A model generated the notes under the pieces. That model was given only the letters and a program-made list of their open reading frames with translations, did no database searches and was not told where the DNA came from. DNA of 64,000 nucleotides. It comes from Nitrospirota bacterium (lineage in GTDB: Bacteria > Nitrospirota > UBA9217). Positions 1 to 64,000 of the stretch are shown one piece after another. The position numbers and the translations under genes were made by a program. The stretch's first letter is position 1, and each line of letters opens with the position of its first letter. The stretch covers positions 96,001 to 160,000 of the forward strand of contig CAWFSF010000006.1 in assembly GCA_963818475.1 (NCBI GenBank), given 5' to 3'.

Positions 1-306
1 TATGAAACGAGCTCGGTAACCGACGTTCGTCAGGTTGATTCAAAATTTAACTACCATGAGTACGAGCTGCTGGTCACGAGCTATCCCTTCTGCACGGTCA
101 TTCTTGAGGACCTGGCGCATGTCGGTATTCCGACCATTATTCTGTCGGACCATATGAACAGGGACCTTATGACAACCCTTGGCCATCTTGACAAGACGCT
201 CTCACACTGCATGATAAAGCCGATCGATTACAACAAGTTCAGAACCATCGTAAAACAGGTCCTGAGCAGTGATCGATCCGCCAGTGCGGGGTGCCGCACT
301 CCCTAG
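1..306 (+). CDS. Atypical receiver (REC)-like domain protein, 5' partial
   Basis: Frame 1 is open from base 1 to TAG at 304-306: ...YELLVTSYPF...IPTIILSD...CMIKPIDYNKFRTIVKQVL, matching the REC beta3/beta4/KP pattern but with Ser where the phosphoacceptor Asp is expected. Not in the supplied ORF track. Confidence 0.55.
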   Translation, partial: YETSSVTDVRQVDSKFNYHEYELLVTSYPFCTVILEDLAHVGIPTIILSDHMNRDLMTTLGHLDKTLSHCMIKPIDYNKFRTIVKQVLSSDRSASAGCRTP

Positions 307-425
307 GCAGTGCGGCCGTCTTGCCATGGAAACGCGGAGCCCGATATTCAATGCATTCGAGTGACGATCGCGGTCGTGCTCGTTGGCAGGGGTGGGTGGT
401 GAAGAAAACAACGGTGAGGTCGATC

Positions 426-1231
426 ATGAAAACAAAAATTATCATACTCCTCTTCCTTGTGCTCGTGCCGCTGGCCGCCCGGGGAGGCGACTATATCATC
501 AGTGAAGGCGACATGCTGAACATCTCCGTCTGGGGCAATAAGGAGCTCAGCGCCATTGTGAAGGTCCGGCCTGATGGAAAGATCAGCCTGCCCGCGTTGG
601 GCGAGGTGCATGCCGCCGACCTGACGCCGCTGAAATTGCAGAACCTGCTCACGGAAAGAATGAAGAGTCTGGTGAAAAACCCGCTCATTACCGTGACCAT
701 CGATCAGGTCAGCAATAATAAGGTCTATATCTTCGGCGGGGGCGTGAAGGCGACGGTTTTCGACCTGACACGACGAACGACCCTTCTGCAGCTGCTGTGC
801 GTATTGGGAGACCTTAGCAACTGCCGACCTGCATGAGGCCTATGTCCTCAGGAACGACGACGAAGATAAAAAAAGATTTTTACCGGCTTTTCGTCAAAGG
901 ACGCGCTGAAGAGGACATCGTCATGAATCCCGATGACGTTGTTTTCATTCCGGCAGTGACCGACAACAATATCTATGTCATCGGCGCGGTCAATACCCCC
1001 AAGCCGATAACGTACCGCGAAGGCATGACGGTGATGGAGGCGATACTGCAGGCCGGGGGGTTTACGAAGTATGCACGGGAGAACGCCACTGAAGTTCGGA
1101 GAAAAGACGGCAGCGGGAAGCAGGTCACGATTCCCGTAAAATTGAAGCGTCTCATTGCCGACGGCGATCTGAACCAGAATCTGGCCTTGAAACCCGGCGA
1201 CTATATCGTCGTTTCGGAAGGATTGTTTTAG
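426..1231 (+). CDS. Polysaccharide biosynthesis/export (Wza/OPX-like) protein with SLBB domains; frameshifted near 820-850
   Basis: Signal peptide MKTKIIILLFLVLVPLAARG; Poly_export motif YIISEGDMLNISVWG...VRPDGKISLPALGEV; second ORF 833-1231 gives IYVIGAVNTP...MTVMEAILQAGGFT...LKPGDYIVV. Confidence 0.85.
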
Positions 1232-1240
1232 GAGCTCGCG

Positions 1241-2589
1241 ATGGAATCACCTGAACAGGATATAAAGAAGTACGCACGGCTCATTCTGAGAAAAAAAGGC
1301 CTGTTCTTTGCGGTCGCCGCATCGATCATGGCGGTCTTCGTCATGGCCGGCTATCTCTTGCCCAAAACCTATGAAGCGACAGTGTACGGTGCTTATTGTA
1401 GAAAAGTGTTTACGACGAATATGTCAAAGGCATTGCCATCACGCCATCCGGCGAGCAAAGCCTCGGCAGTCTTTCCTTTGCCCTTAAAAGCAAAAGCCTG
1501 ATCCTCAAGGTCATCAGGGACCTCGGGCTTGTTACGGACACATATGAGCCCGGAGGAGCAGGAAGGCGTGGTCGCGAGCTTCCAGGACAGGACCATGATT
1601 ACGATCCCGAAACGAACAAGGCGAATCCAAAAATGACGGACCTGTTCGTGGTGTCCTACCGCGATACGAATCCCGAGCTTGCGAGGGACTATGTGAACGC
1701 GCTTGTCCGGCGATATATAGAAGAGGACCTCTCGGGGAAAAAGGAGGATACCTCCGAGGCCAGGCAGCTCCTTTCGGGACAGGTGGAATTGTTCAAAAAT
1801 AAGATAGATGCGATCGAGGCGGAGATCGCCGGCTTCAACACCGGGAATAATGTCTATGTGGTCGCCGATGAAGCTAAAATAAATGAAAAATTAATACCGC
1901 TCCAGAACCGGCTGGGTGAGCTGTCCGTTAAGTACACGGATGATTACCCCGAGGTGATCGCGGTAAAGACGGAGATCAGACACCTGCAGAATCAATTGAA
2001 CTATTTGCGGACCAGAGTCGTGCATAAGAACCGGTCAACAGCACAGAAAGGGTCCGGGAAAACAGTTGGAGATGCGAGTAAAAAACTGGATGGATCTGGA
2101 GCGGGAGCGCGATACCTATAAAAAGATCTATGAGGAGCTTGTTCGTGCGGTTAAGCAAATCCGAGGTCTCTCAGCAAATGGGACCTCTGGACAGGTCCGA
2201 GATGTTCAATATCTCGGAGCCGGCTGTTTTGCCCACAAAGCCGGTAAGCCCCGACAGGGTAAAAGTGATCCTTCATGGGGATCATGGCGGGATTGGCGGG
2301 AGGCATCGGCATCGTTGTGGTGCTTGATGCGATGGACCATTCAGTGAAATCATCCAAAGCGATCAGAGGCCTGGGCCTGCCCGTTCTTGCCATCATTCCG
2401 AAGATCCAGAGCGACCAGCAGGTGCAGCGGGAGAAGATGCAGGACAGCATTCTCTATGGCATTGCTGTTCTGTATATGCTGTGTATTCTGGCGATCGTTG
2501 CCGTTGAGGCAATGGGCCTGACTCATTGCGGATACCGTTGCGCATCAGTCGGCCGGGGCTGCAAGGCAGCGGTAAAGGGCATTTTCTGA
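1241..2589 (+). CDS. Polysaccharide chain-length determinant (Wzz/Wzc N-terminal, XrtA-system type); several frameshifts
   Basis: N-terminal TM + LPKTYEA, LFVVSYRDTNPELARDYVNAL, YTDDYPEVIAVK coiled coil, SEPAVLPTKPVSPDR and C-terminal TM GIMAGLAGGIGIVV spread over ORFs 1241-1501, 1633-2121, 2130-2327, 2275-2589. Confidence 0.8.
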
Positions 2590-2612
2590 CCGCGATTATG
2601 GAGATATCGAGC

Positions 2613-3430
2613 ATGAACAGATTCGAACATGACCGCACCAAAGGGCCCAGTGTCACGAGACAGCACCGGCAGTCCGGGCAGCATCAGCCGGACCGCGACC
2701 GGCAGAACAGGACGGGAGGATATGAATATCGACCATCCGACCATCGTGACTGCCCGCAAGGCTGACGTCACCCGTGTCTGAAGAATATAAAAAACTGAAA
2801 TCCAGGATCGTTGACCTGACCACAAAGAACGGATTTCAGAATACGCTGGCGGTGACCAGTTCGGTAAGCGACGAAGGAAAGAGCATTACGGCGGTGAATC
2901 TGGCGGTCTCTCTTTCTCAGGATTACGATCATGCGGTGATCCTTATCGATGCCGACCTGAGAAGGCCGACGCTCCATACCTATCTCAACAGAAAGCCCGG
3001 CAAAGGATTGTCGGATTGCCTGGCCGGGGGCATTGATCCGGATTCGGCACTTATGCCCATAGGATCAAAAAAACTGTCGTTTTTGCCGGCAGGAAAGAAG
3101 ATAGACGACCCGGTCGAATTCTTTGCTTCCCGCAAGATGCAGGCCTTTATGCAGGACCTGAAAGCACGATATGCCGATCGATACATCATTATCGATACGC
3201 CGCCGGTCCTTCTTTTTGCGGAGACAAAAAAGATAAGCGCTTTCGCCGACGGCACCATCCTGGTGGTCAAGGAAGGGCAGGCGACGCTCGAAAACATCTC
3301 TGAAGCCATCGATATCCTGAAAGGGTCCAATGTCATGGGGATCGTCTACAACAATGCCAGTCTGCAAAACCTGAATGGACGCTCGTATTATCACTATTAC
3401 AGCCACTACTATGGAAAGCGCAAGAAATAA
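2613..3430 (+). CDS. BY-kinase / CpsD-CapB family tyrosine autokinase; frameshift in N-terminal part
   Basis: GGAG then ATG 2613; Walker A VTSSVSDEGKS, A' LIDADLRRP, Walker B IIIDTPP, C-terminal Tyr cluster YYHYYSHYY. Confidence 0.9.
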
Positions 3431-3567
3431 ACGCCCGCCGCAGGAGGCAGGCCAAAGAAGGTATGGTCGTTGAGCAGCAGTGACCGCAGGAAGCACGCGC
3501 AGGTTGCTGTGAACCACCGCTGACGGATCGCGGCGCGGAAGATATTACTTCTTCGGGAGGAACGCCT

Positions 3568-4078
3568 ATGGGAACGGAAGAACAGAACTGGTTCGCTCTC
3601 TCCGTGCGGTCACGGCATGAATTTGTCGTCTATGATGCCCTGCGCCAAAAGGGGATCGAGACGTTCCTGCCGTTCGTAAAAAGGGTGAGGCAATGGAAGG
3701 ACAGGAAAACGTCCGTGGCGTTCCCTCTCTTCCCGGGGTATCTCTTCGTATCTATCTTCCCCCAGTGCGGAGGAATTTATGAAAGTCATCAAGGTCCGGG
3801 GTTCGGTGACCTTTGTCTCTCTGCGGCCCGGGTATCCAACGCCTGTTCCCGCCGAGGAGATCGATTCCCTGAAGATCGTTCTCGATAGCGGTTCTGCCTT
3901 TGATGTTTACCCTCAGTTCAAGGAGGGAGTACGGGTGAGGATTAAAAAGGGCCCCCTTTCCGGCGCTGAGGGTATTCTTGCGAACAAAGAAGATCAGCAG
4001 GTATTTATGGTGAACGTGGAGTTGCTGGGAAGAAGCGTCGGCGTCAAGATACAGGCAGTGGATATCGAGACGGCATAG
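3568..4078 (+). CDS. UpxY/RfaH-like NusG-family transcription antiterminator; frameshift near 3760-3780
   Basis: NGN domain WFALSVRSRHE...RQWKDRK...PLFPGYLFV, then KOW domain GVRVRIKKGPLSGAEG...VELLGRSV in ORF 3779-4078. Confidence 0.88.
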
Positions 4079-4310
4079 GCAGTGCTCAAAGCTGTACAAT
4101 GGCTGCATTCCCAACCCATTGAAATATGAACGTAAATACGCTTCTCGGTCGATGGTCTGTAACTGAGAAGGCGGAGCATTGCGCTTGATAAAATGCAAAC
4201 GGGTCCTCACGGGACCCTCTGCTTAAAACCGTGAAGGCTGGTCGTCCATCCGATCATAGCCATTGAACCTATAAACGGCAGTTAACCACAAAAAGCACAT
4301 AAGGCTCATA

Positions 4311-4478
4311 AACCTTAAAAAAACATTTGGACACGGATAAACACGGATAAGAGCCGGATAACGGCGGATTATTTCTTTTATAAGAGGTTCACCCAAAAGG
4401 TGAATGCTTTGCTTTGAATTTATCCGAATTTATCAGATGTTTCCGATTCTTCCGTGTCCAAATGCCGCTTTTTGGTTG
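4311..4478. mobile_element. Palindromic MITE-like element, copy 1 (CACGGATAA core)
   Basis: AACCTTAAAA...TTGGACACGGATAAACACGGATAAGAGCCGGATAA...TTCCGTGTCCAAATGCCGCTTTTTGGTT; imperfect long inverted repeat; near-identical copy at 17064-17230. Confidence 0.8.
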
Positions 4479-5770
4479 AAGACTGCCCGTATCGTTGCTG
4501 CCGGACACATTCTCTCTCTCCTACTCGTGAGCGTTCAAACCATACTCCTGGCGTTGGCAAGCATTGCGGTCGTCTCGACGTGTTATTCCGCGAGCGCTCA
4601 TGGTGCTGAATTCAGTCTTCAACCCGCCATAACCGTCAGTGAAGAATATACCGACAATCTGTTCCTGACGACAACGAACAGATCGGAAGACTATATCACG
4701 AGGATCGTTCCGAGCATCCGGTGGACATACAAAGCGCCGCTCTGGGACTGGGATGTCGCGTATGCCTATGACCATCGGTACTATGCCAAATTTCGCGATG
4801 ATCAGGACCTCTATACGCTCGACCTGAAGAACCATACCAGGATACTCGGTGATTTTCTACAGCTTGATGTAGAGGATGTTCATGCCCGGAAGCCGCTCTC
4901 CGTTGTCCGGGACTGGACGCAGGAAAGTCTTTTCCTGAATCAAACAGATATCAATACCTTCATCGTGACCCCCTATATCAGGATGCGACCGTCCCCCGAA
5001 CTCAACCGTAACAGCCGGATATTGGTACCGGAACATCTGGTACCAGGACCCCACCGCGATCGATACGAGCGATCACCGTGTGTATGCAGCCGCAAACTAT
5101 GATCTGTCATCCGACTCTCACCACGAACATGGATGTCAGGTATACCAGCACGGAGGCAGAGAACGATTACCTGCGCAAGATGGAACTCTTTGCAGGTTTT
5201 GACGTATGCCTACGCGATGGATTCCAAAGTCCTGGTTCACGATCGGCAACAGCTGGTTCGCTTTCGGAACAACGGATGACAACGAGCCAGGTGACCTGGG
5301 ATGCCGGCATTGCTCAAAAGTCCGGAAAATATACTTACTCGTTCACCGCGAAATTGACCTATGTAGAGGACCCGTTCGTCATCGTGCGGAGAGAGGACCG
5401 GTATGTGGCAACCATCAATCGGGACACCGAACGGACCTCCCTGGGCATTTCCGCAGGCCGGTATGAGTATCGGAACGTTGCTACGCAACACCTTGAGCAC
5501 ACCCGTTATGCGCTGACCGGAACGATCAGCCATGAATCGTCGCCGACATCAAAGATCATCTACGATCTGAGCATCGGCCGCTATGAGGACAATGTGCTGG
5601 ACCAGTATACGGCACTCTATACGCGGGGGGCTCCGGTTTGAATATATGCCCTCTGAAACCCTCACGCTCGCGCTGCAATACCGGTACGCAAATGCCTATT
5701 CGCCCGATGTGTATGCGGAAAACCACGATAGCAACAGGGTTCATGGTGGAGATCAAAAAAGACATTTTGA
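4476..5770 (+). CDS. PEP-CTERM-system-associated outer-membrane beta-barrel (TIGR03016-like); multiple frameshifts, start uncertain
   Basis: Signal peptide then AEFSLQPAITVSEEYTDNLFL...EDYITRIVP; amphipathic beta strands; removing single extra bases in G and A runs near 5735-5760 gives C-terminal NRFMVEIKKTF* (terminal Phe typical of BamA substrates). Confidence 0.7.
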
Positions 5771-5860
5771 GTGCCAACGGAGCCTCTGCTGCCGGCTTGA
5801 TGCCTGTTCAGACGGGCATTTCAGGGGCAGATATCACCGGTGTGCACTCGGAGACAGACC

Positions 5861-8458
5861 ATGAAACGATCATACTCAGTTCTGACATTCATGCTTGCAA
5901 CGACGCTGGCGCTCTTCGCATGCGGCTCCAAGGGACCGTTGCCGCCTCCCGACACGATCCCGCCGACGGTCAGCTTTACCATCCCCGCCAACGGGTCGGT
6001 GAATATCCCCGTCAACCTGTCTGGAATAACGATCACCTTCAGCGAGGCAATGGACCGGTCAACGATCAATGACCAAACGATCACCCTGGTAGATCCCAGC
6101 GTTTCCGGCACGGTTCCGTGCTCGGTTACGATCACGGACCTGGCGGGGACAACGGTTGATCTCCTTCCCTCCGTCGGCCTGAACCCAACCACGCTTTACA
6201 GCATCGTGGTCGGCGCCGGCGTAAAGGACAGCTACGGCAATGCCATGAGCGCTCCCTTCACCGCTTCCTTCTACACGAGCACCGTAGCGGACACAATACC
6301 GCCGGTCATAGCGGTCAATTACCCTGAAACGGGGGCAACAGGCGTTCCGGAAAACAGTTCGCCCAGCGTTACGTTCAGTGAGCCGGTGATCCCGCAGACC
6401 ATATCCTTTGTGCTGACCCTGGGAACAACGACCATTCCGGGCACGGTATCGTACAGTGGTACGACCGCTGTTTTTACGCCGACGAATATTCTCGTTGCCC
6501 ACGCGTTGTATACGGCAAGGATCGCAGGCGGACCGAATGGGGTACGAGATCTGGCAGGTAATACGATGTCGGCCGATCATACGTGGACGTTCACAACGGC
6601 GCAAGATGCAGCGCCGCCGAGCGTGACAGCCACGAACCCTGCCGCAGGAGGGAGCAATGTCGGCGTCAATGCCGCCATCAGCACTACGTTCAGTGAACCG
6701 GTCGACCAGGCATCCATTGCCTTTAGTCTCAGTGCAGGGGGCATTCCGGTTTCCTGCAACCAGAGCTACAGCGGCACGACCGCCATCTTCTCGCCGCAGA
6801 ATATGCTGGCATACAGCACCCAGTATACGGCGACGGTGAGCGCGGGGCTTCGGGACCTGGCGGGCAATGCGATGACCGCCGATTATTCATGGAAATTCAC
6901 GACCGGTACGGCTTCGACCTACACCATCACAGCTACCGCGGGCATGAACGGCAGCATCAGCCCCTCCGGACCGGTAACGGTAAATTACGGCGCAGCTCAA
7001 TCGTTCACGATAAGCCCCGCTGCCGGATACCATGTTGCAGACGTGTTGGCGGATGGGGTTTCTATCGGCGCCGTGACTTCGTACACGTTCACCAATGTCA
7101 ACGCCAATCATACGCTCAGTGCGAGCTTTGCGATCAATACCTATACGGTGACGCCGTCAGCCGGCACCCACGGAACCATCAGTCCCAATGCTCCCCAGAC
7201 GGTGAATTTCAACGATACGACATCCTTTACCGTGACGCCGAGCGCCGGATACTACGCGGTCATGGGCGGAACATGCGGCGGTACGCTCAACGGGAACACG
7301 TACACGACGAACGCGGTCACCGGTAATTGCACGGTCACGGCAACCTTTGCAATCGCCAGCTTTACCGTAACGCTGTCGGCCGGACCGAACGGCGGCATCA
7401 GCCCGGATACTCCGCAGCAAGTCAGTTATAACGACACAAAAAAGTTCACGATTACGCCGAATACGGGATACAGTATTGCGGCGGTAACGGGCTGCGGCGG
7501 GACGCTCACGGGGGACAGCTACACAACCGGCCCGATCACGGCAGACTGCATGGTAACGGCGACCTTCGCAAGCACCAGTTTTACCGTGACCCCGTCGGCT
7601 GGGCCGAACGGCGGCATCATTCCGAATACTCCGCAGCCGGTCAGTTACAACGGCACGACCTCATTTACGGTTACGCCGAACACGGGATACGGCATTGCGG
7701 AGGTAAAGGGCTGCGGCGGGACGCTCACGGGGGACAGCTACACAACCGGCCCGATCACGGCAAACTGCACGGTAACGGCGACGTTTGCAATCGCCAGCTT
7801 TACCGTAACGCCGTCGGCCGGACCGAACGGCGGCATCAGCCCGGATACTCCGCAGCAAGTCAGTTATAACGGCACAAAAAAGTTCACGATTACGCCGAAT
7901 ACGGGATACAGCATTGCGGAGGTAACGGGCTGCGGCGGGACGCTCACGGGGGACAACTACACAACCGGCCCGATCACGGCAAACTGCACGGTAACGGCGG
8001 CCTTCGCAACCGCCACTTTTACCGTGACCCCGTCGGCCGGACCGAACGGCGGCATCAGCCCGGATACTCCGCAGCCAGTGAGTTACAACGGCACGACCTC
8101 ATTTACGATTACGCCGAACACGGGATACGGCATTGCGGATGTAAAGGGCTGCGGCGGGACGCTCACGGGGGACAGCTACACAACCGGCCCGATCACGGCT
8201 GACTGCACGGTAACGGCGACCTTCGCAATCGCCACTTTTACCGTAACGCCGCTGGCTGGTCCGAACGGCGGCATCAGTCCGCATACTCCGCAGCCAGTCA
8301 GTTACAACGACACAAAAACATTCACGGTTACGCCGGACACGGGTTACCGCATTGAGACAGTAACGGGCTGCGGCGGGACGCTCACGGGGGACAGCTACAC
8401 AACCGGTTCGATTACGGCAGACTGCACGGTAACGGCGGCCTTTACAGCGATTCTCTAA
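5861..8458 (+). CDS. Surface lipoprotein with three Big_5-like Ig domains and tandem divergent InlB B-repeat-like domains
   Basis: Lipobox LALFA-C; three DTxPPxV...ITFSEP...VxDxAGN Ig-like units; seven YT/FTVTxSAGxNGxISP repeats. Confidence 0.8.
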   Translation: MKRSYSVLTFMLATTLALFACGSKGPLPPPDTIPPTVSFTIPANGSVNIPVNLSGITITFSEAMDRSTINDQTITLVDPSVSGTVPCSVTITDLAGTTVDLLPSVGLNPTTLYSIVVGAGVKDSYGNAMSAPFTASFYTSTVADTIPPVIAVNYPETGATGVPENSSPSVTFSEPVIPQTISFVLTLGTTTIPGTVSYSGTTAVFTPTNILVAHALYTARIAGGPNGVRDLAGNTMSADHTWTFTTAQDAAPPSVTATNPAAGGSNVGVNAAISTTFSEPVDQASIAFSLSAGGIPVSCNQSYSGTTAIFSPQNMLAYSTQYTATVSAGLRDLAGNAMTADYSWKFTTGTASTYTITATAGMNGSISPSGPVTVNYGAAQSFTISPAAGYHVADVLADGVSIGAVTSYTFTNVNANHTLSASFAINTYTVTPSAGTHGTISPNAPQTVNFNDTTSFTVTPSAGYYAVMGGTCGGTLNGNTYTTNAVTGNCTVTATFAIASFTVTLSAGPNGGISPDTPQQVSYNDTKKFTITPNTGYSIAAVTGCGGTLTGDSYTTGPITADCMVTATFASTSFTVTPSAGPNGGIIPNTPQPVSYNGTTSFTVTPNTGYGIAEVKGCGGTLTGDSYTTGPITANCTVTATFAIASFTVTPSAGPNGGISPDTPQQVSYNGTKKFTITPNTGYSIAEVTGCGGTLTGDNYTTGPITANCTVTAAFATATFTVTPSAGPNGGISPDTPQPVSYNGTTSFTITPNTGYGIADVKGCGGTLTGDSYTTGPITADCTVTATFAIATFTVTPLAGPNGGISPHTPQPVSYNDTKTFTVTPDTGYRIETVTGCGGTLTGDSYTTGSITADCTVTAAFTAIL
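7358..8450 (+). repeat. Five tandem 219-bp (73-aa) coding repeats
   Basis: GGCTGCGGCGGGACGCTCACGGGGGAC recurs at about 7490, 7709, 7928, 8147, 8366 (period 219). Confidence 0.95.
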
Positions 8459-8516
8459 GGAAGATATCATTTTTAAAAGTTCCATCCCTGGAACGGTAAT
8501 CGCAAAATTTGCGGGT

Positions 8517-8568
8517 AACTGACAACGGTGTTTGTGATTCTTCGCTCAGAACGACAAAGTTGTCAGTT
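8517..8568. repeat. Hairpin enclosing a REP-like half element
   Basis: AACTGACAAC (8517-8526) / GTTGTCAGTT (8559-8568) perfect inverted repeat around GATTCTTCGCTCAGAACGAC, which resembles the right arm of the 9866-9935 element. Confidence 0.55.
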
Positions 8569-8669
8569 TCCGACTCTAGGCCATCAAGTAATAAGCATGT
8601 TTTCTCGCTGTTGTCATCGCGACAGAACCGCAGCCGAGTTCGCAGTCAGTTCAATCGAAGGGGGGAGCC

Positions 8670-9635
8670 ATGGAAAACATATTAGTTACCGGCGGCGCAG
8701 GCTTTATCGGCAGCAATGTTGCGGAGGCGTTGCTTGTCCGGGGATTCCGGGTAGTGATCCTCGATGACCTCAGCACCGGAAAGATGGAAAACATTCTGAA
8801 CTTTGGACAGCAGGGAAACTTTAAGTTTGTAAAAGGAAGCATTCTTGACAGCGGCCTGCTGGCGTCGATACTGGAGTCTGAAAAAATATCGTACATATCC
8901 CATCAGGCAGCGCTATCGAGTGTTTCGAAAAGCATTGCGGACCCCGTTAAAACCATGGAAACAAATGTTGCGGGAACTGCGAATCTATTCCATGTAGCAT
9001 CTGCCTGTGGATGCAAGCGCATCGTGTATGCGAGCTCGTCATCGATCTATGGAGATACCCCCGACCTTCCGAAGCGGGAAACCATGCCGATCTGCCCGCA
9101 ATCCCCCTACGCCATGTCGAAGGCGGCGAACGAACTGCTCGGCAGTGTTTATTCGCATCTGTCCGGCATCGAGATCGTCGGACTCCGCTATTTTAATGTC
9201 TATGGCAGGAGACAGGACCCTGGCTCCGACTACGCTGCGGTGATACCGAAATTCATAAATAAAGCGCTGGCTGACGAGCCCATTCCCATCGAAGGCGACG
9301 GTTGCCAAACGCGCGACTTTATTTACATCGATGACGTGGTAAAAGCGAATATAAGAGCGCTTACGGGGTCGTCGAATCATGGTGCTGTATTCAACATTGC
9401 ATACGGGGTGCAGACGAGCATCATCGAATTGGCCTCCCTTATCCTTGATCTTACCGACTCTGATTCTGAAGTGGTGTTCAAACCGGCACGGAACGGTGAT
9501 GTGCGCGACTCCGTCGGTGACATTGAGCATGCAGCGAAAGAGCTCGGCTACAGCAGAGAATATGACATTAAAAAAGGGCTCGCAGAGACCATTGCGTGGT
9601 TCCGGGATCATTCAGCGCGCCGTTGTGCGGCATAG
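8670..9635 (+). CDS. NAD-dependent nucleotide-sugar epimerase/dehydratase (UDP-GlcNAc 4-epimerase/WbpP-like)
   Basis: VTGGAGFIGS, SSSSIYG, YAMSK (YxxxK), LRYFNVYGRRQDP, GDGCQTRDFIYI. Confidence 0.88.
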   Translation: MENILVTGGAGFIGSNVAEALLVRGFRVVILDDLSTGKMENILNFGQQGNFKFVKGSILDSGLLASILESEKISYISHQAALSSVSKSIADPVKTMETNVAGTANLFHVASACGCKRIVYASSSSIYGDTPDLPKRETMPICPQSPYAMSKAANELLGSVYSHLSGIEIVGLRYFNVYGRRQDPGSDYAAVIPKFINKALADEPIPIEGDGCQTRDFIYIDDVVKANIRALTGSSNHGAVFNIAYGVQTSIIELASLILDLTDSDSEVVFKPARNGDVRDSVGDIEHAAKELGYSREYDIKKGLAETIAWFRDHSARRCAA

Positions 9636-9830
9636 CAGGCATCAACAACAGATGATCGGTTTCCTGCATGCCCGACACAGCGTCCTCCATTGTACCGATT
9701 CCGACATCGGGGAGGCTTTTCCTGATGTCATATGGCATACGGAGAAACCGGTCATCAAGATTTTCAGTCGCAAAGGCCCTTTCGTATAATAGTGCTTCAG
9801 AAACCCGAAGAAGAACCTTTTAGTACCTAA

Positions 9831-9962
9831 CAGGTTGTTGAAAAAGGCGAAAGGTCACTAGCGTTGTCATTCTGAGCGCAACGAAGAATCGCGGTTTTAC
9901 AACAACTTCAGATCCTTCACTTCGTTCAGGATGACCCCTTAAAATACTTTTTCAACAGCCTG
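9831..9962. mobile_element. 132-bp MITE with IS5-like ends and CTAA target duplication, carrying a GTCATTCTGAG...CAGGATGAC REP-like palindrome
   Basis: Terminal inverted repeats CAGGTTGTTGAAAAAG / CTTTTTCAACAGCCTG flanked on both sides by CTAA (9827-9830, 9963-9966); inner arms 9866-9890 and 9911-9935. Confidence 0.8.
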
Positions 9963-9978
9963 CTAAAGAATAAAATTC

Positions 9979-10130
9979 TTCTCAAAATGGCAAGAAAGTT
10001 TACCACGAAGAACACGAAGCGCGCGAAGTTAAAATCAATATTTTGATTTTGTCTTTTTCAACTTTTTCATGATCTTCGTGCCCTTCGTGGTGAAAAGACT
10101 TTTTGGCTCCGCCTTGAGAAGTTCTTGGTC
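9979..10130. repeat. Palindromic element with CACGAAG 9-nt-period core
   Basis: ACCACGAAGAACACGAAGCGCGCGAAG ... TTTCATGATCTTCGTGCCCTTCGTGGT inverted arms inside an outer TTCTCAA / TTGAGAA pair. Confidence 0.7.
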
Positions 10131-10202
10131 CTGTCTGTGGTGGATTTTGAAATACGTGCACCTGCGCTGATGTACTTTCCGGCCAGGCCCGTATCGAGGG
10201 AC

Positions 10203-11795
10203 ATGATGCTTCACGCTTACTTATCGCAAAGGGCCTCTCAAACGCCGGATACCATATTCATCATTCAGGGAGAACGCCGCGTTACTTATGGGGCGCTCGA
10301 GGTGCAGGTGTCCCGCTTTTCCTCATTCCTGCTTTGCCTGGGGATGGAGAAAGGCGACCGGATCGGCATCATCAGCAGGAATTCTCCGGAATACATCGCA
10401 GCCTACCTCGGCATACAGCGCGCCGGATGCGTTGCCGTTGATGTCAATTACCAGAGCTCGATCCACGAGATCAAGACTATCGTCAATCATTGCGGCATCA
10501 AGATGGTGATCCTGGAAAACAGCTTCACCGGCGAATTTCCCGAGGCGCTCGGCGCCATGCCTTCGCTCCGCGCCGTTATCGGCATAGAGCGAAGGGCGCG
10601 GGGGTTCCAGTCCGTGCGCAGAAGGATCCCGCCCCACATTCACTACGCGGTCCTCGGAGACATTCTGTGCTCCGAGCAGGCGATAAAAACGCCTCCGGCC
10701 GTCACGGGGGAGAACCTGGCCGCTATTGTCTACACGTCGGGCACGTCCGGAAGACCAAAAGGCGTCATGCTGTCCCACGAGAACATCCTGGCCAATGCGC
10801 GATCGATCATAGAATATCTGCGGCTCAGTGAGAACGACCGGACCATGGTCGTGCTGCCCTTCTGTTATTGCTACGGGAAATCCCTCCTCACGACGCATTT
10901 GATGGCAGGCGGTTCGCTGGTCCTGGAAAACAGCTTTCTCTATCCGCAGACGGTGTTCAAAAAGATGATGGAAGAGCAGGTCACGGGTTTTGCCGGAGTG
11001 CCTTCGACTTTCGCCATCATGCTCGAGCGGTCGAATTTCCACGACTTCAGCTTTCCCGCCCTCCGGTACGTGACCCAGGCAGGGGGAGCGATGCCGCCTC
11101 GCCATGCGCAGGAGCTTGCCGGGCTTCTCCCGGGCGCCCAGATCTATATCATGTACGGGCAGACCGAAGCCACCGCGCGGCTCACCTATCTTGATCCCGA
11201 CGATCTCCTGGAACGGCCCGGCTCGATCGGGAAACCCGTGCCGGGCGTGGAGATCATGGTGGTGACGGAAGAGGGAAAAGCTGCGGCTGCAGGCCAGGAG
11301 GGGGAGATCATCGCCCGAGGGAAGAACATCATGGCCGGCTACTGGAACGATCCGGAAGAAACGAAAAAGGTCCTGAAGGAAGGCTGGCTGCATACCGGCG
11401 ATATCGGCACCATGGACAAGGATGGATACCTTACGATTGCCGGCCGGCGAAGCGACATGATCAAACGCGGGACCCACCGGATAAGCCCGAAGGAAATAGA
11501 GGAAGTGATCCACGAGATGGACCCGGTACGCGAGGCCAGTGTCATGGGAACGCACGATGCCATTCTCGGCGAAAAGATCCGGGCCGTGGTGGTCTTGAAA
11601 AGAGGATGTGTCATGGACGCTCAGGCGGTCCAGCGACACTGTCAGGCCAGACTTGCGCCGTTCAAGGTCCCGCAGGAAGTCCTGTTCGTGGATGCCTTGC
11701 CGAGAACGGCCAGCGGAAAGGTCTTGAGATCCGAGCTCAAAGGCAACCTGTTCGCCGGTATGCCCGGGAGCGTGCCGCCGATGGTGCAGCCGTGA
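10203..11795 (+). CDS. Class I adenylate-forming enzyme (acyl-CoA/acyl-ACP ligase)
   Basis: YTSGTSGRPKGV, MYGQTEA, LHTGD, GRRSDMIK, PRTASGKV; GAGGG before ATG 10203. Confidence 0.9.
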   Translation: MMLHAYLSQRASQTPDTIFIIQGERRVTYGALEVQVSRFSSFLLCLGMEKGDRIGIISRNSPEYIAAYLGIQRAGCVAVDVNYQSSIHEIKTIVNHCGIKMVILENSFTGEFPEALGAMPSLRAVIGIERRARGFQSVRRRIPPHIHYAVLGDILCSEQAIKTPPAVTGENLAAIVYTSGTSGRPKGVMLSHENILANARSIIEYLRLSENDRTMVVLPFCYCYGKSLLTTHLMAGGSLVLENSFLYPQTVFKKMMEEQVTGFAGVPSTFAIMLERSNFHDFSFPALRYVTQAGGAMPPRHAQELAGLLPGAQIYIMYGQTEATARLTYLDPDDLLERPGSIGKPVPGVEIMVVTEEGKAAAAGQEGEIIARGKNIMAGYWNDPEETKKVLKEGWLHTGDIGTMDKDGYLTIAGRRSDMIKRGTHRISPKEIEEVIHEMDPVREASVMGTHDAILGEKIRAVVVLKRGCVMDAQAVQRHCQARLAPFKVPQEVLFVDALPRTASGKVLRSELKGNLFAGMPGSVPPMVQP

Positions 11796-11851
11796 GCGTA
11801 TGTTGGGACCCTGCGGTTAAATTCTAACATTACGCCGGAAGGCGGGGATAG

Positions 11852-13006
11852 GTGATCATGAGGAAAATGGCGCTCAACAATGCCGAGGACGCACTGCTTT
11901 CTCACGGGGACCACACACCCGAACTGGTATATGGGTTCTCTGCGGCGGAGTATTTTCATCAGGCGTTGTATCTGGAACGGAAGCGGCGCGAGCGGTCGCA
12001 GCGGCCCCTGTATCTACTCCTGCTCGACGTCATGCGGATGACGGAAGAAGAGCAGAATGCGGCGATCAGTCCGATCGCCGCCCAACTCGTCTCCATGACG
12101 AGGGAGACCGATATCAAGGGCTGGTACAGCGAAGGCCGGGTCATCGGGGTGCTCTTTACAGAGATCAGCTCCATCGACAAACAGGAAATAGTGAAAAAGA
12201 TCACGAACGGCCTTGAGAGCAGTCTCACGGCGGACCAGATGGGGAAGATTACCATCTCCATCCATGAATTTCCCGAAAAAGGCGAGAAAGACCAGAGCGA
12301 CCCGCCGGATCCTGTTTTCTATCCTGAGGTGAAGAAGAAATACGGTGCGCACACGGGGCCGTTCCTCTTCAAGCGGGCCATCGATATCTGCGGGAGCATC
12401 GTCGGGTTGATCCTCTTTTTACCGTTGTTCCTGGCAATCGCGTTTCTCGTGAAGCTCACGTCCCCGGGCCCGGTCCTCTTCCGTCAGGAACGCGTGGGAT
12501 TGTATGGAACGAAATTCACGTTTCTCAAGTTCAGAACGATGCAGGTGAACAACGATCCGCGCGTGCATGAGGAGTACGTGAAAAAACTCATCGCAGGGAC
12601 GGTTGACGGCGGCAGCAACGACGGCAACGGCGGAGGCGGCGGAAAGCCTGTGTTCAAGATCACGAACGACAAACGGGTCACGCAGGTCGGCCGCATTCTT
12701 CGCAAGACCAGTCTGGACGAACTGCCGCAGTTCATCAACGTGCTGCTTGGGGACATGTCGTTGGTCGGCCCCCGGCCGCCGATCCCGTATGAAGTGCGGA
12801 ATTACGACATCTGGCACCGCTGCAGGGTCGTCGAGGTCAAGCCCGGCATAACCGGGCTCTGGCAGGTCATGGGACGCAGCACTACGAGCTTCGACGAGAT
12901 GGTGCGGCTGGACATCAGGTATTCACGGGAATGGAGCATCTGGCTGGATCTCAAGATCCTGGCGATGACGCCGTGGGCGGTGTTCAAAGGCAAAGGCGCG
13001 TACTGA
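11852..13006 (+). CDS. Priming phosphoglycosyltransferase (bacterial sugar transferase) with N-terminal degenerate GGDEF-like domain
   Basis: C-terminal KRAIDI...FLKFRTM...LRKTSLDELPQFINVLLGDMSLVGPRP...KPGITGLWQV; N-terminal LERKRRERSQRPLYLLLLDV...RETDIKGWY...IGVLFTE. Confidence 0.9.
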   Translation: MIMRKMALNNAEDALLSHGDHTPELVYGFSAAEYFHQALYLERKRRERSQRPLYLLLLDVMRMTEEEQNAAISPIAAQLVSMTRETDIKGWYSEGRVIGVLFTEISSIDKQEIVKKITNGLESSLTADQMGKITISIHEFPEKGEKDQSDPPDPVFYPEVKKKYGAHTGPFLFKRAIDICGSIVGLILFLPLFLAIAFLVKLTSPGPVLFRQERVGLYGTKFTFLKFRTMQVNNDPRVHEEYVKKLIAGTVDGGSNDGNGGGGGKPVFKITNDKRVTQVGRILRKTSLDELPQFINVLLGDMSLVGPRPPIPYEVRNYDIWHRCRVVEVKPGITGLWQVMGRSTTSFDEMVRLDIRYSREWSIWLDLKILAMTPWAVFKGKGAY

Positions 13007-13033
13007 CGCGGACGAAAAAGCGAGGTGGAGGAC

Positions 13034-14035
13034 ATGCTCAACATCGGGGTCATCGGATACGGGTATTGGGGGCCGAACATCGTGAGGAACTTCAGCGCCC
13101 TTGACGGGGCAACCGTGGAGTGCATCTGCGACGGCAATGCCCAGTCGCTGGACCGCGCCCGCAAGGCCTATCCGCAGATATGTTTGACCCAGGACTGCGG
13201 CGAGGTCCTCAATGCGACGAACATCGATGCCGTGGCGGTCATTACGCCGGTCTCGACCCACTACGAGCTGGCAAAACGCGCGCTCCTGAACGGGAAGCAT
13301 GTCTTTGTCGAGAAGCCGTTCACGGCTACGGTCGCCCAGGCGGAAGAGCTTATCGAGATCGCGGAGCGCAGGAAGCTCATCATTATGGTTGACCATACGT
13401 TCATCTTCACCGGGGCCGTGCGCACGATCAAGCGACTGGTCCAGGAAAAAGCGCTCGGCGACCTGTACTACTATGATTCAGTCCGCGTGAACCTGGGTTT
13501 GTTCCAGCGCGATGTGAATGTCATCTGGGACCTCGCGCCCCACGATTTTGCGGTCATGGACTATTTGATCGACGAAAAACCGGCGTCCGTGACAGCCTGC
13601 GGAAAGGCCCACGTCAACGGTTTGGAGGATACCGCCTATATAACGGCGCATTTCAGCAACAACATGATCGCCCATTTCAATGTCAACTGGCTTTCTCCGG
13701 TCAAAGTGAGAACGACCCTGATCGGCGGTGAAAAAAAGATGCTGGTCTGGAACGACCTGGAGGCGGATGAGAAAATCAAGATCTACGACAAGGGTGTGGA
13801 GATCAAGAACCGCGAGAGCGATTACAAGCTGCGCGTCAGCTACCGGTCGGGTGACATGTATGCTCCGAAGGTGGAGCATATCGAAGCACTGAAGCGTGAG
13901 GCCGAGTATTTTCTGTCCTGCGTAACAACGGGCGAACGCCCGGATAATGACGGCCAGGCGGGGCTGCGGGTGGTGAAACTGCTTGACGCCTGCAGCCAGT
14001 CTGTGAGGCAGGAAGGGAAAGCGATAGCCGTATGA
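13034..14035 (+). CDS. Gfo/Idh/MocA oxidoreductase (nucleotide-sugar dehydrogenase, WbpB/WlbA-like role)
   Basis: GVIGYGYWGPN, GKHVFVEKP, DLAPHD; GGAGG before ATG 13034; adjacent to acetyltransferase and aminotransferase. Confidence 0.85.
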   Translation: MLNIGVIGYGYWGPNIVRNFSALDGATVECICDGNAQSLDRARKAYPQICLTQDCGEVLNATNIDAVAVITPVSTHYELAKRALLNGKHVFVEKPFTATVAQAEELIEIAERRKLIIMVDHTFIFTGAVRTIKRLVQEKALGDLYYYDSVRVNLGLFQRDVNVIWDLAPHDFAVMDYLIDEKPASVTACGKAHVNGLEDTAYITAHFSNNMIAHFNVNWLSPVKVRTTLIGGEKKMLVWNDLEADEKIKIYDKGVEIKNRESDYKLRVSYRSGDMYAPKVEHIEALKREAEYFLSCVTTGERPDNDGQAGLRVVKLLDACSQSVRQEGKAIAV

Positions 14036-14511
14036 CCTATCTCTGCATCGCCGACGATGTGAAGCTCGGCGCGAACGTCAAACTGGCGCAGTTCATCAAT
14101 CTCTACGGATGCACGATCGGAGACAACACGCGGATCGGTACGTTCGTGGAAGTGCAGAAGAACGCGTTCATCGGCAGGAACTGCAAGATACAGAGCCACA
14201 CGTTCATCTGCGAAGGCGTGACCATCGAGGACGATGTGTTTGTCGGGCACGGGGTGACGTTCGTGAATGACAAGTATCCGAGGGCGACCAATGGCGGCGG
14301 CGCTTTGCAAAATGAAGCGGACTGGAAGGTCCTGCCGACGATCGTGAAGCGAGGCGCTTCCATCGGGTCGGGGACGACCATACTCGGCAACGTGACGATC
14401 GGGGAAAAGGCAATCGTCGGATCGGGAAGCGTGGTAACCAGGGATGTGCCTCCCGGCACTATCGTCGCGGGAAACCCTGCGAGCGTCTTAAGGAGGATCA
14501 ACCATGAATAG
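14032..14511 (+). CDS. Hexapeptide-repeat N-acetyltransferase (WbpD/WlbB-like)
   Basis: NLYGCTIGDNTRIG, CKIQSHTFICEGVTIEDDVFVGHGV, VAGNPA. Confidence 0.88.
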   Translation: MTYLCIADDVKLGANVKLAQFINLYGCTIGDNTRIGTFVEVQKNAFIGRNCKIQSHTFICEGVTIEDDVFVGHGVTFVNDKYPRATNGGGALQNEADWKVLPTIVKRGASIGSGTTILGNVTIGEKAIVGSGSVVTRDVPPGTIVAGNPASVLRRINHE

Positions 14512-15712
14512 TCAGGTGCCATTTCTGGATCTTGTTGCACCGCACATCGAGGAAGAGGCGGCATTCATCGAGGTGCTGCGGGGCTCCCTGCGGACAGGAA
14601 GGTTTATCGGCGGACCTCTCGTGGAAGGCTTTGAAGAGCAGTTCGCGGCATTTTGCAATACCAAATACTGTGTCGGCGTCGGAAGCGGCACTGATGCGCT
14701 CCGCTTTGCATTGATCGCTGCGGGAGTCAGGGCGCAGGACATCGTGATCACCGTCCCGAACACCTTTATTGCCACGACCGAAGCGATCTCCCAGGCGGGA
14801 GCCGTTCCGGTGTTCGTCGATATCGACCCAAGGACGTATAACATGGACCCGGAACGGTTGCGGGAGTTCCTGGCCGTGCAGTGCGAAACCGCGCGGGAGA
14901 CCGGAGAGACCACCCACCGAACAACCGGACGCAGGGTTTCCTGCGTCATACCCGTGCACCTTTACGGACAAGCCGCGGACATGGACAGCCTCCGGAAGAT
15001 CGCGGAAGACCACCGTCTGATCCTTATCGAGGACGCGTGCCAGGCCCATGGCGCTGAATATTACTCGAAACAAGAGGGACGGTGGCTGAAAGCGGGCAGC
15101 ATGAGCGCCGCGGGCGCGTTCAGCTTTTACCCGGGAAAGAATCTTGGCGCCTGCGGAGAAGCGGGGGCGCTCACCACGAACGACGAAAAGATCGCCAACA
15201 CGGCAAGGATGCTGCGGGACCATGGTCAGGCGCAAAAATATATCCATGATCTGGAAGGATATAACGGAAGGCTCGATGCGATCCAGGCGGGATTTCTTCA
15301 GGTCAAGATGAAACGGCTGTCCGGCTGGAACGAGAGCCGCAGAAAGCACGCCGGGCGCTATGCATTTCTGCTGCGGGACCTTGATGGCGTTACGCTGCCC
15401 TTTGAGCCGGAGTGGAGCAAAGGCGTCTACCATCTCTATGTCATCAGGACGAAGGACCGGAATGCGCTGCAGAAGTTTCTGCTGGAGCGGAACATCAGCA
15501 CTGCGCTTCACTATCCGATACCGCTGCACCAGCAGAAGGCCTATCAGGGATCTGAGTGCAGCCTTGGCGTTTTTCCCGAAGCCGAGGCCGCGGCCCGGGA
15601 AATCCTGTCCCTCCCCATGTTCCCAACGCTGACCGAACAGCAGCAGGACCGCGTCGCCGCCGGAATACGGGAATTCTCCTGCCGGCGCCTCGGCGTTACC
15701 GCTGCGGCGTAG
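14504..15712 (+). CDS. DegT/DnrJ/EryC1/StrS PLP aminotransferase
   Basis: VGSGTDAL, PVHLYGQ, IEDACQAHG, FSFYPGKNLGACGEAG. Confidence 0.92.
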   Translation: MNSQVPFLDLVAPHIEEEAAFIEVLRGSLRTGRFIGGPLVEGFEEQFAAFCNTKYCVGVGSGTDALRFALIAAGVRAQDIVITVPNTFIATTEAISQAGAVPVFVDIDPRTYNMDPERLREFLAVQCETARETGETTHRTTGRRVSCVIPVHLYGQAADMDSLRKIAEDHRLILIEDACQAHGAEYYSKQEGRWLKAGSMSAAGAFSFYPGKNLGACGEAGALTTNDEKIANTARMLRDHGQAQKYIHDLEGYNGRLDAIQAGFLQVKMKRLSGWNESRRKHAGRYAFLLRDLDGVTLPFEPEWSKGVYHLYVIRTKDRNALQKFLLERNISTALHYPIPLHQQKAYQGSECSLGVFPEAEAAAREILSLPMFPTLTEQQQDRVAAGIREFSCRRLGVTAAA

Positions 15713-15855
15713 TACCGGCGTAATCCCTCGCGGTGGCGGTCTGCGACGTGCGAGTACGATGGGATCCATGATGAGCGAACGATTCCGCTGCGACATCATC
15801 CAGGGGTCGGAACAACAAGTGAAGTTTCTGTTACGGAGCAGGGCGGAGACGACAA

Positions 15856-17064
15856 ATGATTAAACCCTTTGAAAAACCGATCTATGTGACCAAACCGTTC
15901 CTGCCTCCCTTAGACGAGTTCTGCAAGGGCCTCGAAGAGATTTGGGAAAGCCGATGGCTGACCAATAACGGGCCGATTCTCCGGCGATTTACCCGTGAAC
16001 TGTGTAATGCCATGGAAACCGAGAATACCTGCCTCTTCAATAATGGTACGCTCGCCCTGCAGATAGCCCTGCAGGGCATGGGGATATCCGGCGAAGTCAT
16101 TACGACTCCCTACACATTCGTGGCAACGACCCACTCCCTGTTCTGGAACAAGATCCGGCCCGTTTTTGTCGATATCGAACCGGAATACTATACGATCGAT
16201 CCCGACAAGGTCGAGGCCGCGATCACTCCCTGGACGACCGCAATCCTGGCGGTCCATGTATACGGCCATCCTTGCAAGCTGGACCAGCTGGCCGACATCG
16301 CGCGCAGGCACAATATCAGGCTTATTTATGATGCGGCCCACGCCTTTGGCGTAAAAGTGGGCAACAGGCCGATCTCCCACTTCGGCGACCTGAGCATGTT
16401 CAGTTTCCATTCGACGAAACTGTTCCATTCCATTGAAGGAGGCATGCTCGTGTTTCGTGAAGCAGGATTAAAAGGCCTGTTTGATTATCTCAAAAACTTT
16501 GGGATCAAGAACGAGGTTGAAGTGGTCATGCCCGGCACCAACGCAAAAATGAACGAAATGCAGGCACTGATGGGCCTTCATGTTCTTAAATATCTCGACA
16601 GCGCCATTCAAAAGCGGGAAAAGATCACCGCTGTCTATCGCAGCAGGCTCAGGGAAATTCCGGGCATTCGCCTTGCTCCGCCCCTGTCCGGCGACATCCG
16701 GTACAACTACGCGTACATGCCGATCGAAGTGGATGAAAAGGAGTTCGGTATGAGCCGCGATGCGCTGTATGAAAAAATGAAGGAATGGAACGTGTATTCG
16801 CGTCGCTACTTCTATCCCCTGATCTGCGATTACCAGTGTTATCGCAGCATTCCGGTGAACGGTTCCTTGCCTGTCGCGCGTCGAGTGGCCGACCGCATAT
16901 TGACACTCCCGATTTATGACAGTCTTGAACTGTCTGATGTCGAGACCATCTGCGATATCATCATATTTCTTCATACGAGAAGCAGGTCTTTTCCGGAAAG
17001 AGCGTGGGCTCGGAGCGAGTCGGACGCGCTGGTGTCCAAGTGGCCCGACGCAAGAGTCGGATGA
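15856..17064 (+). CDS. DegT-family aminotransferase, VioA-like (dTDP-4-amino-4,6-dideoxyhexose)
   Basis: IYVTKPFLPP, WLTNNGP, NGTLAL, YDAAHAFG, SFHSTKLFHSIEGG, GTNAKMNE, RRYFYP. Confidence 0.88.
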   Translation: MIKPFEKPIYVTKPFLPPLDEFCKGLEEIWESRWLTNNGPILRRFTRELCNAMETENTCLFNNGTLALQIALQGMGISGEVITTPYTFVATTHSLFWNKIRPVFVDIEPEYYTIDPDKVEAAITPWTTAILAVHVYGHPCKLDQLADIARRHNIRLIYDAAHAFGVKVGNRPISHFGDLSMFSFHSTKLFHSIEGGMLVFREAGLKGLFDYLKNFGIKNEVEVVMPGTNAKMNEMQALMGLHVLKYLDSAIQKREKITAVYRSRLREIPGIRLAPPLSGDIRYNYAYMPIEVDEKEFGMSRDALYEKMKEWNVYSRRYFYPLICDYQCYRSIPVNGSLPVARRVADRILTLPIYDSLELSDVETICDIIIFLHTRSRSFPERAWARSESDALVSKWPDARVG

Positions 17065-17230
17065 ACCTTAAAAAAGCACTTGGACACGGATAAACACGGA
17101 TAAGAGCCGGATAACGGCGGATTATTTCTTTATAAGAGGTTCACCCAATAGGTGAATGTTTTGCTTTAGAATTTATCCGCGTTAATCAGATGTTTCCGAT
17201 TCTTCCGTGTCCAAATGCCGTTTTTAGGAT
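17064..17230. mobile_element. Palindromic MITE-like element, copy 2 (CACGGATAA core)
   Basis: Near-identical to 4311-4478; GGATGAA occurs at both boundaries (17059-17065, 17227-17233), consistent with a short target duplication. Confidence 0.8.
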
Positions 17231-17280
17231 GAAGAAGTTTTCTCTGCAAGGGGAACGGGGAGCAGCGAGCGGGGGCGAAA

Positions 17281-17952
17281 ATGAAGAAGGTAGTCGTATT
17301 TGGGAACGGCAGATGGGCTGAGCTGATGTATTGCTATCTTACGCAGGATTCCTCCTTCGAACTTGCCGGTTTTACGGTCGACCCTCAATATATCAGGGAA
17401 AATACGCTATTCGGATTACCCGTTGTGCCCTTCGACCAGGTCGAAGTGGTCTTCCCCCCGACGGAGTACTCAATGCTTGTCGCTCTCAGCTATCAGAGGA
17501 TTAACCGGCTGAGGGAAGAGAAGTACTTTCAGGCCAAGTCCAAGGGATATGATCTGATCAGCTATGTCTCTTCAAAGACGACGACGTGGCCCGACCTGGT
17601 TATCGGTGACAACTGCCTCGTGTCGGAGAATTCCAGCCTCAACCCGTTTGTCAAGATCGGGAACAATGTCACCATCGGCGCGTGCGTCCTGATCGGTCAT
17701 CATTCGGTGATAGGGGACCATTGCTTCATCTCTTCCGGCACCGTGATTCTTGGCAGTGTCACCGTTGGACCATATTGCCTGCTGGGGCCGAATTCTACAG
17801 TCAAGGAAAAAGTCACGGTCGCCAGAGATTGCATCATCGGCTGCGGAGTTACCATCACAAAAGATACCCGGGAAAAGGGAGTGTATGTCGGGCGATCCCC
17901 CGAACTCCTGACGAAACCGAGTGATGCGTTGAAAGCGTGGCTCACGTGGTGA
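17281..17952 (+). CDS. NeuD/PglD-like sugar acyltransferase (left-handed beta-helix)
   Basis: VVVFGNG N-terminal domain, NRLREEKY, hexapeptide repeats IGDNC/IGNNV/IGHHSVIGDHC. Confidence 0.85.
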   Translation: MKKVVVFGNGRWAELMYCYLTQDSSFELAGFTVDPQYIRENTLFGLPVVPFDQVEVVFPPTEYSMLVALSYQRINRLREEKYFQAKSKGYDLISYVSSKTTTWPDLVIGDNCLVSENSSLNPFVKIGNNVTIGACVLIGHHSVIGDHCFISSGTVILGSVTVGPYCLLGPNSTVKEKVTVARDCIIGCGVTITKDTREKGVYVGRSPELLTKPSDALKAWLTW

Positions 17953-17989
17953 GCCTGCACATCGTGCTCGAAGAAAAAGGAGAGGGATA

Positions 17990-19147
17990 ATGCCTGCGGA
18001 GTCCTCGGTGGAAGAACGGTTGATCGTAGCCGTGGTGAAAGATTTTGCATCGAAGCGTTTGTCGCTGGTCAGTCAAGATGCAGATGCTCTGGGGACATGG
18101 CCTAAAGAAACGGTGAAGGAAATGGCTCGCCTGGGATTGTTCGGGGCCATCATCCCTCAGGCATATGGCGGGTCCTTCAGCAGCTATCACCTGTACTACA
18201 GGATAATTAACGAAATAGCCAAAGTATGCGCTTCGCATGCACTTATCCTGCTGTCTCATTCCTTCTGTTCCCATGTCATCGCCGCCTTTGGCACGAGTGA
18301 TCAAAAAGAAAAGTTGTTGCCGAAAATGGCAACGGGGGCATATCTCGGCGCGGTTGCGATGACTGAACCCGATTCGGGCTCGGATCTCGCATCGGTCCGG
18401 ACAAGCGCCACGCCCTGTCAGGAAGGGTTTCTCCTGAAGGGTCATAAACAATTTATTACAAACGGCGGCAACGCTGACGTGATCGTGGTTCTCGCATCCA
18501 CCCTTTCCAAAAACCCTCTCTTCAATAAGAGTTTGATCATAGTTGAGAAACCTCTTGCGGGCTGCACGACGGGAATGAGCGAGAGCAAGATGGGTTTTCG
18601 CGCAGTGGATACTACTGAATTATTCTTTGACGATGTGATCGTAAAAAAAGAGGCGCTCCTCGGCAAGGAAGGACAGGGCCTGCTCCTGATTATGAAGGGC
18701 CTTAATTGTTCCCGATTGGCCAGCGCGGCGCTAGCTCTCGGGATTGCCCAGTCGGCGCATGGGGAAGGGGCGCGCTATGCCAGACAGCGCAAACAATTCG
18801 GGAAACCGATCTCCGAATTTCAGGCGATTCAGCAATACCTGGCGGACAATGAAACTGAATTGGAATGCGCGCAGCTCTTGTTGAATAATGCCGCGATCAA
18901 ACAGGATCGTGGAGAGAATACGGAAGCATATTCCGCAATGACCAAGTATTACTGCTCGGAAACCGCGCTCCGCGTTGTGACACGGGCAATGCAGATTCAT
19001 GGCGCCTATGGCTACATCAAGAGGCTCCCCATTGAGAGACACTATCGGGATGTGAGGCTCTGTACGATCATCGAGGGGACCAGTGAGGTCTTGCGCCCCC
19101 TCATTGCGAAGCATGCCTGTGGAAGTATCGCGACAGGTCTTTCATGA
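17990..19147 (+). CDS. Acyl-CoA/acyl-ACP dehydrogenase
   Basis: AMTEPDSGSD, GHKQFITNG, KMGFRA, RKQFGKPISEFQAIQ, QIHGAYGY, YRDVR, IIEGTSE (catalytic Glu). Confidence 0.92.
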   Translation: MPAESSVEERLIVAVVKDFASKRLSLVSQDADALGTWPKETVKEMARLGLFGAIIPQAYGGSFSSYHLYYRIINEIAKVCASHALILLSHSFCSHVIAAFGTSDQKEKLLPKMATGAYLGAVAMTEPDSGSDLASVRTSATPCQEGFLLKGHKQFITNGGNADVIVVLASTLSKNPLFNKSLIIVEKPLAGCTTGMSESKMGFRAVDTTELFFDDVIVKKEALLGKEGQGLLLIMKGLNCSRLASAALALGIAQSAHGEGARYARQRKQFGKPISEFQAIQQYLADNETELECAQLLLNNAAIKQDRGENTEAYSAMTKYYCSETALRVVTRAMQIHGAYGYIKRLPIERHYRDVRLCTIIEGTSEVLRPLIAKHACGSIATGLS

Positions 19148-19215
19148 ATGCGGACCATCACCTGCACTGAAGATACCGAGCGCTGAAGAGCAGCCGTTTT
19201 ATCAACGAGGCATAC

Positions 19216-20763
19216 ATGGACAAGCGTCTCACATTGCTCTGCCCTAATCTGGACCCGCGCAACGATCAAGCTGCAATCTATGAAAAGGGCCGGACCATAA
19301 CTTTCGGCGAGTTGGCCGGAGGAGTCGGCAACTTATCTGACAATATCGTGAGCGCTGGCGCAGTTCGGGGCAGTCGAATCGCTCTCTGCTACGACAATAC
19401 GGCTGCTTTTGTTTACGGGTATTTGGCTATCCTCGGAGCAGAGTGCATCCCGGTGCTCCTGAGCCCTAACCTCCCCGCCGAGAAGTTATCGTACATTCTC
19501 GCTGATAGTGGCGCAGCCGGCATGATGTGCGAATCCAGAGTAGTGGGCAGGATACCGTCGTACCCCCGCGGCATGAAATTTCTATTTTCCCCTGATGTCC
19601 GTGAGGCTGCAAGTCTGCGCGGGATCGCGGTCTACTCTTTCGACGAAGGAATCAGCTCGAAGAGGATCCCCGTTGACAACGGCGCTGTCCAGGAGCGGTA
19701 CGCTGAAGCGCAGCCTCAAAACGCTCACTCAATTAGTGCAGTTATTTATACGTCCGGGACGACCGGTAAACCGAAGGGAGTTATGCTCAGCGAGGTGAAT
19801 CTGGAACTTGCTACGGCGACGATTATCCGGCACCTGGGTCTTACCTCGGAGGATTCATGTCTTGTTGCTATGAGTTTTGCGCACTGCGCCGGCCTGCTGC
19901 ACATGCTTGCACACTTGCGTGCCGGGGCAAAACTGGTCACCGGTGAAACAGTTGCATTGATCGGACAATTTCTGGCCGCGATAAAAAAACATCGAGTGAC
20001 CATCTTCCCCGCGGTGCCGTCGTTCTTTACGCTCTTGACGAAACATCCCAAACAGAAGGTGAAACCCTATCTGAGCACCGTGCGCGCCGTTGAATCTTCC
20101 AGTGCGATGATAAACAGTTCGTTGATTCGAGAAGTCGCAGATCTTTACCCCTGCGCTACGCTGTTCAACACCTATGGATTGACCGAGGCTCCAAGAACTA
20201 CCTACGCGGTCGTGGATCCTTCCGATGCAACTACCTGTCTCTCTGTGGGGCATGCGACTTCCGGCGTCGCTGTAAAAGTTGTCAATGACCATTCCCAGCG
20301 GTGCCTGCCGTACGAAGAAGGAGAGATTGTCGTGGACGGGGCCAATGTGGCATTGGGGTATTGGAACAATTCTGAGAAGACCTCTGCGGCATTCGGGCCT
20401 CTCGGCTTCAGGACCGGCGATATCGGCTACACGGACCACAAGGGACTTTTGTACCTGAAGGGAAGGCGAGACGATATGATCAAGATCGGCGCCGAAGCCG
20501 TGTCCCCGCATGAGGTAGAAGAGGTCATCGGATCGCATCCGGGTGTTGCGGACGTGTTGGCCTATGGAGTAGAGGATGATATCCGGGGCTCGATAATACA
20601 TGTGCAGGTAGTTCGCAAAGACGGGTCTATTGACGAAGAAGCTCTATTTGATTATTGCTGCGGGAGGCTTGAGAAGCATAAGCTCCCTTCCCATATCAGC
20701 TTCCATGATTCCATCGCCGTGGAAGAATCAGGAAAGCCAAAGAGGAACAAAGCGACAGTATGA
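19216..20763 (+). CDS. Class I adenylate-forming enzyme (acyl-ACP ligase-like)
   Basis: YTSGTTGKPKGV, TYGLTEA, FRTGD, GRRDDMIK, ESGK. Confidence 0.88.
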   Translation: MDKRLTLLCPNLDPRNDQAAIYEKGRTITFGELAGGVGNLSDNIVSAGAVRGSRIALCYDNTAAFVYGYLAILGAECIPVLLSPNLPAEKLSYILADSGAAGMMCESRVVGRIPSYPRGMKFLFSPDVREAASLRGIAVYSFDEGISSKRIPVDNGAVQERYAEAQPQNAHSISAVIYTSGTTGKPKGVMLSEVNLELATATIIRHLGLTSEDSCLVAMSFAHCAGLLHMLAHLRAGAKLVTGETVALIGQFLAAIKKHRVTIFPAVPSFFTLLTKHPKQKVKPYLSTVRAVESSSAMINSSLIREVADLYPCATLFNTYGLTEAPRTTYAVVDPSDATTCLSVGHATSGVAVKVVNDHSQRCLPYEEGEIVVDGANVALGYWNNSEKTSAAFGPLGFRTGDIGYTDHKGLLYLKGRRDDMIKIGAEAVSPHEVEEVIGSHPGVADVLAYGVEDDIRGSIIHVQVVRKDGSIDEEALFDYCCGRLEKHKLPSHISFHDSIAVEESGKPKRNKATV

Positions 20764-21704
20764 TCATCGACTTCCACAGTCATATCATAGAGGATTCCTG
20801 GCTGCCGGAACGATGGTGGGCATGGCTGACAGAATTCTACAATTCAAGGAGACGGAGTCCGCTGTTGCCGCACTTCAAAACTGCCGCCCTCAGGGAGCAG
20901 CTCTGTGATGGCGACGGGAGCAAGTTGTTGGCTGCGATGGAGGATGCGCAGATCGACAGGAGCATTGTACTGCCTCTGGATTGGGGGCTCTTGTTCGGGG
21001 AGCCTCCTGTGTCTATTGAAGAGCAACACAACCGGATCGCGGAAATAGCGGAGAGAAGCAACGGAAAGATCGTTCCCTTCGTCGGCGTGGATCCCCGAAG
21101 AAAAGGCGCCCTTGAACTGATCAAATATTGCTTGAAGGATTGCAGGATGCAGGGGATAAAGTTATATCCGGCTGCAGGATATGATCCAAGTAATAAGGCC
21201 TATCGCAGCATCTTTGAGGCTGCATTGCAATATGACGTTCCGGTGCTGGTTCACACTGGATATTCATTTGGTCCATTCCAGAGTGAATATTGCGGACCCG
21301 GCGTGTTGGACTGCCTCTGTGCAAGGTATCCTGATATCACCTTTGTTGCCGCGCACCTGGGTTCCGGCAACCTCGAGCAACTCTGCTGGCTGGGATATGC
21401 GAAGCCAAATCTGTATGCTGATTGCTCCCTGATGCAGATAAGGGCACGTCAGAACTATTCGGAGTTTGCCGGCAATCTCCGTCTGGCGTGCGACTTGTTC
21501 GGAAGCCAGCGCATTCTCTTCGGCACGGATTGGCCCTTTTCCCAGAGTGTGATGAAGAATGACGAATATGTGAATGCATTCAGGAAACTGAAGTCCGTAG
21601 ACAGCTCCGGCACGACGTTTGTTGGATACGAAGTGAAGCAGCTCCTGGGAGGAACCGCAGCAAGCTTGCTGTCCAGAAAAAAGGGAGGTTGTGATGACAA
21701 ATGA
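20760..21704 (+). CDS. Amidohydrolase family 2 metalloenzyme
   Basis: IIDFHSH, GIKLYP, PVLVHTG, AAHLG, ILFGTDWP. Confidence 0.85.
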   Translation: MIIDFHSHIIEDSWLPERWWAWLTEFYNSRRRSPLLPHFKTAALREQLCDGDGSKLLAAMEDAQIDRSIVLPLDWGLLFGEPPVSIEEQHNRIAEIAERSNGKIVPFVGVDPRRKGALELIKYCLKDCRMQGIKLYPAAGYDPSNKAYRSIFEAALQYDVPVLVHTGYSFGPFQSEYCGPGVLDCLCARYPDITFVAAHLGSGNLEQLCWLGYAKPNLYADCSLMQIRARQNYSEFAGNLRLACDLFGSQRILFGTDWPFSQSVMKNDEYVNAFRKLKSVDSSGTTFVGYEVKQLLGGTAASLLSRKKGGCDDK

Positions 21705-21813
21705 GAGCTTTGCCAGGGAGGTTGCGATGACGACTGTGCCTCTTGCCAGGGAAGCTGCGATGACACCTAAGCCTCTTGCTCGAGAGGTTGTGGTGCCAAA
21801 TGAGACTCTTGCT
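21682..21813 (+). repeat. Four 33-bp tandem repeats each containing an SD-like sequence and start codon
   Basis: GGGAGGTTGTG-ATG (21694), GGGAGGTTGCG-ATG (21727), GGGAAGCTGCG-ATG (21760), GAGAGGTTGTG-GTG (21793). Confidence 0.85.
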
Positions 21814-22038
21814 GAGGAGATTTTTATCTATATCAAGAACGAATTGAATCATTCAAGTGATTTTGATATTGCGGCAAGTATCGTGAAAGAAGGGATTGTT
21901 GATTCCCTGGGGATACTGACCTTAGTGTCCTTCCTGGAAAAGCGATATCACGTGGAAATCGATTTTGAAGAGATCACCCCGGATAACTTTAAAAATGTTG
22001 ATGCGATCGCACGGTTCATAAAGAAACTGCTTGGATGA
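21694..22038 (+). CDS. Acyl carrier protein with N-terminal 11-aa repeats
   Basis: GIVDSLGIL phosphopantetheine motif, EITPDNFKNVDAIARFI. Confidence 0.88.
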   Translation: MTNESFAREVAMTTVPLAREAAMTPKPLAREVVVPNETLAEEIFIYIKNELNHSSDFDIAASIVKEGIVDSLGILTLVSFLEKRYHVEIDFEEITPDNFKNVDAIARFIKKLLG

Positions 22039-22065
22039 GTCGCACCATAGAGCAGAAAGCGGATT

Positions 22066-24048
22066 ATGGAAGCCACAAGAGAAATTTACTGGAACGTAGG
22101 GCGCAGCGTCGCGGGGCCCATGTACCTGGCGACTGTATTGACTGTTGTGTTCTTCGCATGGGGGATAGGGAGGAGGTTGTCGCTCTATCGCATAGGGACG
22201 GCAATCAACCGTTTTGACCGCTGCGACGAACGATTCAGGCGACTCATTGTCGAAGTGCTTGGGCAGAAGAAGGTAGCCCGGGAACGGGACGGCGGACGTT
22301 TCCACGCCCGGCTCTTCTGGACGATGGGCACTCTGTTCGCCGGAACCCTGCTGGTGATGATACAGGATGATCTCCTTGCGCCCTTCACCGGGATAAACAT
22401 TCTCAGCGGCGCATTTTACAAGGTGTTCTCGCTGGTTCTGGATATGGCCGGTCTGGCCGCGTTCCTGACGTTGGGGGGGCTTTCCTACCGACGTTTCATC
22501 AGGAAGCCGGAGGGGTTGGAGACCGTCAGCAAGGATTATGTGGTCCACCTGCTCCTCTTTGCCGTACTTATCACGGGCTTCCTGCTGGAAGGTGCGCGAA
22601 TCGCCGTCACTGAACAGCGACAAAACCCCGGACTGGCACTCTTTTCCCCTGTCGGTTATGCCGCCGCACACCTGTTCACCGGCTTCGATAAACAGTCGAT
22701 CCTCACGACGCATAAAGACCTCTGGTGGGTCCACTTCGCCCTGACCATCGGCATTATCGGTGCCATTCCCTTCACAAAACTGCGGCACGTCGTCACCACC
22801 AGTGCAAACGCCTTCTTCGCACCATTCGAGCCAATGGGATCGATCGCCACTATAAATCTTGAAGCCGAGGAGATCGAGCAGTATGGCGCTGCAGAGGTCA
22901 CCGGCCTCTCCTGGAAAGATATCTTCGATGCCGACGCCTGCACCGGATGCAAGCGCTGCCAGGACCACTGTCCCGTTTCAGCCACCGGCAAGCCGCTGTC
23001 CCCCATGAAACTGATCAAACAAATAGGCGAGGCCGCTGAGAACAATACTGATGCAGGGCTGATAGAAACCATCGGCCGGGAAGCCCTCTGGTCCTGCACC
23101 ACCTGCGGTGCATGCCAGGATATTTGTCCCGCCAATGTAGAGCATGTGAACAAGATCATCGAGATGCGCCGCAACCTGGTCCTTATGCAGGGTGCTTTTC
23201 CCGGCGAAGAGGTGCGCAGCGCGATGAACAACATGGAGGTGAACGGCAACCCCTTTGGTTTGGACTTTACGGGGCGTGGTGAATGGGTCGACGACCTCCC
23301 CGTGATCCTGATGAGAGATAGCGTGGAAGTCGACATTCTCTACTTCGCCGGCTGCTATGCTTCGTTTGACAAACGGAACCAGGAGGTGGCCAGAAACTTC
23401 GTGAGGATCTGCGCCGCCGCAGGGGTCAGGGTCGGCATTCTCGGCAAAGAGGAGAACTGCTGCGGTGAGCCGGTCCGCAAGCTCGGCAACGAATACCTCT
23501 ACCAGATGCTGGCAGCGCAAAACATAGAACTGATCAAGGAGTACGGAGTGAAAAAAATAGTTACCACCTGTCCTCACTGCTTCAACACCCTGGCACGGGA
23601 TTACAAAGACCTGGGGCTCGATCTTCCGGTGGAACACTATTCCACCTTCGTCGCCCGGTTGCTGAAGGAAGAGCGGTTGATGCTTGCCCCTGAGCAATTC
23701 GATTTCACCTACCACGACTCCTGTTACCTGGGCCGCTATCAGGATATTACCGACGAGCCGCGCATGGTGCTCCGGATGGCAGGCGGGAGATTAACGGAAA
23801 TGACGAAGTCCGGCTATGATAGTTTTTGCTGTGGCGCCGGCGGCGGTCGGATCCTTGCCGAGGAGAAGATCGGCGACCGGATCAATGTGAGGCGGATTCA
23901 AATGGCGAAAGAGACCGGCGCTCCGCTCCTCGTTTCCAACTGCCCTTTTTGCCTCACCATGTTCGAGGACGGGATCAAGATGGCTGGTTGCGAAGGGGAA
24001 CTGGTGATAAAAGACCTGGCGGAGGTCGTGGCCGAGAGAATAGCATAA
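22066..24048 (+). CDS. Membrane Fe-S oxidoreductase (NarI-like TM domain + 2x[4Fe-4S] + two CCG domains; FadF/ETF:menaquinone oxidoreductase-like)
   Basis: Multiple TM helices, TKLRH, CTGCKRCQDHCP, CTTCGACQDICP, NCCG, TTCPHC, YHDSCYLGR, FCCGAGGG, CPFC. Confidence 0.9.
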   Translation: MEATREIYWNVGRSVAGPMYLATVLTVVFFAWGIGRRLSLYRIGTAINRFDRCDERFRRLIVEVLGQKKVARERDGGRFHARLFWTMGTLFAGTLLVMIQDDLLAPFTGINILSGAFYKVFSLVLDMAGLAAFLTLGGLSYRRFIRKPEGLETVSKDYVVHLLLFAVLITGFLLEGARIAVTEQRQNPGLALFSPVGYAAAHLFTGFDKQSILTTHKDLWWVHFALTIGIIGAIPFTKLRHVVTTSANAFFAPFEPMGSIATINLEAEEIEQYGAAEVTGLSWKDIFDADACTGCKRCQDHCPVSATGKPLSPMKLIKQIGEAAENNTDAGLIETIGREALWSCTTCGACQDICPANVEHVNKIIEMRRNLVLMQGAFPGEEVRSAMNNMEVNGNPFGLDFTGRGEWVDDLPVILMRDSVEVDILYFAGCYASFDKRNQEVARNFVRICAAAGVRVGILGKEENCCGEPVRKLGNEYLYQMLAAQNIELIKEYGVKKIVTTCPHCFNTLARDYKDLGLDLPVEHYSTFVARLLKEERLMLAPEQFDFTYHDSCYLGRYQDITDEPRMVLRMAGGRLTEMTKSGYDSFCCGAGGGRILAEEKIGDRINVRRIQMAKETGAPLLVSNCPFCLTMFEDGIKMAGCEGELVIKDLAEVVAERIA

Positions 24049-24050
24049 AA

Positions 24051-24827
24051 ATGAAGATTCTTATCTGCATTAAACAGGTTCCTGATAGGGAGTCAAGGTT
24101 CAAACCGAACGCCGAGGGTGTCTGGTACGACGAGGCAGATCTTGCCTGGCGGTTGAACGAATACGACGAATACGCCGTGGAACAGGCTGTGCAGCTGAAA
24201 GAACAACTAGGCAATGCTCCCGAGTTGACCGTCCTCTCCATCGGCCCGGACCGGGCGCGGGAGGCTATCAAAAAGGCGCTGGCCATGGGCTGCGACCTCG
24301 GCGTGCATGTCCAGGATCCGGGAGCGCTGCTCAAGGACCCCTGGCAGATCGCCTCAATAATTGCCGCGTACGCAAAAGACCGGGGCTTTGCCCTGATCTT
24401 CACCGGCATGCAGTCCGAAGACGGGGGCTCAGCCCAGGTAGGCGTTACCGTGGCGGAGTTGCTTGGCTATGCCTGCACTACCACCGTGGTCGGTTTCGAC
24501 TATGCCGATGGCACCATCACCGCTAAGCGTGAGCTTGAGGGAGGGACCAAAGGGGTGGTGAAATTGAAGACACCAGCACTGCTCACCTGCGAGTTGGGAC
24601 TCAACGTACCCCGTTACCCGACTCTCCCTAACATCATGAAGACCAGGAAGAAAGAGATTAAGGCAATTCCTGTGTCGTCGCTCTTGGATGACGGGCCGCT
24701 TATGATCACATCGATGTTCTATCCGCCGTTCAAAAAAAGCAGAGGGATCGTCCTCGATGGTGATGTGGCTGCGATGGCAGACCAGTTGGTGGGGATACTC
24801 AAACAAAAGACCCCGGTGCTGCGGTAG
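24051..24827 (+). CDS. etfB: Electron transfer flavoprotein beta subunit
   Basis: MKILICIKQVPD, NEYDEYAVEQA, ALAMGCD, GMQSEDG, LNVPRYPTLPNIMK. Confidence 0.93.
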   Translation: MKILICIKQVPDRESRFKPNAEGVWYDEADLAWRLNEYDEYAVEQAVQLKEQLGNAPELTVLSIGPDRAREAIKKALAMGCDLGVHVQDPGALLKDPWQIASIIAAYAKDRGFALIFTGMQSEDGGSAQVGVTVAELLGYACTTTVVGFDYADGTITAKRELEGGTKGVVKLKTPALLTCELGLNVPRYPTLPNIMKTRKKEIKAIPVSSLLDDGPLMITSMFYPPFKKSRGIVLDGDVAAMADQLVGILKQKTPVLR

Positions 24828-24835
24828 AGCGTGAA

Positions 24836-25768
24836 ATGAAACTCTTATTAGTTGCAGAATTTCGCGAAGGGAAACTCGTTGAATCAACGTATGAACTATT
24901 GGGTTTTGCACGGCTGTTTGAGGGAGAAGCTGTCATGGTGCTTGTCGGCAGCGACAGCCAGGTTCCTGAATACGGAGGACGTCTTTATCTTGCAGATGCC
25001 GTGAGATACGGCGAATACAACCCTGATCTGCACAAGAAACTGGTTCTCCAGGCAATTGAAATGGAAAAGCCCGACTACGTAGTCTTTCTCCATTCATCCT
25101 ATGGCTGGGATTTGGCGCCACGAGTGTCCGCCAGCCTCAGACTTGGCCAGATTTCGGGGATTATTGGATTGATAAATGGAGAATTCGAGGTGGGGTGCTG
25201 CAACGGAAAGATGCGACGCACTATCAAGCCGGCAAGCGGCAAGGCGGTGCTTACGATCCAAGCCGGGGCATTCCCGGTTATACGGCCGGGCGGCACCCCG
25301 CAGGTGCAGCGGCTGGATGCTGATGGCACGGGCACTGTCGAGTTTGTCGGTTATGAGCCTGCAGAACCAAAAGATGTAGACCTTGCCAAGGCCAGGGTGA
25401 TTGTTGCCGCCGGCCGGGGAGTTGGCGGGAAAGAAAACATGACGGCTATTGCTGCTCTAGCCAGGGCACTCGGCGGCGAATTGGGGGCCAGCAGGCCTGT
25501 CGTTGACGCCGGCTGGGCCGAACACAGCCAGCAGGTTGGTACTACCGGCCAGACAGTCAGTCCTCAGCTTTACATTGCCTGCGGCATCAGCGGCGCCATC
25601 CAGCACGTGGCCGGCATGAAAAAGTCCGAATTCATCGTCGCCATCAACAAAGACAGGGACGCCCCCATCGGCGACGTGGCCGATGTCCTCGTGGTGGCTG
25701 ACGTCATGCAGTTTGTTCCAGCGCTGGCCGCAAAGCTTCAATGCGTTGACTTGTTTTGTAGAGCCTGA
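24836..25768 (+). CDS. etfA: Electron transfer flavoprotein alpha subunit
   Basis: [58 protein letters not shown]. Confidence 0.95.
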
Positions 25769-25832
25769 TCTAGATAATTGACGATCGGTCTGTAGTGAAA
25801 TGACTTGTTAACGCGTAAAAGCGGAGGACAAA

Positions 25833-27125
25833 ATGAAAAGAAATTTCAGCATGAAGTTCGCATTAACCTTGAGTTTCATCGTTATGGTCATGTTTTTATG
25901 GCTGGCAAGCAACGGCTGCAAAGGCCACACTGCACAATCGCCTGGGCAGCCAGATCAGCCGCAAATTGCAGTAAGCAGCCGTCAAATCGTAAACGGCAAT
26001 GTTGTTCTGAATAATATTTCGGAACAGACCGTCTCGCTCCAAAATACCGGATCAATCAGCCTTACTATCGGCCAGATCGCTCAGGCGAATACCCTGGCGC
26101 CTCCTTTCAGCATCGTAAGTGATTATTGCTCCGGGCGGGCAGTGCAGCCGTCGGCGGTATGCAGCTTCAAGGTTCAGTTCATGCCGACAGATCAGGGTTC
26201 TTTTAACGACAGCTTTGACATCCCCTCTAATGCCTCCAATGAAAATTCCGTGACCGTAGACGTTACCGGAAGCGGAAAAGCGCTCAGGGTCGCCATTAAC
26301 CAGGTCAATACCGACAGCTGTTCGACGGGGGTTCTTGAGCTTATAGTCAACGTAACTGATGAAAATAATACTCCCCTGCCAGGGTTGGCAGTCGGCGACT
26401 TTCAATTAAAGGAAAACGGCGTGCCGCAGTTACTCGAAAGCGTTTCACAAGTCCTGACGGCAGTACCAGTGTCAGTGGCTATGGTCCTCGATTACTCGGG
26501 AACCATGGAGAGCCAGGTACCGACCCTTGAAGCCGCATCTATCAATTTTATAGGGGACTTGAATCCGGATGATGAGGCTGCTGTCATCAAGTTTGAGGTG
26601 CTTCCCCAGTTGATGCAGGATTTCACGGGCAATAAGGCTGATCTGATAACGGCGATAAACACCGCGCCATCACAGATCGGAAGCGGCGGAACATATGTAT
26701 ACGACAGCCTCTGGTACGCTATTGAAAAAACATCAGTGAGACAGAAACACAAAGCGATTGTTGTAATTTCCGACGGCAGGGATGAGAACTCTCAGGGGGA
26801 GAAGGACGTTTCCATCAAAACGCTGGATGAGGTCATCGCATATGCAGCGGCAAATGACGTGACAATATACGCGGTAGGTCTGGGCGACGCTGAAGGGGTG
26901 GTCATGAACCGTCTGGCAAGCGAGACCGGAGGACAATATTATTATATGACAAATATCGATCAACTCACCGGTGTTTACCAGGCCATCAGTGACATTCTTT
27001 TCGGCCAATACTCGATAAAATACGTCTCTTCCCTGCATGGCAGCACTCCGATCACGCTGGAAATCAATGTGGCGGGCGGCGCTGATGAGGGCGCGGGCGT
27101 ATTGCAGACCGCAGGGTGCCCTTGA
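25833..27125 (+). CDS. Secreted/lipoprotein with Ig-like domain and VWA domain
   Basis: Hydrophobic leader ending SNG-C; LQNTG...C...C.F.V.F.P Ig-like unit; MIDAS-like LDYSGTM, GGTYVYDSL, VISDGRD, LASETGG. Confidence 0.82.
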   Translation: MKRNFSMKFALTLSFIVMVMFLWLASNGCKGHTAQSPGQPDQPQIAVSSRQIVNGNVVLNNISEQTVSLQNTGSISLTIGQIAQANTLAPPFSIVSDYCSGRAVQPSAVCSFKVQFMPTDQGSFNDSFDIPSNASNENSVTVDVTGSGKALRVAINQVNTDSCSTGVLELIVNVTDENNTPLPGLAVGDFQLKENGVPQLLESVSQVLTAVPVSVAMVLDYSGTMESQVPTLEAASINFIGDLNPDDEAAVIKFEVLPQLMQDFTGNKADLITAINTAPSQIGSGGTYVYDSLWYAIEKTSVRQKHKAIVVISDGRDENSQGEKDVSIKTLDEVIAYAAANDVTIYAVGLGDAEGVVMNRLASETGGQYYYMTNIDQLTGVYQAISDILFGQYSIKYVSSLHGSTPITLEINVAGGADEGAGVLQTAGCP

Positions 27126-27186
27126 GACGACTAACAGTGATGAACCGCTCGTCAAAAGCTGAAAGAAAAATGGTACAGGCATTTCC

Positions 27187-28666
27187 ATGACGGACAACCT
27201 GCAACAGAAAACAGTTACGGCCCTCTCCTGGAGTTTTGTCGAGTCCATGGCGGCGCGGAGCGCGCAATTCGTCATCGGCATCATCCTGGCCCGGTTGCTG
27301 TTCCCCGAGCAGTTCGGTCTGATCGGGATGCTGATGATCTTCATGGCTGTATCGCAGGCATTTCTCGATAGCGGATTCGGCGCCGCGCTGATCCAGAAAC
27401 AGGAGATAACGCAAACCGACATTTGTTCGGTATTTTATTTTAATATACTGGTGGGATTGGCGGCTGCGGGCCTCTTGAGCCTCGCCGCCCCCTGGATAGC
27501 CGCTTTTTATAAGCAGCCTGTCCTGACCCCCCTGACGAGGGCGCTGTCTTTGACCCTTGTGATTAATTCCTTTGGCCTGATCCAGAATGTGCTGCTTACC
27601 AAGCAGATCAACTTCAAGACGCAGACCAAGGTAACCTTGATTGCGGGCGTATTGTCGGGCATCGTCGGCATTACTCTGGCCGTCCATGGATTCGGCGTGT
27701 GGAGCCTGGCTATCCAGCAGATATCCAGTGCTTTTGTCCGGACCGCTTGTCTCTGGTTCTTTAGTTCCTGGCGGCCGATCCTGATCTTCAGCTTCACCTC
27801 CCTGCGGGAACTGTTCGGTTTCGGATCACGACTGCTTGCTTCGGGCGTGCTTAACCAGACTTTTGACAACATCTATCTCGTGGTCATCGGAAGGCTGTTT
27901 TCGGCTGCTGACCTCGGGTTTTTTACGCGCGCCAAGACCTTGAATGATGTTCCTTCGCAATCGTTGTCGCAAATGGTGGGACGCGTCACCTTTCCCGTGT
28001 TCTCCACCATCCAGGACGATCGCGTGCGATTGAAAAGGGGATTGAAAAAGGCCCTGACCACGCTGGTTCTGGTGAATTTCCCCATGATGATCGGCCTGGC
28101 GATCGTCGCCCGTCCCCTGGTGCTGGTATTGTTGACGGATAAATGGGCACCCTCCATTCCCTATTTGCAGCTGCTCTGTGTTGCCGGCTTGTTGATTCCG
28201 CTCCAATCGATGAACCTGAATGTGCTGCAGGCCCTGGGACGGTCCGATCTGTTTCTCCGTCTGGAGATCGTCAAAAAAAGCTCTCATATGCGTCAACATC
28301 GCCATTACCTGGCGATGGGGCATATCCGCGATGATCTCCGGTATGATCGTCACTTCGATTATCTCGTATTATTTGAACAGTTATTACAACGGCATGCTGA
28401 TCGATTACTCCATCAAAGAACAGGTGCTTGACCTGCTCCCTTACCTCAGCATGGCCTCGCTGATGGGCTTTGCGGTTTATGCAGCCGGGTTGCTGCAGTT
28501 CCCCAGCCGGTGGTCCTTGCTTCTGACGCAGATTACCGCGGGCATCGTTGTTTATGTTTTCCTGTGCCGTGCATTTCGTTTAAAGGCTTTTATGGAGATC
28601 TGGCAAGCGGGTTTTAATATGATAAAAAAATCGGGATTCAAGATGATGGTTCAGGGGTTCAAGTGA
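27187..28666 (+). CDS. wzx: Polysaccharide flippase (WzxC-like); single frameshift in A7 run at about 28273-28279
   Basis: LARLLFPEQFGLIG, FLDSGFGAALIQK, GFGVWSL, DNIYLVVIGR, VTFPVFS, GRSDLFLRLEIVKK, continuing KALICV... in ORF 28220-28666. Confidence 0.88.
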
Positions 28667-28693
28667 AATCTTTGAGCATCGGACCCCTTGAAC
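28633..28693. repeat. Short GGTTCAAG-type palindromic repeat overlapping the wzx stop
   Basis: GGATTCAAG...GGTTCAGGGGTTCAAGTG with inverted arm GGACCCCTTGAAC. Confidence 0.5.
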
Positions 28694-28735
28694 GTGCAAC
28701 TCCCCGTAGCCAGCTACGGTCAGAGAGGTGAGTGC

Positions 28736-29815
28736 GTGAATAAAATTATGATTACCGGAGCGGCCGGTTTTATCGGATTCCATCTATCGCGAAAATTGCT
28801 CGAACAAGGCGTTGAGGTGACCGGCATCGATAATTTAAACGATTATTACGATGTGAATCTCAAGCGAGCACGACTGTCGACCCTCGAAGAGCATAAGAAT
28901 TTTACATTCATGCGGGCCAGCGTGTCGGACCGGATGGCCGTAGATGAGCTGTTTAGAAAGGGCAGATTCGATTGCGTGGTGAATTTGGCGGCCCAGCCTG
29001 GTGTTCGTTACTCCTTAAAGAACCCTTATTCCTACATCGACAGCAACATTGTCGGTTTCACGAACATTCTGGAAGGCTGCCGGCACAATCATGTCAAACA
29101 TCTCGTTTTCGCCTCTTCAAGCTCGGTCTACGGAGCCAATGCCAAAATACCCTTCTCGGTCAGTGATAATGTGGACCATCCTTTTTCACTCTATGCAGCG
29201 TCCAAAAAAGCGAACGAGCTGATGGCGCATACCTATGCACATTTATACGGTCTGCCGTGCACCGGCCTCAGGTTCTTTACGGTCTATGGTCCCTGGGGTC
29301 GTCCGGATATGGCCTATTTTTCCTTCACCAAGGCTATTCTGGAGGGAAAACCCATCGACGTATTCAACAACGGCGACATGAAGCGTGATTTCACCTATAT
29401 CGATGACATTGTTGAAGGGGTCATACGCGTCATGGATAAAATCCCTCGGCCAAATGCCGGCTGGGACAGGATAAAGTCCGATCCGGGGTCCAGCCATGCT
29501 CCTTACAAATTGTACAACATCGGCAACAATAACCCTGTTGACCTGTCGAAATTTATCGCGGTATTGGAGTCGAATCTCGGCAAAACTGCAGTAAAGAACA
29601 TGCTTCCCATGCAGCCCGGAGACGTCCCCATTACCTACGCTGATGTGAATGATCTTATACGCGACGTGGGTTTTAAACCATCGACTCCTATCGAGGAGGG
29701 CATTCAAAAATTTGTGGTATGGTTCAAGGAGTATTACGGCTATGGCCTGGATGCTGCAGAAGATACTTTCCACACAGCTCCGATACAGGAACCTGTTCGA
29801 CAACGTGCAGCTTGA
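28736..29815 (+). CDS. UDP-glucuronate 4-epimerase-like NAD-dependent epimerase
   Basis: [69 protein letters not shown]. Confidence 0.92.
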
Positions 29816-29930
29816 GTATGTGATCTTTTCCTCGAGTGTATAATTGTGCAGTTTTTTCACATGAACTTTCCTCTGTTCGAAATTGCTTATCTCAAACGAC
29901 TGCAATTATTCAAAATGATAGGGGATCGCA

Positions 29931-30311
29931 ATGAAATATCATCTTCTTGACCTGCTCTGTTGTCCCTCGTGTGGAAATCAATTAATACTGAATCCATTTG
30001 AAGAAGGTACCAATGAATCGGGTAATTCAGAGCAGTCGATGACCTCGCCTCGATGCAGCAAATATTGCGGATTAAAAAACATTTCGATAGAAGGTGAAGA
30101 TGCCGGCAGGAAACAGTTCAGGTTTGATTGCATAACATGTTATAAAAAAGAAATCTTGGAAGGGATAATGTCATGCACATGTGGAAACGTGTTTCCAGTA
30201 ACCGGCTGCGTACCGCGCATGGTAAGCGGCAACTTAGAGGCTTATCCGGAGTTTGTTGAGAAAAACAAAGATAAGCTGATGGGTTTATCTTCACGAATAG
30301 GAGTTCATTAA
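29931..30311 (+). CDS. Trm112-like Cys-rich zinc-ribbon protein
   Basis: LLDLLCCPSC...EILEGIMSCTCGNVFPVTGCVPRMV with an inserted CSKYC...CITC segment. Confidence 0.7.
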   Translation: MKYHLLDLLCCPSCGNQLILNPFEEGTNESGNSEQSMTSPRCSKYCGLKNISIEGEDAGRKQFRFDCITCYKKEILEGIMSCTCGNVFPVTGCVPRMVSGNLEAYPEFVEKNKDKLMGLSSRIGVH

Positions 30312-30312
30312 C

Positions 30313-31308
30313 ATGCAAGCACCTCTGGTAAGCATCAAAATGATCACTTACAACCACGCGCCTTTCATCGCCCAGGCGATCGAGGGGGTTTTGCAGCAAA
30401 AGACGAACTTCCCTTTCGAGCTGATCATCGGGGAGGACTGTTCCACCGACGGCACACGGGAGATCGTTCTTGAATATCAAAAAAAGTATCCTGATATTAT
30501 TCGCATGGTGACGTCTGATAAAAACGTCGGAATGAAAAAAAACAGCCTGCGCACCATGAAAGCATGCCAGGGGAAGTATATCGCCTATTGTGAGGGCGAT
30601 GATTATTGGCAGCGTCCAGACAAATTGCAAAAACAGGCGGATTATCTTGACAACCACCCCGAATGCGGACTGGTGTATTCCAGTTATGACGTATACCATG
30701 TCGCATCCGGGGAAAAGATAAGCGATTTTATAAAATACCGGAAAATAAAGATGGTGGTGAATCCCAATATATCCGACATTGTTGATGGCAAAAACAACCC
30801 TCAAACCTGTACCGTTATGGCTCGACGGAATCTTTGTGAGCAGATTATTGAATCGGATGCTTACCTTCACAAAAGCGAGAATTTCCTCATGGGCGACACC
30901 CAACTATGGGCGGAAATGGCAACGAAAGCTCGACTCTATTGTATTCCAGAGTCACTGGCGACTTATAATATTACAGAAGAATCAGCAACGAGAAGCAGTG
31001 ATGTGACGAAGACGATACGGTTTTCAATTTCAAATGCTAAGCTTATGCTTTATCTTTGCTACAAATACAATCTTCCTCAACCGATGGTATATAAGTATGA
31101 AAAATATTATGAAATATGCTCCTTGAAACTAGCATTCCATACAAGAAATACGAAGTTTGTAGATGAGATGCGCAGAAAGAACAAGACATTTACGTGCGAG
31201 GAGTGGCTTCTCTATTGGGGGGCGAAGAATTCGATGATTTATTATCCTGTTCAGCTAGCAGCCGTATTCCGCAACTTATTTAGAAAGAAGCATGATCAAT
31301 GGAGTTGA
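30313..31308 (+). CDS. Glycosyltransferase family 2
   Basis: LVSIKMITYNH, GEDCSTDGT, GKYIAYCEGDDYW. Confidence 0.92.
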   Translation: MQAPLVSIKMITYNHAPFIAQAIEGVLQQKTNFPFELIIGEDCSTDGTREIVLEYQKKYPDIIRMVTSDKNVGMKKNSLRTMKACQGKYIAYCEGDDYWQRPDKLQKQADYLDNHPECGLVYSSYDVYHVASGEKISDFIKYRKIKMVVNPNISDIVDGKNNPQTCTVMARRNLCEQIIESDAYLHKSENFLMGDTQLWAEMATKARLYCIPESLATYNITEESATRSSDVTKTIRFSISNAKLMLYLCYKYNLPQPMVYKYEKYYEICSLKLAFHTRNTKFVDEMRRKNKTFTCEEWLLYWGAKNSMIYYPVQLAAVFRNLFRKKHDQWS

Positions 31309-31445
31309 AATGGTGAGTTATTTGTGACTTTCAGAGCTTAAAAGGTCCGCTCTCTCGGACCAGCATAGATATATCTTTGGTGTCTCTTGGACTTCGAGTT
31401 GAAAACCTAACATTTGACTTATTCCAATCAGGAAACTGGTAAGAA

Positions 31446-32651
31446 ATGCAGCTATCAGACCAAAAGAGCGTCAACTCGAAAAGAGCCTGCATGCTTGCTT
31501 ACTCATTTTATGAAAGTGATAATCGAGTGAGAAGATATGCGGAAACTCTTGTCCGGCGTGGATATCGGGTCGATGCTGTTTCGCTCAGAAAAAATGGCCA
31601 ACCCCGTTATGAAAATATAAATGGTGTAAGAGTTTGCAGAATACAAGGCAGAATCCGTGACGAAAAAAATAAATTTTCATATTTGTATAGACTACTGAAA
31701 TTTTTTGTCAATTCAGCTTTCTTCATATCGAAGCGGCATCTGCACCGGCGGTATGATCTCATCCATGTGCATTCCGTTCCCGATTTTGAGGTCTTCGCGA
31801 CGTTTATTGCAAAAATGACAGGTGCCAGGATCATTCTCGATATTCATGATATCGTCCCAGAGTTCTATGCCAGCAAATTTAAAGTAAGCAAGGATTCTAT
31901 TGTCTTCAAGGCATTAACAATGGTCGAAAAGACATCTATTGCGTTCTCCGATCATGTGATCATTGCTAACCATATCTGGGAGAAAACACTTACCGCTCGC
32001 TCGGTAAAAAAAGAGAAATGCATGACGATGCTGAATTATCCCGACCGGTCTATCTTTTTCAAAAGGCCGAGGACAAGAAAAGACCATAAGTTCATTGTCG
32101 TCTATCCCGGTACTATCAATTGGCACCAGGGAGTCGATGTCGCAGTCAGGGCATTTGCCCTGATAAAGGACCAAGCTCCCGAAGCGGAATTCAATATCTA
32201 CGGCGACGGGCCGATGCGGGCAGAAATCCAGAAACTTATCGTTGAACTTGGCGTGCAGGAGCGTGTTTTCTTACGGGGGGTTCTTCCGTCAGATCAGGTA
32301 GCATCGGTAATGGCTAGTGCGGATTTGGGGGTCGTCCCAAAGAGAAACGATTTTTTTGGTGGCGACGCATTCAGCACGAAGATACTTGAGTTTATGGCCC
32401 TCGGTGTCCCAGTCGTCGTTGCAGCGACCCGTATCGACCGCTATTATTTCAATGAGAGTATTGTCAGGTTCTTCGAGCCAGAAAACGAAAGAGCACTCGC
32501 TGTAGCTATCATAGACCTAGTAAGGAATAAAGAAAGCAGGGAATGCTTATCCTCGAATGCAATTGCATTTGTCGCCGATTACACTTGGGATAAGAAAGAG
32601 ATGAAATATATTTCTCTTGTTGATAATCTCATAGAGAAGGGTGCAGGCTGA
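31446..32651 (+). CDS. Glycosyltransferase family 4
   Basis: DNRVRRYAETL, IHVHSVPD, DIHDIVPE, KILEFMALGVPVV. Confidence 0.9.
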   Translation: MQLSDQKSVNSKRACMLAYSFYESDNRVRRYAETLVRRGYRVDAVSLRKNGQPRYENINGVRVCRIQGRIRDEKNKFSYLYRLLKFFVNSAFFISKRHLHRRYDLIHVHSVPDFEVFATFIAKMTGARIILDIHDIVPEFYASKFKVSKDSIVFKALTMVEKTSIAFSDHVIIANHIWEKTLTARSVKKEKCMTMLNYPDRSIFFKRPRTRKDHKFIVVYPGTINWHQGVDVAVRAFALIKDQAPEAEFNIYGDGPMRAEIQKLIVELGVQERVFLRGVLPSDQVASVMASADLGVVPKRNDFFGGDAFSTKILEFMALGVPVVVAATRIDRYYFNESIVRFFEPENERALAVAIIDLVRNKESRECLSSNAIAFVADYTWDKKEMKYISLVDNLIEKGAG

Positions 32652-32744
32652 TTACGCCTCGCTTCGAACGTTTTCTGACCCTGTATCGTACAACCCTTGC
32701 CCGTTAATCCTGCATGCAGCGTATAAAGTGAGAAAGATAGTAAA

Positions 32745-33698
32745 ATGCAAAATACTCTCCCGATGATATCTGTAATAATTGTTAGCTGGAATGCAAAGAA
32801 GTACCTTGAACAATGCCTTCAATCTATACGTAGCTGCTCAGACGCATCTGCTGCCGAAATCATAGTTGTCGATAATGCTTCCACTGACGGCTCCCCTGAA
32901 ATCGTAAGAGAAAGATTCTCAGATGTGAAGTTAATATGCAATTCGGATAATCTTGGATTTGCCAAGGCCAACAATATTGGAATTGGCCAAAGTCACGGTA
33001 AATACCTTTTTCTTATTAATTCCGATGTTGTCGTTTATCCCAATTGTTTCAGTTCCATAACTAATTACATGGAAGCTCAGCCGCAGATTGGCCTGCTTGG
33101 GCCAAGAATCACCGGCTTTGATGGTAAAGTCCAAAGATCTTGCATGGGGTACCCATCCCTTTGGAATTTATTCTGTCGGGCAATTTTATTAGCTACGCTC
33201 TTTCCACGCTTTAAGGTTTTTAATGGGTACGAACTAAGCCATTGGGCGCATGATGAAGTCAAAGAGGTTGATGTGATAAATGGCTGCTTTTGGACGGTTA
33301 GACGCGAAGCTATTGAAGAAATAGGTTTGATGGATGAGAATTTCTTTATGTATGCAGAAGACATTGACTGGTGCAAAAGATTCAATAATGCCGGTTGGAA
33401 AGTTGTCTATTATCCGCTGGTAGAAGCTCTGCACTATGGGGGCGCGAGTTCATCGAACGCACCAATCAGGTTTTATATTGAAATGCAAAATGCGAACTTA
33501 AGGTTTTGGGGCAAGCACTACGGCAGTTTCTCTCTCGGTGTCTACAGGTGCATTCTCCTTCTGCATCAGTCATTACGGACACTTGGCTATTCAATGTATT
33601 ACCTGCTTACATCAGAGAGGAAAGATGCCAACCTTTACAAAATCAAAAGAAGTATTGTCAGCATATTGGCGCTACTGAAAATCAAGGTCAGCTGGTAA
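32745..33698 (+). CDS. Glycosyltransferase family 2
   Basis: SVIIVSWN, VVDNASTDGS, NLGFAKANN, INSD, FFMYAEDIDWC. Confidence 0.92.
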   Translation: MQNTLPMISVIIVSWNAKKYLEQCLQSIRSCSDASAAEIIVVDNASTDGSPEIVRERFSDVKLICNSDNLGFAKANNIGIGQSHGKYLFLINSDVVVYPNCFSSITNYMEAQPQIGLLGPRITGFDGKVQRSCMGYPSLWNLFCRAILLATLFPRFKVFNGYELSHWAHDEVKEVDVINGCFWTVRREAIEEIGLMDENFFMYAEDIDWCKRFNNAGWKVVYYPLVEALHYGGASSSNAPIRFYIEMQNANLRFWGKHYGSFSLGVYRCILLLHQSLRTLGYSMYYLLTSERKDANLYKIKRSIVSILALLKIKVSW

Positions 33699-33722
33699 TT
33701 CTTCTGCAAGGAGTATAAAGCC

Positions 33723-34601
33723 ATGATACATAACAGCTACGTATTGATAACTCCTGCAAAAAATGAAGATGCGTACATCGAAAAGACCATTCAGTCTGTC
33801 ATATCCCAAACAATCCCGCCGCTCAAATGGATAATTGTGAGTGACGGGTCTACTGATAGAACTGATGCCATAGTTGAAAGTTATTTAGAGAACAATCCCT
33901 TTATGGTGCTTCTTAAGAAAAAGGGGGACGTGCAGAGAAATTTTGGATCTCAGGTGCGCGCATTTAACGTAGGATACGAAAAAGTGAAGGGGCTTGAATA
34001 TGATTACATCGGCAACTTGGACGCAGATGTCTCATTCCAACCGGATTACTATGAAGTTATCCTGAGAAGATTCCGGGAACGTCCGCGCCTGGGAATCGGC
34101 GGGGGATATATTTACGAAGAACAGGGCGGAAAATTCGCTTCACGGTCTGGAAATAGGACGTACTCGGTTGCGCATGCTGTACAGCTATTGAGAAGAAGCT
34201 GTTTCGAAGATATCGGCGGGTACGTACCTCTGAAGCATGGTGGTTCAGATTCGTATGCTGAGGTTATGGCAAGGATGAAGGAGTGGGAGGTGCAGGCGTT
34301 TACTGATCTCCCCGTCTACCATCATAAGCCGACATTGACTGCTGAGGGCAAACTCAAAGGTGCTTTCAGGCAGGGAAGAATGGATTACTCTCTTGGGGGC
34401 AGTCCCTTTTTTGAAATTTTTAAATGCCTTTCAAGAATTAATGTAAAACCCTATGGCTTATATTTGGCCTGCAGATTTATCGGTTTTATTTCTGGTTATT
34501 TTGAACTTGAAGAAAAGTCTGTTGCAAAGGATTTTATGAAGCATCTTCGACAGGAACAATCGCAAAAAATTGTCGATGTTCTTTTGAGGCGCTTGAGGTA
34601 G
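33723..34601 (+). CDS. Glycosyltransferase family 2
   Basis: LITPAKNE, VSDGSTDRT, GNLDADVS. Confidence 0.9.
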   Translation: MIHNSYVLITPAKNEDAYIEKTIQSVISQTIPPLKWIIVSDGSTDRTDAIVESYLENNPFMVLLKKKGDVQRNFGSQVRAFNVGYEKVKGLEYDYIGNLDADVSFQPDYYEVILRRFRERPRLGIGGGYIYEEQGGKFASRSGNRTYSVAHAVQLLRRSCFEDIGGYVPLKHGGSDSYAEVMARMKEWEVQAFTDLPVYHHKPTLTAEGKLKGAFRQGRMDYSLGGSPFFEIFKCLSRINVKPYGLYLACRFIGFISGYFELEEKSVAKDFMKHLRQEQSQKIVDVLLRRLR

Positions 34602-34788
34602 GTCTGCCCCCTCCAGCTAACTAAAAAAGAGATTTCGCTCCTGATGACCTTTAAGTGTATTCTTCTTAGTGAGACAGGCATTGAGATAGTCATAAGTTAA
34701 TCAGCATCCCTCCACAGCTCAATATCTATGATGCTAAAGGGTTGGCGAAGCTATTTTTTTGATATTTTAACCTTGTGGTGAGAGCAGA

Positions 34789-36057
34789 ATGAGCGACTTA
34801 GCTTCAGTATTTCTGGTGGTAAACGCGGTCTTATTGCTGGTGTTACCTCGGAGGTGGGCGCCTCTTCCACTCCTGATCGGCGCTTGCTATATGACCCTGG
34901 GCCAGGGAATCGAGGTAGGGCAGTTTACCTTCACCGTGATTCGCATGTTAGTGGCCATAGGAGTGGTACGGGTAATTATACGCGGCGAGCGATTTGCAGG
35001 CAAACTGAATGCTATGGACCATCTGATGGTGATATGGGCGATCTATGCGGTGTTCAACAGCGCCTTTCACAATGATCCCTCTGACACACTCGTAACCCGA
35101 CTTGGCCTCGTTTACAATGCCTGTGGCATTTATTTCCTTCTTCGTATATTCTGTCGGTCACTCGACGACGTGGTGGGACTGTGCCGCGTCACTGCAATTC
35201 TGCTGGCTCCGGTAGCCGTCGAGATGCTCTACGAAAAACTGACGGGGCACAACCTATTCTCTGTACTGGGGGGCGTCTCGGAAAATCCGGTAATCCGGGA
35301 GGGTAGAATTCGTGCTCAGGGGCCTTTTTCCCATGCTATCCTAGCGGGTTCGATAGGTGCTGCATGCATTCCTCTTATGATTGGAATATGGCATCGGCAA
35401 AGAAAAGAAGCAATAATCGGACTTTTGGCCTGCATGATAATGATTGTTGCGTCTTCATCGAGTGGGCCGATCCTGAGCGCTATGGCAGGAATAGGAGCTT
35501 TGGGAATGTGGCATTACCGCCATATGATGCGCGTGGTCAGGTGGATCGCGGTGCTGGGCTATGTTGGGTTGGATTTGTTCATGAAGGCACCAGCTTATTA
35601 TCTCATAGCGCGCATTGATTTAACTGGTGGGAGCACAGGATGGCATCGAGCCGAGTTGCTAAAATCAGCCTTTCAGCACCTCACTGAATGGTGGATTGCC
35701 GGAACGGATTACACTCGTCATTGGATGCCTACGGGTGTTGCATGGAGCGAGAAACACACGGACATTACGAATCATTACCTTCGCATGGGAGTAATGGGAG
35801 GACTGCCTTTGATGCTGCTGTTCATTGCCGTTCTGGCGATAGGTTTTTCTTTTGTTGGCCAGACACAACGGCATGAGACTGAATTGGCACCCAAGTCCCG
35901 GTTTCTGGTTTGGACGCTTGGGGCGTCTCTATTTGTGCATACCACAACATTCATGTCAGTCTCATACGTCGACCAGTCGTTTCTGTTCGTTTACCTGACA
36001 CTTGCGGCAATTAGCTCTATACAATTGGAGCGCAGTCATAAAGAGCCTCATTGTTGA
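34789..36057 (+). CDS. Wzy/O-antigen ligase-like polysaccharide polymerase
   Basis: Many TM segments, RAQGPFSHAILAG, SSSSGP, STGWHR, DITNHYL...GGL. Confidence 0.75.
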   Translation: MSDLASVFLVVNAVLLLVLPRRWAPLPLLIGACYMTLGQGIEVGQFTFTVIRMLVAIGVVRVIIRGERFAGKLNAMDHLMVIWAIYAVFNSAFHNDPSDTLVTRLGLVYNACGIYFLLRIFCRSLDDVVGLCRVTAILLAPVAVEMLYEKLTGHNLFSVLGGVSENPVIREGRIRAQGPFSHAILAGSIGAACIPLMIGIWHRQRKEAIIGLLACMIMIVASSSSGPILSAMAGIGALGMWHYRHMMRVVRWIAVLGYVGLDLFMKAPAYYLIARIDLTGGSTGWHRAELLKSAFQHLTEWWIAGTDYTRHWMPTGVAWSEKHTDITNHYLRMGVMGGLPLMLLFIAVLAIGFSFVGQTQRHETELAPKSRFLVWTLGASLFVHTTTFMSVSYVDQSFLFVYLTLAAISSIQLERSHKEPHC

Positions 36058-36112
36058 GAGTATTTCAGCGGCCTGTTGCAGTAAATGAGTGAAAAGATAT
36101 AAGTCGTAAAAA

Positions 36113-36155
36113 TGTGATTTGAAACACTTTATTTGGGTAAGTATATTATTACAAT
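36113..36155 (+). promoter_or_regulatory. CRP-like box with class II promoter geometry
   Basis: AAA-TGTGA-TTTGAA-ACACT-TT (36113-36128); TACAAT at 36150-36155 places the box centre at -41.5; an overlapping TTGAAA-17-TATATT is also present. Confidence 0.6.
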
Positions 36156-36200
36156 ATGAGCACAAGGTTGCAAGGGTTATTATATAAGGGAGGATTAACC

Positions 36201-37601
36201 ATGTGCTCAACGAGGATTATGAAGGATACTAGGGTAACAATCATTACAATTTTTATGTTACTATTAACTATTTCTACAAGTTTTGCAAGTACCTATTATG
36301 TCCGTACTGATGGCAGCGACAGCTGCAACGGAACGGCTGATGCGGCGGGTTCGTCCGGGAACTGTGCAAAAAAAACCATCCAGGCCGGAGTAGATCTCGC
36401 TTATGCCGGCGACACGGTGACCGTTCACACAGGAACCTATACCGGAAGTTCACCGATCTTTACGTCTGCCAGGAGTGGTTCGTCGGGTTCACTGATTACC
36501 GTTCAGGCGGCGAGCGGAGAGACCGTGCGCATATCCCGTGTCATCATTACGCATAATTACAATGTTGTGAAAGGATTTACGGTAACCGGTTCAGGGGGCT
36601 TAAGTAGCGCAGGCATTCACTTGGCTGGAAGCTATAACAAGGCACTAAACAATACTGTCATGGGGAATGGTACTCCCATGGGATCATTTAATGGAGATGC
36701 CACAGGTGTTCATGCAGAGGGGAGCTATAACACCGTATCACATAATACCTTCGACGGCCAGGGAAACGGGACGACCACCAGTTTTAACCGGGCAATGTAT
36801 ATTTCTGGAACCTCCAACGAGGTAACCTATAACACGATCAAAGAGGCCAATAGCATCGAGCGGGTATTTGAGGTATATGGAACGTCGAACCGGCTGGCTA
36901 ACAATGAGGTAAAAAACTGCGACTGGACAATTTCAGGTCCGCATCCTGATGTGTTCCAGATATTTGGTGGCAGTAGCTCAAATGGGATAATCGTTGAAAA
37001 TAACTATATCCATGACTTCAACGGGCAAATCGGGAATTTCACATCAACAGGAGGAACAAAGTCTTGGACATTCAGAAATAACGTATTTGCCAATGTTACA
37101 ATGCCAGCGAATATTGCAATCCCGATGAACTTCTATAACAATACGTTTTATCGGTGCAGCACATCAACAGGGGTATATAATTGGCCTATAAACGCTACAT
37201 ACACCGGTGCCTCAGTAATAGCAAAAAATAATGCTTTTATCGCCTGCGGAGCAACGGTAAACAATGGATGGTATGCCGGATATGTAACGAAAGATTACAA
37301 TTTCGTTTCCAATACGGCAACAGGCGCAACAAAGACAGGTTTTAGTGAGACTCATGGGGTGAACGGCGGCGATCCTAAACTGACTGCATATTACAATGAT
37401 TGCTCAGCGAATACTTGCAACTTCCATATCAGTGCTACCTCTGCTTTAATAGACAATGCTACCGTCGTTTCTGGATACACCACGGATATAGACGGAGCCG
37501 CTCGCCCACAAGGGGCTGCGTGGGATATTGGGGCGTACGAGTATGGCTCTGGAACTACTATTGCCGCAAGGCCTATGCCTCCAGTACTTTCGGTTTACTA
37601 A
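36201..37601 (+). CDS. Secreted right-handed parallel beta-helix protein (DUF1565/choice-of-anchor Q-like; possible polysaccharide lyase/binding protein)
   Basis: Signal peptide ending SFA; STYYVRTDGSD, KTIQAG...AGDTVTVHTGTY, Asn-rich coils, HPDVFQ, DIDGAARPQGAAWDIGAYEY; GGGAGG RBS. Confidence 0.82.
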   Translation: MCSTRIMKDTRVTIITIFMLLLTISTSFASTYYVRTDGSDSCNGTADAAGSSGNCAKKTIQAGVDLAYAGDTVTVHTGTYTGSSPIFTSARSGSSGSLITVQAASGETVRISRVIITHNYNVVKGFTVTGSGGLSSAGIHLAGSYNKALNNTVMGNGTPMGSFNGDATGVHAEGSYNTVSHNTFDGQGNGTTTSFNRAMYISGTSNEVTYNTIKEANSIERVFEVYGTSNRLANNEVKNCDWTISGPHPDVFQIFGGSSSNGIIVENNYIHDFNGQIGNFTSTGGTKSWTFRNNVFANVTMPANIAIPMNFYNNTFYRCSTSTGVYNWPINATYTGASVIAKNNAFIACGATVNNGWYAGYVTKDYNFVSNTATGATKTGFSETHGVNGGDPKLTAYYNDCSANTCNFHISATSALIDNATVVSGYTTDIDGAARPQGAAWDIGAYEYGSGTTIAARPMPPVLSVY

Positions 37602-37700
37602 GGAGTTTATTTTAAACCGATTCAGCGTTAAAGCCTTGTTACTCTAATGACCGCAAAACCTTACGCCTGACTTGTGATGAACGCTGCAGCCTGAAGGGAT

Positions 37701-37728
37701 GTAACCCCCCAGCCCTCGCTGGGGGGAT
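37701..37728. repeat. REP-like GC hairpin (possible terminator/mRNA-stability element)
   Basis: GTAA-CCCCCCAGC-CCTC-GCTGGGGGG perfect 9-bp stem downstream of the beta-helix gene. Confidence 0.55.
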
Positions 37729-38006
37729 ATGTCCATCATAGAACCACTATAGACTACCGCTTGCCCCATTTTCACTTCTTGCAACATTCAAATGAAATAA
37801 ACTTAACTAAAATGTTACAAGGGTGTCTGGCTGTTGATACTCCTCTGCTTTCAATGGACGGTACTGCACTTTTCATTGCCTCGATACGCTCTTCTCAGTG
37901 ACGCATCTCTTTTTCAATCGGTTGTTTCGTTGTTGAAGCTCAATTTGCCATCTACCTAAAGACAAGCTGCTTTGCTTACCTACCTTCAGAATCAGAGCGT
38001 GATATC

Positions 38007-39428
38007 ATGAAAATACTGGTCGCGATCGCGAACTACGGCACAAAGAACTCGAAGTATCTGGACAAGCTTTTGATCGAATATAAGTCCATGCCATATGACG
38101 TTAGCATCGTTGTACTATCCAATATACAGAAGAATCTGGGTGCTGATATTGAAGTTTTAGTAGGCCTCCCTATAAAAGATCCGTGGTCGTTGACTTTTGG
38201 GTATAAAAAGCTGTTCGCTGACCGGGTTGATGATTACGATTTGTTCATATATTCGGAAGACGATACACTTATAACTAAGCGGAATATCGATGCTTTTCTC
38301 GCGATGACAAGGATGCTCCCGGAGGAATATATTGCCGGATTCATTCGCTATGAGATTTCTGAAAAAGGAAGGACATACTACAATGACTTTCATAAACATT
38401 TCCATTGGGACCCAAATTCGGTTGTAAAGATCGGCGGGGATAGCTTCGCTTATTACACGAATGAACATTCAGCGTGTTTTATGCTGACCCACGGTCAACT
38501 GCAAAGGGTTATCAACTCGGGAGGTTTTCTTTTACCGCCGAGAAGAGGCCGTTATGCTATGCCCGAAACCGCTGCCACGGACCCCTACACGCAATGCGGG
38601 TTGAAAAAGCTCATTTGTATTTCCCGTTTAAAAGACTTTTGTGTCCATCATCTTCCTAATGTTTACATTGGGAAAATGGGGGTTGATGCCGAGGATGCAG
38701 AACGGGAGATTGATAGACTTCGAGCAATATACGGAACGAATACAGCTCGCGGGCCTCTGGTAGACACAAACACGCTGCTCGAACACGATACATGGGAAAA
38801 AAAGTATTATGAACCTTGCCGAAATGACATTTTTTCGCTGATCCCGAAAGACGTTAAAAAGGTGTTGTCAGTCGGATGTTCATGTGGCTCGACTGAATCC
38901 GAATTGGTCAAGCAGGGCATTGAAGTCGTTGGGATTCCTTTAGATTGTGTCATTCAGGTTAGTGCTGAGGCAAGAGGGGTCAAAGTGGCCCCTCCAAGTT
39001 TCGCGGCGGCCATGCATGCACTACAAGATGAGGACTTTGATTGCATACTGTTCCCTGATATTCTTCAACATTACGCTGAACCCACCTCTTTATTGAAAGA
39101 ATTTATGAAACTGCTTGGGAGGTCTGGGTCCATTATTATCAGTGTTCCGAATTTCAACCACCCCTCGACTGTGCGTAAGAGGATTCTTGGGAAAATGCTG
39201 TTTTCAAAGGTTAACAGTAAGCGCTCCTTTGAGAAACATAAAATACATTTTACGACTCGACACGTCATTGAGTCATGGTTGGAAAGATGCGGGCTGAAGG
39301 TGGTGCGCAAGCATTGCCAGGTTGAACCTCACCGTGAACGTTTGAATCGATTCACCATGGGGTTGCTGAAAGGTATCCTGTCGAGAAACGTTGTCGTTCT
39401 GTGCAAACGGACCGCATCTAATACATAG
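38007..39428 (+). CDS. GT-A-like domain fused to class I SAM methyltransferase domain
   Basis: N-terminal KILVAIANYG...YDLFIYSEDD; C-terminal VLSVGCSCGS, FDCILFPDILQH, IIISVPNF, HFTT. Confidence 0.7.
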   Translation: MKILVAIANYGTKNSKYLDKLLIEYKSMPYDVSIVVLSNIQKNLGADIEVLVGLPIKDPWSLTFGYKKLFADRVDDYDLFIYSEDDTLITKRNIDAFLAMTRMLPEEYIAGFIRYEISEKGRTYYNDFHKHFHWDPNSVVKIGGDSFAYYTNEHSACFMLTHGQLQRVINSGGFLLPPRRGRYAMPETAATDPYTQCGLKKLICISRLKDFCVHHLPNVYIGKMGVDAEDAEREIDRLRAIYGTNTARGPLVDTNTLLEHDTWEKKYYEPCRNDIFSLIPKDVKKVLSVGCSCGSTESELVKQGIEVVGIPLDCVIQVSAEARGVKVAPPSFAAAMHALQDEDFDCILFPDILQHYAEPTSLLKEFMKLLGRSGSIIISVPNFNHPSTVRKRILGKMLFSKVNSKRSFEKHKIHFTTRHVIESWLERCGLKVVRKHCQVEPHRERLNRFTMGLLKGILSRNVVVLCKRTASNT

Positions 39429-39512
39429 GTTAGTACGAATGATGTTTGCTTGCGTTATTCTGAGAATAAGGGCCGGTTATGCTAATCTTGTTTCCAGCAA
39501 ACCAGGTGGTGG

Positions 39513-40460
39513 TTGGAAATGATGGCGGTTGATGCAAAAGTGGGTGTTGTGATCCCTCTGTACAACAAGGGAACCTTGGTGCGCAGAGCATTGAACTCGG
39601 TTCTTAGTCAGACCTATCAGAACTTCGAGGTAATAGTCGTGGATGACGGTTCAACCGACGAAGGGCCGGATTTGGTCCGCGAATGTTCCGATCCGAGGGT
39701 TCGATTGATAGAACAGGCAAATGCAGGACCAGGGGCAGCCCGCAATCGTGGAATTCAGGATTCGCAGGCTCCTTATCTTACTTTCCTCGATGCCGATGAC
39801 GAGTGGCTGCCTCGTTTTCTGGAAGAATGCATGGATGGCTTAAGAAGCCATCCGGACTGCGATGCTGTCATCGGTCCGACACTGTTCGGACCGGAGAGGA
39901 AAGACCACTGCCCGGTGTGGCAACAGAGGGGGATCACAGAGGGTGTCTGGTCCCTCGGGGCTGACCCCACCTGGGAACACCTGTGCCGCATGATGGATCT
40001 GTTCTCGACCGGACGCGTATTGTACCGTAGTCCGGCGGTCGTTCGATATGGAGGGTTCTACAGCAAGGACAAGTGCCGCTTCAGCGAAGATAAGTATTTA
40101 TGGCTGCAGGTGGTATTGAACCACAGAGTTTTCATTTTCATGAAGTCACTCTTCTGGTATCACTCGGAGGACTCTCAACTCTATCCGCCAAGCATGTACG
40201 GCAGGCCGGGGTTCATACCACCTGTGCTGAGCGACCCGGATGGAATACTCCGAAACTGTCCGTCTCAGTTCATGCCCATTCTTCAGAAGTACCTCTGCCA
40301 TGAGGCCATTGGTTCTTTGCATGAGAACGCCCATACGTCGCAAGCCTCCCAGGTTATTGAGATCATGGAAACGCTGCCTCTGAGACGGTCCTTTCCGTGG
40401 CGATACGCCAAGGCACGAGTCAGGACATTAATCTACCAGTCCTTCGGGGTGAAGTTGTGA
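39513..40460 (+). CDS. Glycosyltransferase family 2
   Basis: VVIPLYNK, VVDDGSTD, GPGAARNRG, FLDADDEW. Confidence 0.92.
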   Translation: MEMMAVDAKVGVVIPLYNKGTLVRRALNSVLSQTYQNFEVIVVDDGSTDEGPDLVRECSDPRVRLIEQANAGPGAARNRGIQDSQAPYLTFLDADDEWLPRFLEECMDGLRSHPDCDAVIGPTLFGPERKDHCPVWQQRGITEGVWSLGADPTWEHLCRMMDLFSTGRVLYRSPAVVRYGGFYSKDKCRFSEDKYLWLQVVLNHRVFIFMKSLFWYHSEDSQLYPPSMYGRPGFIPPVLSDPDGILRNCPSQFMPILQKYLCHEAIGSLHENAHTSQASQVIEIMETLPLRRSFPWRYAKARVRTLIYQSFGVKL

Positions 40461-41347
40461 GACGCCTTGTTCGATCCATGGTCCCACTAGCAATTCGTGA
40501 GAAATACCGCTATCTGCGCGCGTGTGTGCTCAGCCTGGGATTGCGCGGCGGCGGAAACCATGTCATGACTCTTGAAGAACGCAGGGCCAGTGCCTTCATC
40601 TCTGTGGTAGTCGCGATCCACGATGCCCCCGAGGTGACCGATCGGTGCCTGCGCAGCCTGGAGCGAAATGGCGGTGACGCCGAGGTCATCTTGATCGATG
40701 ACGGATCAAGGCTTGACCGAACACGGGAGGTGATAGATCAGGCCATTGCCAGGAACGGCTGGGCCGTGTCCCGTCATGCAACTGCCCGCGGTCACAGCCG
40801 GTCATGTGAGCAGGGGGTGAAGATGGCTCACCGGGATTATATTTGCTTTTTAAATTCGGACACTGTCGTGACTCCGTTTAGTTGGGCGGGTATGGTCAAG
40901 GCTCTTCAAACAGATCCTCGTGTCGGCGTGGTGGGCCCCTCTACGAGCAACGCGAGCACACGCCAAAAGATCCGGCGTGCGGAACTTTGCCGCTTGTATT
41001 GGACAGATGCACAGATCGACGAGTTTGCTTTCCGGCACATCACCCGAAACCAGGCAGCCGCACCCGTGGACATGGAGTATGTGGGGGGATTTGCTTTTAT
41101 GGTGACCCGAGCTGCCTGGAAAGAAAGTGGAGGGTTTGATCCGAATCTCTCCAACTTTGGCAACGAGGTCGAATTGTGCCGGCGATTGAATGGGCGAGGG
41201 TATCGGACATTATGGACGCGGTCAAGCTACATCCACCACTTCGGGGAGAGCAGCTTTCTACAGCATTTCACGTCCGAGGAACTGCACCATCAGCGCGTCA
41301 TGGCCAGCCGCTACATCCGCTCCAAGCGGGATAAGCAGGAAGCATAA
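40457..41347 (+). CDS. Glycosyltransferase family 2
   Basis: ILIDDGS, CFLNSDT, GGFDP...GNEVELC; GTG overlaps upstream TGA. Confidence 0.88.
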   Translation: MRRLVRSMVPLAIREKYRYLRACVLSLGLRGGGNHVMTLEERRASAFISVVVAIHDAPEVTDRCLRSLERNGGDAEVILIDDGSRLDRTREVIDQAIARNGWAVSRHATARGHSRSCEQGVKMAHRDYICFLNSDTVVTPFSWAGMVKALQTDPRVGVVGPSTSNASTRQKIRRAELCRLYWTDAQIDEFAFRHITRNQAAAPVDMEYVGGFAFMVTRAAWKESGGFDPNLSNFGNEVELCRRLNGRGYRTLWTRSSYIHHFGESSFLQHFTSEELHHQRVMASRYIRSKRDKQEA

Positions 41348-41351
41348 AGTA

Positions 41352-42518
41352 ATGAATACTAAGAATAACATGGCATTTAAAGCATTTAGAAAAACTATCT
41401 TCTTTAGTGACGTTTTTTTAGCCAGGCTTTTACTGCGATTAGGCTACGAAAGTAATTCTCTAATAATTCTTTGTTTTCACACCACTTTTGTATCTGAAGA
41501 AGAAAAAAAAGATAGCTTGAAAGTAGCTCTGTCTCATGATGGAATAACGCTTGATAGACTCCGAAATGTCATCAGCTATTTCCTGGCTTCAGGATACACG
41601 TTCATCTCTCCTGAAAATATGTGTGATGGCCTAAGGAACAACAAAAAATATGCAATGCTCACTTTTGATGATGGGTATGCAAACAATAAAATAACGCTAC
41701 CTCTGCTTAAACACTACAACGTCCCGGCAGTATTTTTTGTCTCAATTGGCAATGTTATAAATAACAAGTGCTTTTGGTGGGATGTCGTATACAGAGAGAT
41801 GCTCATGCGGCATTCTTCCTTAGAAGATATCAGGATCGAGATTCAGAGACTTAAAAACTGTAAAACGGAAGAAATCGATGAATACATTTACACGAATTAC
41901 GGCACGAATGCTTTCAAGCCTGTAAGTGAGTTGGACCGGCCGTTTAGTGTCAAAGAACTAAGGGAATTCTCTGCTGAACCATTAGTGTGTGTCGGGAATC
42001 ATACTTTCGATCACTCAATCCTTACGAATTATAATGAAAGTGACATCAGAGTGAAGGTCTCACGTGCGCAGGATGCTCTCTACGACATTACCCGATGCAG
42101 TATACCGATTATTTCATATCCAAGCGGACGCTATTCAAGTCAAGTAATCGACATATGCAGGGAGATGAATTTTTTGCTGGGTGTCACCGTGAAACCAACG
42201 AAGACACGTCTTCCGATATCGACTGCAAGTGACAAATTACTTACGCTTGGCCGTTTTAGTGTGAGCGGTAATGATTCAGATGTACTACACAATTGTTTTC
42301 TTGCACGTTATGATTTTAATTGTTGGACACTTTCTGCCGTAAATTTTTATAACTACTCAGGAAGGTTTATCCGCAGATTACGCCGATTGCACCGATTAAA
42401 ACAAACTGAGTTATTAATTGTCTCAAATAGACACAAAATGAAACTAATTCCCGCAGGTTCAATCGGGAATCATCCTGTGTTATGTCAATACTATTATGAG
42501 ACAGTTAATATTTATTAA
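41352..42518 (+). CDS. Polysaccharide deacetylase (NodB/CE4); C-terminus reads into a palindromic element
   Basis: LTFDDGY, PAVFFV, GNHTFDH, ISYPSG. Confidence 0.88.
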   Translation: MNTKNNMAFKAFRKTIFFSDVFLARLLLRLGYESNSLIILCFHTTFVSEEEKKDSLKVALSHDGITLDRLRNVISYFLASGYTFISPENMCDGLRNNKKYAMLTFDDGYANNKITLPLLKHYNVPAVFFVSIGNVINNKCFWWDVVYREMLMRHSSLEDIRIEIQRLKNCKTEEIDEYIYTNYGTNAFKPVSELDRPFSVKELREFSAEPLVCVGNHTFDHSILTNYNESDIRVKVSRAQDALYDITRCSIPIISYPSGRYSSQVIDICREMNFLLGVTVKPTKTRLPISTASDKLLTLGRFSVSGNDSDVLHNCFLARYDFNCWTLSAVNFYNYSGRFIRRLRRLHRLKQTELLIVSNRHKMKLIPAGSIGNHPVLCQYYYETVNIY

Positions 42519-42569
42519 AATCTGCGTCATCTGCGAAATCTGCGGATAAAAAGGGTTTCCTCAGATTAC
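42349..42569. mobile_element. Long nested palindromic element (CGCAGATTA core)
   Basis: TTATCCGCAGATTACGCCGATTGCACCGATT / AATCTGCGTCATCTGCGAAATCTGCGGATAA; inner TAATTGTCTCAAATAG / CTATTATGAGACAGTTA and ATTCCCG / CGGGAAT; left end TAACTACTCAGG resembles the ends of 55492-55624. Confidence 0.75.
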
Positions 42570-42623
42570 TGAAGAGGTACAGGTTTTTTACCATACAAGT
42601 ACAACGGGGCACTGAACGGAGCA

Positions 42624-43864
42624 GTGAAGATGAAGATAGCGTTGGCATCAGCGGAATATCCTCCTGAAACAGGCTTCGGCGGACTCGGGAGCTATGTCTA
42701 TAAGCTGGCCCACAGCCTTACAGCCCTCGGTCATGACGTCACGGTGGTTTCCAGCACGCTGAAGGAAACGGAGGTAACGACCCGAAAAGACGGCCAGGTG
42801 ACTGTTTATCGCGTTCCGAAACCGCGCTACTCTCTGAAGGGATTCGGGCGATCGATCAATAATGTAATCTATAGTTTCAGGCTGCACCGGGTCTTGAAAA
42901 AATTGGTTCGCGAACAGGGGATAGAGGTCATCCAGTTTCCGGAATATCTGGGTGAGGGACTGTTTCACAGCTTCCTGGGCCGGACCCCGTATGTTATCCG
43001 GTTTTCGACGCCCCGCTGGATGGTGGACGAATTGAATCAGGGACATTCCCTCACTGCCCGACCACGGGCCATGATCAATCACTTGTTTGACATCTGGACT
43101 GAAAATACGCCGCCGCGCCGGGGCCGGTCCTTCATCTTTCCAAGCAGAGACCTCATGGGCCTGATGGAACGCCGGATCGGACTGAAAGGTTCTAAACGGG
43201 TGATCTATCCGGGCGTGGATGTGGACCGGTTCAAACCCTGCAACGATCCGGATCTGCGCCGAAAATACGGAGTGGATGGTTCGCTCGTCGTGCTCTATGT
43301 CGGAAGGCTGGAATTCAGGAAGGGCGTCCATATCCTGGCTGAAGCGGCGTCCCGAATTGCTGATCGGTTCCCCGATGTGCAATTTGTCTTTGTCGGATCA
43401 GATACAAAATCAGCGCTGGCCGGTGGCTCGATGCGGACCTACACCGAGCAGATCTTTCGGAACAACGGGACCGGAAAGGCGTTAAAAATCATCGATTGGG
43501 TCGGACATCAGGAAATTGCCGCATTTACGGGCTGGGGGACATCCTCATTGTCCCGTCTCTCTACGAAAATCTCGCCAATGTCCTCCTGGAAGGCATGGCG
43601 GCCGGATTACCCATAATCACCACATCGAGCGGCGGATCGCCTGAGGTTGTCGTCCATGGGACCAATGGGCTCGTGGTGCCGCCGGGAGATTCTGAGGCAC
43701 TGGCGGGAGCGATATCGGACCTCTTGACGAATGCTGAAAAAAGGGACCTATTTTCCCGAAATAACCGGGAAAAGGCCCTGAAAGATCTGAGTCTCAACCG
43801 GATGGCCCTTGAGTCTCTGGAAGTTTACACCCAACTGCTACAGGGTCAAACCGGATTGGGTTAA
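42624..43864 (+). CDS. Glycosyltransferase family 4; frameshift near 43520
   Basis: EYPPETGFGGLGSY, YVGRLEFRKG, then PSLYENLANVLLEGMAAGLP in ORF 43496-43864. Confidence 0.88.
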
Positions 43865-43875
43865 GAAGGAGCGAA

Positions 43876-44209
43876 ATGCCTAAAGTTGTATTTCTGCCGG
43901 AAGGTAAAAGCGGTGAGGTGCCGGAGGGTATCAGCCTCCTTGAGGCTGCCGGGGTGTTGGGGGCGGAGTTGAACCAGGAGTGCGGCGGTGTTTCATCCTG
44001 CAGCATGTGTCGAGTCCGACTCGCCGAAGGTTCCGGCAAAACTTCCGTTCTCTCGGATATAGAGATTGATGAACGAGAAGTGCTCGAGCGTGAGCAATTG
44101 GATGGAAACTATCGGCTGGCCTGTCAGGCAAAAGGGAGGGGATGTCGTGGTCGTGGTCCCTCCTCCGGTCAAGCCGCTGGTTGACGAAGCTCTTTCTGTC
44201 TCGAAATAA
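43876..44209 (+). CDS. 2Fe-2S ferredoxin; frameshift near 44135
   Basis: ECGGVSSCSMCRV...RLACQ; one-base correction gives EGDVVVVVPPP...SK* at 44207-44209. Confidence 0.85.
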
Positions 44210-44254
44210 ATCACTTGAAAAAATTAACGCAGTAATAAAACGGAGGTTCTTACA

Positions 44255-45382
44255 ATGGATTCCGTCTGGGTCAGAAGAATTGTCAAACTGCCGCAAGGGA
44301 TAAAGACAATGGGTATGGGGCGCTACGCGAGCTACGCTGTCCGGCGGCTCGGCGAGGAACTGGCGCAGAATACCAACTTTACCCACGTCTTCGTCAAACC
44401 GAGCGTGGCGCATATCGAGCCGACCACACGATGCAACCTCAAATGCATACATTGCGACCATACTTATTGGGACCGGACATGCTCCGACCTGACCTACGAA
44501 GGCTTTCGGCAGATCATCGATCAGATGCCCGACTTGAACCGCGTGATCATGCACGGAATGGGGGAGCCGCTGCTGAACAAGGACATTTACCGGATGGTCG
44601 AGTATGCCTCGAAAGAGCGAAAACTCAAGACGATCATGAGCAGCAACGGCATGGCGCTGAACGAGGCGAACGCGCGGAAGTTGATCGCCAACGGCCTGCA
44701 GGTCCTGTCCCTTTCAGTGGACGGCGCGACCAAGGAGACCTATGAGAAGATCCGGATCCGCGGAAATTTCGACCGCCTGATCCGGAACATCAAGCGCCTC
44801 CTCGAACTTAAAAAAGAAATGAATTCCGAGACGCCCTGGACTTACATTTCTATGGTCTGCATGAAGGACAACATCCGTGAGTTTTTAAAGCTGATAGAAT
44901 TGGCGAAGGAGTTGGGCGTGGCCGCGGTGCAGCCTCAATACATGCATTTTTGGGGGAAAGACCAGGAATCAGTGGTTAAAATTCATGGTATCAATATCAA
45001 GGATGATATTCACGCGAAACAAAATCTATTCGACAACATACCGGGAGATGAGATGGCGGAGATAAGGCGGATGGCGACCGAGAAGGCGGCAGAACTCGGA
45101 GTCCGGCTGATACGGCCGTTTTTCGAGTGGGAGACCGGAGACCGCACGGTCTGTCATGTGCCATGGGTCGACATTTATATTACGGCCGACGGATACGCCA
45201 TTCCCTGTCCGATACAGGGGACCGACCCCCGTCTCGTGAATTTCGGCAACCTTTTCGAGAAGTCTTTCGGCGAGATCTGGAACGGGGAGCTCTACAAGGA
45301 CTTCAGGCGTCGGCTTGCGTCCGAGGACCCGTCACAGATCTGCAGAGACTGTGTCTATCGCAAACGCAGGTGGACGGTTTAA
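44255..45382 (+). CDS. Radical SAM enzyme with SPASM/Twitch domain
   Basis: CNLKCIHC, GMGEPLLN, SVDGATKETYEKIR, CHVPW...ITADG...PC...GNLFEKSFGEIWNG...CRDC. Confidence 0.92.
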   Translation: MDSVWVRRIVKLPQGIKTMGMGRYASYAVRRLGEELAQNTNFTHVFVKPSVAHIEPTTRCNLKCIHCDHTYWDRTCSDLTYEGFRQIIDQMPDLNRVIMHGMGEPLLNKDIYRMVEYASKERKLKTIMSSNGMALNEANARKLIANGLQVLSLSVDGATKETYEKIRIRGNFDRLIRNIKRLLELKKEMNSETPWTYISMVCMKDNIREFLKLIELAKELGVAAVQPQYMHFWGKDQESVVKIHGINIKDDIHAKQNLFDNIPGDEMAEIRRMATEKAAELGVRLIRPFFEWETGDRTVCHVPWVDIYITADGYAIPCPIQGTDPRLVNFGNLFEKSFGEIWNGELYKDFRRRLASEDPSQICRDCVYRKRRWTV

Positions 45383-45405
45383 ATGCAGGGAAAGGATGAG
45401 GGCTG

Positions 45406-46941
45406 ATGCAATCTCTCACCGCCATTAAGAACGTCCTGTTCAGTTTTGCGAATAATATAATAGGTCTGCTTGGCAGCGTGGTCCTGTCTGTCATTATTGC
45501 CCGCTACCTGGGACCGAAAAATCTTGGCGCCTATCACCTCGTGCTCTGGGCGGTCAGCATCGCCATGCTGTTCGTGAATCTCGGCATTGCGATGAGTCTC
45601 AAAAAGCACGTGGCGGAATTCCAGGGCCGGAACGATCGCCGGTCCATCGCGGGTCTGATCAACTTCCTGATACGGATACGTGTCACCGTCGCACTTGCGG
45701 TGACCTCGGTCCTGATCATTTTTTCCGGCGTCATCGCGGGTTATTTCAATCTGCCGGTTGCGCGGCAATATCTCATATGGGCGGCAATTCCGATCCTTCC
45801 ATCGGCCCTTGGCGAGATATTCAGCGCGAGCCTGCAAGGGATCCAGAAGTATCATTACTCAACGGCGATCAGCCTCGTCGTGACACCGCTGTCGTTTATT
45901 CTGTCGCTGGCGGCCTTGCTCGCTGGATACGGCATTGTCGGGCTGATGATCGTGCCCGTGTTTATTACCATCATCGGCGTCGTGGTCAACTATTGGGCCG
46001 CCAGACGCGAAGGCCTGCTGGATTGGTCCGTCCGGCTGCCCCGCGATGTGCGGTCCGGAATCGCGCGGTTCAATCTTGGGATAATCGCACTGAACTTTCT
46101 GGATACCATCGTCTGGCAGCGTTCGGAGGTCTTCTTTCTTGCAAAGTTCCGGACAGTGCAGGAGGTGGGTTTTTATTCGCTGGCATTCGGTTTTACCGAG
46201 AAGACGGTCTCCTTTTTTGCCAGCGCGATAATCAATGTGCTGATTCCGATCCATTCAAAGGCCTTCGGCGCAAAGGATCACGGCGCCATGCAGAGGATTT
46301 ATGAGAAGTCTATACAATACCTCGCGATGGTCTCCCTTCCCGTGGCGATCGGCGGCGCTGTGCTGGCCGATCGGATAGTTCTCAAAATGTACGGCACTGA
46401 ATACCTGCCGATTGCTGTGGCCATGCCGATACTTTTCCTGTCGTCGGCGGCCGGCCGGATTGGGGGAGCCTTCGCCAGCGTCATGTACAGCGCGAATATG
46501 GTGCGTATAAAAATTTATACCGCCCTTATCTGGGGCACTATCAATATTGCCCTCGACCTGCTGCTGATTCCCCGCCACGGCGTGATGGGAGCGGTAATCG
46601 CCAACAGCGCAACGCAGTTAACGGGGGTGTTCACGGGACCGTTCATCATATACTATCTTTTCCGTTTTGTTTTTCCGATCGCTGTTTTTTTGCGGGTCCT
46701 GGCCGGCGCCCTGACCATGGGTGGCGCCGTCTGGCTGCTCAAGGATCTGCTCCCCGGCACGGTTGGACTGATCGCGCTTGTGGCGATCGGGGCGATGATC
46801 TATCTCATGGCGGTGGTCCTGTTCCGCGCGGTGTCGCTGGAAGATATCGAGGTATTGAAGCGGGGCGGCGATCGCCTGCCGGTATTCCTTCAGGGAAGAT
46901 ACCGGACTATGTTGAATCTGGTGTCCCGCGTGGCGGCCTGA
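45406..46941 (+). CDS. wzx: Second polysaccharide flippase (MOP family)
   Basis: IIARYLGPKNLGAY, VGFYSLA, multiple TMs, NIALDLLLIPRHGVMGAVIA. Confidence 0.85.
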   Translation: MQSLTAIKNVLFSFANNIIGLLGSVVLSVIIARYLGPKNLGAYHLVLWAVSIAMLFVNLGIAMSLKKHVAEFQGRNDRRSIAGLINFLIRIRVTVALAVTSVLIIFSGVIAGYFNLPVARQYLIWAAIPILPSALGEIFSASLQGIQKYHYSTAISLVVTPLSFILSLAALLAGYGIVGLMIVPVFITIIGVVVNYWAARREGLLDWSVRLPRDVRSGIARFNLGIIALNFLDTIVWQRSEVFFLAKFRTVQEVGFYSLAFGFTEKTVSFFASAIINVLIPIHSKAFGAKDHGAMQRIYEKSIQYLAMVSLPVAIGGAVLADRIVLKMYGTEYLPIAVAMPILFLSSAAGRIGGAFASVMYSANMVRIKIYTALIWGTINIALDLLLIPRHGVMGAVIANSATQLTGVFTGPFIIYYLFRFVFPIAVFLRVLAGALTMGGAVWLLKDLLPGTVGLIALVAIGAMIYLMAVVLFRAVSLEDIEVLKRGGDRLPVFLQGRYRTMLNLVSRVAA

Positions 46942-47034
46942 TGAAAGATCCGGCGCGTCTGGCGGCTCAATTTGAAGGCGGTCAGGTCGGTCATAACCTC
47001 TCATCACCAGTGGCACTACAAAGGGGGCAGCTCA

Positions 47035-48045
47035 ATGACGAATATTGACATCAGCATCGTTGTTTGTACCTATAACAGGGCGTCAAGCCTGTCGGCAGTC
47101 CTTGAATCACTCGCCGCGCTCAAGACGGCGGATGGCCTGTCCCGTGAGATCGTGGTTGTGGATAATAATTCGAGCGATAACACGCCGGACGTGATCGAGT
47201 CGGTGAGGGCAGCGTATCCAGCCGTGATCCGGCATGTGTTCGAGGCCCGGCAGGGGCTGTCCAACGCCCGCAACAGGGGAATAGAAGAGGCCGGGGGAAG
47301 ATTTATTGCTTTTATCGATGACGATATTGTCGTGGACCAAAACTGGCTGAGGGAATTTTCCCGAGCATTGGTCACGTATCCGCACGCCGGGTTTGGAGGC
47401 CGGGTCGTGCCGACATGGGATTTTACCCCGCCGGCGTGGTTCATCGGCAGCGGGCCGTTCAGCATGCTGAAGGGAGGCGTGGTGCCCGGACAAGACCTTG
47501 GAGACGAGCCGCGCGAATACAGCCTGGACACAAGGAGAACCCCGTTGGGGGGGAACGTGGCGTATCGTCGGGAAGTGTTCGAACGTCACGGGCTGTTACG
47601 GACCGATCTTGGAATGACCGGGAAGCGCATTTTCTACGGGGAGGACGCGGAGTTTGGCGAACGGCTGCTCCGGGCAGGGGAGAAACTGCTCTATCTTCCC
47701 CGGGCAGTCATCTATCACCCGGTCGACAAAGCGAGGATGACAAAAAGCTACTTTACGACCTCGTACTTCAATATCGGCCGGTCGATCGGCCGGCGCGTTC
47801 ACTATTCCGAGGAAGCGGCCCGATGGTTCGGAGTGCCGCGTTATCTCATCAGAAAATTCGTCGGGCAGCTCATACGGTGTGTGGTAAGGCTGGGCTGCGG
47901 TCAATTTCCGAAAGCCTTCTACCATAAGCTGGAGAGCTACTGGTATCTTGGCCAGATTGTCGAGACGTTCCGTTTCCCTTTGTTTCAGCGCAGCGCTGGT
48001 AATCGTTTAGCGACCACGGGATTCCCACAGGGAAGAAAACAGTAA
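47035..48045 (+). CDS. Glycosyltransferase family 2
   Basis: SIVVCTYNR, VVDNNSSD, GLSNARNRG, FIDDD, GEDAE. Confidence 0.92.
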   Translation: MTNIDISIVVCTYNRASSLSAVLESLAALKTADGLSREIVVVDNNSSDNTPDVIESVRAAYPAVIRHVFEARQGLSNARNRGIEEAGGRFIAFIDDDIVVDQNWLREFSRALVTYPHAGFGGRVVPTWDFTPPAWFIGSGPFSMLKGGVVPGQDLGDEPREYSLDTRRTPLGGNVAYRREVFERHGLLRTDLGMTGKRIFYGEDAEFGERLLRAGEKLLYLPRAVIYHPVDKARMTKSYFTTSYFNIGRSIGRRVHYSEEAARWFGVPRYLIRKFVGQLIRCVVRLGCGQFPKAFYHKLESYWYLGQIVETFRFPLFQRSAGNRLATTGFPQGRKQ

Positions 48046-48075
48046 ATTATCTCTGCGAAGACGGGTCTAGATATT

Positions 48076-48741
48076 ATGGATAAACAGCTTTATACATCCG
48101 GTGAATATGTTACTCACTTTCGGCCAGACTCAGAAAAGAATTCATTCCGGGAGATCTATTCTGAGAAACGGGACTACCTGCTTCACCGGATTCCGGGAGA
48201 AAACCTTCGTATTCTCGATCTCGGCGGCGGAATGGGCAGGCTTGCTATTCCCCTCTCAAGCAAGCACCGGGTGATCCTTGCCGATCTTTCAATGGGAATG
48301 CTTCAGCTGGCTGGTGAAAACGGAACCGGATTTGAGAGGGTAAACTGCGATGCTGAGGAACTATGTTTTAAGAACGAAAGCTTTGACTGTGTACTGATTA
48401 TCGACCTGCTTCCTCACGTTTCCAATGCAATGAAGATGCTGGCTGAGATACGCCGCGTGCTGAAACCCGGCGGGATGCTGTTTATAGATAGTACGAACAG
48501 CAATCCGCTCTGGGTCTTAAATTACCCCCACTATGTAAACCCGTTACGGAGGCCGGTGCGATGGCTCCGCACCTTTTTGGGAAAAGGGATCCTGCCTGAA
48601 TGGCAGGGAAAGATACATCATCTATCCAGGAGGCGATTTGAGCGTCTGTTGGATCAATCTGGTTTTTCTGTCTTGGAGCGGGCTTCTTTTGGCCCATTTT
48701 GGTGTCCTAAATGGTTTCTAGCGGTCTGTACGATGCGATAA
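48076..48741 (+). CDS. Class I SAM-dependent methyltransferase
   Basis: ILDLGGGMG, ADLSMGML, SFDCV, RVLKPGG. Confidence 0.9.
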   Translation: MDKQLYTSGEYVTHFRPDSEKNSFREIYSEKRDYLLHRIPGENLRILDLGGGMGRLAIPLSSKHRVILADLSMGMLQLAGENGTGFERVNCDAEELCFKNESFDCVLIIDLLPHVSNAMKMLAEIRRVLKPGGMLFIDSTNSNPLWVLNYPHYVNPLRRPVRWLRTFLGKGILPEWQGKIHHLSRRRFERLLDQSGFSVLERASFGPFWCPKWFLAVCTMR

Positions 48742-48764
48742 TGTCGTAGAGAGGATCAGCAGAG

Positions 48765-51700
48765 ATGATGGACAGGATGGACAGGATGGATAGAATGGAC
48801 ACTTACGGAACCCGGATAAGATATTTAGTGTACCTCGCGTTGGCGTTAACGATATCGTATCTGTTGCCGACGAACTGCTGGACGGTTACTGAACCGGCTC
48901 AGGAGCACTCGCTCGTTAAGAGTGATCGTGTGGATGGCGAGATCCTGGTGCGATTAAAAGCCGGAGTCGGTCAGGCAGAGGCCAGGGCCATATTAGCACG
49001 ATACGGCATGACTATTTCCAAGAGTTATACCTGGATGAAAAACCTCTTCCATGTTCGTCTGCGTCCCGGCCTTACCGTCGAGGCTGCGCTCGAAGTGCTG
49101 AAAGAGGAGCCTTCTATAGCGTATGCCGAACCGAACTACATTGTCAATTTTTGTTCGGCCTGTCCGACTCCCTGCATTCCAAATGACCCTGAATATATCA
49201 ATCAGTGGGGACTTGCCAATATCCAGGCCGAGGGGGCCTGGGCTGCTACTCATGGTTCTCCTGATGTGGTCGTTGCAGTGTTGGATACCGGTATCGATTA
49301 CCACCATCCTGACCTGACTGAAAATAAATGGGTCAACCCTACAGAGATCCCGGGTAATGGCAAGGATGATGATGGAGATGGGTATATCGATGACGTCTAT
49401 GGATTTAATGCTGTTACGGACACGTGCTCAGATACTACCTGCCTGCATCCGGCTGGGGACCCCCTCGATGATGATACATCAACTCAGGGTCATGGTACGC
49501 GTCTGGCCGGAATCATCGGTGCTGTCGGGAATAACAGTCTGGGGATCGCTGGGGTGGGCTGGCATACGAAATTGATGCCTATCAAGATCCGCCATGAACC
49601 GGACCGGCAGGGCTCTTTGGATCTCGTGCTCTCAGGAATGGACTATCTCATAACCAAACGGAACCAGGGGGTGAACATCCCCCTTGCCCATTTAAGCATT
49701 TTGATATCAAACTACAGTCTGTCCCTGCAGAACGGGATCGATGCGGCACGGGACGCCGGTATTCTCCTGATCTGGTCTGCCGGGAACAACAGCAAGAATG
49801 TCGATACGGATCCTACAAACTTTTTATCCCATGTGTATGACAACGTCCTGTTTGTCGGTGCGATCGATAATTCCAATGCATTGGCCGGTTTTTCCAACTA
49901 TGGGCAGGTCGGGATCCAACTTGCGGCTCCCGGCGTGGGCATCGTAAGCACGGTGCGCAGCGTCTATACGCCGCAGTACCAGGCAGATGACGGGACCTCG
50001 TACGCCACGCCGTTTGTGACCGGAGTTGCGGCGCTTCTGTCGGCTTATGATCCGACCATTTCATACACCGGATTGAAGGCGCATATTATCAGCGCAACCA
50101 CGCGGGAGGATGGACTGGTGGGAAAGGTCGTCTCCGGTGGGCGACTCAACGCCGCGGATGTCTTCAGCGCGCCGATCACTGATCTGAGACCGCCAGCCTA
50201 CCAACTGGCACGCATCGAGGTAAACCATAAATATTATACAGATCGTTCGTTTACCATTACCAGCATCCCTCAAGGATTCGACAGACTCTGGTGGGTGAGG
50301 ACGAAGAATGCTGACAAGGTCAGCACGGATACGAACCATATCAATATCGGCCTGGGCCGGGATGCCATCGTCTATGTAGCCTATGACCCGAGAGCGATTT
50401 CGGCTCCTGACTGGCTGAGTTCCGGCCAGGGCTGGACGGACACGGGTCTTAGTATCGGCGTCTCGGACAAGGGAGTAGCCTCGCTTCGGATTTATTCCAA
50501 GCCGTTCAGTCCCGGCATGGTGGTTTTGGGAGGCAATCAGGCGGCCGGTTATGTGGGACCGACCTCTGGTGATAGTTCAAACTATGTCGTCCTCATCAGG
50601 CTCTCCGGTGATCTGCCGCCTTCGACCCCGGGAAACTTGTCGGCCACGGCAGTATCTTCATCTGCGATCGATCTTTCCTGGACGGCCTCGACCGATGATG
50701 TGGGTGTTGCGGGGTATACTGTTTACCGGGGAGGGGTCCCGGTTGCAACCACTTCAGCCACCGGCTATAGGGATACCGGTCTCACTGCTTCTACGATGTA
50801 TACGTATGCAGTACGCGCCTTTGATGCGGAAGACAATGTGTCTCCTCTGTCAGACCCGGACTCTGCGGTGACCCTCTCCCTGGACACCACACCGCCTTCT
50901 AAACCGACCAACGTTCAGGCTGCGGTCGTATCTTCCTCACAGATCGATCTCTCCTGGACAGCTTCAACTGACAATGTGGCGGTGGAAGGATATAAAATAT
51001 ACCGCAATGGAATCCTTGCCGCAATGAGGGTCGGTAATAGTTATTCGGACTCCGGTCTTGCCGCCTCAACAACCTATACCTACACCATCTCTTCCTATGA
51101 TGCGGCCGGCAACGGATCTCCCGTATCAAGCCCGGTCTCGGCAACTACATCTTCACCACCCCCGACTAGCACCTTGCCCGCTGTCAAGTCGGGCAGCGTC
51201 ACCCTGCTCTCGGGGAGTCAGTCGGCGACCGTGACCATTGCCCCGGTGGACATAACGAAGGCATTTCTTGTCTTTGGCATGAGCTTCAATGATGCCAATC
51301 CCGGTTTTTCCCAGGTTACGGGCCAGATCACGAACGCCACCACATTGACCTTCCGGCGCTCCAGCGGGACGTCCGCACCGGCGGTCACCGTGAAGTGGTA
51401 TGTGGCGGAATTTTTAAGTGGTGTGTCGGTGCAGCGCGGCAGTACGGCGATGGACGCCGCTACAAAGAATATCCCGCTGACAGCTGTCGATACTGCGCGG
51501 AGCTTTCCGATCATTACGTACCGCAATTCCGGGTCGAGTTATACGAACGATGATTTTGTGAAGGCAAAGATCACCAGCAGTACGAACCTTGAGCTGTCGA
51601 TCGATCTTCCTGTCGCAGCAGGTATTGTCGAGTGGCAGGTGATCGAATTCGCGGATTCGCAGGTTCAGTCGGGCAGCGTATCCTTTGGAGCAACAGACAG

Positions 51701-53465
51701 CGTAAAGACGGCGACGATGAGCGCTGTGGATACCGGCAAATCCTGGCTGATCTATACCTATAAGACCGCGACGGGAACGACCGCCAATATCGGGCAGAAA
51801 TTGGTGCAGGGTTTGATCTCGAACGGGACGACCGTGACCTTTGACAGAGCGAATACAGGCCAGGCGATGGACCTGACCTGGTATCTGGTCGAGTTCACGG
51901 ACGGGACCACGGTTCAGCAAGGGTCTCAGAGCTTTGGAACGACAGAGACCCAAAAAAACGTTGCGATCTCGGTTGTTGACCCTGCCCGGTCACTTGCAGC
52001 GGGTGGTTATTGTATGCGCGGAGGCAGATCGTCATATGCCGGGGATGACAATCCGGGGGTAGGTTGGATGACCCTGGATCTGACCAGCGGCTCAAACCTG
52101 CAGATCAAACGGAACGCAACCGGGAATGCTGTCGCCGGCATGGGGTGGTTTGTGGTGAACTTTTCACCGATGTCTGAGGATACCAATCCACCGGTCATCT
52201 CGGGTGTTGCTTCAGGCAGCATCACCTCGACAGGGGCGGCGATTACCTGGACGACGGATGAGGCCTCGGATTCTCAGGTCGAATATGGAACGACGGCCGC
52301 CTATGGAAACAGCAGCACACTCAACCCGACGCTTTTAACCGGCCACAACATCAATCTTTCCAACCTCTCTGCATCGACCCTGTATCACTATCGGGTAATG
52401 AGCCGGGATGCGGCGGGCAACCTGTCGACCAGTGCGGATTTTACCTTCATGACAGGTACCTCCCAGATCTTGCCCGCTGTCAAGTCGGGCAGCGTCACCC
52501 TGCTCTCGGGGAGTCAGTCGGCGACCGTGACCATTGCCCCGGTGGACATAACGAAGGCATTTCTTGTCTTTGGCATGAGCTTCAATGATGCCAATCCCGG
52601 TTTTTCCCAGGTTACGGGCCAGATCACGAACGCCACCACATTGACCTTCCGGCGCTCCAGCGGGACGTCCGCACCGGCGGTCACCGTGAAGTGGTATGTG
52701 GCGGAATTTTTAAGTGGTGTGTCGGTGCAGCGCGGCAGTACGGCGATGGACGCCGCTACAAAGAATATCCCGCTGACAGCTGTCGATACTGCGCGGAGCT
52801 TTCCGATCATTACGTACCGCAATTCCGGGTCGAGTTATACGAACGATGATTTTGTGAAGGCAAAGATCACCAGCAGTACGAACCTTGAGCTGTCGATCGA
52901 TCTTCCTGTCGCAGCAGGTATTGTCGAGTGGCAGGTGATCGAATTCGCGGATTCGCAGGTTCAGTCGGGCAGCGTATCCTTTGGAGCAACAGACAGCGTA
53001 AAGACGGCGACGATGAGCGCTGTGGATACCGGCAAATCCTGGCTGATCTATACCTATAAGACCGCGACGGGAACGACCGCCAATATCGGGCAGAAATTGG
53101 TGCAGGGTTTGATCTCGAACGGGACGACCGTGACCTTTGACAGAGCGAATACAGGCCAGGCGATGGACCTGACCTGGTATCTGGTCGAGTTCACGGACGG
53201 GACCACGGTTCAGCAAGGGTCTCAGAGCTTTGGAACGACAGAGACCCAAAAAAACGTTGCGATCTCGGTTGTTGACCCTGCCCGGTCACTTGCAGCGGGT
53301 GGTTATTGTATGCGCGGAGGCAGATCGTCATATGCCGGGGATGACAATCCGGGGGTAGGTTGGATGACCCTGGATCTGACCAGCGGCTCAAACCTGCAGA
53401 TCAAACGGAACGCAACCGGGAATGCTGTCGCCGGCATGGGGTGGTTTGTGGTGAACTTTCAGTGA
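48765..53465 (+). CDS. Secreted S8 subtilase with FN3 domains and duplicated 330-aa repeat block
   Basis: Triad motifs VAVLDTGID, GHGTRLAG, GTSYATP; prodomain; two DxxPPSxPxN...IDLSWTAS FN3 units; further FN3-like unit between the two repeat blocks. Confidence 0.92.
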   Translation: MMDRMDRMDRMDTYGTRIRYLVYLALALTISYLLPTNCWTVTEPAQEHSLVKSDRVDGEILVRLKAGVGQAEARAILARYGMTISKSYTWMKNLFHVRLRPGLTVEAALEVLKEEPSIAYAEPNYIVNFCSACPTPCIPNDPEYINQWGLANIQAEGAWAATHGSPDVVVAVLDTGIDYHHPDLTENKWVNPTEIPGNGKDDDGDGYIDDVYGFNAVTDTCSDTTCLHPAGDPLDDDTSTQGHGTRLAGIIGAVGNNSLGIAGVGWHTKLMPIKIRHEPDRQGSLDLVLSGMDYLITKRNQGVNIPLAHLSILISNYSLSLQNGIDAARDAGILLIWSAGNNSKNVDTDPTNFLSHVYDNVLFVGAIDNSNALAGFSNYGQVGIQLAAPGVGIVSTVRSVYTPQYQADDGTSYATPFVTGVAALLSAYDPTISYTGLKAHIISATTREDGLVGKVVSGGRLNAADVFSAPITDLRPPAYQLARIEVNHKYYTDRSFTITSIPQGFDRLWWVRTKNADKVSTDTNHINIGLGRDAIVYVAYDPRAISAPDWLSSGQGWTDTGLSIGVSDKGVASLRIYSKPFSPGMVVLGGNQAAGYVGPTSGDSSNYVVLIRLSGDLPPSTPGNLSATAVSSSAIDLSWTASTDDVGVAGYTVYRGGVPVATTSATGYRDTGLTASTMYTYAVRAFDAEDNVSPLSDPDSAVTLSLDTTPPSKPTNVQAAVVSSSQIDLSWTASTDNVAVEGYKIYRNGILAAMRVGNSYSDSGLAASTTYTYTISSYDAAGNGSPVSSPVSATTSSPPPTSTLPAVKSGSVTLLSGSQSATVTIAPVDITKAFLVFGMSFNDANPGFSQVTGQITNATTLTFRRSSGTSAPAVTVKWYVAEFLSGVSVQRGSTAMDAATKNIPLTAVDTARSFPIITYRNSGSSYTNDDFVKAKITSSTNLELSIDLPVAAGIVEWQVIEFADSQVQSGSVSFGATDSVKTATMSAVDTGKSWLIYTYKTATGTTANIGQKLVQGLISNGTTVTFDRANTGQAMDLTWYLVEFTDGTTVQQGSQSFGTTETQKNVAISVVDPARSLAAGGYCMRGGRSSYAGDDNPGVGWMTLDLTSGSNLQIKRNATGNAVAGMGWFVVNFSPMSEDTNPPVISGVASGSITSTGAAITWTTDEASDSQVEYGTTAAYGNSSTLNPTLLTGHNINLSNLSASTLYHYRVMSRDAAGNLSTSADFTFMTGTSQILPAVKSGSVTLLSGSQSATVTIAPVDITKAFLVFGMSFNDANPGFSQVTGQITNATTLTFRRSSGTSAPAVTVKWYVAEFLSGVSVQRGSTAMDAATKNIPLTAVDTARSFPIITYRNSGSSYTNDDFVKAKITSSTNLELSIDLPVAAGIVEWQVIEFADSQVQSGSVSFGATDSVKTATMSAVDTGKSWLIYTYKTATGTTANIGQKLVQGLISNGTTVTFDRANTGQAMDLTWYLVEFTDGTTVQQGSQSFGTTETQKNVAISVVDPARSLAAGGYCMRGGRSSYAGDDNPGVGWMTLDLTSGSNLQIKRNATGNAVAGMGWFVVNFQ
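51173..53459 (+). repeat. 991-bp direct repeat pair (51173-52163 and 52469-53459)
   Basis: Offset 1296; no mismatch noticed by eye; antisense ORFs in the track are identical in both copies. Confidence 0.95.
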
Positions 53466-53622
53466 GCTTTCATAAATTTGACTGAGGTAACGTCACCGTG
53501 CGGCACCTCAGGAACACTCCTCCCCGTGCACAGGTTTTTACAAATCCTTTTTATAAATTTTTTGTTGCTTCGAGTCTGAGCGGCGTATTTGGTTCCCGCT
53601 TGTCCGGGTCAGGATCAGAGCT

Positions 53623-54537
53623 ATGGATATTTCTGTAATTTTTGCAACATACAAGCGCCCTAAGCTGCTTGAGGAAACCCTCAGCAGCTTCCTCTCATTG
53701 AAGCTGGAAGGTCTTACCTGGGAGATAGTACTTGTAGACAACGCGGGAGACGCAGAGACTGAAATTATAGCCAAAAAGTACAGGGACATGCTCCCAATCC
53801 ACTTCTTAACGGTCACCATGCGTGGAAAAAACAATGCTCTCAACAGGGCTGTTTCAGAAGCGCGAGGAAAGCTTTTTGTATTTACGGATGACGATGTCGT
53901 CGTTGAACCGGACTGGCTCATCGAAATGTGGAAAGGAGCAAATCGTTGGAGCCAAAACCACGTTTTTGGCGGGAAAATTTTACCGAAATATCCAGAGGGT
54001 CAAGTGCCGCCCTTTGAACATCCATTTCTTACAGGTGCGTATGCAATAGCGGATTTCGATATCCCAGAGGGGATCTATGCGGCCCATCGGGTATGGGGGC
54101 CGAACATGGCGATCAGAGGGGCACTCTTTAAAGAAGGATGGAAATTCAACGCTGATATCGGGCCCGATGGAAGCGCGGCCTATGTACCGGGAAGTGAGAC
54201 AGATTTAACCAATAGACTTGAAAAAGCCGGTAACCCTGCTGTATATCTTCCAAAATCGTTAGTGCATCATCAGATACGAAAAGAACAACTCGACATGGAT
54301 TGGCTTTATGGCAGAGCGTTCCGGTTCGGACAGCAAAATTCCCATAAAGAAGACAAATCGAATATTTCAATGTGGTTCGGAATTCCACGGCACCTGATAG
54401 GAAAGATCATAAAAGCTTATGTTCGCATCGCCCTTTCGTTTTTTAGTAAGGATAAAAAGATAAATTTCGAGCGCTGGCTCTTCTTGTGGGATACCCGGGG
54501 CAGGATTCATTGGTACCGGAAAGTTTATTCAAAATAA
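53623..54537 (+). CDS. Glycosyltransferase family 2
   Basis: SVIFATYKR, LVDNA, GKNNALN, FTDDD, GPNMAIR. Confidence 0.9.
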   Translation: MDISVIFATYKRPKLLEETLSSFLSLKLEGLTWEIVLVDNAGDAETEIIAKKYRDMLPIHFLTVTMRGKNNALNRAVSEARGKLFVFTDDDVVVEPDWLIEMWKGANRWSQNHVFGGKILPKYPEGQVPPFEHPFLTGAYAIADFDIPEGIYAAHRVWGPNMAIRGALFKEGWKFNADIGPDGSAAYVPGSETDLTNRLEKAGNPAVYLPKSLVHHQIRKEQLDMDWLYGRAFRFGQQNSHKEDKSNISMWFGIPRHLIGKIIKAYVRIALSFFSKDKKINFERWLFLWDTRGRIHWYRKVYSK

Positions 54538-54623
54538 GATCTTGATGTCTCGCACGAGCATTCATTGCATAGTACTTGGGAAAATATGAAAGTATCGCCT
54601 CGGGTAGCAGGTTCCCCGCCGAT

Positions 54624-55490
54624 ATGACGCGGGTATCTCTCGTCAGGGGAAAGAACAGGCGGGATATTGTCAGCAAGTCTCTTGATCTCATCGCTGACGA
54701 TATCAAACAGCACCTCTCTTCAAAGCAGCCAATAATCAAACCGAACTTCGTCTCTCCGACGATCCAGCTTGCCTCAAGCCATGTCGATCAAATACGGGGA
54801 ATCCTGGATGTTATCACGGGCATCTATCAAGGCACCATCCTCGTCGCCGAAGCCTCCTGCTATGACACGAGGGAGGCCTACCGCAACTTCGGTTATCTCG
54901 ATTTGGCCCGTGAATATCCCGTCGAACTTCTGGATCTGAATGAAGGTCCTTTCGAGAACATCACCATTTCCGGCGGCAACAGGACGCTGACTCTCCGGGC
55001 ATCCCGTCTCTTGCTCGACAGATCAAAATACCTCATATCAGCCTCAAGAATGAAGACCCACGATACCGTCATGGTGAGCCTCGGTATCAAGAACCTGGCA
55101 ATGGGCGGTATCTTCAGCGGCGACAAGAAATCAGTCCATCAGGGGATCAGTGCGACCAACCGGTACATCGCGGGAATCGCAGAACAGGTCTGGCCTGACC
55201 TGTCGGTCATAGACGGTTATGAAGGCATGGAAGGGGACGGCCCCTGCCGCGGCGAAGCGGTCCCTCTCGGCATCGCTATCGCAGGCACCGATGCCCTCGC
55301 CGCAGATCGGGTTGGGTGCGAGATCATGGGGGTAGATCTGCACGAAGTGGGATATCTTCACTACTGCGCGGAGATGGGCCTGGGTGAGGCGGACCTGAAA
55401 AAGATCGAAGTTTTGGGTGAACGGATAAACGACTGCATCAGGCCTTTCAGGCTCCATCGCAATGTAAGGGAACAGTACGCGTGGAAATAA
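54624..55490 (+). CDS. DUF362 domain protein
   Basis: IIKPNFV, MKTHD...SLGIKN, PDLSVIDGYEGMEGDGP, DALAAD. Confidence 0.82.
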   Translation: MTRVSLVRGKNRRDIVSKSLDLIADDIKQHLSSKQPIIKPNFVSPTIQLASSHVDQIRGILDVITGIYQGTILVAEASCYDTREAYRNFGYLDLAREYPVELLDLNEGPFENITISGGNRTLTLRASRLLLDRSKYLISASRMKTHDTVMVSLGIKNLAMGGIFSGDKKSVHQGISATNRYIAGIAEQVWPDLSVIDGYEGMEGDGPCRGEAVPLGIAIAGTDALAADRVGCEIMGVDLHEVGYLHYCAEMGLGEADLKKIEVLGERINDCIRPFRLHRNVREQYAWK

Positions 55491-55491
55491 G

Positions 55492-55624
55492 GTAACAACT
55501 CAGGTCAAAACCATTAGCCGCGAAAGATCGCATAGAACGCAGAGAGCTTTTAAAGCTGAAACCCAAGAACTGACGCTTTTCTTTGAGATCTCTGCGCTCT
55601 TTTGCGGCCAACCTGAGCAGTTAT
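55492..55624. mobile_element. 133-bp MITE with 8-bp target duplication and CGCAGAGA-type hairpin core
   Basis: Ends GTAACAACTCAGG / CCTGAGCAGTTAT; flanks GAAATAAG (55484-55491) and AAAATAAG (55625-55632); inner GCCGCGAAAGATCGCATAGAACGCAGAGA / TCTTTGAGATCTCTGCGCTCTTTTGCGGC. Confidence 0.75.
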
Positions 55625-55661
55625 AAAATAAGATGCTATAAAAAGATGGGGTAAAAAGCAC

Positions 55662-55740
55662 CACCCCCAGCCCCTCCTTGCCAAGGAGGGGAGTTGTTTA
55701 GTCTTTCTTTCCACTTGCTAAGGGGAGGTTAGGTGGGGTG
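55662..55740. repeat. CCCCTCC...GGAGGGG REP-like double hairpin
   Basis: CACCCCCAGCCCCTCCTTGCCAAGGAGGGG ... AAGGGGAGGTTAGGTGGGGT. Confidence 0.65.
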
Positions 55741-55758
55741 CATTCAGGAGGAGTCATT

Positions 55759-56676
55759 ATGGGCAAAAGTACTGCAATTCGCTGGAAGGGGATCATCCTG
55801 GCCGGCGGCGCCGGGACGAGATTATACCCCATCACCCTGGCGGTGAACAAGCAGCTGCTCAGTGTGTACGACAAGCCGATGATCTATTACCCGCTTTCGG
55901 TGCTCATGCTGGCAGGCATCCGCGACATACTGATAATCTCTACTCCGGAAGACCTCCCGAAGTTCGAGCTGCTCTTTGGCGACGGTTCCTCGATCGGCCT
56001 GCGCTTGTCCTATGCCGCGCAGCCCCGGCCAGAAGGTCTGGCGCAGGCTTTTACCATCGGCCGTGACTTCATCGGCGAGGACCACTGCTGCCTGATCCTG
56101 GGAGATAATATCTTTTACGGCAGCGGGCTGCCGGACATGCTGAAGCGCGCGGTGCAGGTCGAAAAAGGCGGCCTCATCTTCGGATGCCGGGTGAAAGACC
56201 CTGAGCGATACGGTGTCGTGGAATTCAGCGACGACGGCCGTGTTTTGAGCATCGAGGAAAAACCGTTAAGACCGAAGTCGAACTATGCCGTGGCAGGGCT
56301 CTATTTCTTTGACAATCGGGCTATCGAAATCGCATCAAACCTGACGCCCTCGGCAAGGGGCGAGCTGGAAATAACCGACGTGATCAATACCTACCTGGCA
56401 GAGAAGGAGCTGCGGGTCGAGTTGATGGGCCGGGGGTTCGCCTGGCTCGACACGGGGACCCATGAATCGCTGCTCGAAGCGAGTACCTTCATCGAAACCA
56501 TTGAGAAACGCCAGGGGTTGAAGGTTGCGTGCATCGAGGAAGTGGCCTATAGGATGGGGTTCATCTCTGCGGACCAGGTCACCGGCCTTGCGGAGCCGAT
56601 GAAGAAGAACGGCTACGGGCGGTATCTGCTTCAGCTCATCGGAGAACGGGACGGACAAGAGCGGTTATCGGCATGA
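55759..56676 (+). CDS. rfbA: Glucose-1-phosphate thymidylyltransferase
   Basis: [62 protein letters not shown]. Confidence 0.96.
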
Positions 56677-56751
56677 TCGGACGCCATAAGCGTTACAACG
56701 GTACCTTGGCAGGGTGATCGGGTCATACGCGGGTACAAACGAGGGGGAAAT

Positions 56752-58086
56752 ATGAAAATTTCAATCATCGGAACCGGATATGTCGGTCTGGTAACCGGCA
56801 CGTGCCTAGCCGAGAGCGGCAATGATGTCATCTGTATGGACATCGATCCCGCGAAAATAGAAATGCTCGCCGCGGGGATCATACCGATCCATGAACCGGG
56901 ACTCGAAGAACTTATCAAACGGTCCGTAACATCTAAGAGGCTCACGTTCACCACGGACATGGCGCAGGCAGTGAAACGCTCGAACATAATCTTCATTGCC
57001 GTCGGCACTCCTCCCGGAGAGAACGGCGCCGCTGATCTCAACTACGTGCTCAAAGCTGCAGGGGAGATCGGCAAATATATGAATGGATACAAGGTCATCG
57101 TCAACAAAAGCACTGTGCCCGTAGGTACAGGCGACAAGGTGAAGGCCCTGGTCGCCGGCAAGACTAAACACCGGTTTGATGTGGTTTCAAATCCTGAGTT
57201 TTTGAAGGAAGGCGCAGCCATCGAGGATTTCATGAAGCCCGACCGTATTGTGATCGGCGCGGAAAGCCCGAGAGCAATTAAAGTCATGCGGGAGCTCTAT
57301 GCCTCACTGATCCGGAAAGGAGACCGTATCCTTGTCATGGATATCAAAAGTGCGGAAATGACAAAATACGCGTCCAACGCCATGCTGGCAACCAAGATAT
57401 CCTTCATCAATGAAATGGCAAATGTCTGTGCGAGTCTCGGAGCAGACATCGACAGCGTGCGTCGGGGAATGGGATATGACAAGCGAATTGGTTTTGAGTT
57501 CCTCTTCCCCGGAGTCGGTTATGGAGGGTCCTGTTTCCCCAAGGATGTAAAGGCATTGGTTCAGACCGCGAAAGAGCAGGGGATGGACACGAAAATGCTC
57601 AAGGCTGTTGAAGCGGTCAATGAACGGCAAAAGGCGGTTTTGTCCGACATGATCATCGATCATTTCAAGCAGAATAAAATGGGGGGAAGCAACGGGAATG
57701 GAAAAGCGCTTGCAGGAAAGACGATCGCTGTTTGGGGCCTTTCGTTTAAGCCGCGAACAGACGACATGCGCCAGGCGCCGTCCATCGTGATCATCAACAG
57801 TCTTCTACGTGCAGGCGCTGTTGTCAGGGCTCACGACCCTGTGGCCATGGATGAAGCCCGCAAGATATTCAAAAACAAGATTATGTTTACCACAGACGGC
57901 TATGAAGCACTCCGGGGGGCCGATGGCCTCGCTGTCGTAACCGAATGGAGTGAATTCCGGTCGCCCGATTTCCGCAACATGAAAAATCTCATGAAGGGAC
58001 CGGTCATTTTCGACGGCAGAAATCTCTACCGCAAGGGAGATCTGGAAAAGATGGGTTTCGTGTATTACGGGATCGGAAGAAAATAG
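56752..58086 (+). CDS. ugd: UDP-glucose 6-dehydrogenase
   Basis: IGTGYVGL, AVGTP, KSTVPVGT, SNPEFLKEG, GYGGSCFPKD, GLSFKPRTDDMR. Confidence 0.94.
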   Translation: MKISIIGTGYVGLVTGTCLAESGNDVICMDIDPAKIEMLAAGIIPIHEPGLEELIKRSVTSKRLTFTTDMAQAVKRSNIIFIAVGTPPGENGAADLNYVLKAAGEIGKYMNGYKVIVNKSTVPVGTGDKVKALVAGKTKHRFDVVSNPEFLKEGAAIEDFMKPDRIVIGAESPRAIKVMRELYASLIRKGDRILVMDIKSAEMTKYASNAMLATKISFINEMANVCASLGADIDSVRRGMGYDKRIGFEFLFPGVGYGGSCFPKDVKALVQTAKEQGMDTKMLKAVEAVNERQKAVLSDMIIDHFKQNKMGGSNGNGKALAGKTIAVWGLSFKPRTDDMRQAPSIVIINSLLRAGAVVRAHDPVAMDEARKIFKNKIMFTTDGYEALRGADGLAVVTEWSEFRSPDFRNMKNLMKGPVIFDGRNLYRKGDLEKMGFVYYGIGRK

Positions 58087-58147
58087 AAAAGGCATGCGCT
58101 CTTTTGTTCAGATATGAAAATCAGCAGGCAGAGAAAGGAGATCGGCC

Positions 58148-59455
58148 ATGAAACTATTGGATAGAATTCAAGATCGCAGCGCAACGGTAGGTGTTATCGG
58201 GCTTGGGTATGTCGGGCTTCCTCTGATCATTCAATTCGTGAAGGCGGGCTTCACCTCCTACGGATTCGATGTCGATCCGGAGAAGATCAAGCACCTGGAA
58301 GCGGGAAAATCCTATATAAAACATATACCTGCCGAGGAGATGAAGCTGCTCAGGTCCAATGGCGGTTTTCATCCGACTGCGGATTTCTCGCTCTTGAAGA
58401 AGGTCGATTGCATCATCATCTGCGTGCCGACGCCGCTCAACCATTACCGTGAACCGGACCTGTCGTATGTTCTCAATACGACGAGAACGATCGCGAAGTA
58501 TCTCCGAAAAGACCAGCTCGTAGTGCTCGAGTCCACGACCTACCCGGGGACGACCGATGGCGATATGAGAACGATCCTTGAGGCAACGGGCAAAAAAGCC
58601 GGCAAAGATTTTTATCTCGCTTTCTCTCCGGAACGGGAGGATCCCAATAATAAAGACTATTCTACGAGCACGATACCGAAGATCGTGGGCGGCTATACGA
58701 AGGAGTGCCTGAACGTTGCCAACGCCCTGTACAGCATGGTGGTGCAAAAGACCGTTCCGGTATCCTCGACGAGGGTCGCTGAGTCGGCAAAGCTCCTTGA
58801 GAATATTTACCGGGCGGTGAACATTGCAATGGTCAACGAGCTCAAGCTGCTTTTCGACCGGATGGATATCGATATCTATGAAGTGATCGAAGCAGCCAAG
58901 ACCAAACCTTTTGGATTCCAGGCGTTCTATCCCGGACCGGGCCTGGGGGGGCATTGCATCCCCATCGATCCGTTCTATCTCACCTGGAAGGCGCGGGAAT
59001 TCGGCTTCCACACGAAGTTCATTGAATTGGCAGGTGAGATCAACACCTATATGCCTTATTATGTGGTGGAGAAGGTTGTCGACGCCCTCAACAAGCAGGA
59101 AAAGATGACTACTCATTCGAAAGTGCTTGTCCTGGGATTGGCCTACAAGAAGGATATCGATGACACCCGGGAATCGCCCTCCCTGAAATTGGTGGAACTC
59201 CTGATGCAAAAAGGGGCGGAGGTCGACTACAACGATCCCTATATTCCCCATACCAAGAAGATGCGCATGTACGATTTCAAGAAGAGCTCGGTGCCTCTTT
59301 CCAAGGATATGCTCAAACAATACGATTGCGTGGTGATCGCAACCGACCACTCGTGCTATGACTACGAGCTTATTGTGAAGAATTCCTCGCTCGTGGTTGA
59401 TACCCGCAACGTCGTCAACGGCTTCCACAAGCTGGGGACCGTGGTAAAGGCATGA
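58148..59455 (+). CDS. UDP-N-acetylhexosamine 6-dehydrogenase (WbpA/WbpO-like)
   Basis: GLGYVGLPL, CVPTP, ESTTYPGTT, SPEREDP, KLLENIYR, GPGLGGHCIPIDP. Confidence 0.92.
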   Translation: MKLLDRIQDRSATVGVIGLGYVGLPLIIQFVKAGFTSYGFDVDPEKIKHLEAGKSYIKHIPAEEMKLLRSNGGFHPTADFSLLKKVDCIIICVPTPLNHYREPDLSYVLNTTRTIAKYLRKDQLVVLESTTYPGTTDGDMRTILEATGKKAGKDFYLAFSPEREDPNNKDYSTSTIPKIVGGYTKECLNVANALYSMVVQKTVPVSSTRVAESAKLLENIYRAVNIAMVNELKLLFDRMDIDIYEVIEAAKTKPFGFQAFYPGPGLGGHCIPIDPFYLTWKAREFGFHTKFIELAGEINTYMPYYVVEKVVDALNKQEKMTTHSKVLVLGLAYKKDIDDTRESPSLKLVELLMQKGAEVDYNDPYIPHTKKMRMYDFKKSSVPLSKDMLKQYDCVVIATDHSCYDYELIVKNSSLVVDTRNVVNGFHKLGTVVKA

Positions 59456-59526
59456 CCGCTCAAAAGAGTGCAGCTGTTAGAACGTGCCCCGATGGTGAAG
59501 GCCAAATGAAAGACCGATCCTGATGT

Positions 59527-59560
59527 CCTCTCCCCAGAGGGGAGAGGGTAGGGTGAGGGG
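59527..59560. repeat. REP-like hairpin between convergent genes
   Basis: CCTCTCCCC-AGA-GGGGAGAGG followed by GTAGGGTGAGGGG. Confidence 0.65.
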
Positions 59561-59587
59561 GCTACAGGTGTAGGTGTAACGATCGTA

Positions 59588-60077
59588 TCAGCTGATGGGC
59601 TTGCTCACGACGGGAGCGAAATCGCTTTCGATCCCCAGCGAATCGTAGGCTGTCACGGTAAAATAGTAGGTCTGTCCCCCGTTAAGGCCGGCCAACTGAT
59701 AGGAACTCACATTACCGACGACAATAGAGGTGTATACGCCGGGCGTGGTACCATAATACACTTTATATCCCGCCAGTGTGGTGAGCGGCGTTCCGTCAAC
59801 ATTGGTTGTCGGCGCAGACCATGTAAGGGTTGCCGTTCCCGTACCCGTTCCCGTATCCGTTCCCGTGTCCCGATCCGTTCGGTACCGTTGCAGTCTCCGT
59901 TCCCGGTGAAACGCCCGGTGTCTGTAGGTCCGCGGTTGAGGCGTCGCCGCCGCATCCGAAGAGTGTAAGGATGATGACAACGAGCGCGGCAAGAAAAAGC
60001 AGGCCGTGGCGCGAAATGTGTCCTTTGTGGAGATCGGTTCCTTTCTGAACCGGTGCGGCAGTAATGAGTGTTGACAT
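59588..60077 (-). CDS. Lipoprotein with Gly-Thr linker and single FN3-like domain; frameshift near 59868
   Basis: AAGGAGG RBS, lipobox LFG-C, ACGGGW hexamer linker, ATLTWSAP...LAGYKVYYG...YYFTVTAYD...ESDF. Confidence 0.78.
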
Positions 60078-60173
60078 TGTTATTTACCCTCCTTGATCCA
60101 CAGCGCGGTGACCGGTGCAGTCCGGTCCGGCACAGCGGATTATTAAAAAAAGTTGCCGTTAAAAAGTTGTACA

Positions 60174-60216
60174 ATAGTACGATTAAAACGATAAGACCTC
60201 TGTGATTGCGATCACA
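60174..60216 (-). promoter_or_regulatory. Perfect CRP box with class II promoter geometry for the FN3 lipoprotein gene
   Basis: TGTGA-TTGCGA-TCACA at 60201-60216; minus-strand TACTAT at 60179-60174 places the box centre at -41.5; adjacent to a Crp-family gene. Confidence 0.78.
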
Positions 60217-60421
60217 GGATAAATAAAACTTAAGTTGTTGAGTATAAAGGATTAATTTGAACGATCTGGATTATTGTAATAATAAAGTTGTATGCAGTGT
60301 TATGGAGAGATGCTTTGCAGGGACCCGGGAAAGAAGGAAAAAAGAGGGGCGAGTCGTATTCTCAGGCGGGAAAATGATGCGGAAGGAACTGTCGCCATTA
60401 CTGCGAAAAAAAGGGTGAACG

Positions 60422-61198
60422 ATGCAGAACTCAAAAAATAAGAAGACCGGTGCAGGCCGCGCTAAGAAAAAGGCTCGTCCAGAAGCTCATGCCGTTGATC
60501 GAGCTCCCGCTCAAGCCAGGCACGAGGGAAACGGCATTCTAAAAGATATTGCGCTCTTTTCGTCGCTTGCTGATAAGGAGTTGCATCAGATCATGACCCA
60601 TATTATCCTGCGGGAGTTCAAGAAGAACCAGACTATCCTTCATGAAGAAGAAACAAGCGAATTCATGTACATCATCATCAATGGCAAGGTAAAGGTTACC
60701 CGTGTCGGCAAGGATGGAAAAGAAGCGATTCTTTCCATGCACGGGTCGGGAGAGTTCTTCGGAGAGGTTGCCCTGATCGACGGAAGAACTGCTCCGGCCG
60801 CTGTTCTGGCGGTGGAGAACTCGAACGTGGCCACCATCTCAAAGGATCATTTTTATTCTCTGCTGTTTACCCAGCGAAAGGTGCTGGAGAACCTTCTCAA
60901 AATACTTTGCTCGCGGCTTCGGGAGGCATGGCAAAAGATAGAGATGCTGACATTCAACGATGCCGCGCAGCGGCTAAAGATGCTGTTGAACATCCTGGCG
61001 GAAGCACACGGAGAAAAGACCCCTGAAGGTACGGTGCTGCATGTGAGGCTGATCCATCAGGATATGGCTGATATGGCGGGCTTGACCCGCGAGACCGTAA
61101 CGCGGGTGCTCGATAAATGGAAGAAAAACGGAGAGATCGAGGTCCTCCGCAGCAAGTACATCCGCCTGAACGACGAGTTCTATTCGATCGAGCTGTAA
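60422..61198 (+). CDS. Crp/Fnr family transcriptional regulator
   Basis: MYIIINGKVKV, GEFFGEVAL, HTH HQDMADMAGLTRETVTRVL. Confidence 0.93.
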   Translation: MQNSKNKKTGAGRAKKKARPEAHAVDRAPAQARHEGNGILKDIALFSSLADKELHQIMTHIILREFKKNQTILHEEETSEFMYIIINGKVKVTRVGKDGKEAILSMHGSGEFFGEVALIDGRTAPAAVLAVENSNVATISKDHFYSLLFTQRKVLENLLKILCSRLREAWQKIEMLTFNDAAQRLKMLLNILAEAHGEKTPEGTVLHVRLIHQDMADMAGLTRETVTRVLDKWKKNGEIEVLRSKYIRLNDEFYSIEL

Positions 61199-61243
61199 TG
61201 ATGCCGTCTTCAGTTCTTTCCGTGTTCAATTTTTTTGGTTCAT

Positions 61244-61447
61244 TCGTATGAAGTTGAAAAGTTCATAAAACCGAAATCAAAGATCAAGAACTTCTTGGGA
61301 GGAGAAAGGGGGAAGTTGGGAAAAAAGGGGTAACTGCCTTATTAATAAGAGCTAATCCCCATTTCACCATCCTTCTCCATTTCTCCTAAAAGTTCTTCTT
61401 CGGGGTTCTGAAGCTAAATCCGTTTTTCAACTAGTATACGAAAGGGC
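61244..61447. mobile_element. Nested palindromic element sharing its shell with 9776-10130 (opposite orientation)
   Basis: Outer TTCGTATGAAGTTGAAAA / TTTTCAACTAGTATACGAA; inner GGAGAAAGGGGGAAGTTGGGAAAAAAGGGG / CCCCATTTCACCATCCTTCTCCATTTCTCC; reverse complement reads GCCCTTTCGTATACTAGT...GCTTCAGAACCCCGAAGAAGAACTTTTAG as at 9776-9823. Confidence 0.72.
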
Positions 61448-61541
61448 AATTTTTTGATAGTAAACACGGGCGGGATGACGGCAGGCGGGGAGAGAGAGGG
61501 GATGACGCTCCGCTCTGAGGGCCGGCAGCGGCACAGACATA

Positions 61542-63398
61542 TTACGAGGACAACGCTCGGCTGTATTTCAATTTATTGAGCGGTTTCAGGTTTTTGAGGA
61601 TCTTGTCGGTCAACTCCGGCAGAAGCGTTTGTTTGACCTGACGTGACGTCTCTGACGAGAACATCGTATTCAACGACGCAAGGAATTGCTGTATCTCCGC
61701 TTCCTGCACCGTATCTGAATGCAAGAGCTCAATAAAATGCGATATCTTTTCGCTTATTAACGAGGCGATATCATAATCCTTGCTCGTGAACGGCTCAGAG
61801 GACTTTTTGTTGTTCAGGTTGAGAACGCCGATAACGCGGCCGTCCCGTTTTAACGGAATCGACATCAGGGACTTTGTGGTATATTGCGATATGCTTTTTT
61901 GAGAAAAACGCGGATCGTTCTCGATATTTTCAATAAATAACGGTTTCCCCTCCAGCGCCACCCACCCTGCTATTTTATCCCCCAACTTGATCTTGGTCCT
62001 TTTGACGATGTCATCATCGAGGCCGACCGCGCTTTTAACCGTCAGCTCGCTGGTGAGATCGTCGCTGAGCATGACGGAGCAAATGTCGAGGTCCAGCAGC
62101 TCGGAGATAAACTCGACAAAGGAATCCATGCCGCGGTTCACATACGTATCAAAGGCCTCCTTGCTGTTCTTTTCGATGCTCAGCATGATGTGACTGCTGG
62201 TGTCGGTGTTTTTTGCGGAGAGCGTCCACCGGTGCGTTTCGGCGATATTCTTGGCAAGATAGAGCTTGAGCTGATCTTCGGGATGCTCGAACTGAAAGAT
62301 GTATCGCGTGTCGTACAGGATCGGTATGATGCTCTCCGGCAATGCGCGCGAAACCGTAATGCTTACCTGCAGCTGTTCGTCCTCCGTTGCTCTGATCCGC
62401 ATGGAGTCCCCGCGTTCAAGGTAATGAGCGAGCCCGTCTATTAGGTTCGTAAAGAGCTGCAATGCCTTTATCCGGTCGCCTGCAAATTCCAGCAGGCTGT
62501 CCGGCGTCTCGATGAAAAGGCGAACTCCTATGCGGGCCAGGGCGGTCTGCAGCGACTTTGATTCCTGAAGGTCCCTGAAAAAATCCTTCATGTTGATAAT
62601 GGTCTTTTTAAAGATCCTCGACTCATCTTCGTGTTTGAGAAAGCCCAGGAGGTTTTCAACGATGTAAACGAGGTTGTCTATCTCGCTCGATATGATGCCC
62701 TGAAATTCCTTGCGGTCGTTTGATTCAAGGTGAGGGTCCGTTTGCTGAAGGACATAGATGGCGCCTTTCACCGAGTTCAGCGGTGTCCGCAGCTCATGGG
62801 AGATCCTGGTCAGGAACTCTGTTTTCAGGATGTCCGTTTCGATCAGTTTTTTGTTGATGTCCTCCAGCTCGTCGGCTTTTGATTTCAGCCGGGTAAGGAG
62901 GAGTGCATTTTCGAGGGCGATCGCCGCATGATTCGCGAGGGTCTTGACCAGCTCGAATTCGTCACTGTTGAATGTGCTATTGTCTTTTTTGTCGTTGATA
63001 TTGAGGATGCCGAGCAGCTTGTTCTTGCTCACGATGGGGCAGGAAATGAAGGACGTGGTCCGATAGTGGTCCCGCCGCAGGTCCTTAAGCCCCTCTTCCC
63101 GTTCAATGTTCTCGACCAGTACGGCGGTGCGGGTTTTCGCTACGGTACCGGCAATGCCTTCGCCAAAGCCGGTCCGGTAGCGGCGAACAAACTGCGGATC
63201 AAGTCCTTTTGCCGCGAATATCTCGAACTCGTTCCGCTCCGTAAGCAGCATCAGGGAGCCCTTCTCGGCATGCGCATAGCCGATCGCACGGTCGAGGATG
63301 AGGTTTGCAATTGCATTGATGTCGTCGGAAATGGCGATCGCCGAGGAGAGCTCCTGGATGATCGACAATTTCAGTTTTAAGAGTTCGAAGTGCTGCAT
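61542..63398 (-). CDS. GAF-HisKA-(degenerate HATPase)-GAF signalling protein
   Basis: GGAG RBS before ATG 63398; two GAF domains (GEGIAGTVA...LGILNINDK; GDKIAGWVA...IGVLNLNNK); H-box SHELRTPL; no DxGxG or GxGL. Confidence 0.85.
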   Translation of the reverse strand: MQHFELLKLKLSIIQELSSAIAISDDINAIANLILDRAIGYAHAEKGSLMLLTERNEFEIFAAKGLDPQFVRRYRTGFGEGIAGTVAKTRTAVLVENIEREEGLKDLRRDHYRTTSFISCPIVSKNKLLGILNINDKKDNSTFNSDEFELVKTLANHAAIALENALLLTRLKSKADELEDINKKLIETDILKTEFLTRISHELRTPLNSVKGAIYVLQQTDPHLESNDRKEFQGIISSEIDNLVYIVENLLGFLKHEDESRIFKKTIINMKDFFRDLQESKSLQTALARIGVRLFIETPDSLLEFAGDRIKALQLFTNLIDGLAHYLERGDSMRIRATEDEQLQVSITVSRALPESIIPILYDTRYIFQFEHPEDQLKLYLAKNIAETHRWTLSAKNTDTSSHIMLSIEKNSKEAFDTYVNRGMDSFVEFISELLDLDICSVMLSDDLTSELTVKSAVGLDDDIVKRTKIKLGDKIAGWVALEGKPLFIENIENDPRFSQKSISQYTTKSLMSIPLKRDGRVIGVLNLNNKKSSEPFTSKDYDIASLISEKISHFIELLHSDTVQEAEIQQFLASLNTMFSSETSRQVKQTLLPELTDKILKNLKPLNKLKYSRALSS

Positions 63399-63417
63399 AC
63401 CGCCGACTCCGCTGCGC

Positions 63418-64000
63418 TCAGATGCAGTGTTCCGAATCGCCATTACTGCTGCTCTCTTGCCTTCTTCTGCTCGCACTGCTGAGCGTCAAGCGGCGGAGAA
63501 ATTCCTGTTCGCTCAGTATCTTATACAGGGTCTTTCTTGATATGCCGAGATTACGCGCTGCTTTGGATTTGTTGCCGTTGAACACTTGAAGCGCTTCGGA
63601 TATGGCTTGACGTTCCAGGGCCTTCAGCGGTTTTATCCCGATGGCCGGGGCGGCGCCCTGCAGGCGGTGGTGGAAGTCCTCGGGCAGGTCGGTCATCGAG
63701 ATGCGGTCGCTCTTGGCCAGGACGACGGCCCGCTCGATGACGTTCCTGAGCTGCCGTATGTTGCCGGGCCACGGGTAATGGGTAAGTATGTTCATGACCT
63801 CATCGGTAAAGGAAAAAAGCCTGTTTTCGCGCACTGAAAAGTCATTCAGTATTTCCGTTGCAAGCAGGGGGATGTCACCGCTGCGTTCCCGGAGGGGCGG
63901 AACGTCTATTTGAACCACATTGAGCCGGTAAAAAAGGTCCTCTCTGAACCGGCCCTGTTCCACTTCCTGCTTCAAGTCCTTGTTCGTTGATGAGATGAGC
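63418..64000 (-). CDS. Sigma-54-dependent Fis-family activator, 5' partial
   Basis: STNKDL, GRFREDLFYRLNV, PPLRER, YPWPGNIRQLRNVIERA, GNKSKAARNLGISRKTLY. Confidence 0.93.
   Translation of the reverse strand, partial: LISSTNKDLKQEVEQGRFREDLFYRLNVVQIDVPPLRERSGDIPLLATEILNDFSVRENRLFSFTDEVMNILTHYPWPGNIRQLRNVIERAVVLAKSDRISMTDLPEDFHHRLQGAAPAIGIKPLKALERQAISEALQVFNGNKSKAARNLGISRKTLYKILSEQEFLRRLTLSSASRRRQESSSNGDSEHCI

Follow-up and report, generated by a model that had tools for sequence, protein, structure and literature searches.

A candidate thiotemplate cassette for sugar N-acylation, with an accessory ETF/FeS module, in a Nitrospirota polysaccharide locus

The window analysed here, a 64,000-nucleotide stretch from the genome of an uncultured anaerobic Nitrospirota bacterium, has in its glycan locus a group of enzymes whose probable task is to assemble an uncommon acyl group on a small carrier protein and pass it to an amino sugar; directly behind them lies a module for electron disposal at the membrane, taken over from fatty-acid oxidation. 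The reading that we hold to be somewhat likelier true than false is that of a rare modular thiotemplate cassette feeding sugar N-acylation, its electrons leaving through EtfAB and a membrane FeS protein whose genes are not native to the cassette. The genes for the acyl-CoA dehydrogenase (ACAD)-fold flavoenzyme, the adenylating ligase, the amidohydrolase and the carrier protein form a conserved unit. The FeS–EtfB–EtfA trio is instead an accessory module of the long-ACAD neighbourhoods of this bacterial family, inserted between the carrier-protein gene and wzx, and did not belong to the cassette originally. A first-pass annotation had proposed an acyl-ACP tailoring cassette with a dedicated ETF/Fe-S electron sink; the conserved core, its pairing with a sugar transferase and the architecture of the FeS protein uphold that interpretation in part, whereas the dedicated sink is not supported.

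Gene content and glycan setting

The nine cassette genes lie where they had first been placed, close-packed on one strand within a Wzx-type glycan locus, as judged from the ORF list, Pfam and NCBIfam. The ligase and amidohydrolase genes share a 4 nt overlap, and the second adenylation enzyme, previously put at 10203, is the ORF at 10125–11795. The features are as follows.

10125..11795, + strand: second adenylating ligase (TIGR03098, 407.5 bits against a cut-off of 592)
15856..17064, + strand: DegT/DnrJ/EryC1 sugar aminotransferase (PF01041, 317 bits)
17281..17952, + strand: PglD/PerB/VioB-like hexapeptide, left-handed beta-helix N-acyltransferase (TIGR03570)
17990..19147, + strand: ACAD-fold flavoenzyme, short-chain (butyryl-CoA dehydrogenase-like; Pfam ACAD N, M and C domains)
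19216..20763, + strand: adenylating ligase (AMP-binding and AMP-binding_C)
20760..21704, + strand: PF04909 Amidohydro_2, ACMSD/LigJ/LigW-type metal-dependent TIM-barrel enzyme (Pfam, 95 bits)
21682..21812, no strand: tandem repeat, 33-bp unit, four copies (Tandem Repeats Finder, score 127)
21760..22038, + strand: type II carrier protein with DSLG serine (ORF open from 21691; profile against the PDB)
22066..24048, + strand: membrane oxidoreductase with NarI-like, two [4Fe-4S] and two CCG elements, DUF224/EMO-type (Pfam)
24051..24827, + strand: EtfB (Pfam ETF, 147 bits)
24836..25768, + strand: EtfA, 310 aa, without ferredoxin domain (ETF_alpha and ETF)
27187..28431, + strand: Wzx-type flippase (Polysacc_synt_3, 319 bits)

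From the NeuD-like N-acyltransferase gene to wzx, ORF coordinates give intergenic gaps of 2 to 68 bp, or overlaps; the stretch from the carrier-protein gene to wzx lies on a single strand with gaps of 2–64 bp, in which no + strand terminator-like sites were found. Upstream of the cassette stand a Bac_transf gene and a three-gene set presumably of the WbpB/D/E kind, and downstream follow Wzx, GT2 and GT4 glycosyltransferases, a polysaccharide deacetylase and a second flippase. The second ligase resembles the exosortase-A-associated model TIGR03098 at a score below its cut-off, and is taken as context only.

The first two cassette genes concern the acceptor. DesI is the best NCBIfam model for the aminotransferase (309 bits, under the cut-off of 650), which probably makes a 4-amino-4,6-dideoxyhexose. 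The adjoining protein aligns with positions 1–199 of the 202 of the NeuD/PglB/VioB model TIGR03570 and has as its nearest solved proteins the 4-amino-sugar N-acetyltransferases PglD (6e-16), PerB (1.5e-12) and VioB (3.9e-10). Its TIGR03570 score, 149.3 bits, falls just below the cut-off of 160.8, a point against our explanation.

The carrier protein has no Pfam match at 1e-3 and weak matches to NCBIfam ACP models (best 3e-8). A profile of eight orthologues nevertheless recovers peptidyl and acyl carrier proteins from the PDB (best 1.6e-16), including the prolyl carriers PltL (2.4e-12) and PigG (1.3e-10), and D48 and S49 are invariant in the orthologue alignment; the protein is a stand-alone carrier with a phosphopantetheine-attachment serine. 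For the PPTase, the genome holds two PF01648 matches, neither within the window. The 33-bp repeat spans the amidohydrolase stop and the carrier-protein start, is visible as a repeated peptide in the translation, and has a Shine–Dalgarno-like AGGGAGG and an ATG in each unit.

The flavoenzyme carries the catalytic-Glu motif IIEGTSE at residues 362–368, and its best solved relatives are Bcd/SCAD enzymes (246–270 bits, the highest score being with butyryl-CoA dehydrogenases), as against 146–165 bits for prolyl-carrier-protein dehydrogenases. By sequence, it is nearest to ETF-dependent butyryl/short-chain ACADs, with the catalytic Glu kept; enzymes known to depend on a carrier protein are more distant from it than CoA-dependent ones, which speaks against our explanation. 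The ligase, which most closely resembles fatty-acyl, MenE, oxalate and malonate ligases (nearest solved proteins MenE, oxalate-CoA ligase and malonyl-CoA ligase), is proposed to load a carboxylic acid onto the carrier protein. Amino-acid-specific adenylation by this enzyme was considered and rejected: it scores 212 bits against the amino-acid adenylation model TIGR01733 (cut-off 317) and reads SFAHC at the presumed A4-motif position, which in amino-acid A domains is occupied by FDxS with Asp235.

The same data bear on a reading in which ligase, carrier protein and ACAD form a PltF/PltL/PltE-type prolyl-to-pyrrolyl system, so that the decoration would be pyrrole-2-carbonyl or another amino-acid-derived acyl group. 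The PltL and PigG matches of the carrier protein, the 207 bits at which the ACAD matches NCBIfam PigA and RedW, and the amino-acid adenylation score of the ligase all lean towards it; but the PigA/RedW and adenylation scores all lie below the family cut-offs, and both the bit scores of the ACAD against solved dehydrogenases and the FAHC motif and best matches of the ligase point elsewhere. We regard this reading as very improbable.

The amidohydrolase shows the TIM barrel and the HxH, His, His and Asp metal ligands of PF04909 in Pfam, alignment and structure model alike. Residues H6, H8, H165, H199, D257, R113 and R114 are invariant across 48 homologues, and the model (pLDDT 94.4) matches LigY, LigJ and LigW with a Foldseek probability of 1.0 and TM values of 0.6–0.68. 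Sequence and fold matches do not tell a hydratase from a decarboxylase or a C–C hydrolase, and no member of PF04909 is known to us to take a thioester as substrate; both points weigh against our explanation.

Recurrence of the core and a proposed pathway

The order ACAD–ligase–amidohydrolase–carrier protein recurs in six other loci with enough sequence (L011, L012, L013, L111, L112/L113 and L114, the near-identical L112 and L113 counting as one), at 43–71% identity to the window for both amidohydrolase and ACAD. Amidohydrolase followed by carrier protein is also kept on the short contigs L109, L110 and L115, and the 4 nt stop/start overlap is found again in L012 and L111. At least four of the six loci add an O-methyltransferase (PF00891 and PF08100), directly upstream of the ACAD gene in L012, L013, L111 and L114, that has no counterpart in the window. 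A methoxymalonyl-ACP cassette of FkbGHIJK type, which is defined by an FkbH-like loader and a 3-hydroxyacyl-CoA dehydrogenase homologue, was rejected, as neither domain was found in the window, L012, L013, L111 or L114.

The settings of the core are mixed. The closest loci, L011 and L012, both keep the PglD/PerB/VioB-like N-acyltransferase (51–55% identity) upstream of it, and L012 shares with the window a DegT aminotransferase (70%, tblastn), a GT2 (40%) and the Wzx-type flippase (61%), which marks a common glycan backbone. L013 and L114 are PKS-like: here the core is joined to a KS-CP(-GNAT) protein, no sugar genes were seen, and the neighbours are B12-radical-SAM enzymes, parts of a 2-hydroxyacyl-CoA dehydratase and a PLP decarboxylase. 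With L011, L012 and L111 glycan-type, L013 and L114 PKS-like, and L112/L113 counted as neither, homologous cassettes do not lie mostly outside glycan loci, nor are they confined to them. The earlier argument from gene content against fatty-acid or polyketide synthesis holds for the window but not for L013 and L114.

Such PKS-like relatives, together with the resemblance of ACAD and ligase to CoA-dependent enzymes, speak for a core whose product is a free acid or a starter unit of lipid or polyketide type, or whose substrates are CoA esters, its position in a glycan locus being incidental. Against this, the core directly follows the N-acyltransferase gene in the window, L011 and L012; a DegT aminotransferase is present, with Wzx and GT2 after the core, in the window and L012; GT9 and GT4 genes lie upstream in L111; and no thiolase, KS or lipid-synthesis gene occurs among the window genes scanned (5840–42518 and 45406–46941). 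We think it quite unlikely. A beta-oxidation operon was also rejected for the window, since no adjacent thiolase, enoyl-CoA hydratase or 3-hydroxyacyl-CoA dehydrogenase gene was found in the same scanned ranges.

In the sugar N-acylation pathway that we prefer, the ligase would charge the carrier protein with a non-amino, probably short-chain carboxylic acid, and the butyryl-CoA-dehydrogenase-like flavoenzyme would desaturate the tethered acyl group at C2–C3. It is synteny that points to a carrier-bound substrate for the dehydrogenase. The PF04909 enzyme would then alter the acyl group, by hydration or decarboxylation; Michael-type hydration to a hydroxyacyl group is favoured because most relatives add an O-methyltransferase, which would need such a hydroxyl. 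The window having no such methyltransferase, the product here would retain a free hydroxyl or remain unsaturated. It would pass to the N-acyltransferase and on to the 4-amino-4,6-dideoxyhexose supplied by the adjacent DesI-like enzyme, and the acylated sugar would enter a Wzx-dependent polysaccharide.

The FeS–EtfB–EtfA trio

The FeS gene starts 27 bp after the carrier-protein gene and is separated by 2 bp from etfB, which in turn lies 8 bp from etfA. The EtfB ORF as listed opens at 23826; the ATG at 24051 yields the N-terminus MKILICIKQVPD, which we take to be typical of EtfB. The FeS protein (Pfam CCG, 121 bits, with Fer4 families and Nitrate_red_gam) has at least three hydrophobic segments (residues 14–34, 116–139 and 156–182), a NarI-like domain (PF02665, 32.6 bits, residues 111–248), CX2CX2CX3C motifs at residues 292 and 344, and CCG at 465 and 588, PF02754 matching two stretches. 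This combination, next to etfB and etfA, is that of the DUF224/EMO type, and the protein is a putative ETF:menaquinone oxidoreductase. Its earlier assignment as a NarI-HdrD-type ETF oxidoreductase is supported at the level of architecture, which matches the DUF224-type protein of S. wolfei (PMC3582634). Genes of the MqnA/D (menaquinone) family are present in the genome, and the window protein is the only NarI-CCG fusion found there. The ACAD would be re-oxidised by a non-bifurcating EtfAB, and the FeS oxidoreductase would pass the electrons to menaquinone.

The trio has a history apart from the core. Orthologues of the FeS protein (62–65% identity) adjoin etfBA in four same-family genomes, EtfB is 63–69% identical to its relatives, and EtfA has full-length orthologues of 66–69% identity in five same-family genomes, with a further fragment, 77% identical, in G013. 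In G010, G021, G012 and G018 the trio adjoins a long ACAD gene, and in G021 it follows FadB-like, thiolase and long-ACAD genes, closing a complete beta-oxidation cluster. ETF/FeS genes are absent beside the core in five of the six other loci, so their adjacency is not required, and the genomes of L011, L012 and L013 have FeS homologues away from it. These two sets of observations tell against a dedicated sink; of the co-occurrence predicted for the full cassette, the four core genes are found together in all six loci and ETF/FeS in L111 alone. The trio was brought in between the carrier-protein gene and wzx.

L111, a metagenome contig, has the order CP-EtfB-OMT-ACAD-ligase-amidohydrolase-CP-EtfA-FeS; its Etf and FeS proteins are 33–34% identical to those of the window, compared with 55% for the ACAD and 49% for the amidohydrolase, which marks an independent recruitment. 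That unrelated EtfB, EtfA and FeS genes are interleaved with the same core supports a functional ACAD–ETF link. FeS, EtfA and EtfB occur together in the flanks of none of 150 control amidohydrolase-family loci lacking the core.

Given its orthologues beside long ACADs and the G021 cluster, the window trio could still serve other ACADs. One may suppose that the cassette decorates a sugar while the trio is a general or beta-oxidation sink that arrived by rearrangement, the ACAD accepting any ETF. Besides the neighbourhoods just described, the five core loci that lack ETF/FeS nearby, the FeS homologues elsewhere in the genomes of L011, L012 and L013, and the status of the FeS protein as sole NarI-CCG fusion, third-position GC content fits such an origin: FeS and EtfB (GC3 0.70–0.71) resemble the upstream genes (0.71–0.78) rather than the cassette (0.60–0.66). 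However, the trio shares the orientation of the cassette and lies within the putative operon, close behind the carrier-protein gene and before wzx; L111 has independently combined such genes with the core; the window's own genome (91% complete, with only three ACAD loci) yielded no ACAD orthologous to the long one of the relatives; and no trio orthologues were found in the five same-genus genomes searched (65–92% complete). We consider the general sink unlikely, though the strongest of the alternatives. The own genome's thiolase–crotonase–Hbd cluster (C6:2146555–2149626) and its Bcd-like ACAD with another, ferredoxin-fused EtfA (N-terminal Fer4 domain) count against our explanation.

Comparison with known systems

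The type II thiotemplate trios PltF/PltL/PltE, PigI/PigG/PigA and Bmp4/Bmp1/Bmp3 consist of the same three separate folds as the window. In these trios the ACAD-fold enzyme oxidises a carrier-bound acyl group, PltL and PigG working with such dehydrogenases, and PDB 6cxt, named in the PDB matches by its molecules, is presumably an ACAD-fold enzyme–carrier complex. PltL and PigG are the nearest counterparts of the window carrier protein; the window ACAD, however, is nearer to butyryl-CoA dehydrogenases, with the Glu at the SCAD position, and the window ligase lacks the amino-acid A-domain Asp at the presumed motif position. The cassettes moreover add a PF04909 enzyme and usually an O-methyltransferase, and their product would go to a sugar N-acyltransferase or a KS rather than to an NRPS/PKS halogenation line.

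The tetronate set of Vibrio cholerae O1 includes an ACP-like and a ligase-like protein and, to our knowledge, has reductase/dehydrogenase-type enzymes in place of an ACAD, a PF04909 enzyme or ETF/FeS. Compared by description only, the window differs in having an ACAD, a PF04909 enzyme and ETF/FeS. The likeness lies in a dedicated multi-gene set, placed in an O-antigen locus, whose product is an uncommon N-acyl substituent of a 4-amino-4,6-dideoxyhexose: VC0248–VC0252 (wbeK–O) acylate perosamine (PMC3441752).

For the trio, the closest system by domain architecture is the DUF224/EMO-type Swol_0696–0698 of S. wolfei, where a membrane FeS protein beside etfAB links butyryl-CoA-dehydrogenase-type enzymes to menaquinone (PMC3582634). 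Unlike this syntrophic EtfAB:(methyl)menaquinone oxidoreductase, the window unit follows a carrier-protein cassette within a polysaccharide operon rather than accompanying catabolic genes.

ThnN and BamU, amidohydrolases of unassigned function in anaerobic CoA-ester pathways (PMC12016498), can be set beside the window amidohydrolase by description only. With the ACMSD/LigW/LigJ/LigY branch it shares the fold and the HxH...H...H...D pattern; it differs from the solved members in sequence (12–17% identity) and in its invariant DPRR motif, and from the branch in its fixed pairing with a carrier protein and an ACAD.

Genes and glycan surroundings of the cassette

Positions 15856-25768 hold nine closely packed open reading frames, all on the + strand, and the nine-gene set described there in the first-pass annotation stands, the family matches being in agreement with it.

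Genes at 15856-25768 of the window, in order
5' of 17990, + strand: DegT-type aminotransferase; DesI is the closest model, with a score under the model cut-off
5' of 17990, + strand: hexapeptide transferase, NeuD/PglB/VioB-like (149.3 bits against a cut-off of 160.8)
within 17990-22038, + strand: acyl-CoA dehydrogenase (ACAD) with three domains and the IIEGTSE motif
within 17990-22038, + strand: ligase, AMP-binding
within 17990-22038, + strand: amidohydrolase, Amidohydro_2
within 17990-22038, + strand: carrier protein, a small protein whose orthologue profile matches solved carrier proteins
22066-24048, + strand: FeS protein of 660 aa, combining a NarI-like part with two CX2CX2CX3C motifs and a pair of CCG domains
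24051-24827, + strand: EtfB, the true start being the ATG at 24051
24836-25768, + strand: EtfA, directly downstream in the trio order FeS, EtfB, EtfA

The four genes at 17990-22038 are referred to here as the core. At 1e-3 its carrier protein has no Pfam match; searched against solved structures, a profile built from eight orthologues matches peptidyl and acyl carrier proteins at 1.6e-16, PltL and PigG included, and the D-S pair is invariant among the orthologues. Four copies of a 33-bp unit (21682-21812) run across the stop codon of the amidohydrolase gene and the start of the carrier-protein gene; each bears AGGGAGG and an ATG, so that every copy brings a ribosome-binding site and a start codon in the same frame. 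The frame is open from 21691 and would add an N-terminal ARE(V/A)AMT..PL repeat that is absent in the orthologous carrier proteins (82-92 aa).

The surroundings are those of a glycan locus, with an epimerase/dehydratase, a second ligase, a Bac_transf protein and a GFO-hexapeptide-DegT trio on the 5' side of the cassette, and Wzx, GT2 and GT4 transferases, a polysaccharide deacetylase and a second flippase 3' of the ETF/FeS genes. The consecutive genes at 13025-15712 (GFO/IDH/MocA oxidoreductase, small hexapeptide acetyltransferase, DegT aminotransferase) are similar to those of the WbpB/WbpD/WbpE route, which leads to 2,3-diacetamido uronic acids. The second ligase (10125-11795) is similar to the acyl-CoA ligases associated with exosortase A (model TIGR03098), its 407.5 bits falling short of the cut-off of 592. 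Between etfA and wzx, positions 25833-27125 encode a 430-aa protein with an Ig-like (HYDIN/VesB-type) and a VWA domain, which has no counterpart in locus L012 or in the relatives' ETF loci described below. At 30000-40000 the GC content falls to 0.42-0.48 over GT2 and GT4 genes and two reading frames with no Pfam match (34789-36057 and 36156-37601); this block looks like a separately acquired portion of the glycan locus. A promoter scan gave a count equal to the shuffled expectation and is hence uninformative; among sequencing runs, no RNA run was listed with the region, and only three listed DNA runs contained 5-6% of its words.

Conservation of the four-gene core

A search of 40 relatives of the window's own genome gave no orthologue of the amidohydrolase, which has about 75 homologues among 5.8 billion proteins, most of them from metagenomes; H6, H8, H165, H199, D257 and a DPRR motif are common to 48 homologues. 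Scanning genome contigs with the single protein gave zero matches. A pattern was built from a 16-sequence alignment, the 48-sequence alignment being too diverse for pattern design, and its scans yielded 80 loci from a one-genome-per-species set and 80 from JGI metagenomes, all 160 of which were compared with the window proteins by tblastn. The neighbourhood is kept only in loci with at least 42% amidohydrolase identity. The order ACAD-ligase-amidohydrolase-carrier protein recurs in six loci (L011, L012, L013, L111, L114 and the near-identical pair L112/L113), and the short contigs L109, L110 and L115 retain the amidohydrolase followed by the carrier protein. Across the 150 loci of the wider family (29-40% identity) the neighbouring genes vary: SDR proteins occur in 33 of the 146 loci having neighbours, followed by CxxCxxCC proteins, B12-radical-SAM enzymes, inositol monophosphatase and alpha/beta-hydrolases, and these 150 loci gave no functional clue. 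The cassette is real, rare and without prior characterisation.

Two settings of the core can be distinguished. In the first, the glycan-type setting, L012 shows the order DegT (70%), two genes without assignment, NeuD-like transferase (55%), O-methyltransferase, core, GNAT-like gene, Wzx (61%) and GT2 (40%); in L111, GT9 and GT4 genes precede the core, and GNAT and DUF2334 genes come after it; L011 retains the NeuD-like gene and the core, with broken reading frames. The splitting of the L011 core genes, together with the RF3 gene of the window's own genome (G000:C2:495649-497246), which matches its orthologue in a same-family relative (G010) in three pieces, suggests indel errors as in long-read MAG assemblies. 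The second setting is PKS-like and comprises L013 (a Desulfobacula MAG; cluster at 1-18668) and L114 (a metagenome contig; cluster at 1-18035). Both have the order OMT-ACAD-ligase-amidohydrolase-CP-CP, and both add to the core a second carrier protein, a KS-CP(-GNAT) protein, a ligase, a PLP Orn/DAP-type decarboxylase, a BcrAD/BadFG ATPase and B12-radical-SAM enzymes (one in L013, three in L114), L013 additionally having a PPTase and two 2-hydroxyacyl-CoA dehydratase (HGD-D) parts. In L013, L111 and L114 the core is followed by a distant ligase matching the window's second ligase at 26-27% identity, 3' of which the PLP decarboxylase then comes in L013 and L114; no such decarboxylase was seen among the scanned window genes. 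A PF00891/PF08100 O-methyltransferase lies immediately 5' of the ACAD in L012, L013, L111 and L114; the gene is absent from the window, and a search of the window's own genome (91% complete) with the L012 sequence gave no orthologue.

Occurring in both glycan-type and PKS-like loci, the four-gene core is hence a portable building block. The association with glycan loci put forward in the first-pass annotation holds for L011, L012 and L111 but not for L013 and L114, and the cassettes fall neither mostly outside glycan loci nor cleanly within them. For the window itself, synteny lends good support to a role in glycan N-acylation.

Placement of the ETF/FeS trio

That the ETF/Fe-S genes form a dedicated electron sink, as first proposed, is not borne out: five of the six other core loci have no ETF or FeS genes in their flanks (FeS homologues occur elsewhere in the genomes of L011, L012 and L013), and in relatives the trio stands by long ACADs. 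Full-length orthologues of the FeS protein (62-65% identity) are present in five same-family genomes and a 241-residue fragment (55%) in a sixth; the same six genomes hold EtfA orthologues (66-69%, plus a 77% fragment), and an EtfB orthologue (63-69%) completes the trio in the four relatives' regions examined. None was found in five same-genus genomes searched (65-92% complete). The trio adjoins a distant long ACAD in three of these regions (G010, G012, G021), G021 showing the order FadB-like, thiolase, long ACAD, FeS, EtfB, EtfA; in the fourth, G018, the contig breaks off at the FeS gene. These contexts identify the trio as an accessory module, linked in its own bacterial family with long ACADs and, in a complete cluster, with beta-oxidation. 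The window's own genome, with only three ACAD loci and three EtfA loci, yielded no orthologue of the long ACAD of these relatives. One of these pairs a Bcd-like ACAD with a ferredoxin-fused EtfA, a form matched in 23 of 24 family genomes. An unusual pair of large fusion proteins is encoded side by side at L108 (G000:C2:2447-8018): one, of 613 aa, has a C-terminal ETF_alpha as its sole domain, and the other, of 1252 aa, has the middle and C-terminal domains of an ACAD close to its end.

In the window the trio takes the position that a GNAT-like gene has in L012, after the carrier-protein gene and before wzx, with gaps of 27, 2, 8 and 64 bp, and the GC3 of FeS and EtfB (0.70-0.71) is nearer that of the upstream genes (0.71-0.78) than that of the cassette (0.60-0.66). 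A chance association of such genes with the core is nevertheless unlikely. L111 has the order CP-EtfB-OMT-ACAD-ligase-amidohydrolase-CP-EtfA-FeS, and its ETF and FeS proteins are only 33-34% identical to those of the window, against 55% for its ACAD, which indicates an independent recruitment; moreover, none of the 150 non-core loci has FeS, EtfA and EtfB all nearby. An ETF link to the cassette is thus plausible, with the module borrowed rather than dedicated. A DUF224-type protein acting with EtfAB in S. wolfei is described, in passages of PMC3582634, as an EtfAB:quinone oxidoreductase.

Proposed chemistry and known systems

The ACAD is nearest to ETF-dependent butyryl and short-chain ACADs (246-270 bits), prolyl-carrier-protein dehydrogenases being further away (146-165 bits). 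The nearest relatives of the ligase are MenE and the oxalate-, malonate- and feruloyl-CoA ligases, and it has FAHC where amino-acid A domains have FDxS; we therefore favour a non-amino carboxylic acid as its probable substrate. The N-acyltransferase is nearest to PglD, PerB and VioB, which acylate C4-amino sugars. MqnA/D-family and PPTase genes are present in the genome. The confidently predicted amidohydrolase structure (pLDDT 94.4) has LigY, LigJ, LigW, ACMSD and resorcylate decarboxylases as neighbours by sequence and fold, at 12-17% identity, and these searches against solved structures do not tell hydratase, decarboxylase and C-C hydrolase apart. Hydration is tentatively favoured, because the O-methyltransferase of related loci needs an acceptor hydroxyl. 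Passages of PMC12016498 and PMC2996986 place the amidohydrolases ThnN and BamU in anaerobic CoA-ester pathways, without assigned function.

A joint reading, which we offer tentatively and hold to be possible rather than probable, is polysaccharide decoration by carrier-protein chemistry coupled to anaerobic respiration. The ACAD would desaturate a carrier-tethered acyl group, its electrons passing via EtfAB and the EMO-type FeS protein into the menaquinone pool; a new branch of PF04909 enzymes would then act on the carrier-bound enoyl thioester as hydratase or decarboxylase; and anaerobes would plug the portable four-gene unit into glycan N-acylation (window, L011, L012, L111) or a PKS-like pathway (L013, L114). 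If this is true, this branch of the PF04909 superfamily would for the first time have a thiotemplate substrate, the enoyl thioester.

When amino sugars bear unusual N-acyl groups, these influence antigenicity, recognition by phages and the chemistry of the surface; few pathways to such groups are known to us, and most known ones begin with CoA esters. The cassette would add an oxygen-independent carrier-protein route, give PF04909 enzymes a new reaction context and exemplify the recruitment of a catabolic EtfAB and DUF224-type oxidoreductase module into a biosynthetic surface-glycan operon. Since sulfate-reducer MAGs have the core too, in PKS-like clusters, working out its chemistry a single time would annotate two kinds of locus. 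For the present the practical value is limited, every carrier of the cassette being an uncultured organism.

No description of this gene combination was found in the open-access PMC and bioRxiv literature, supplements excepted. A reading akin to methoxymalonyl-ACP synthesis was rejected, FkbH- or FkbK-type genes being absent. In the butirosin AHBA pathway, an ACP-bound group is likewise transferred to an amino sugar. Closest to the cassette in working principle are the type II thiotemplate trios of the Plt, Pig and Bmp systems; also close is the V. cholerae O1 gene set for acylation of perosamine with tetronate, as presented in passages of PMC3441752.
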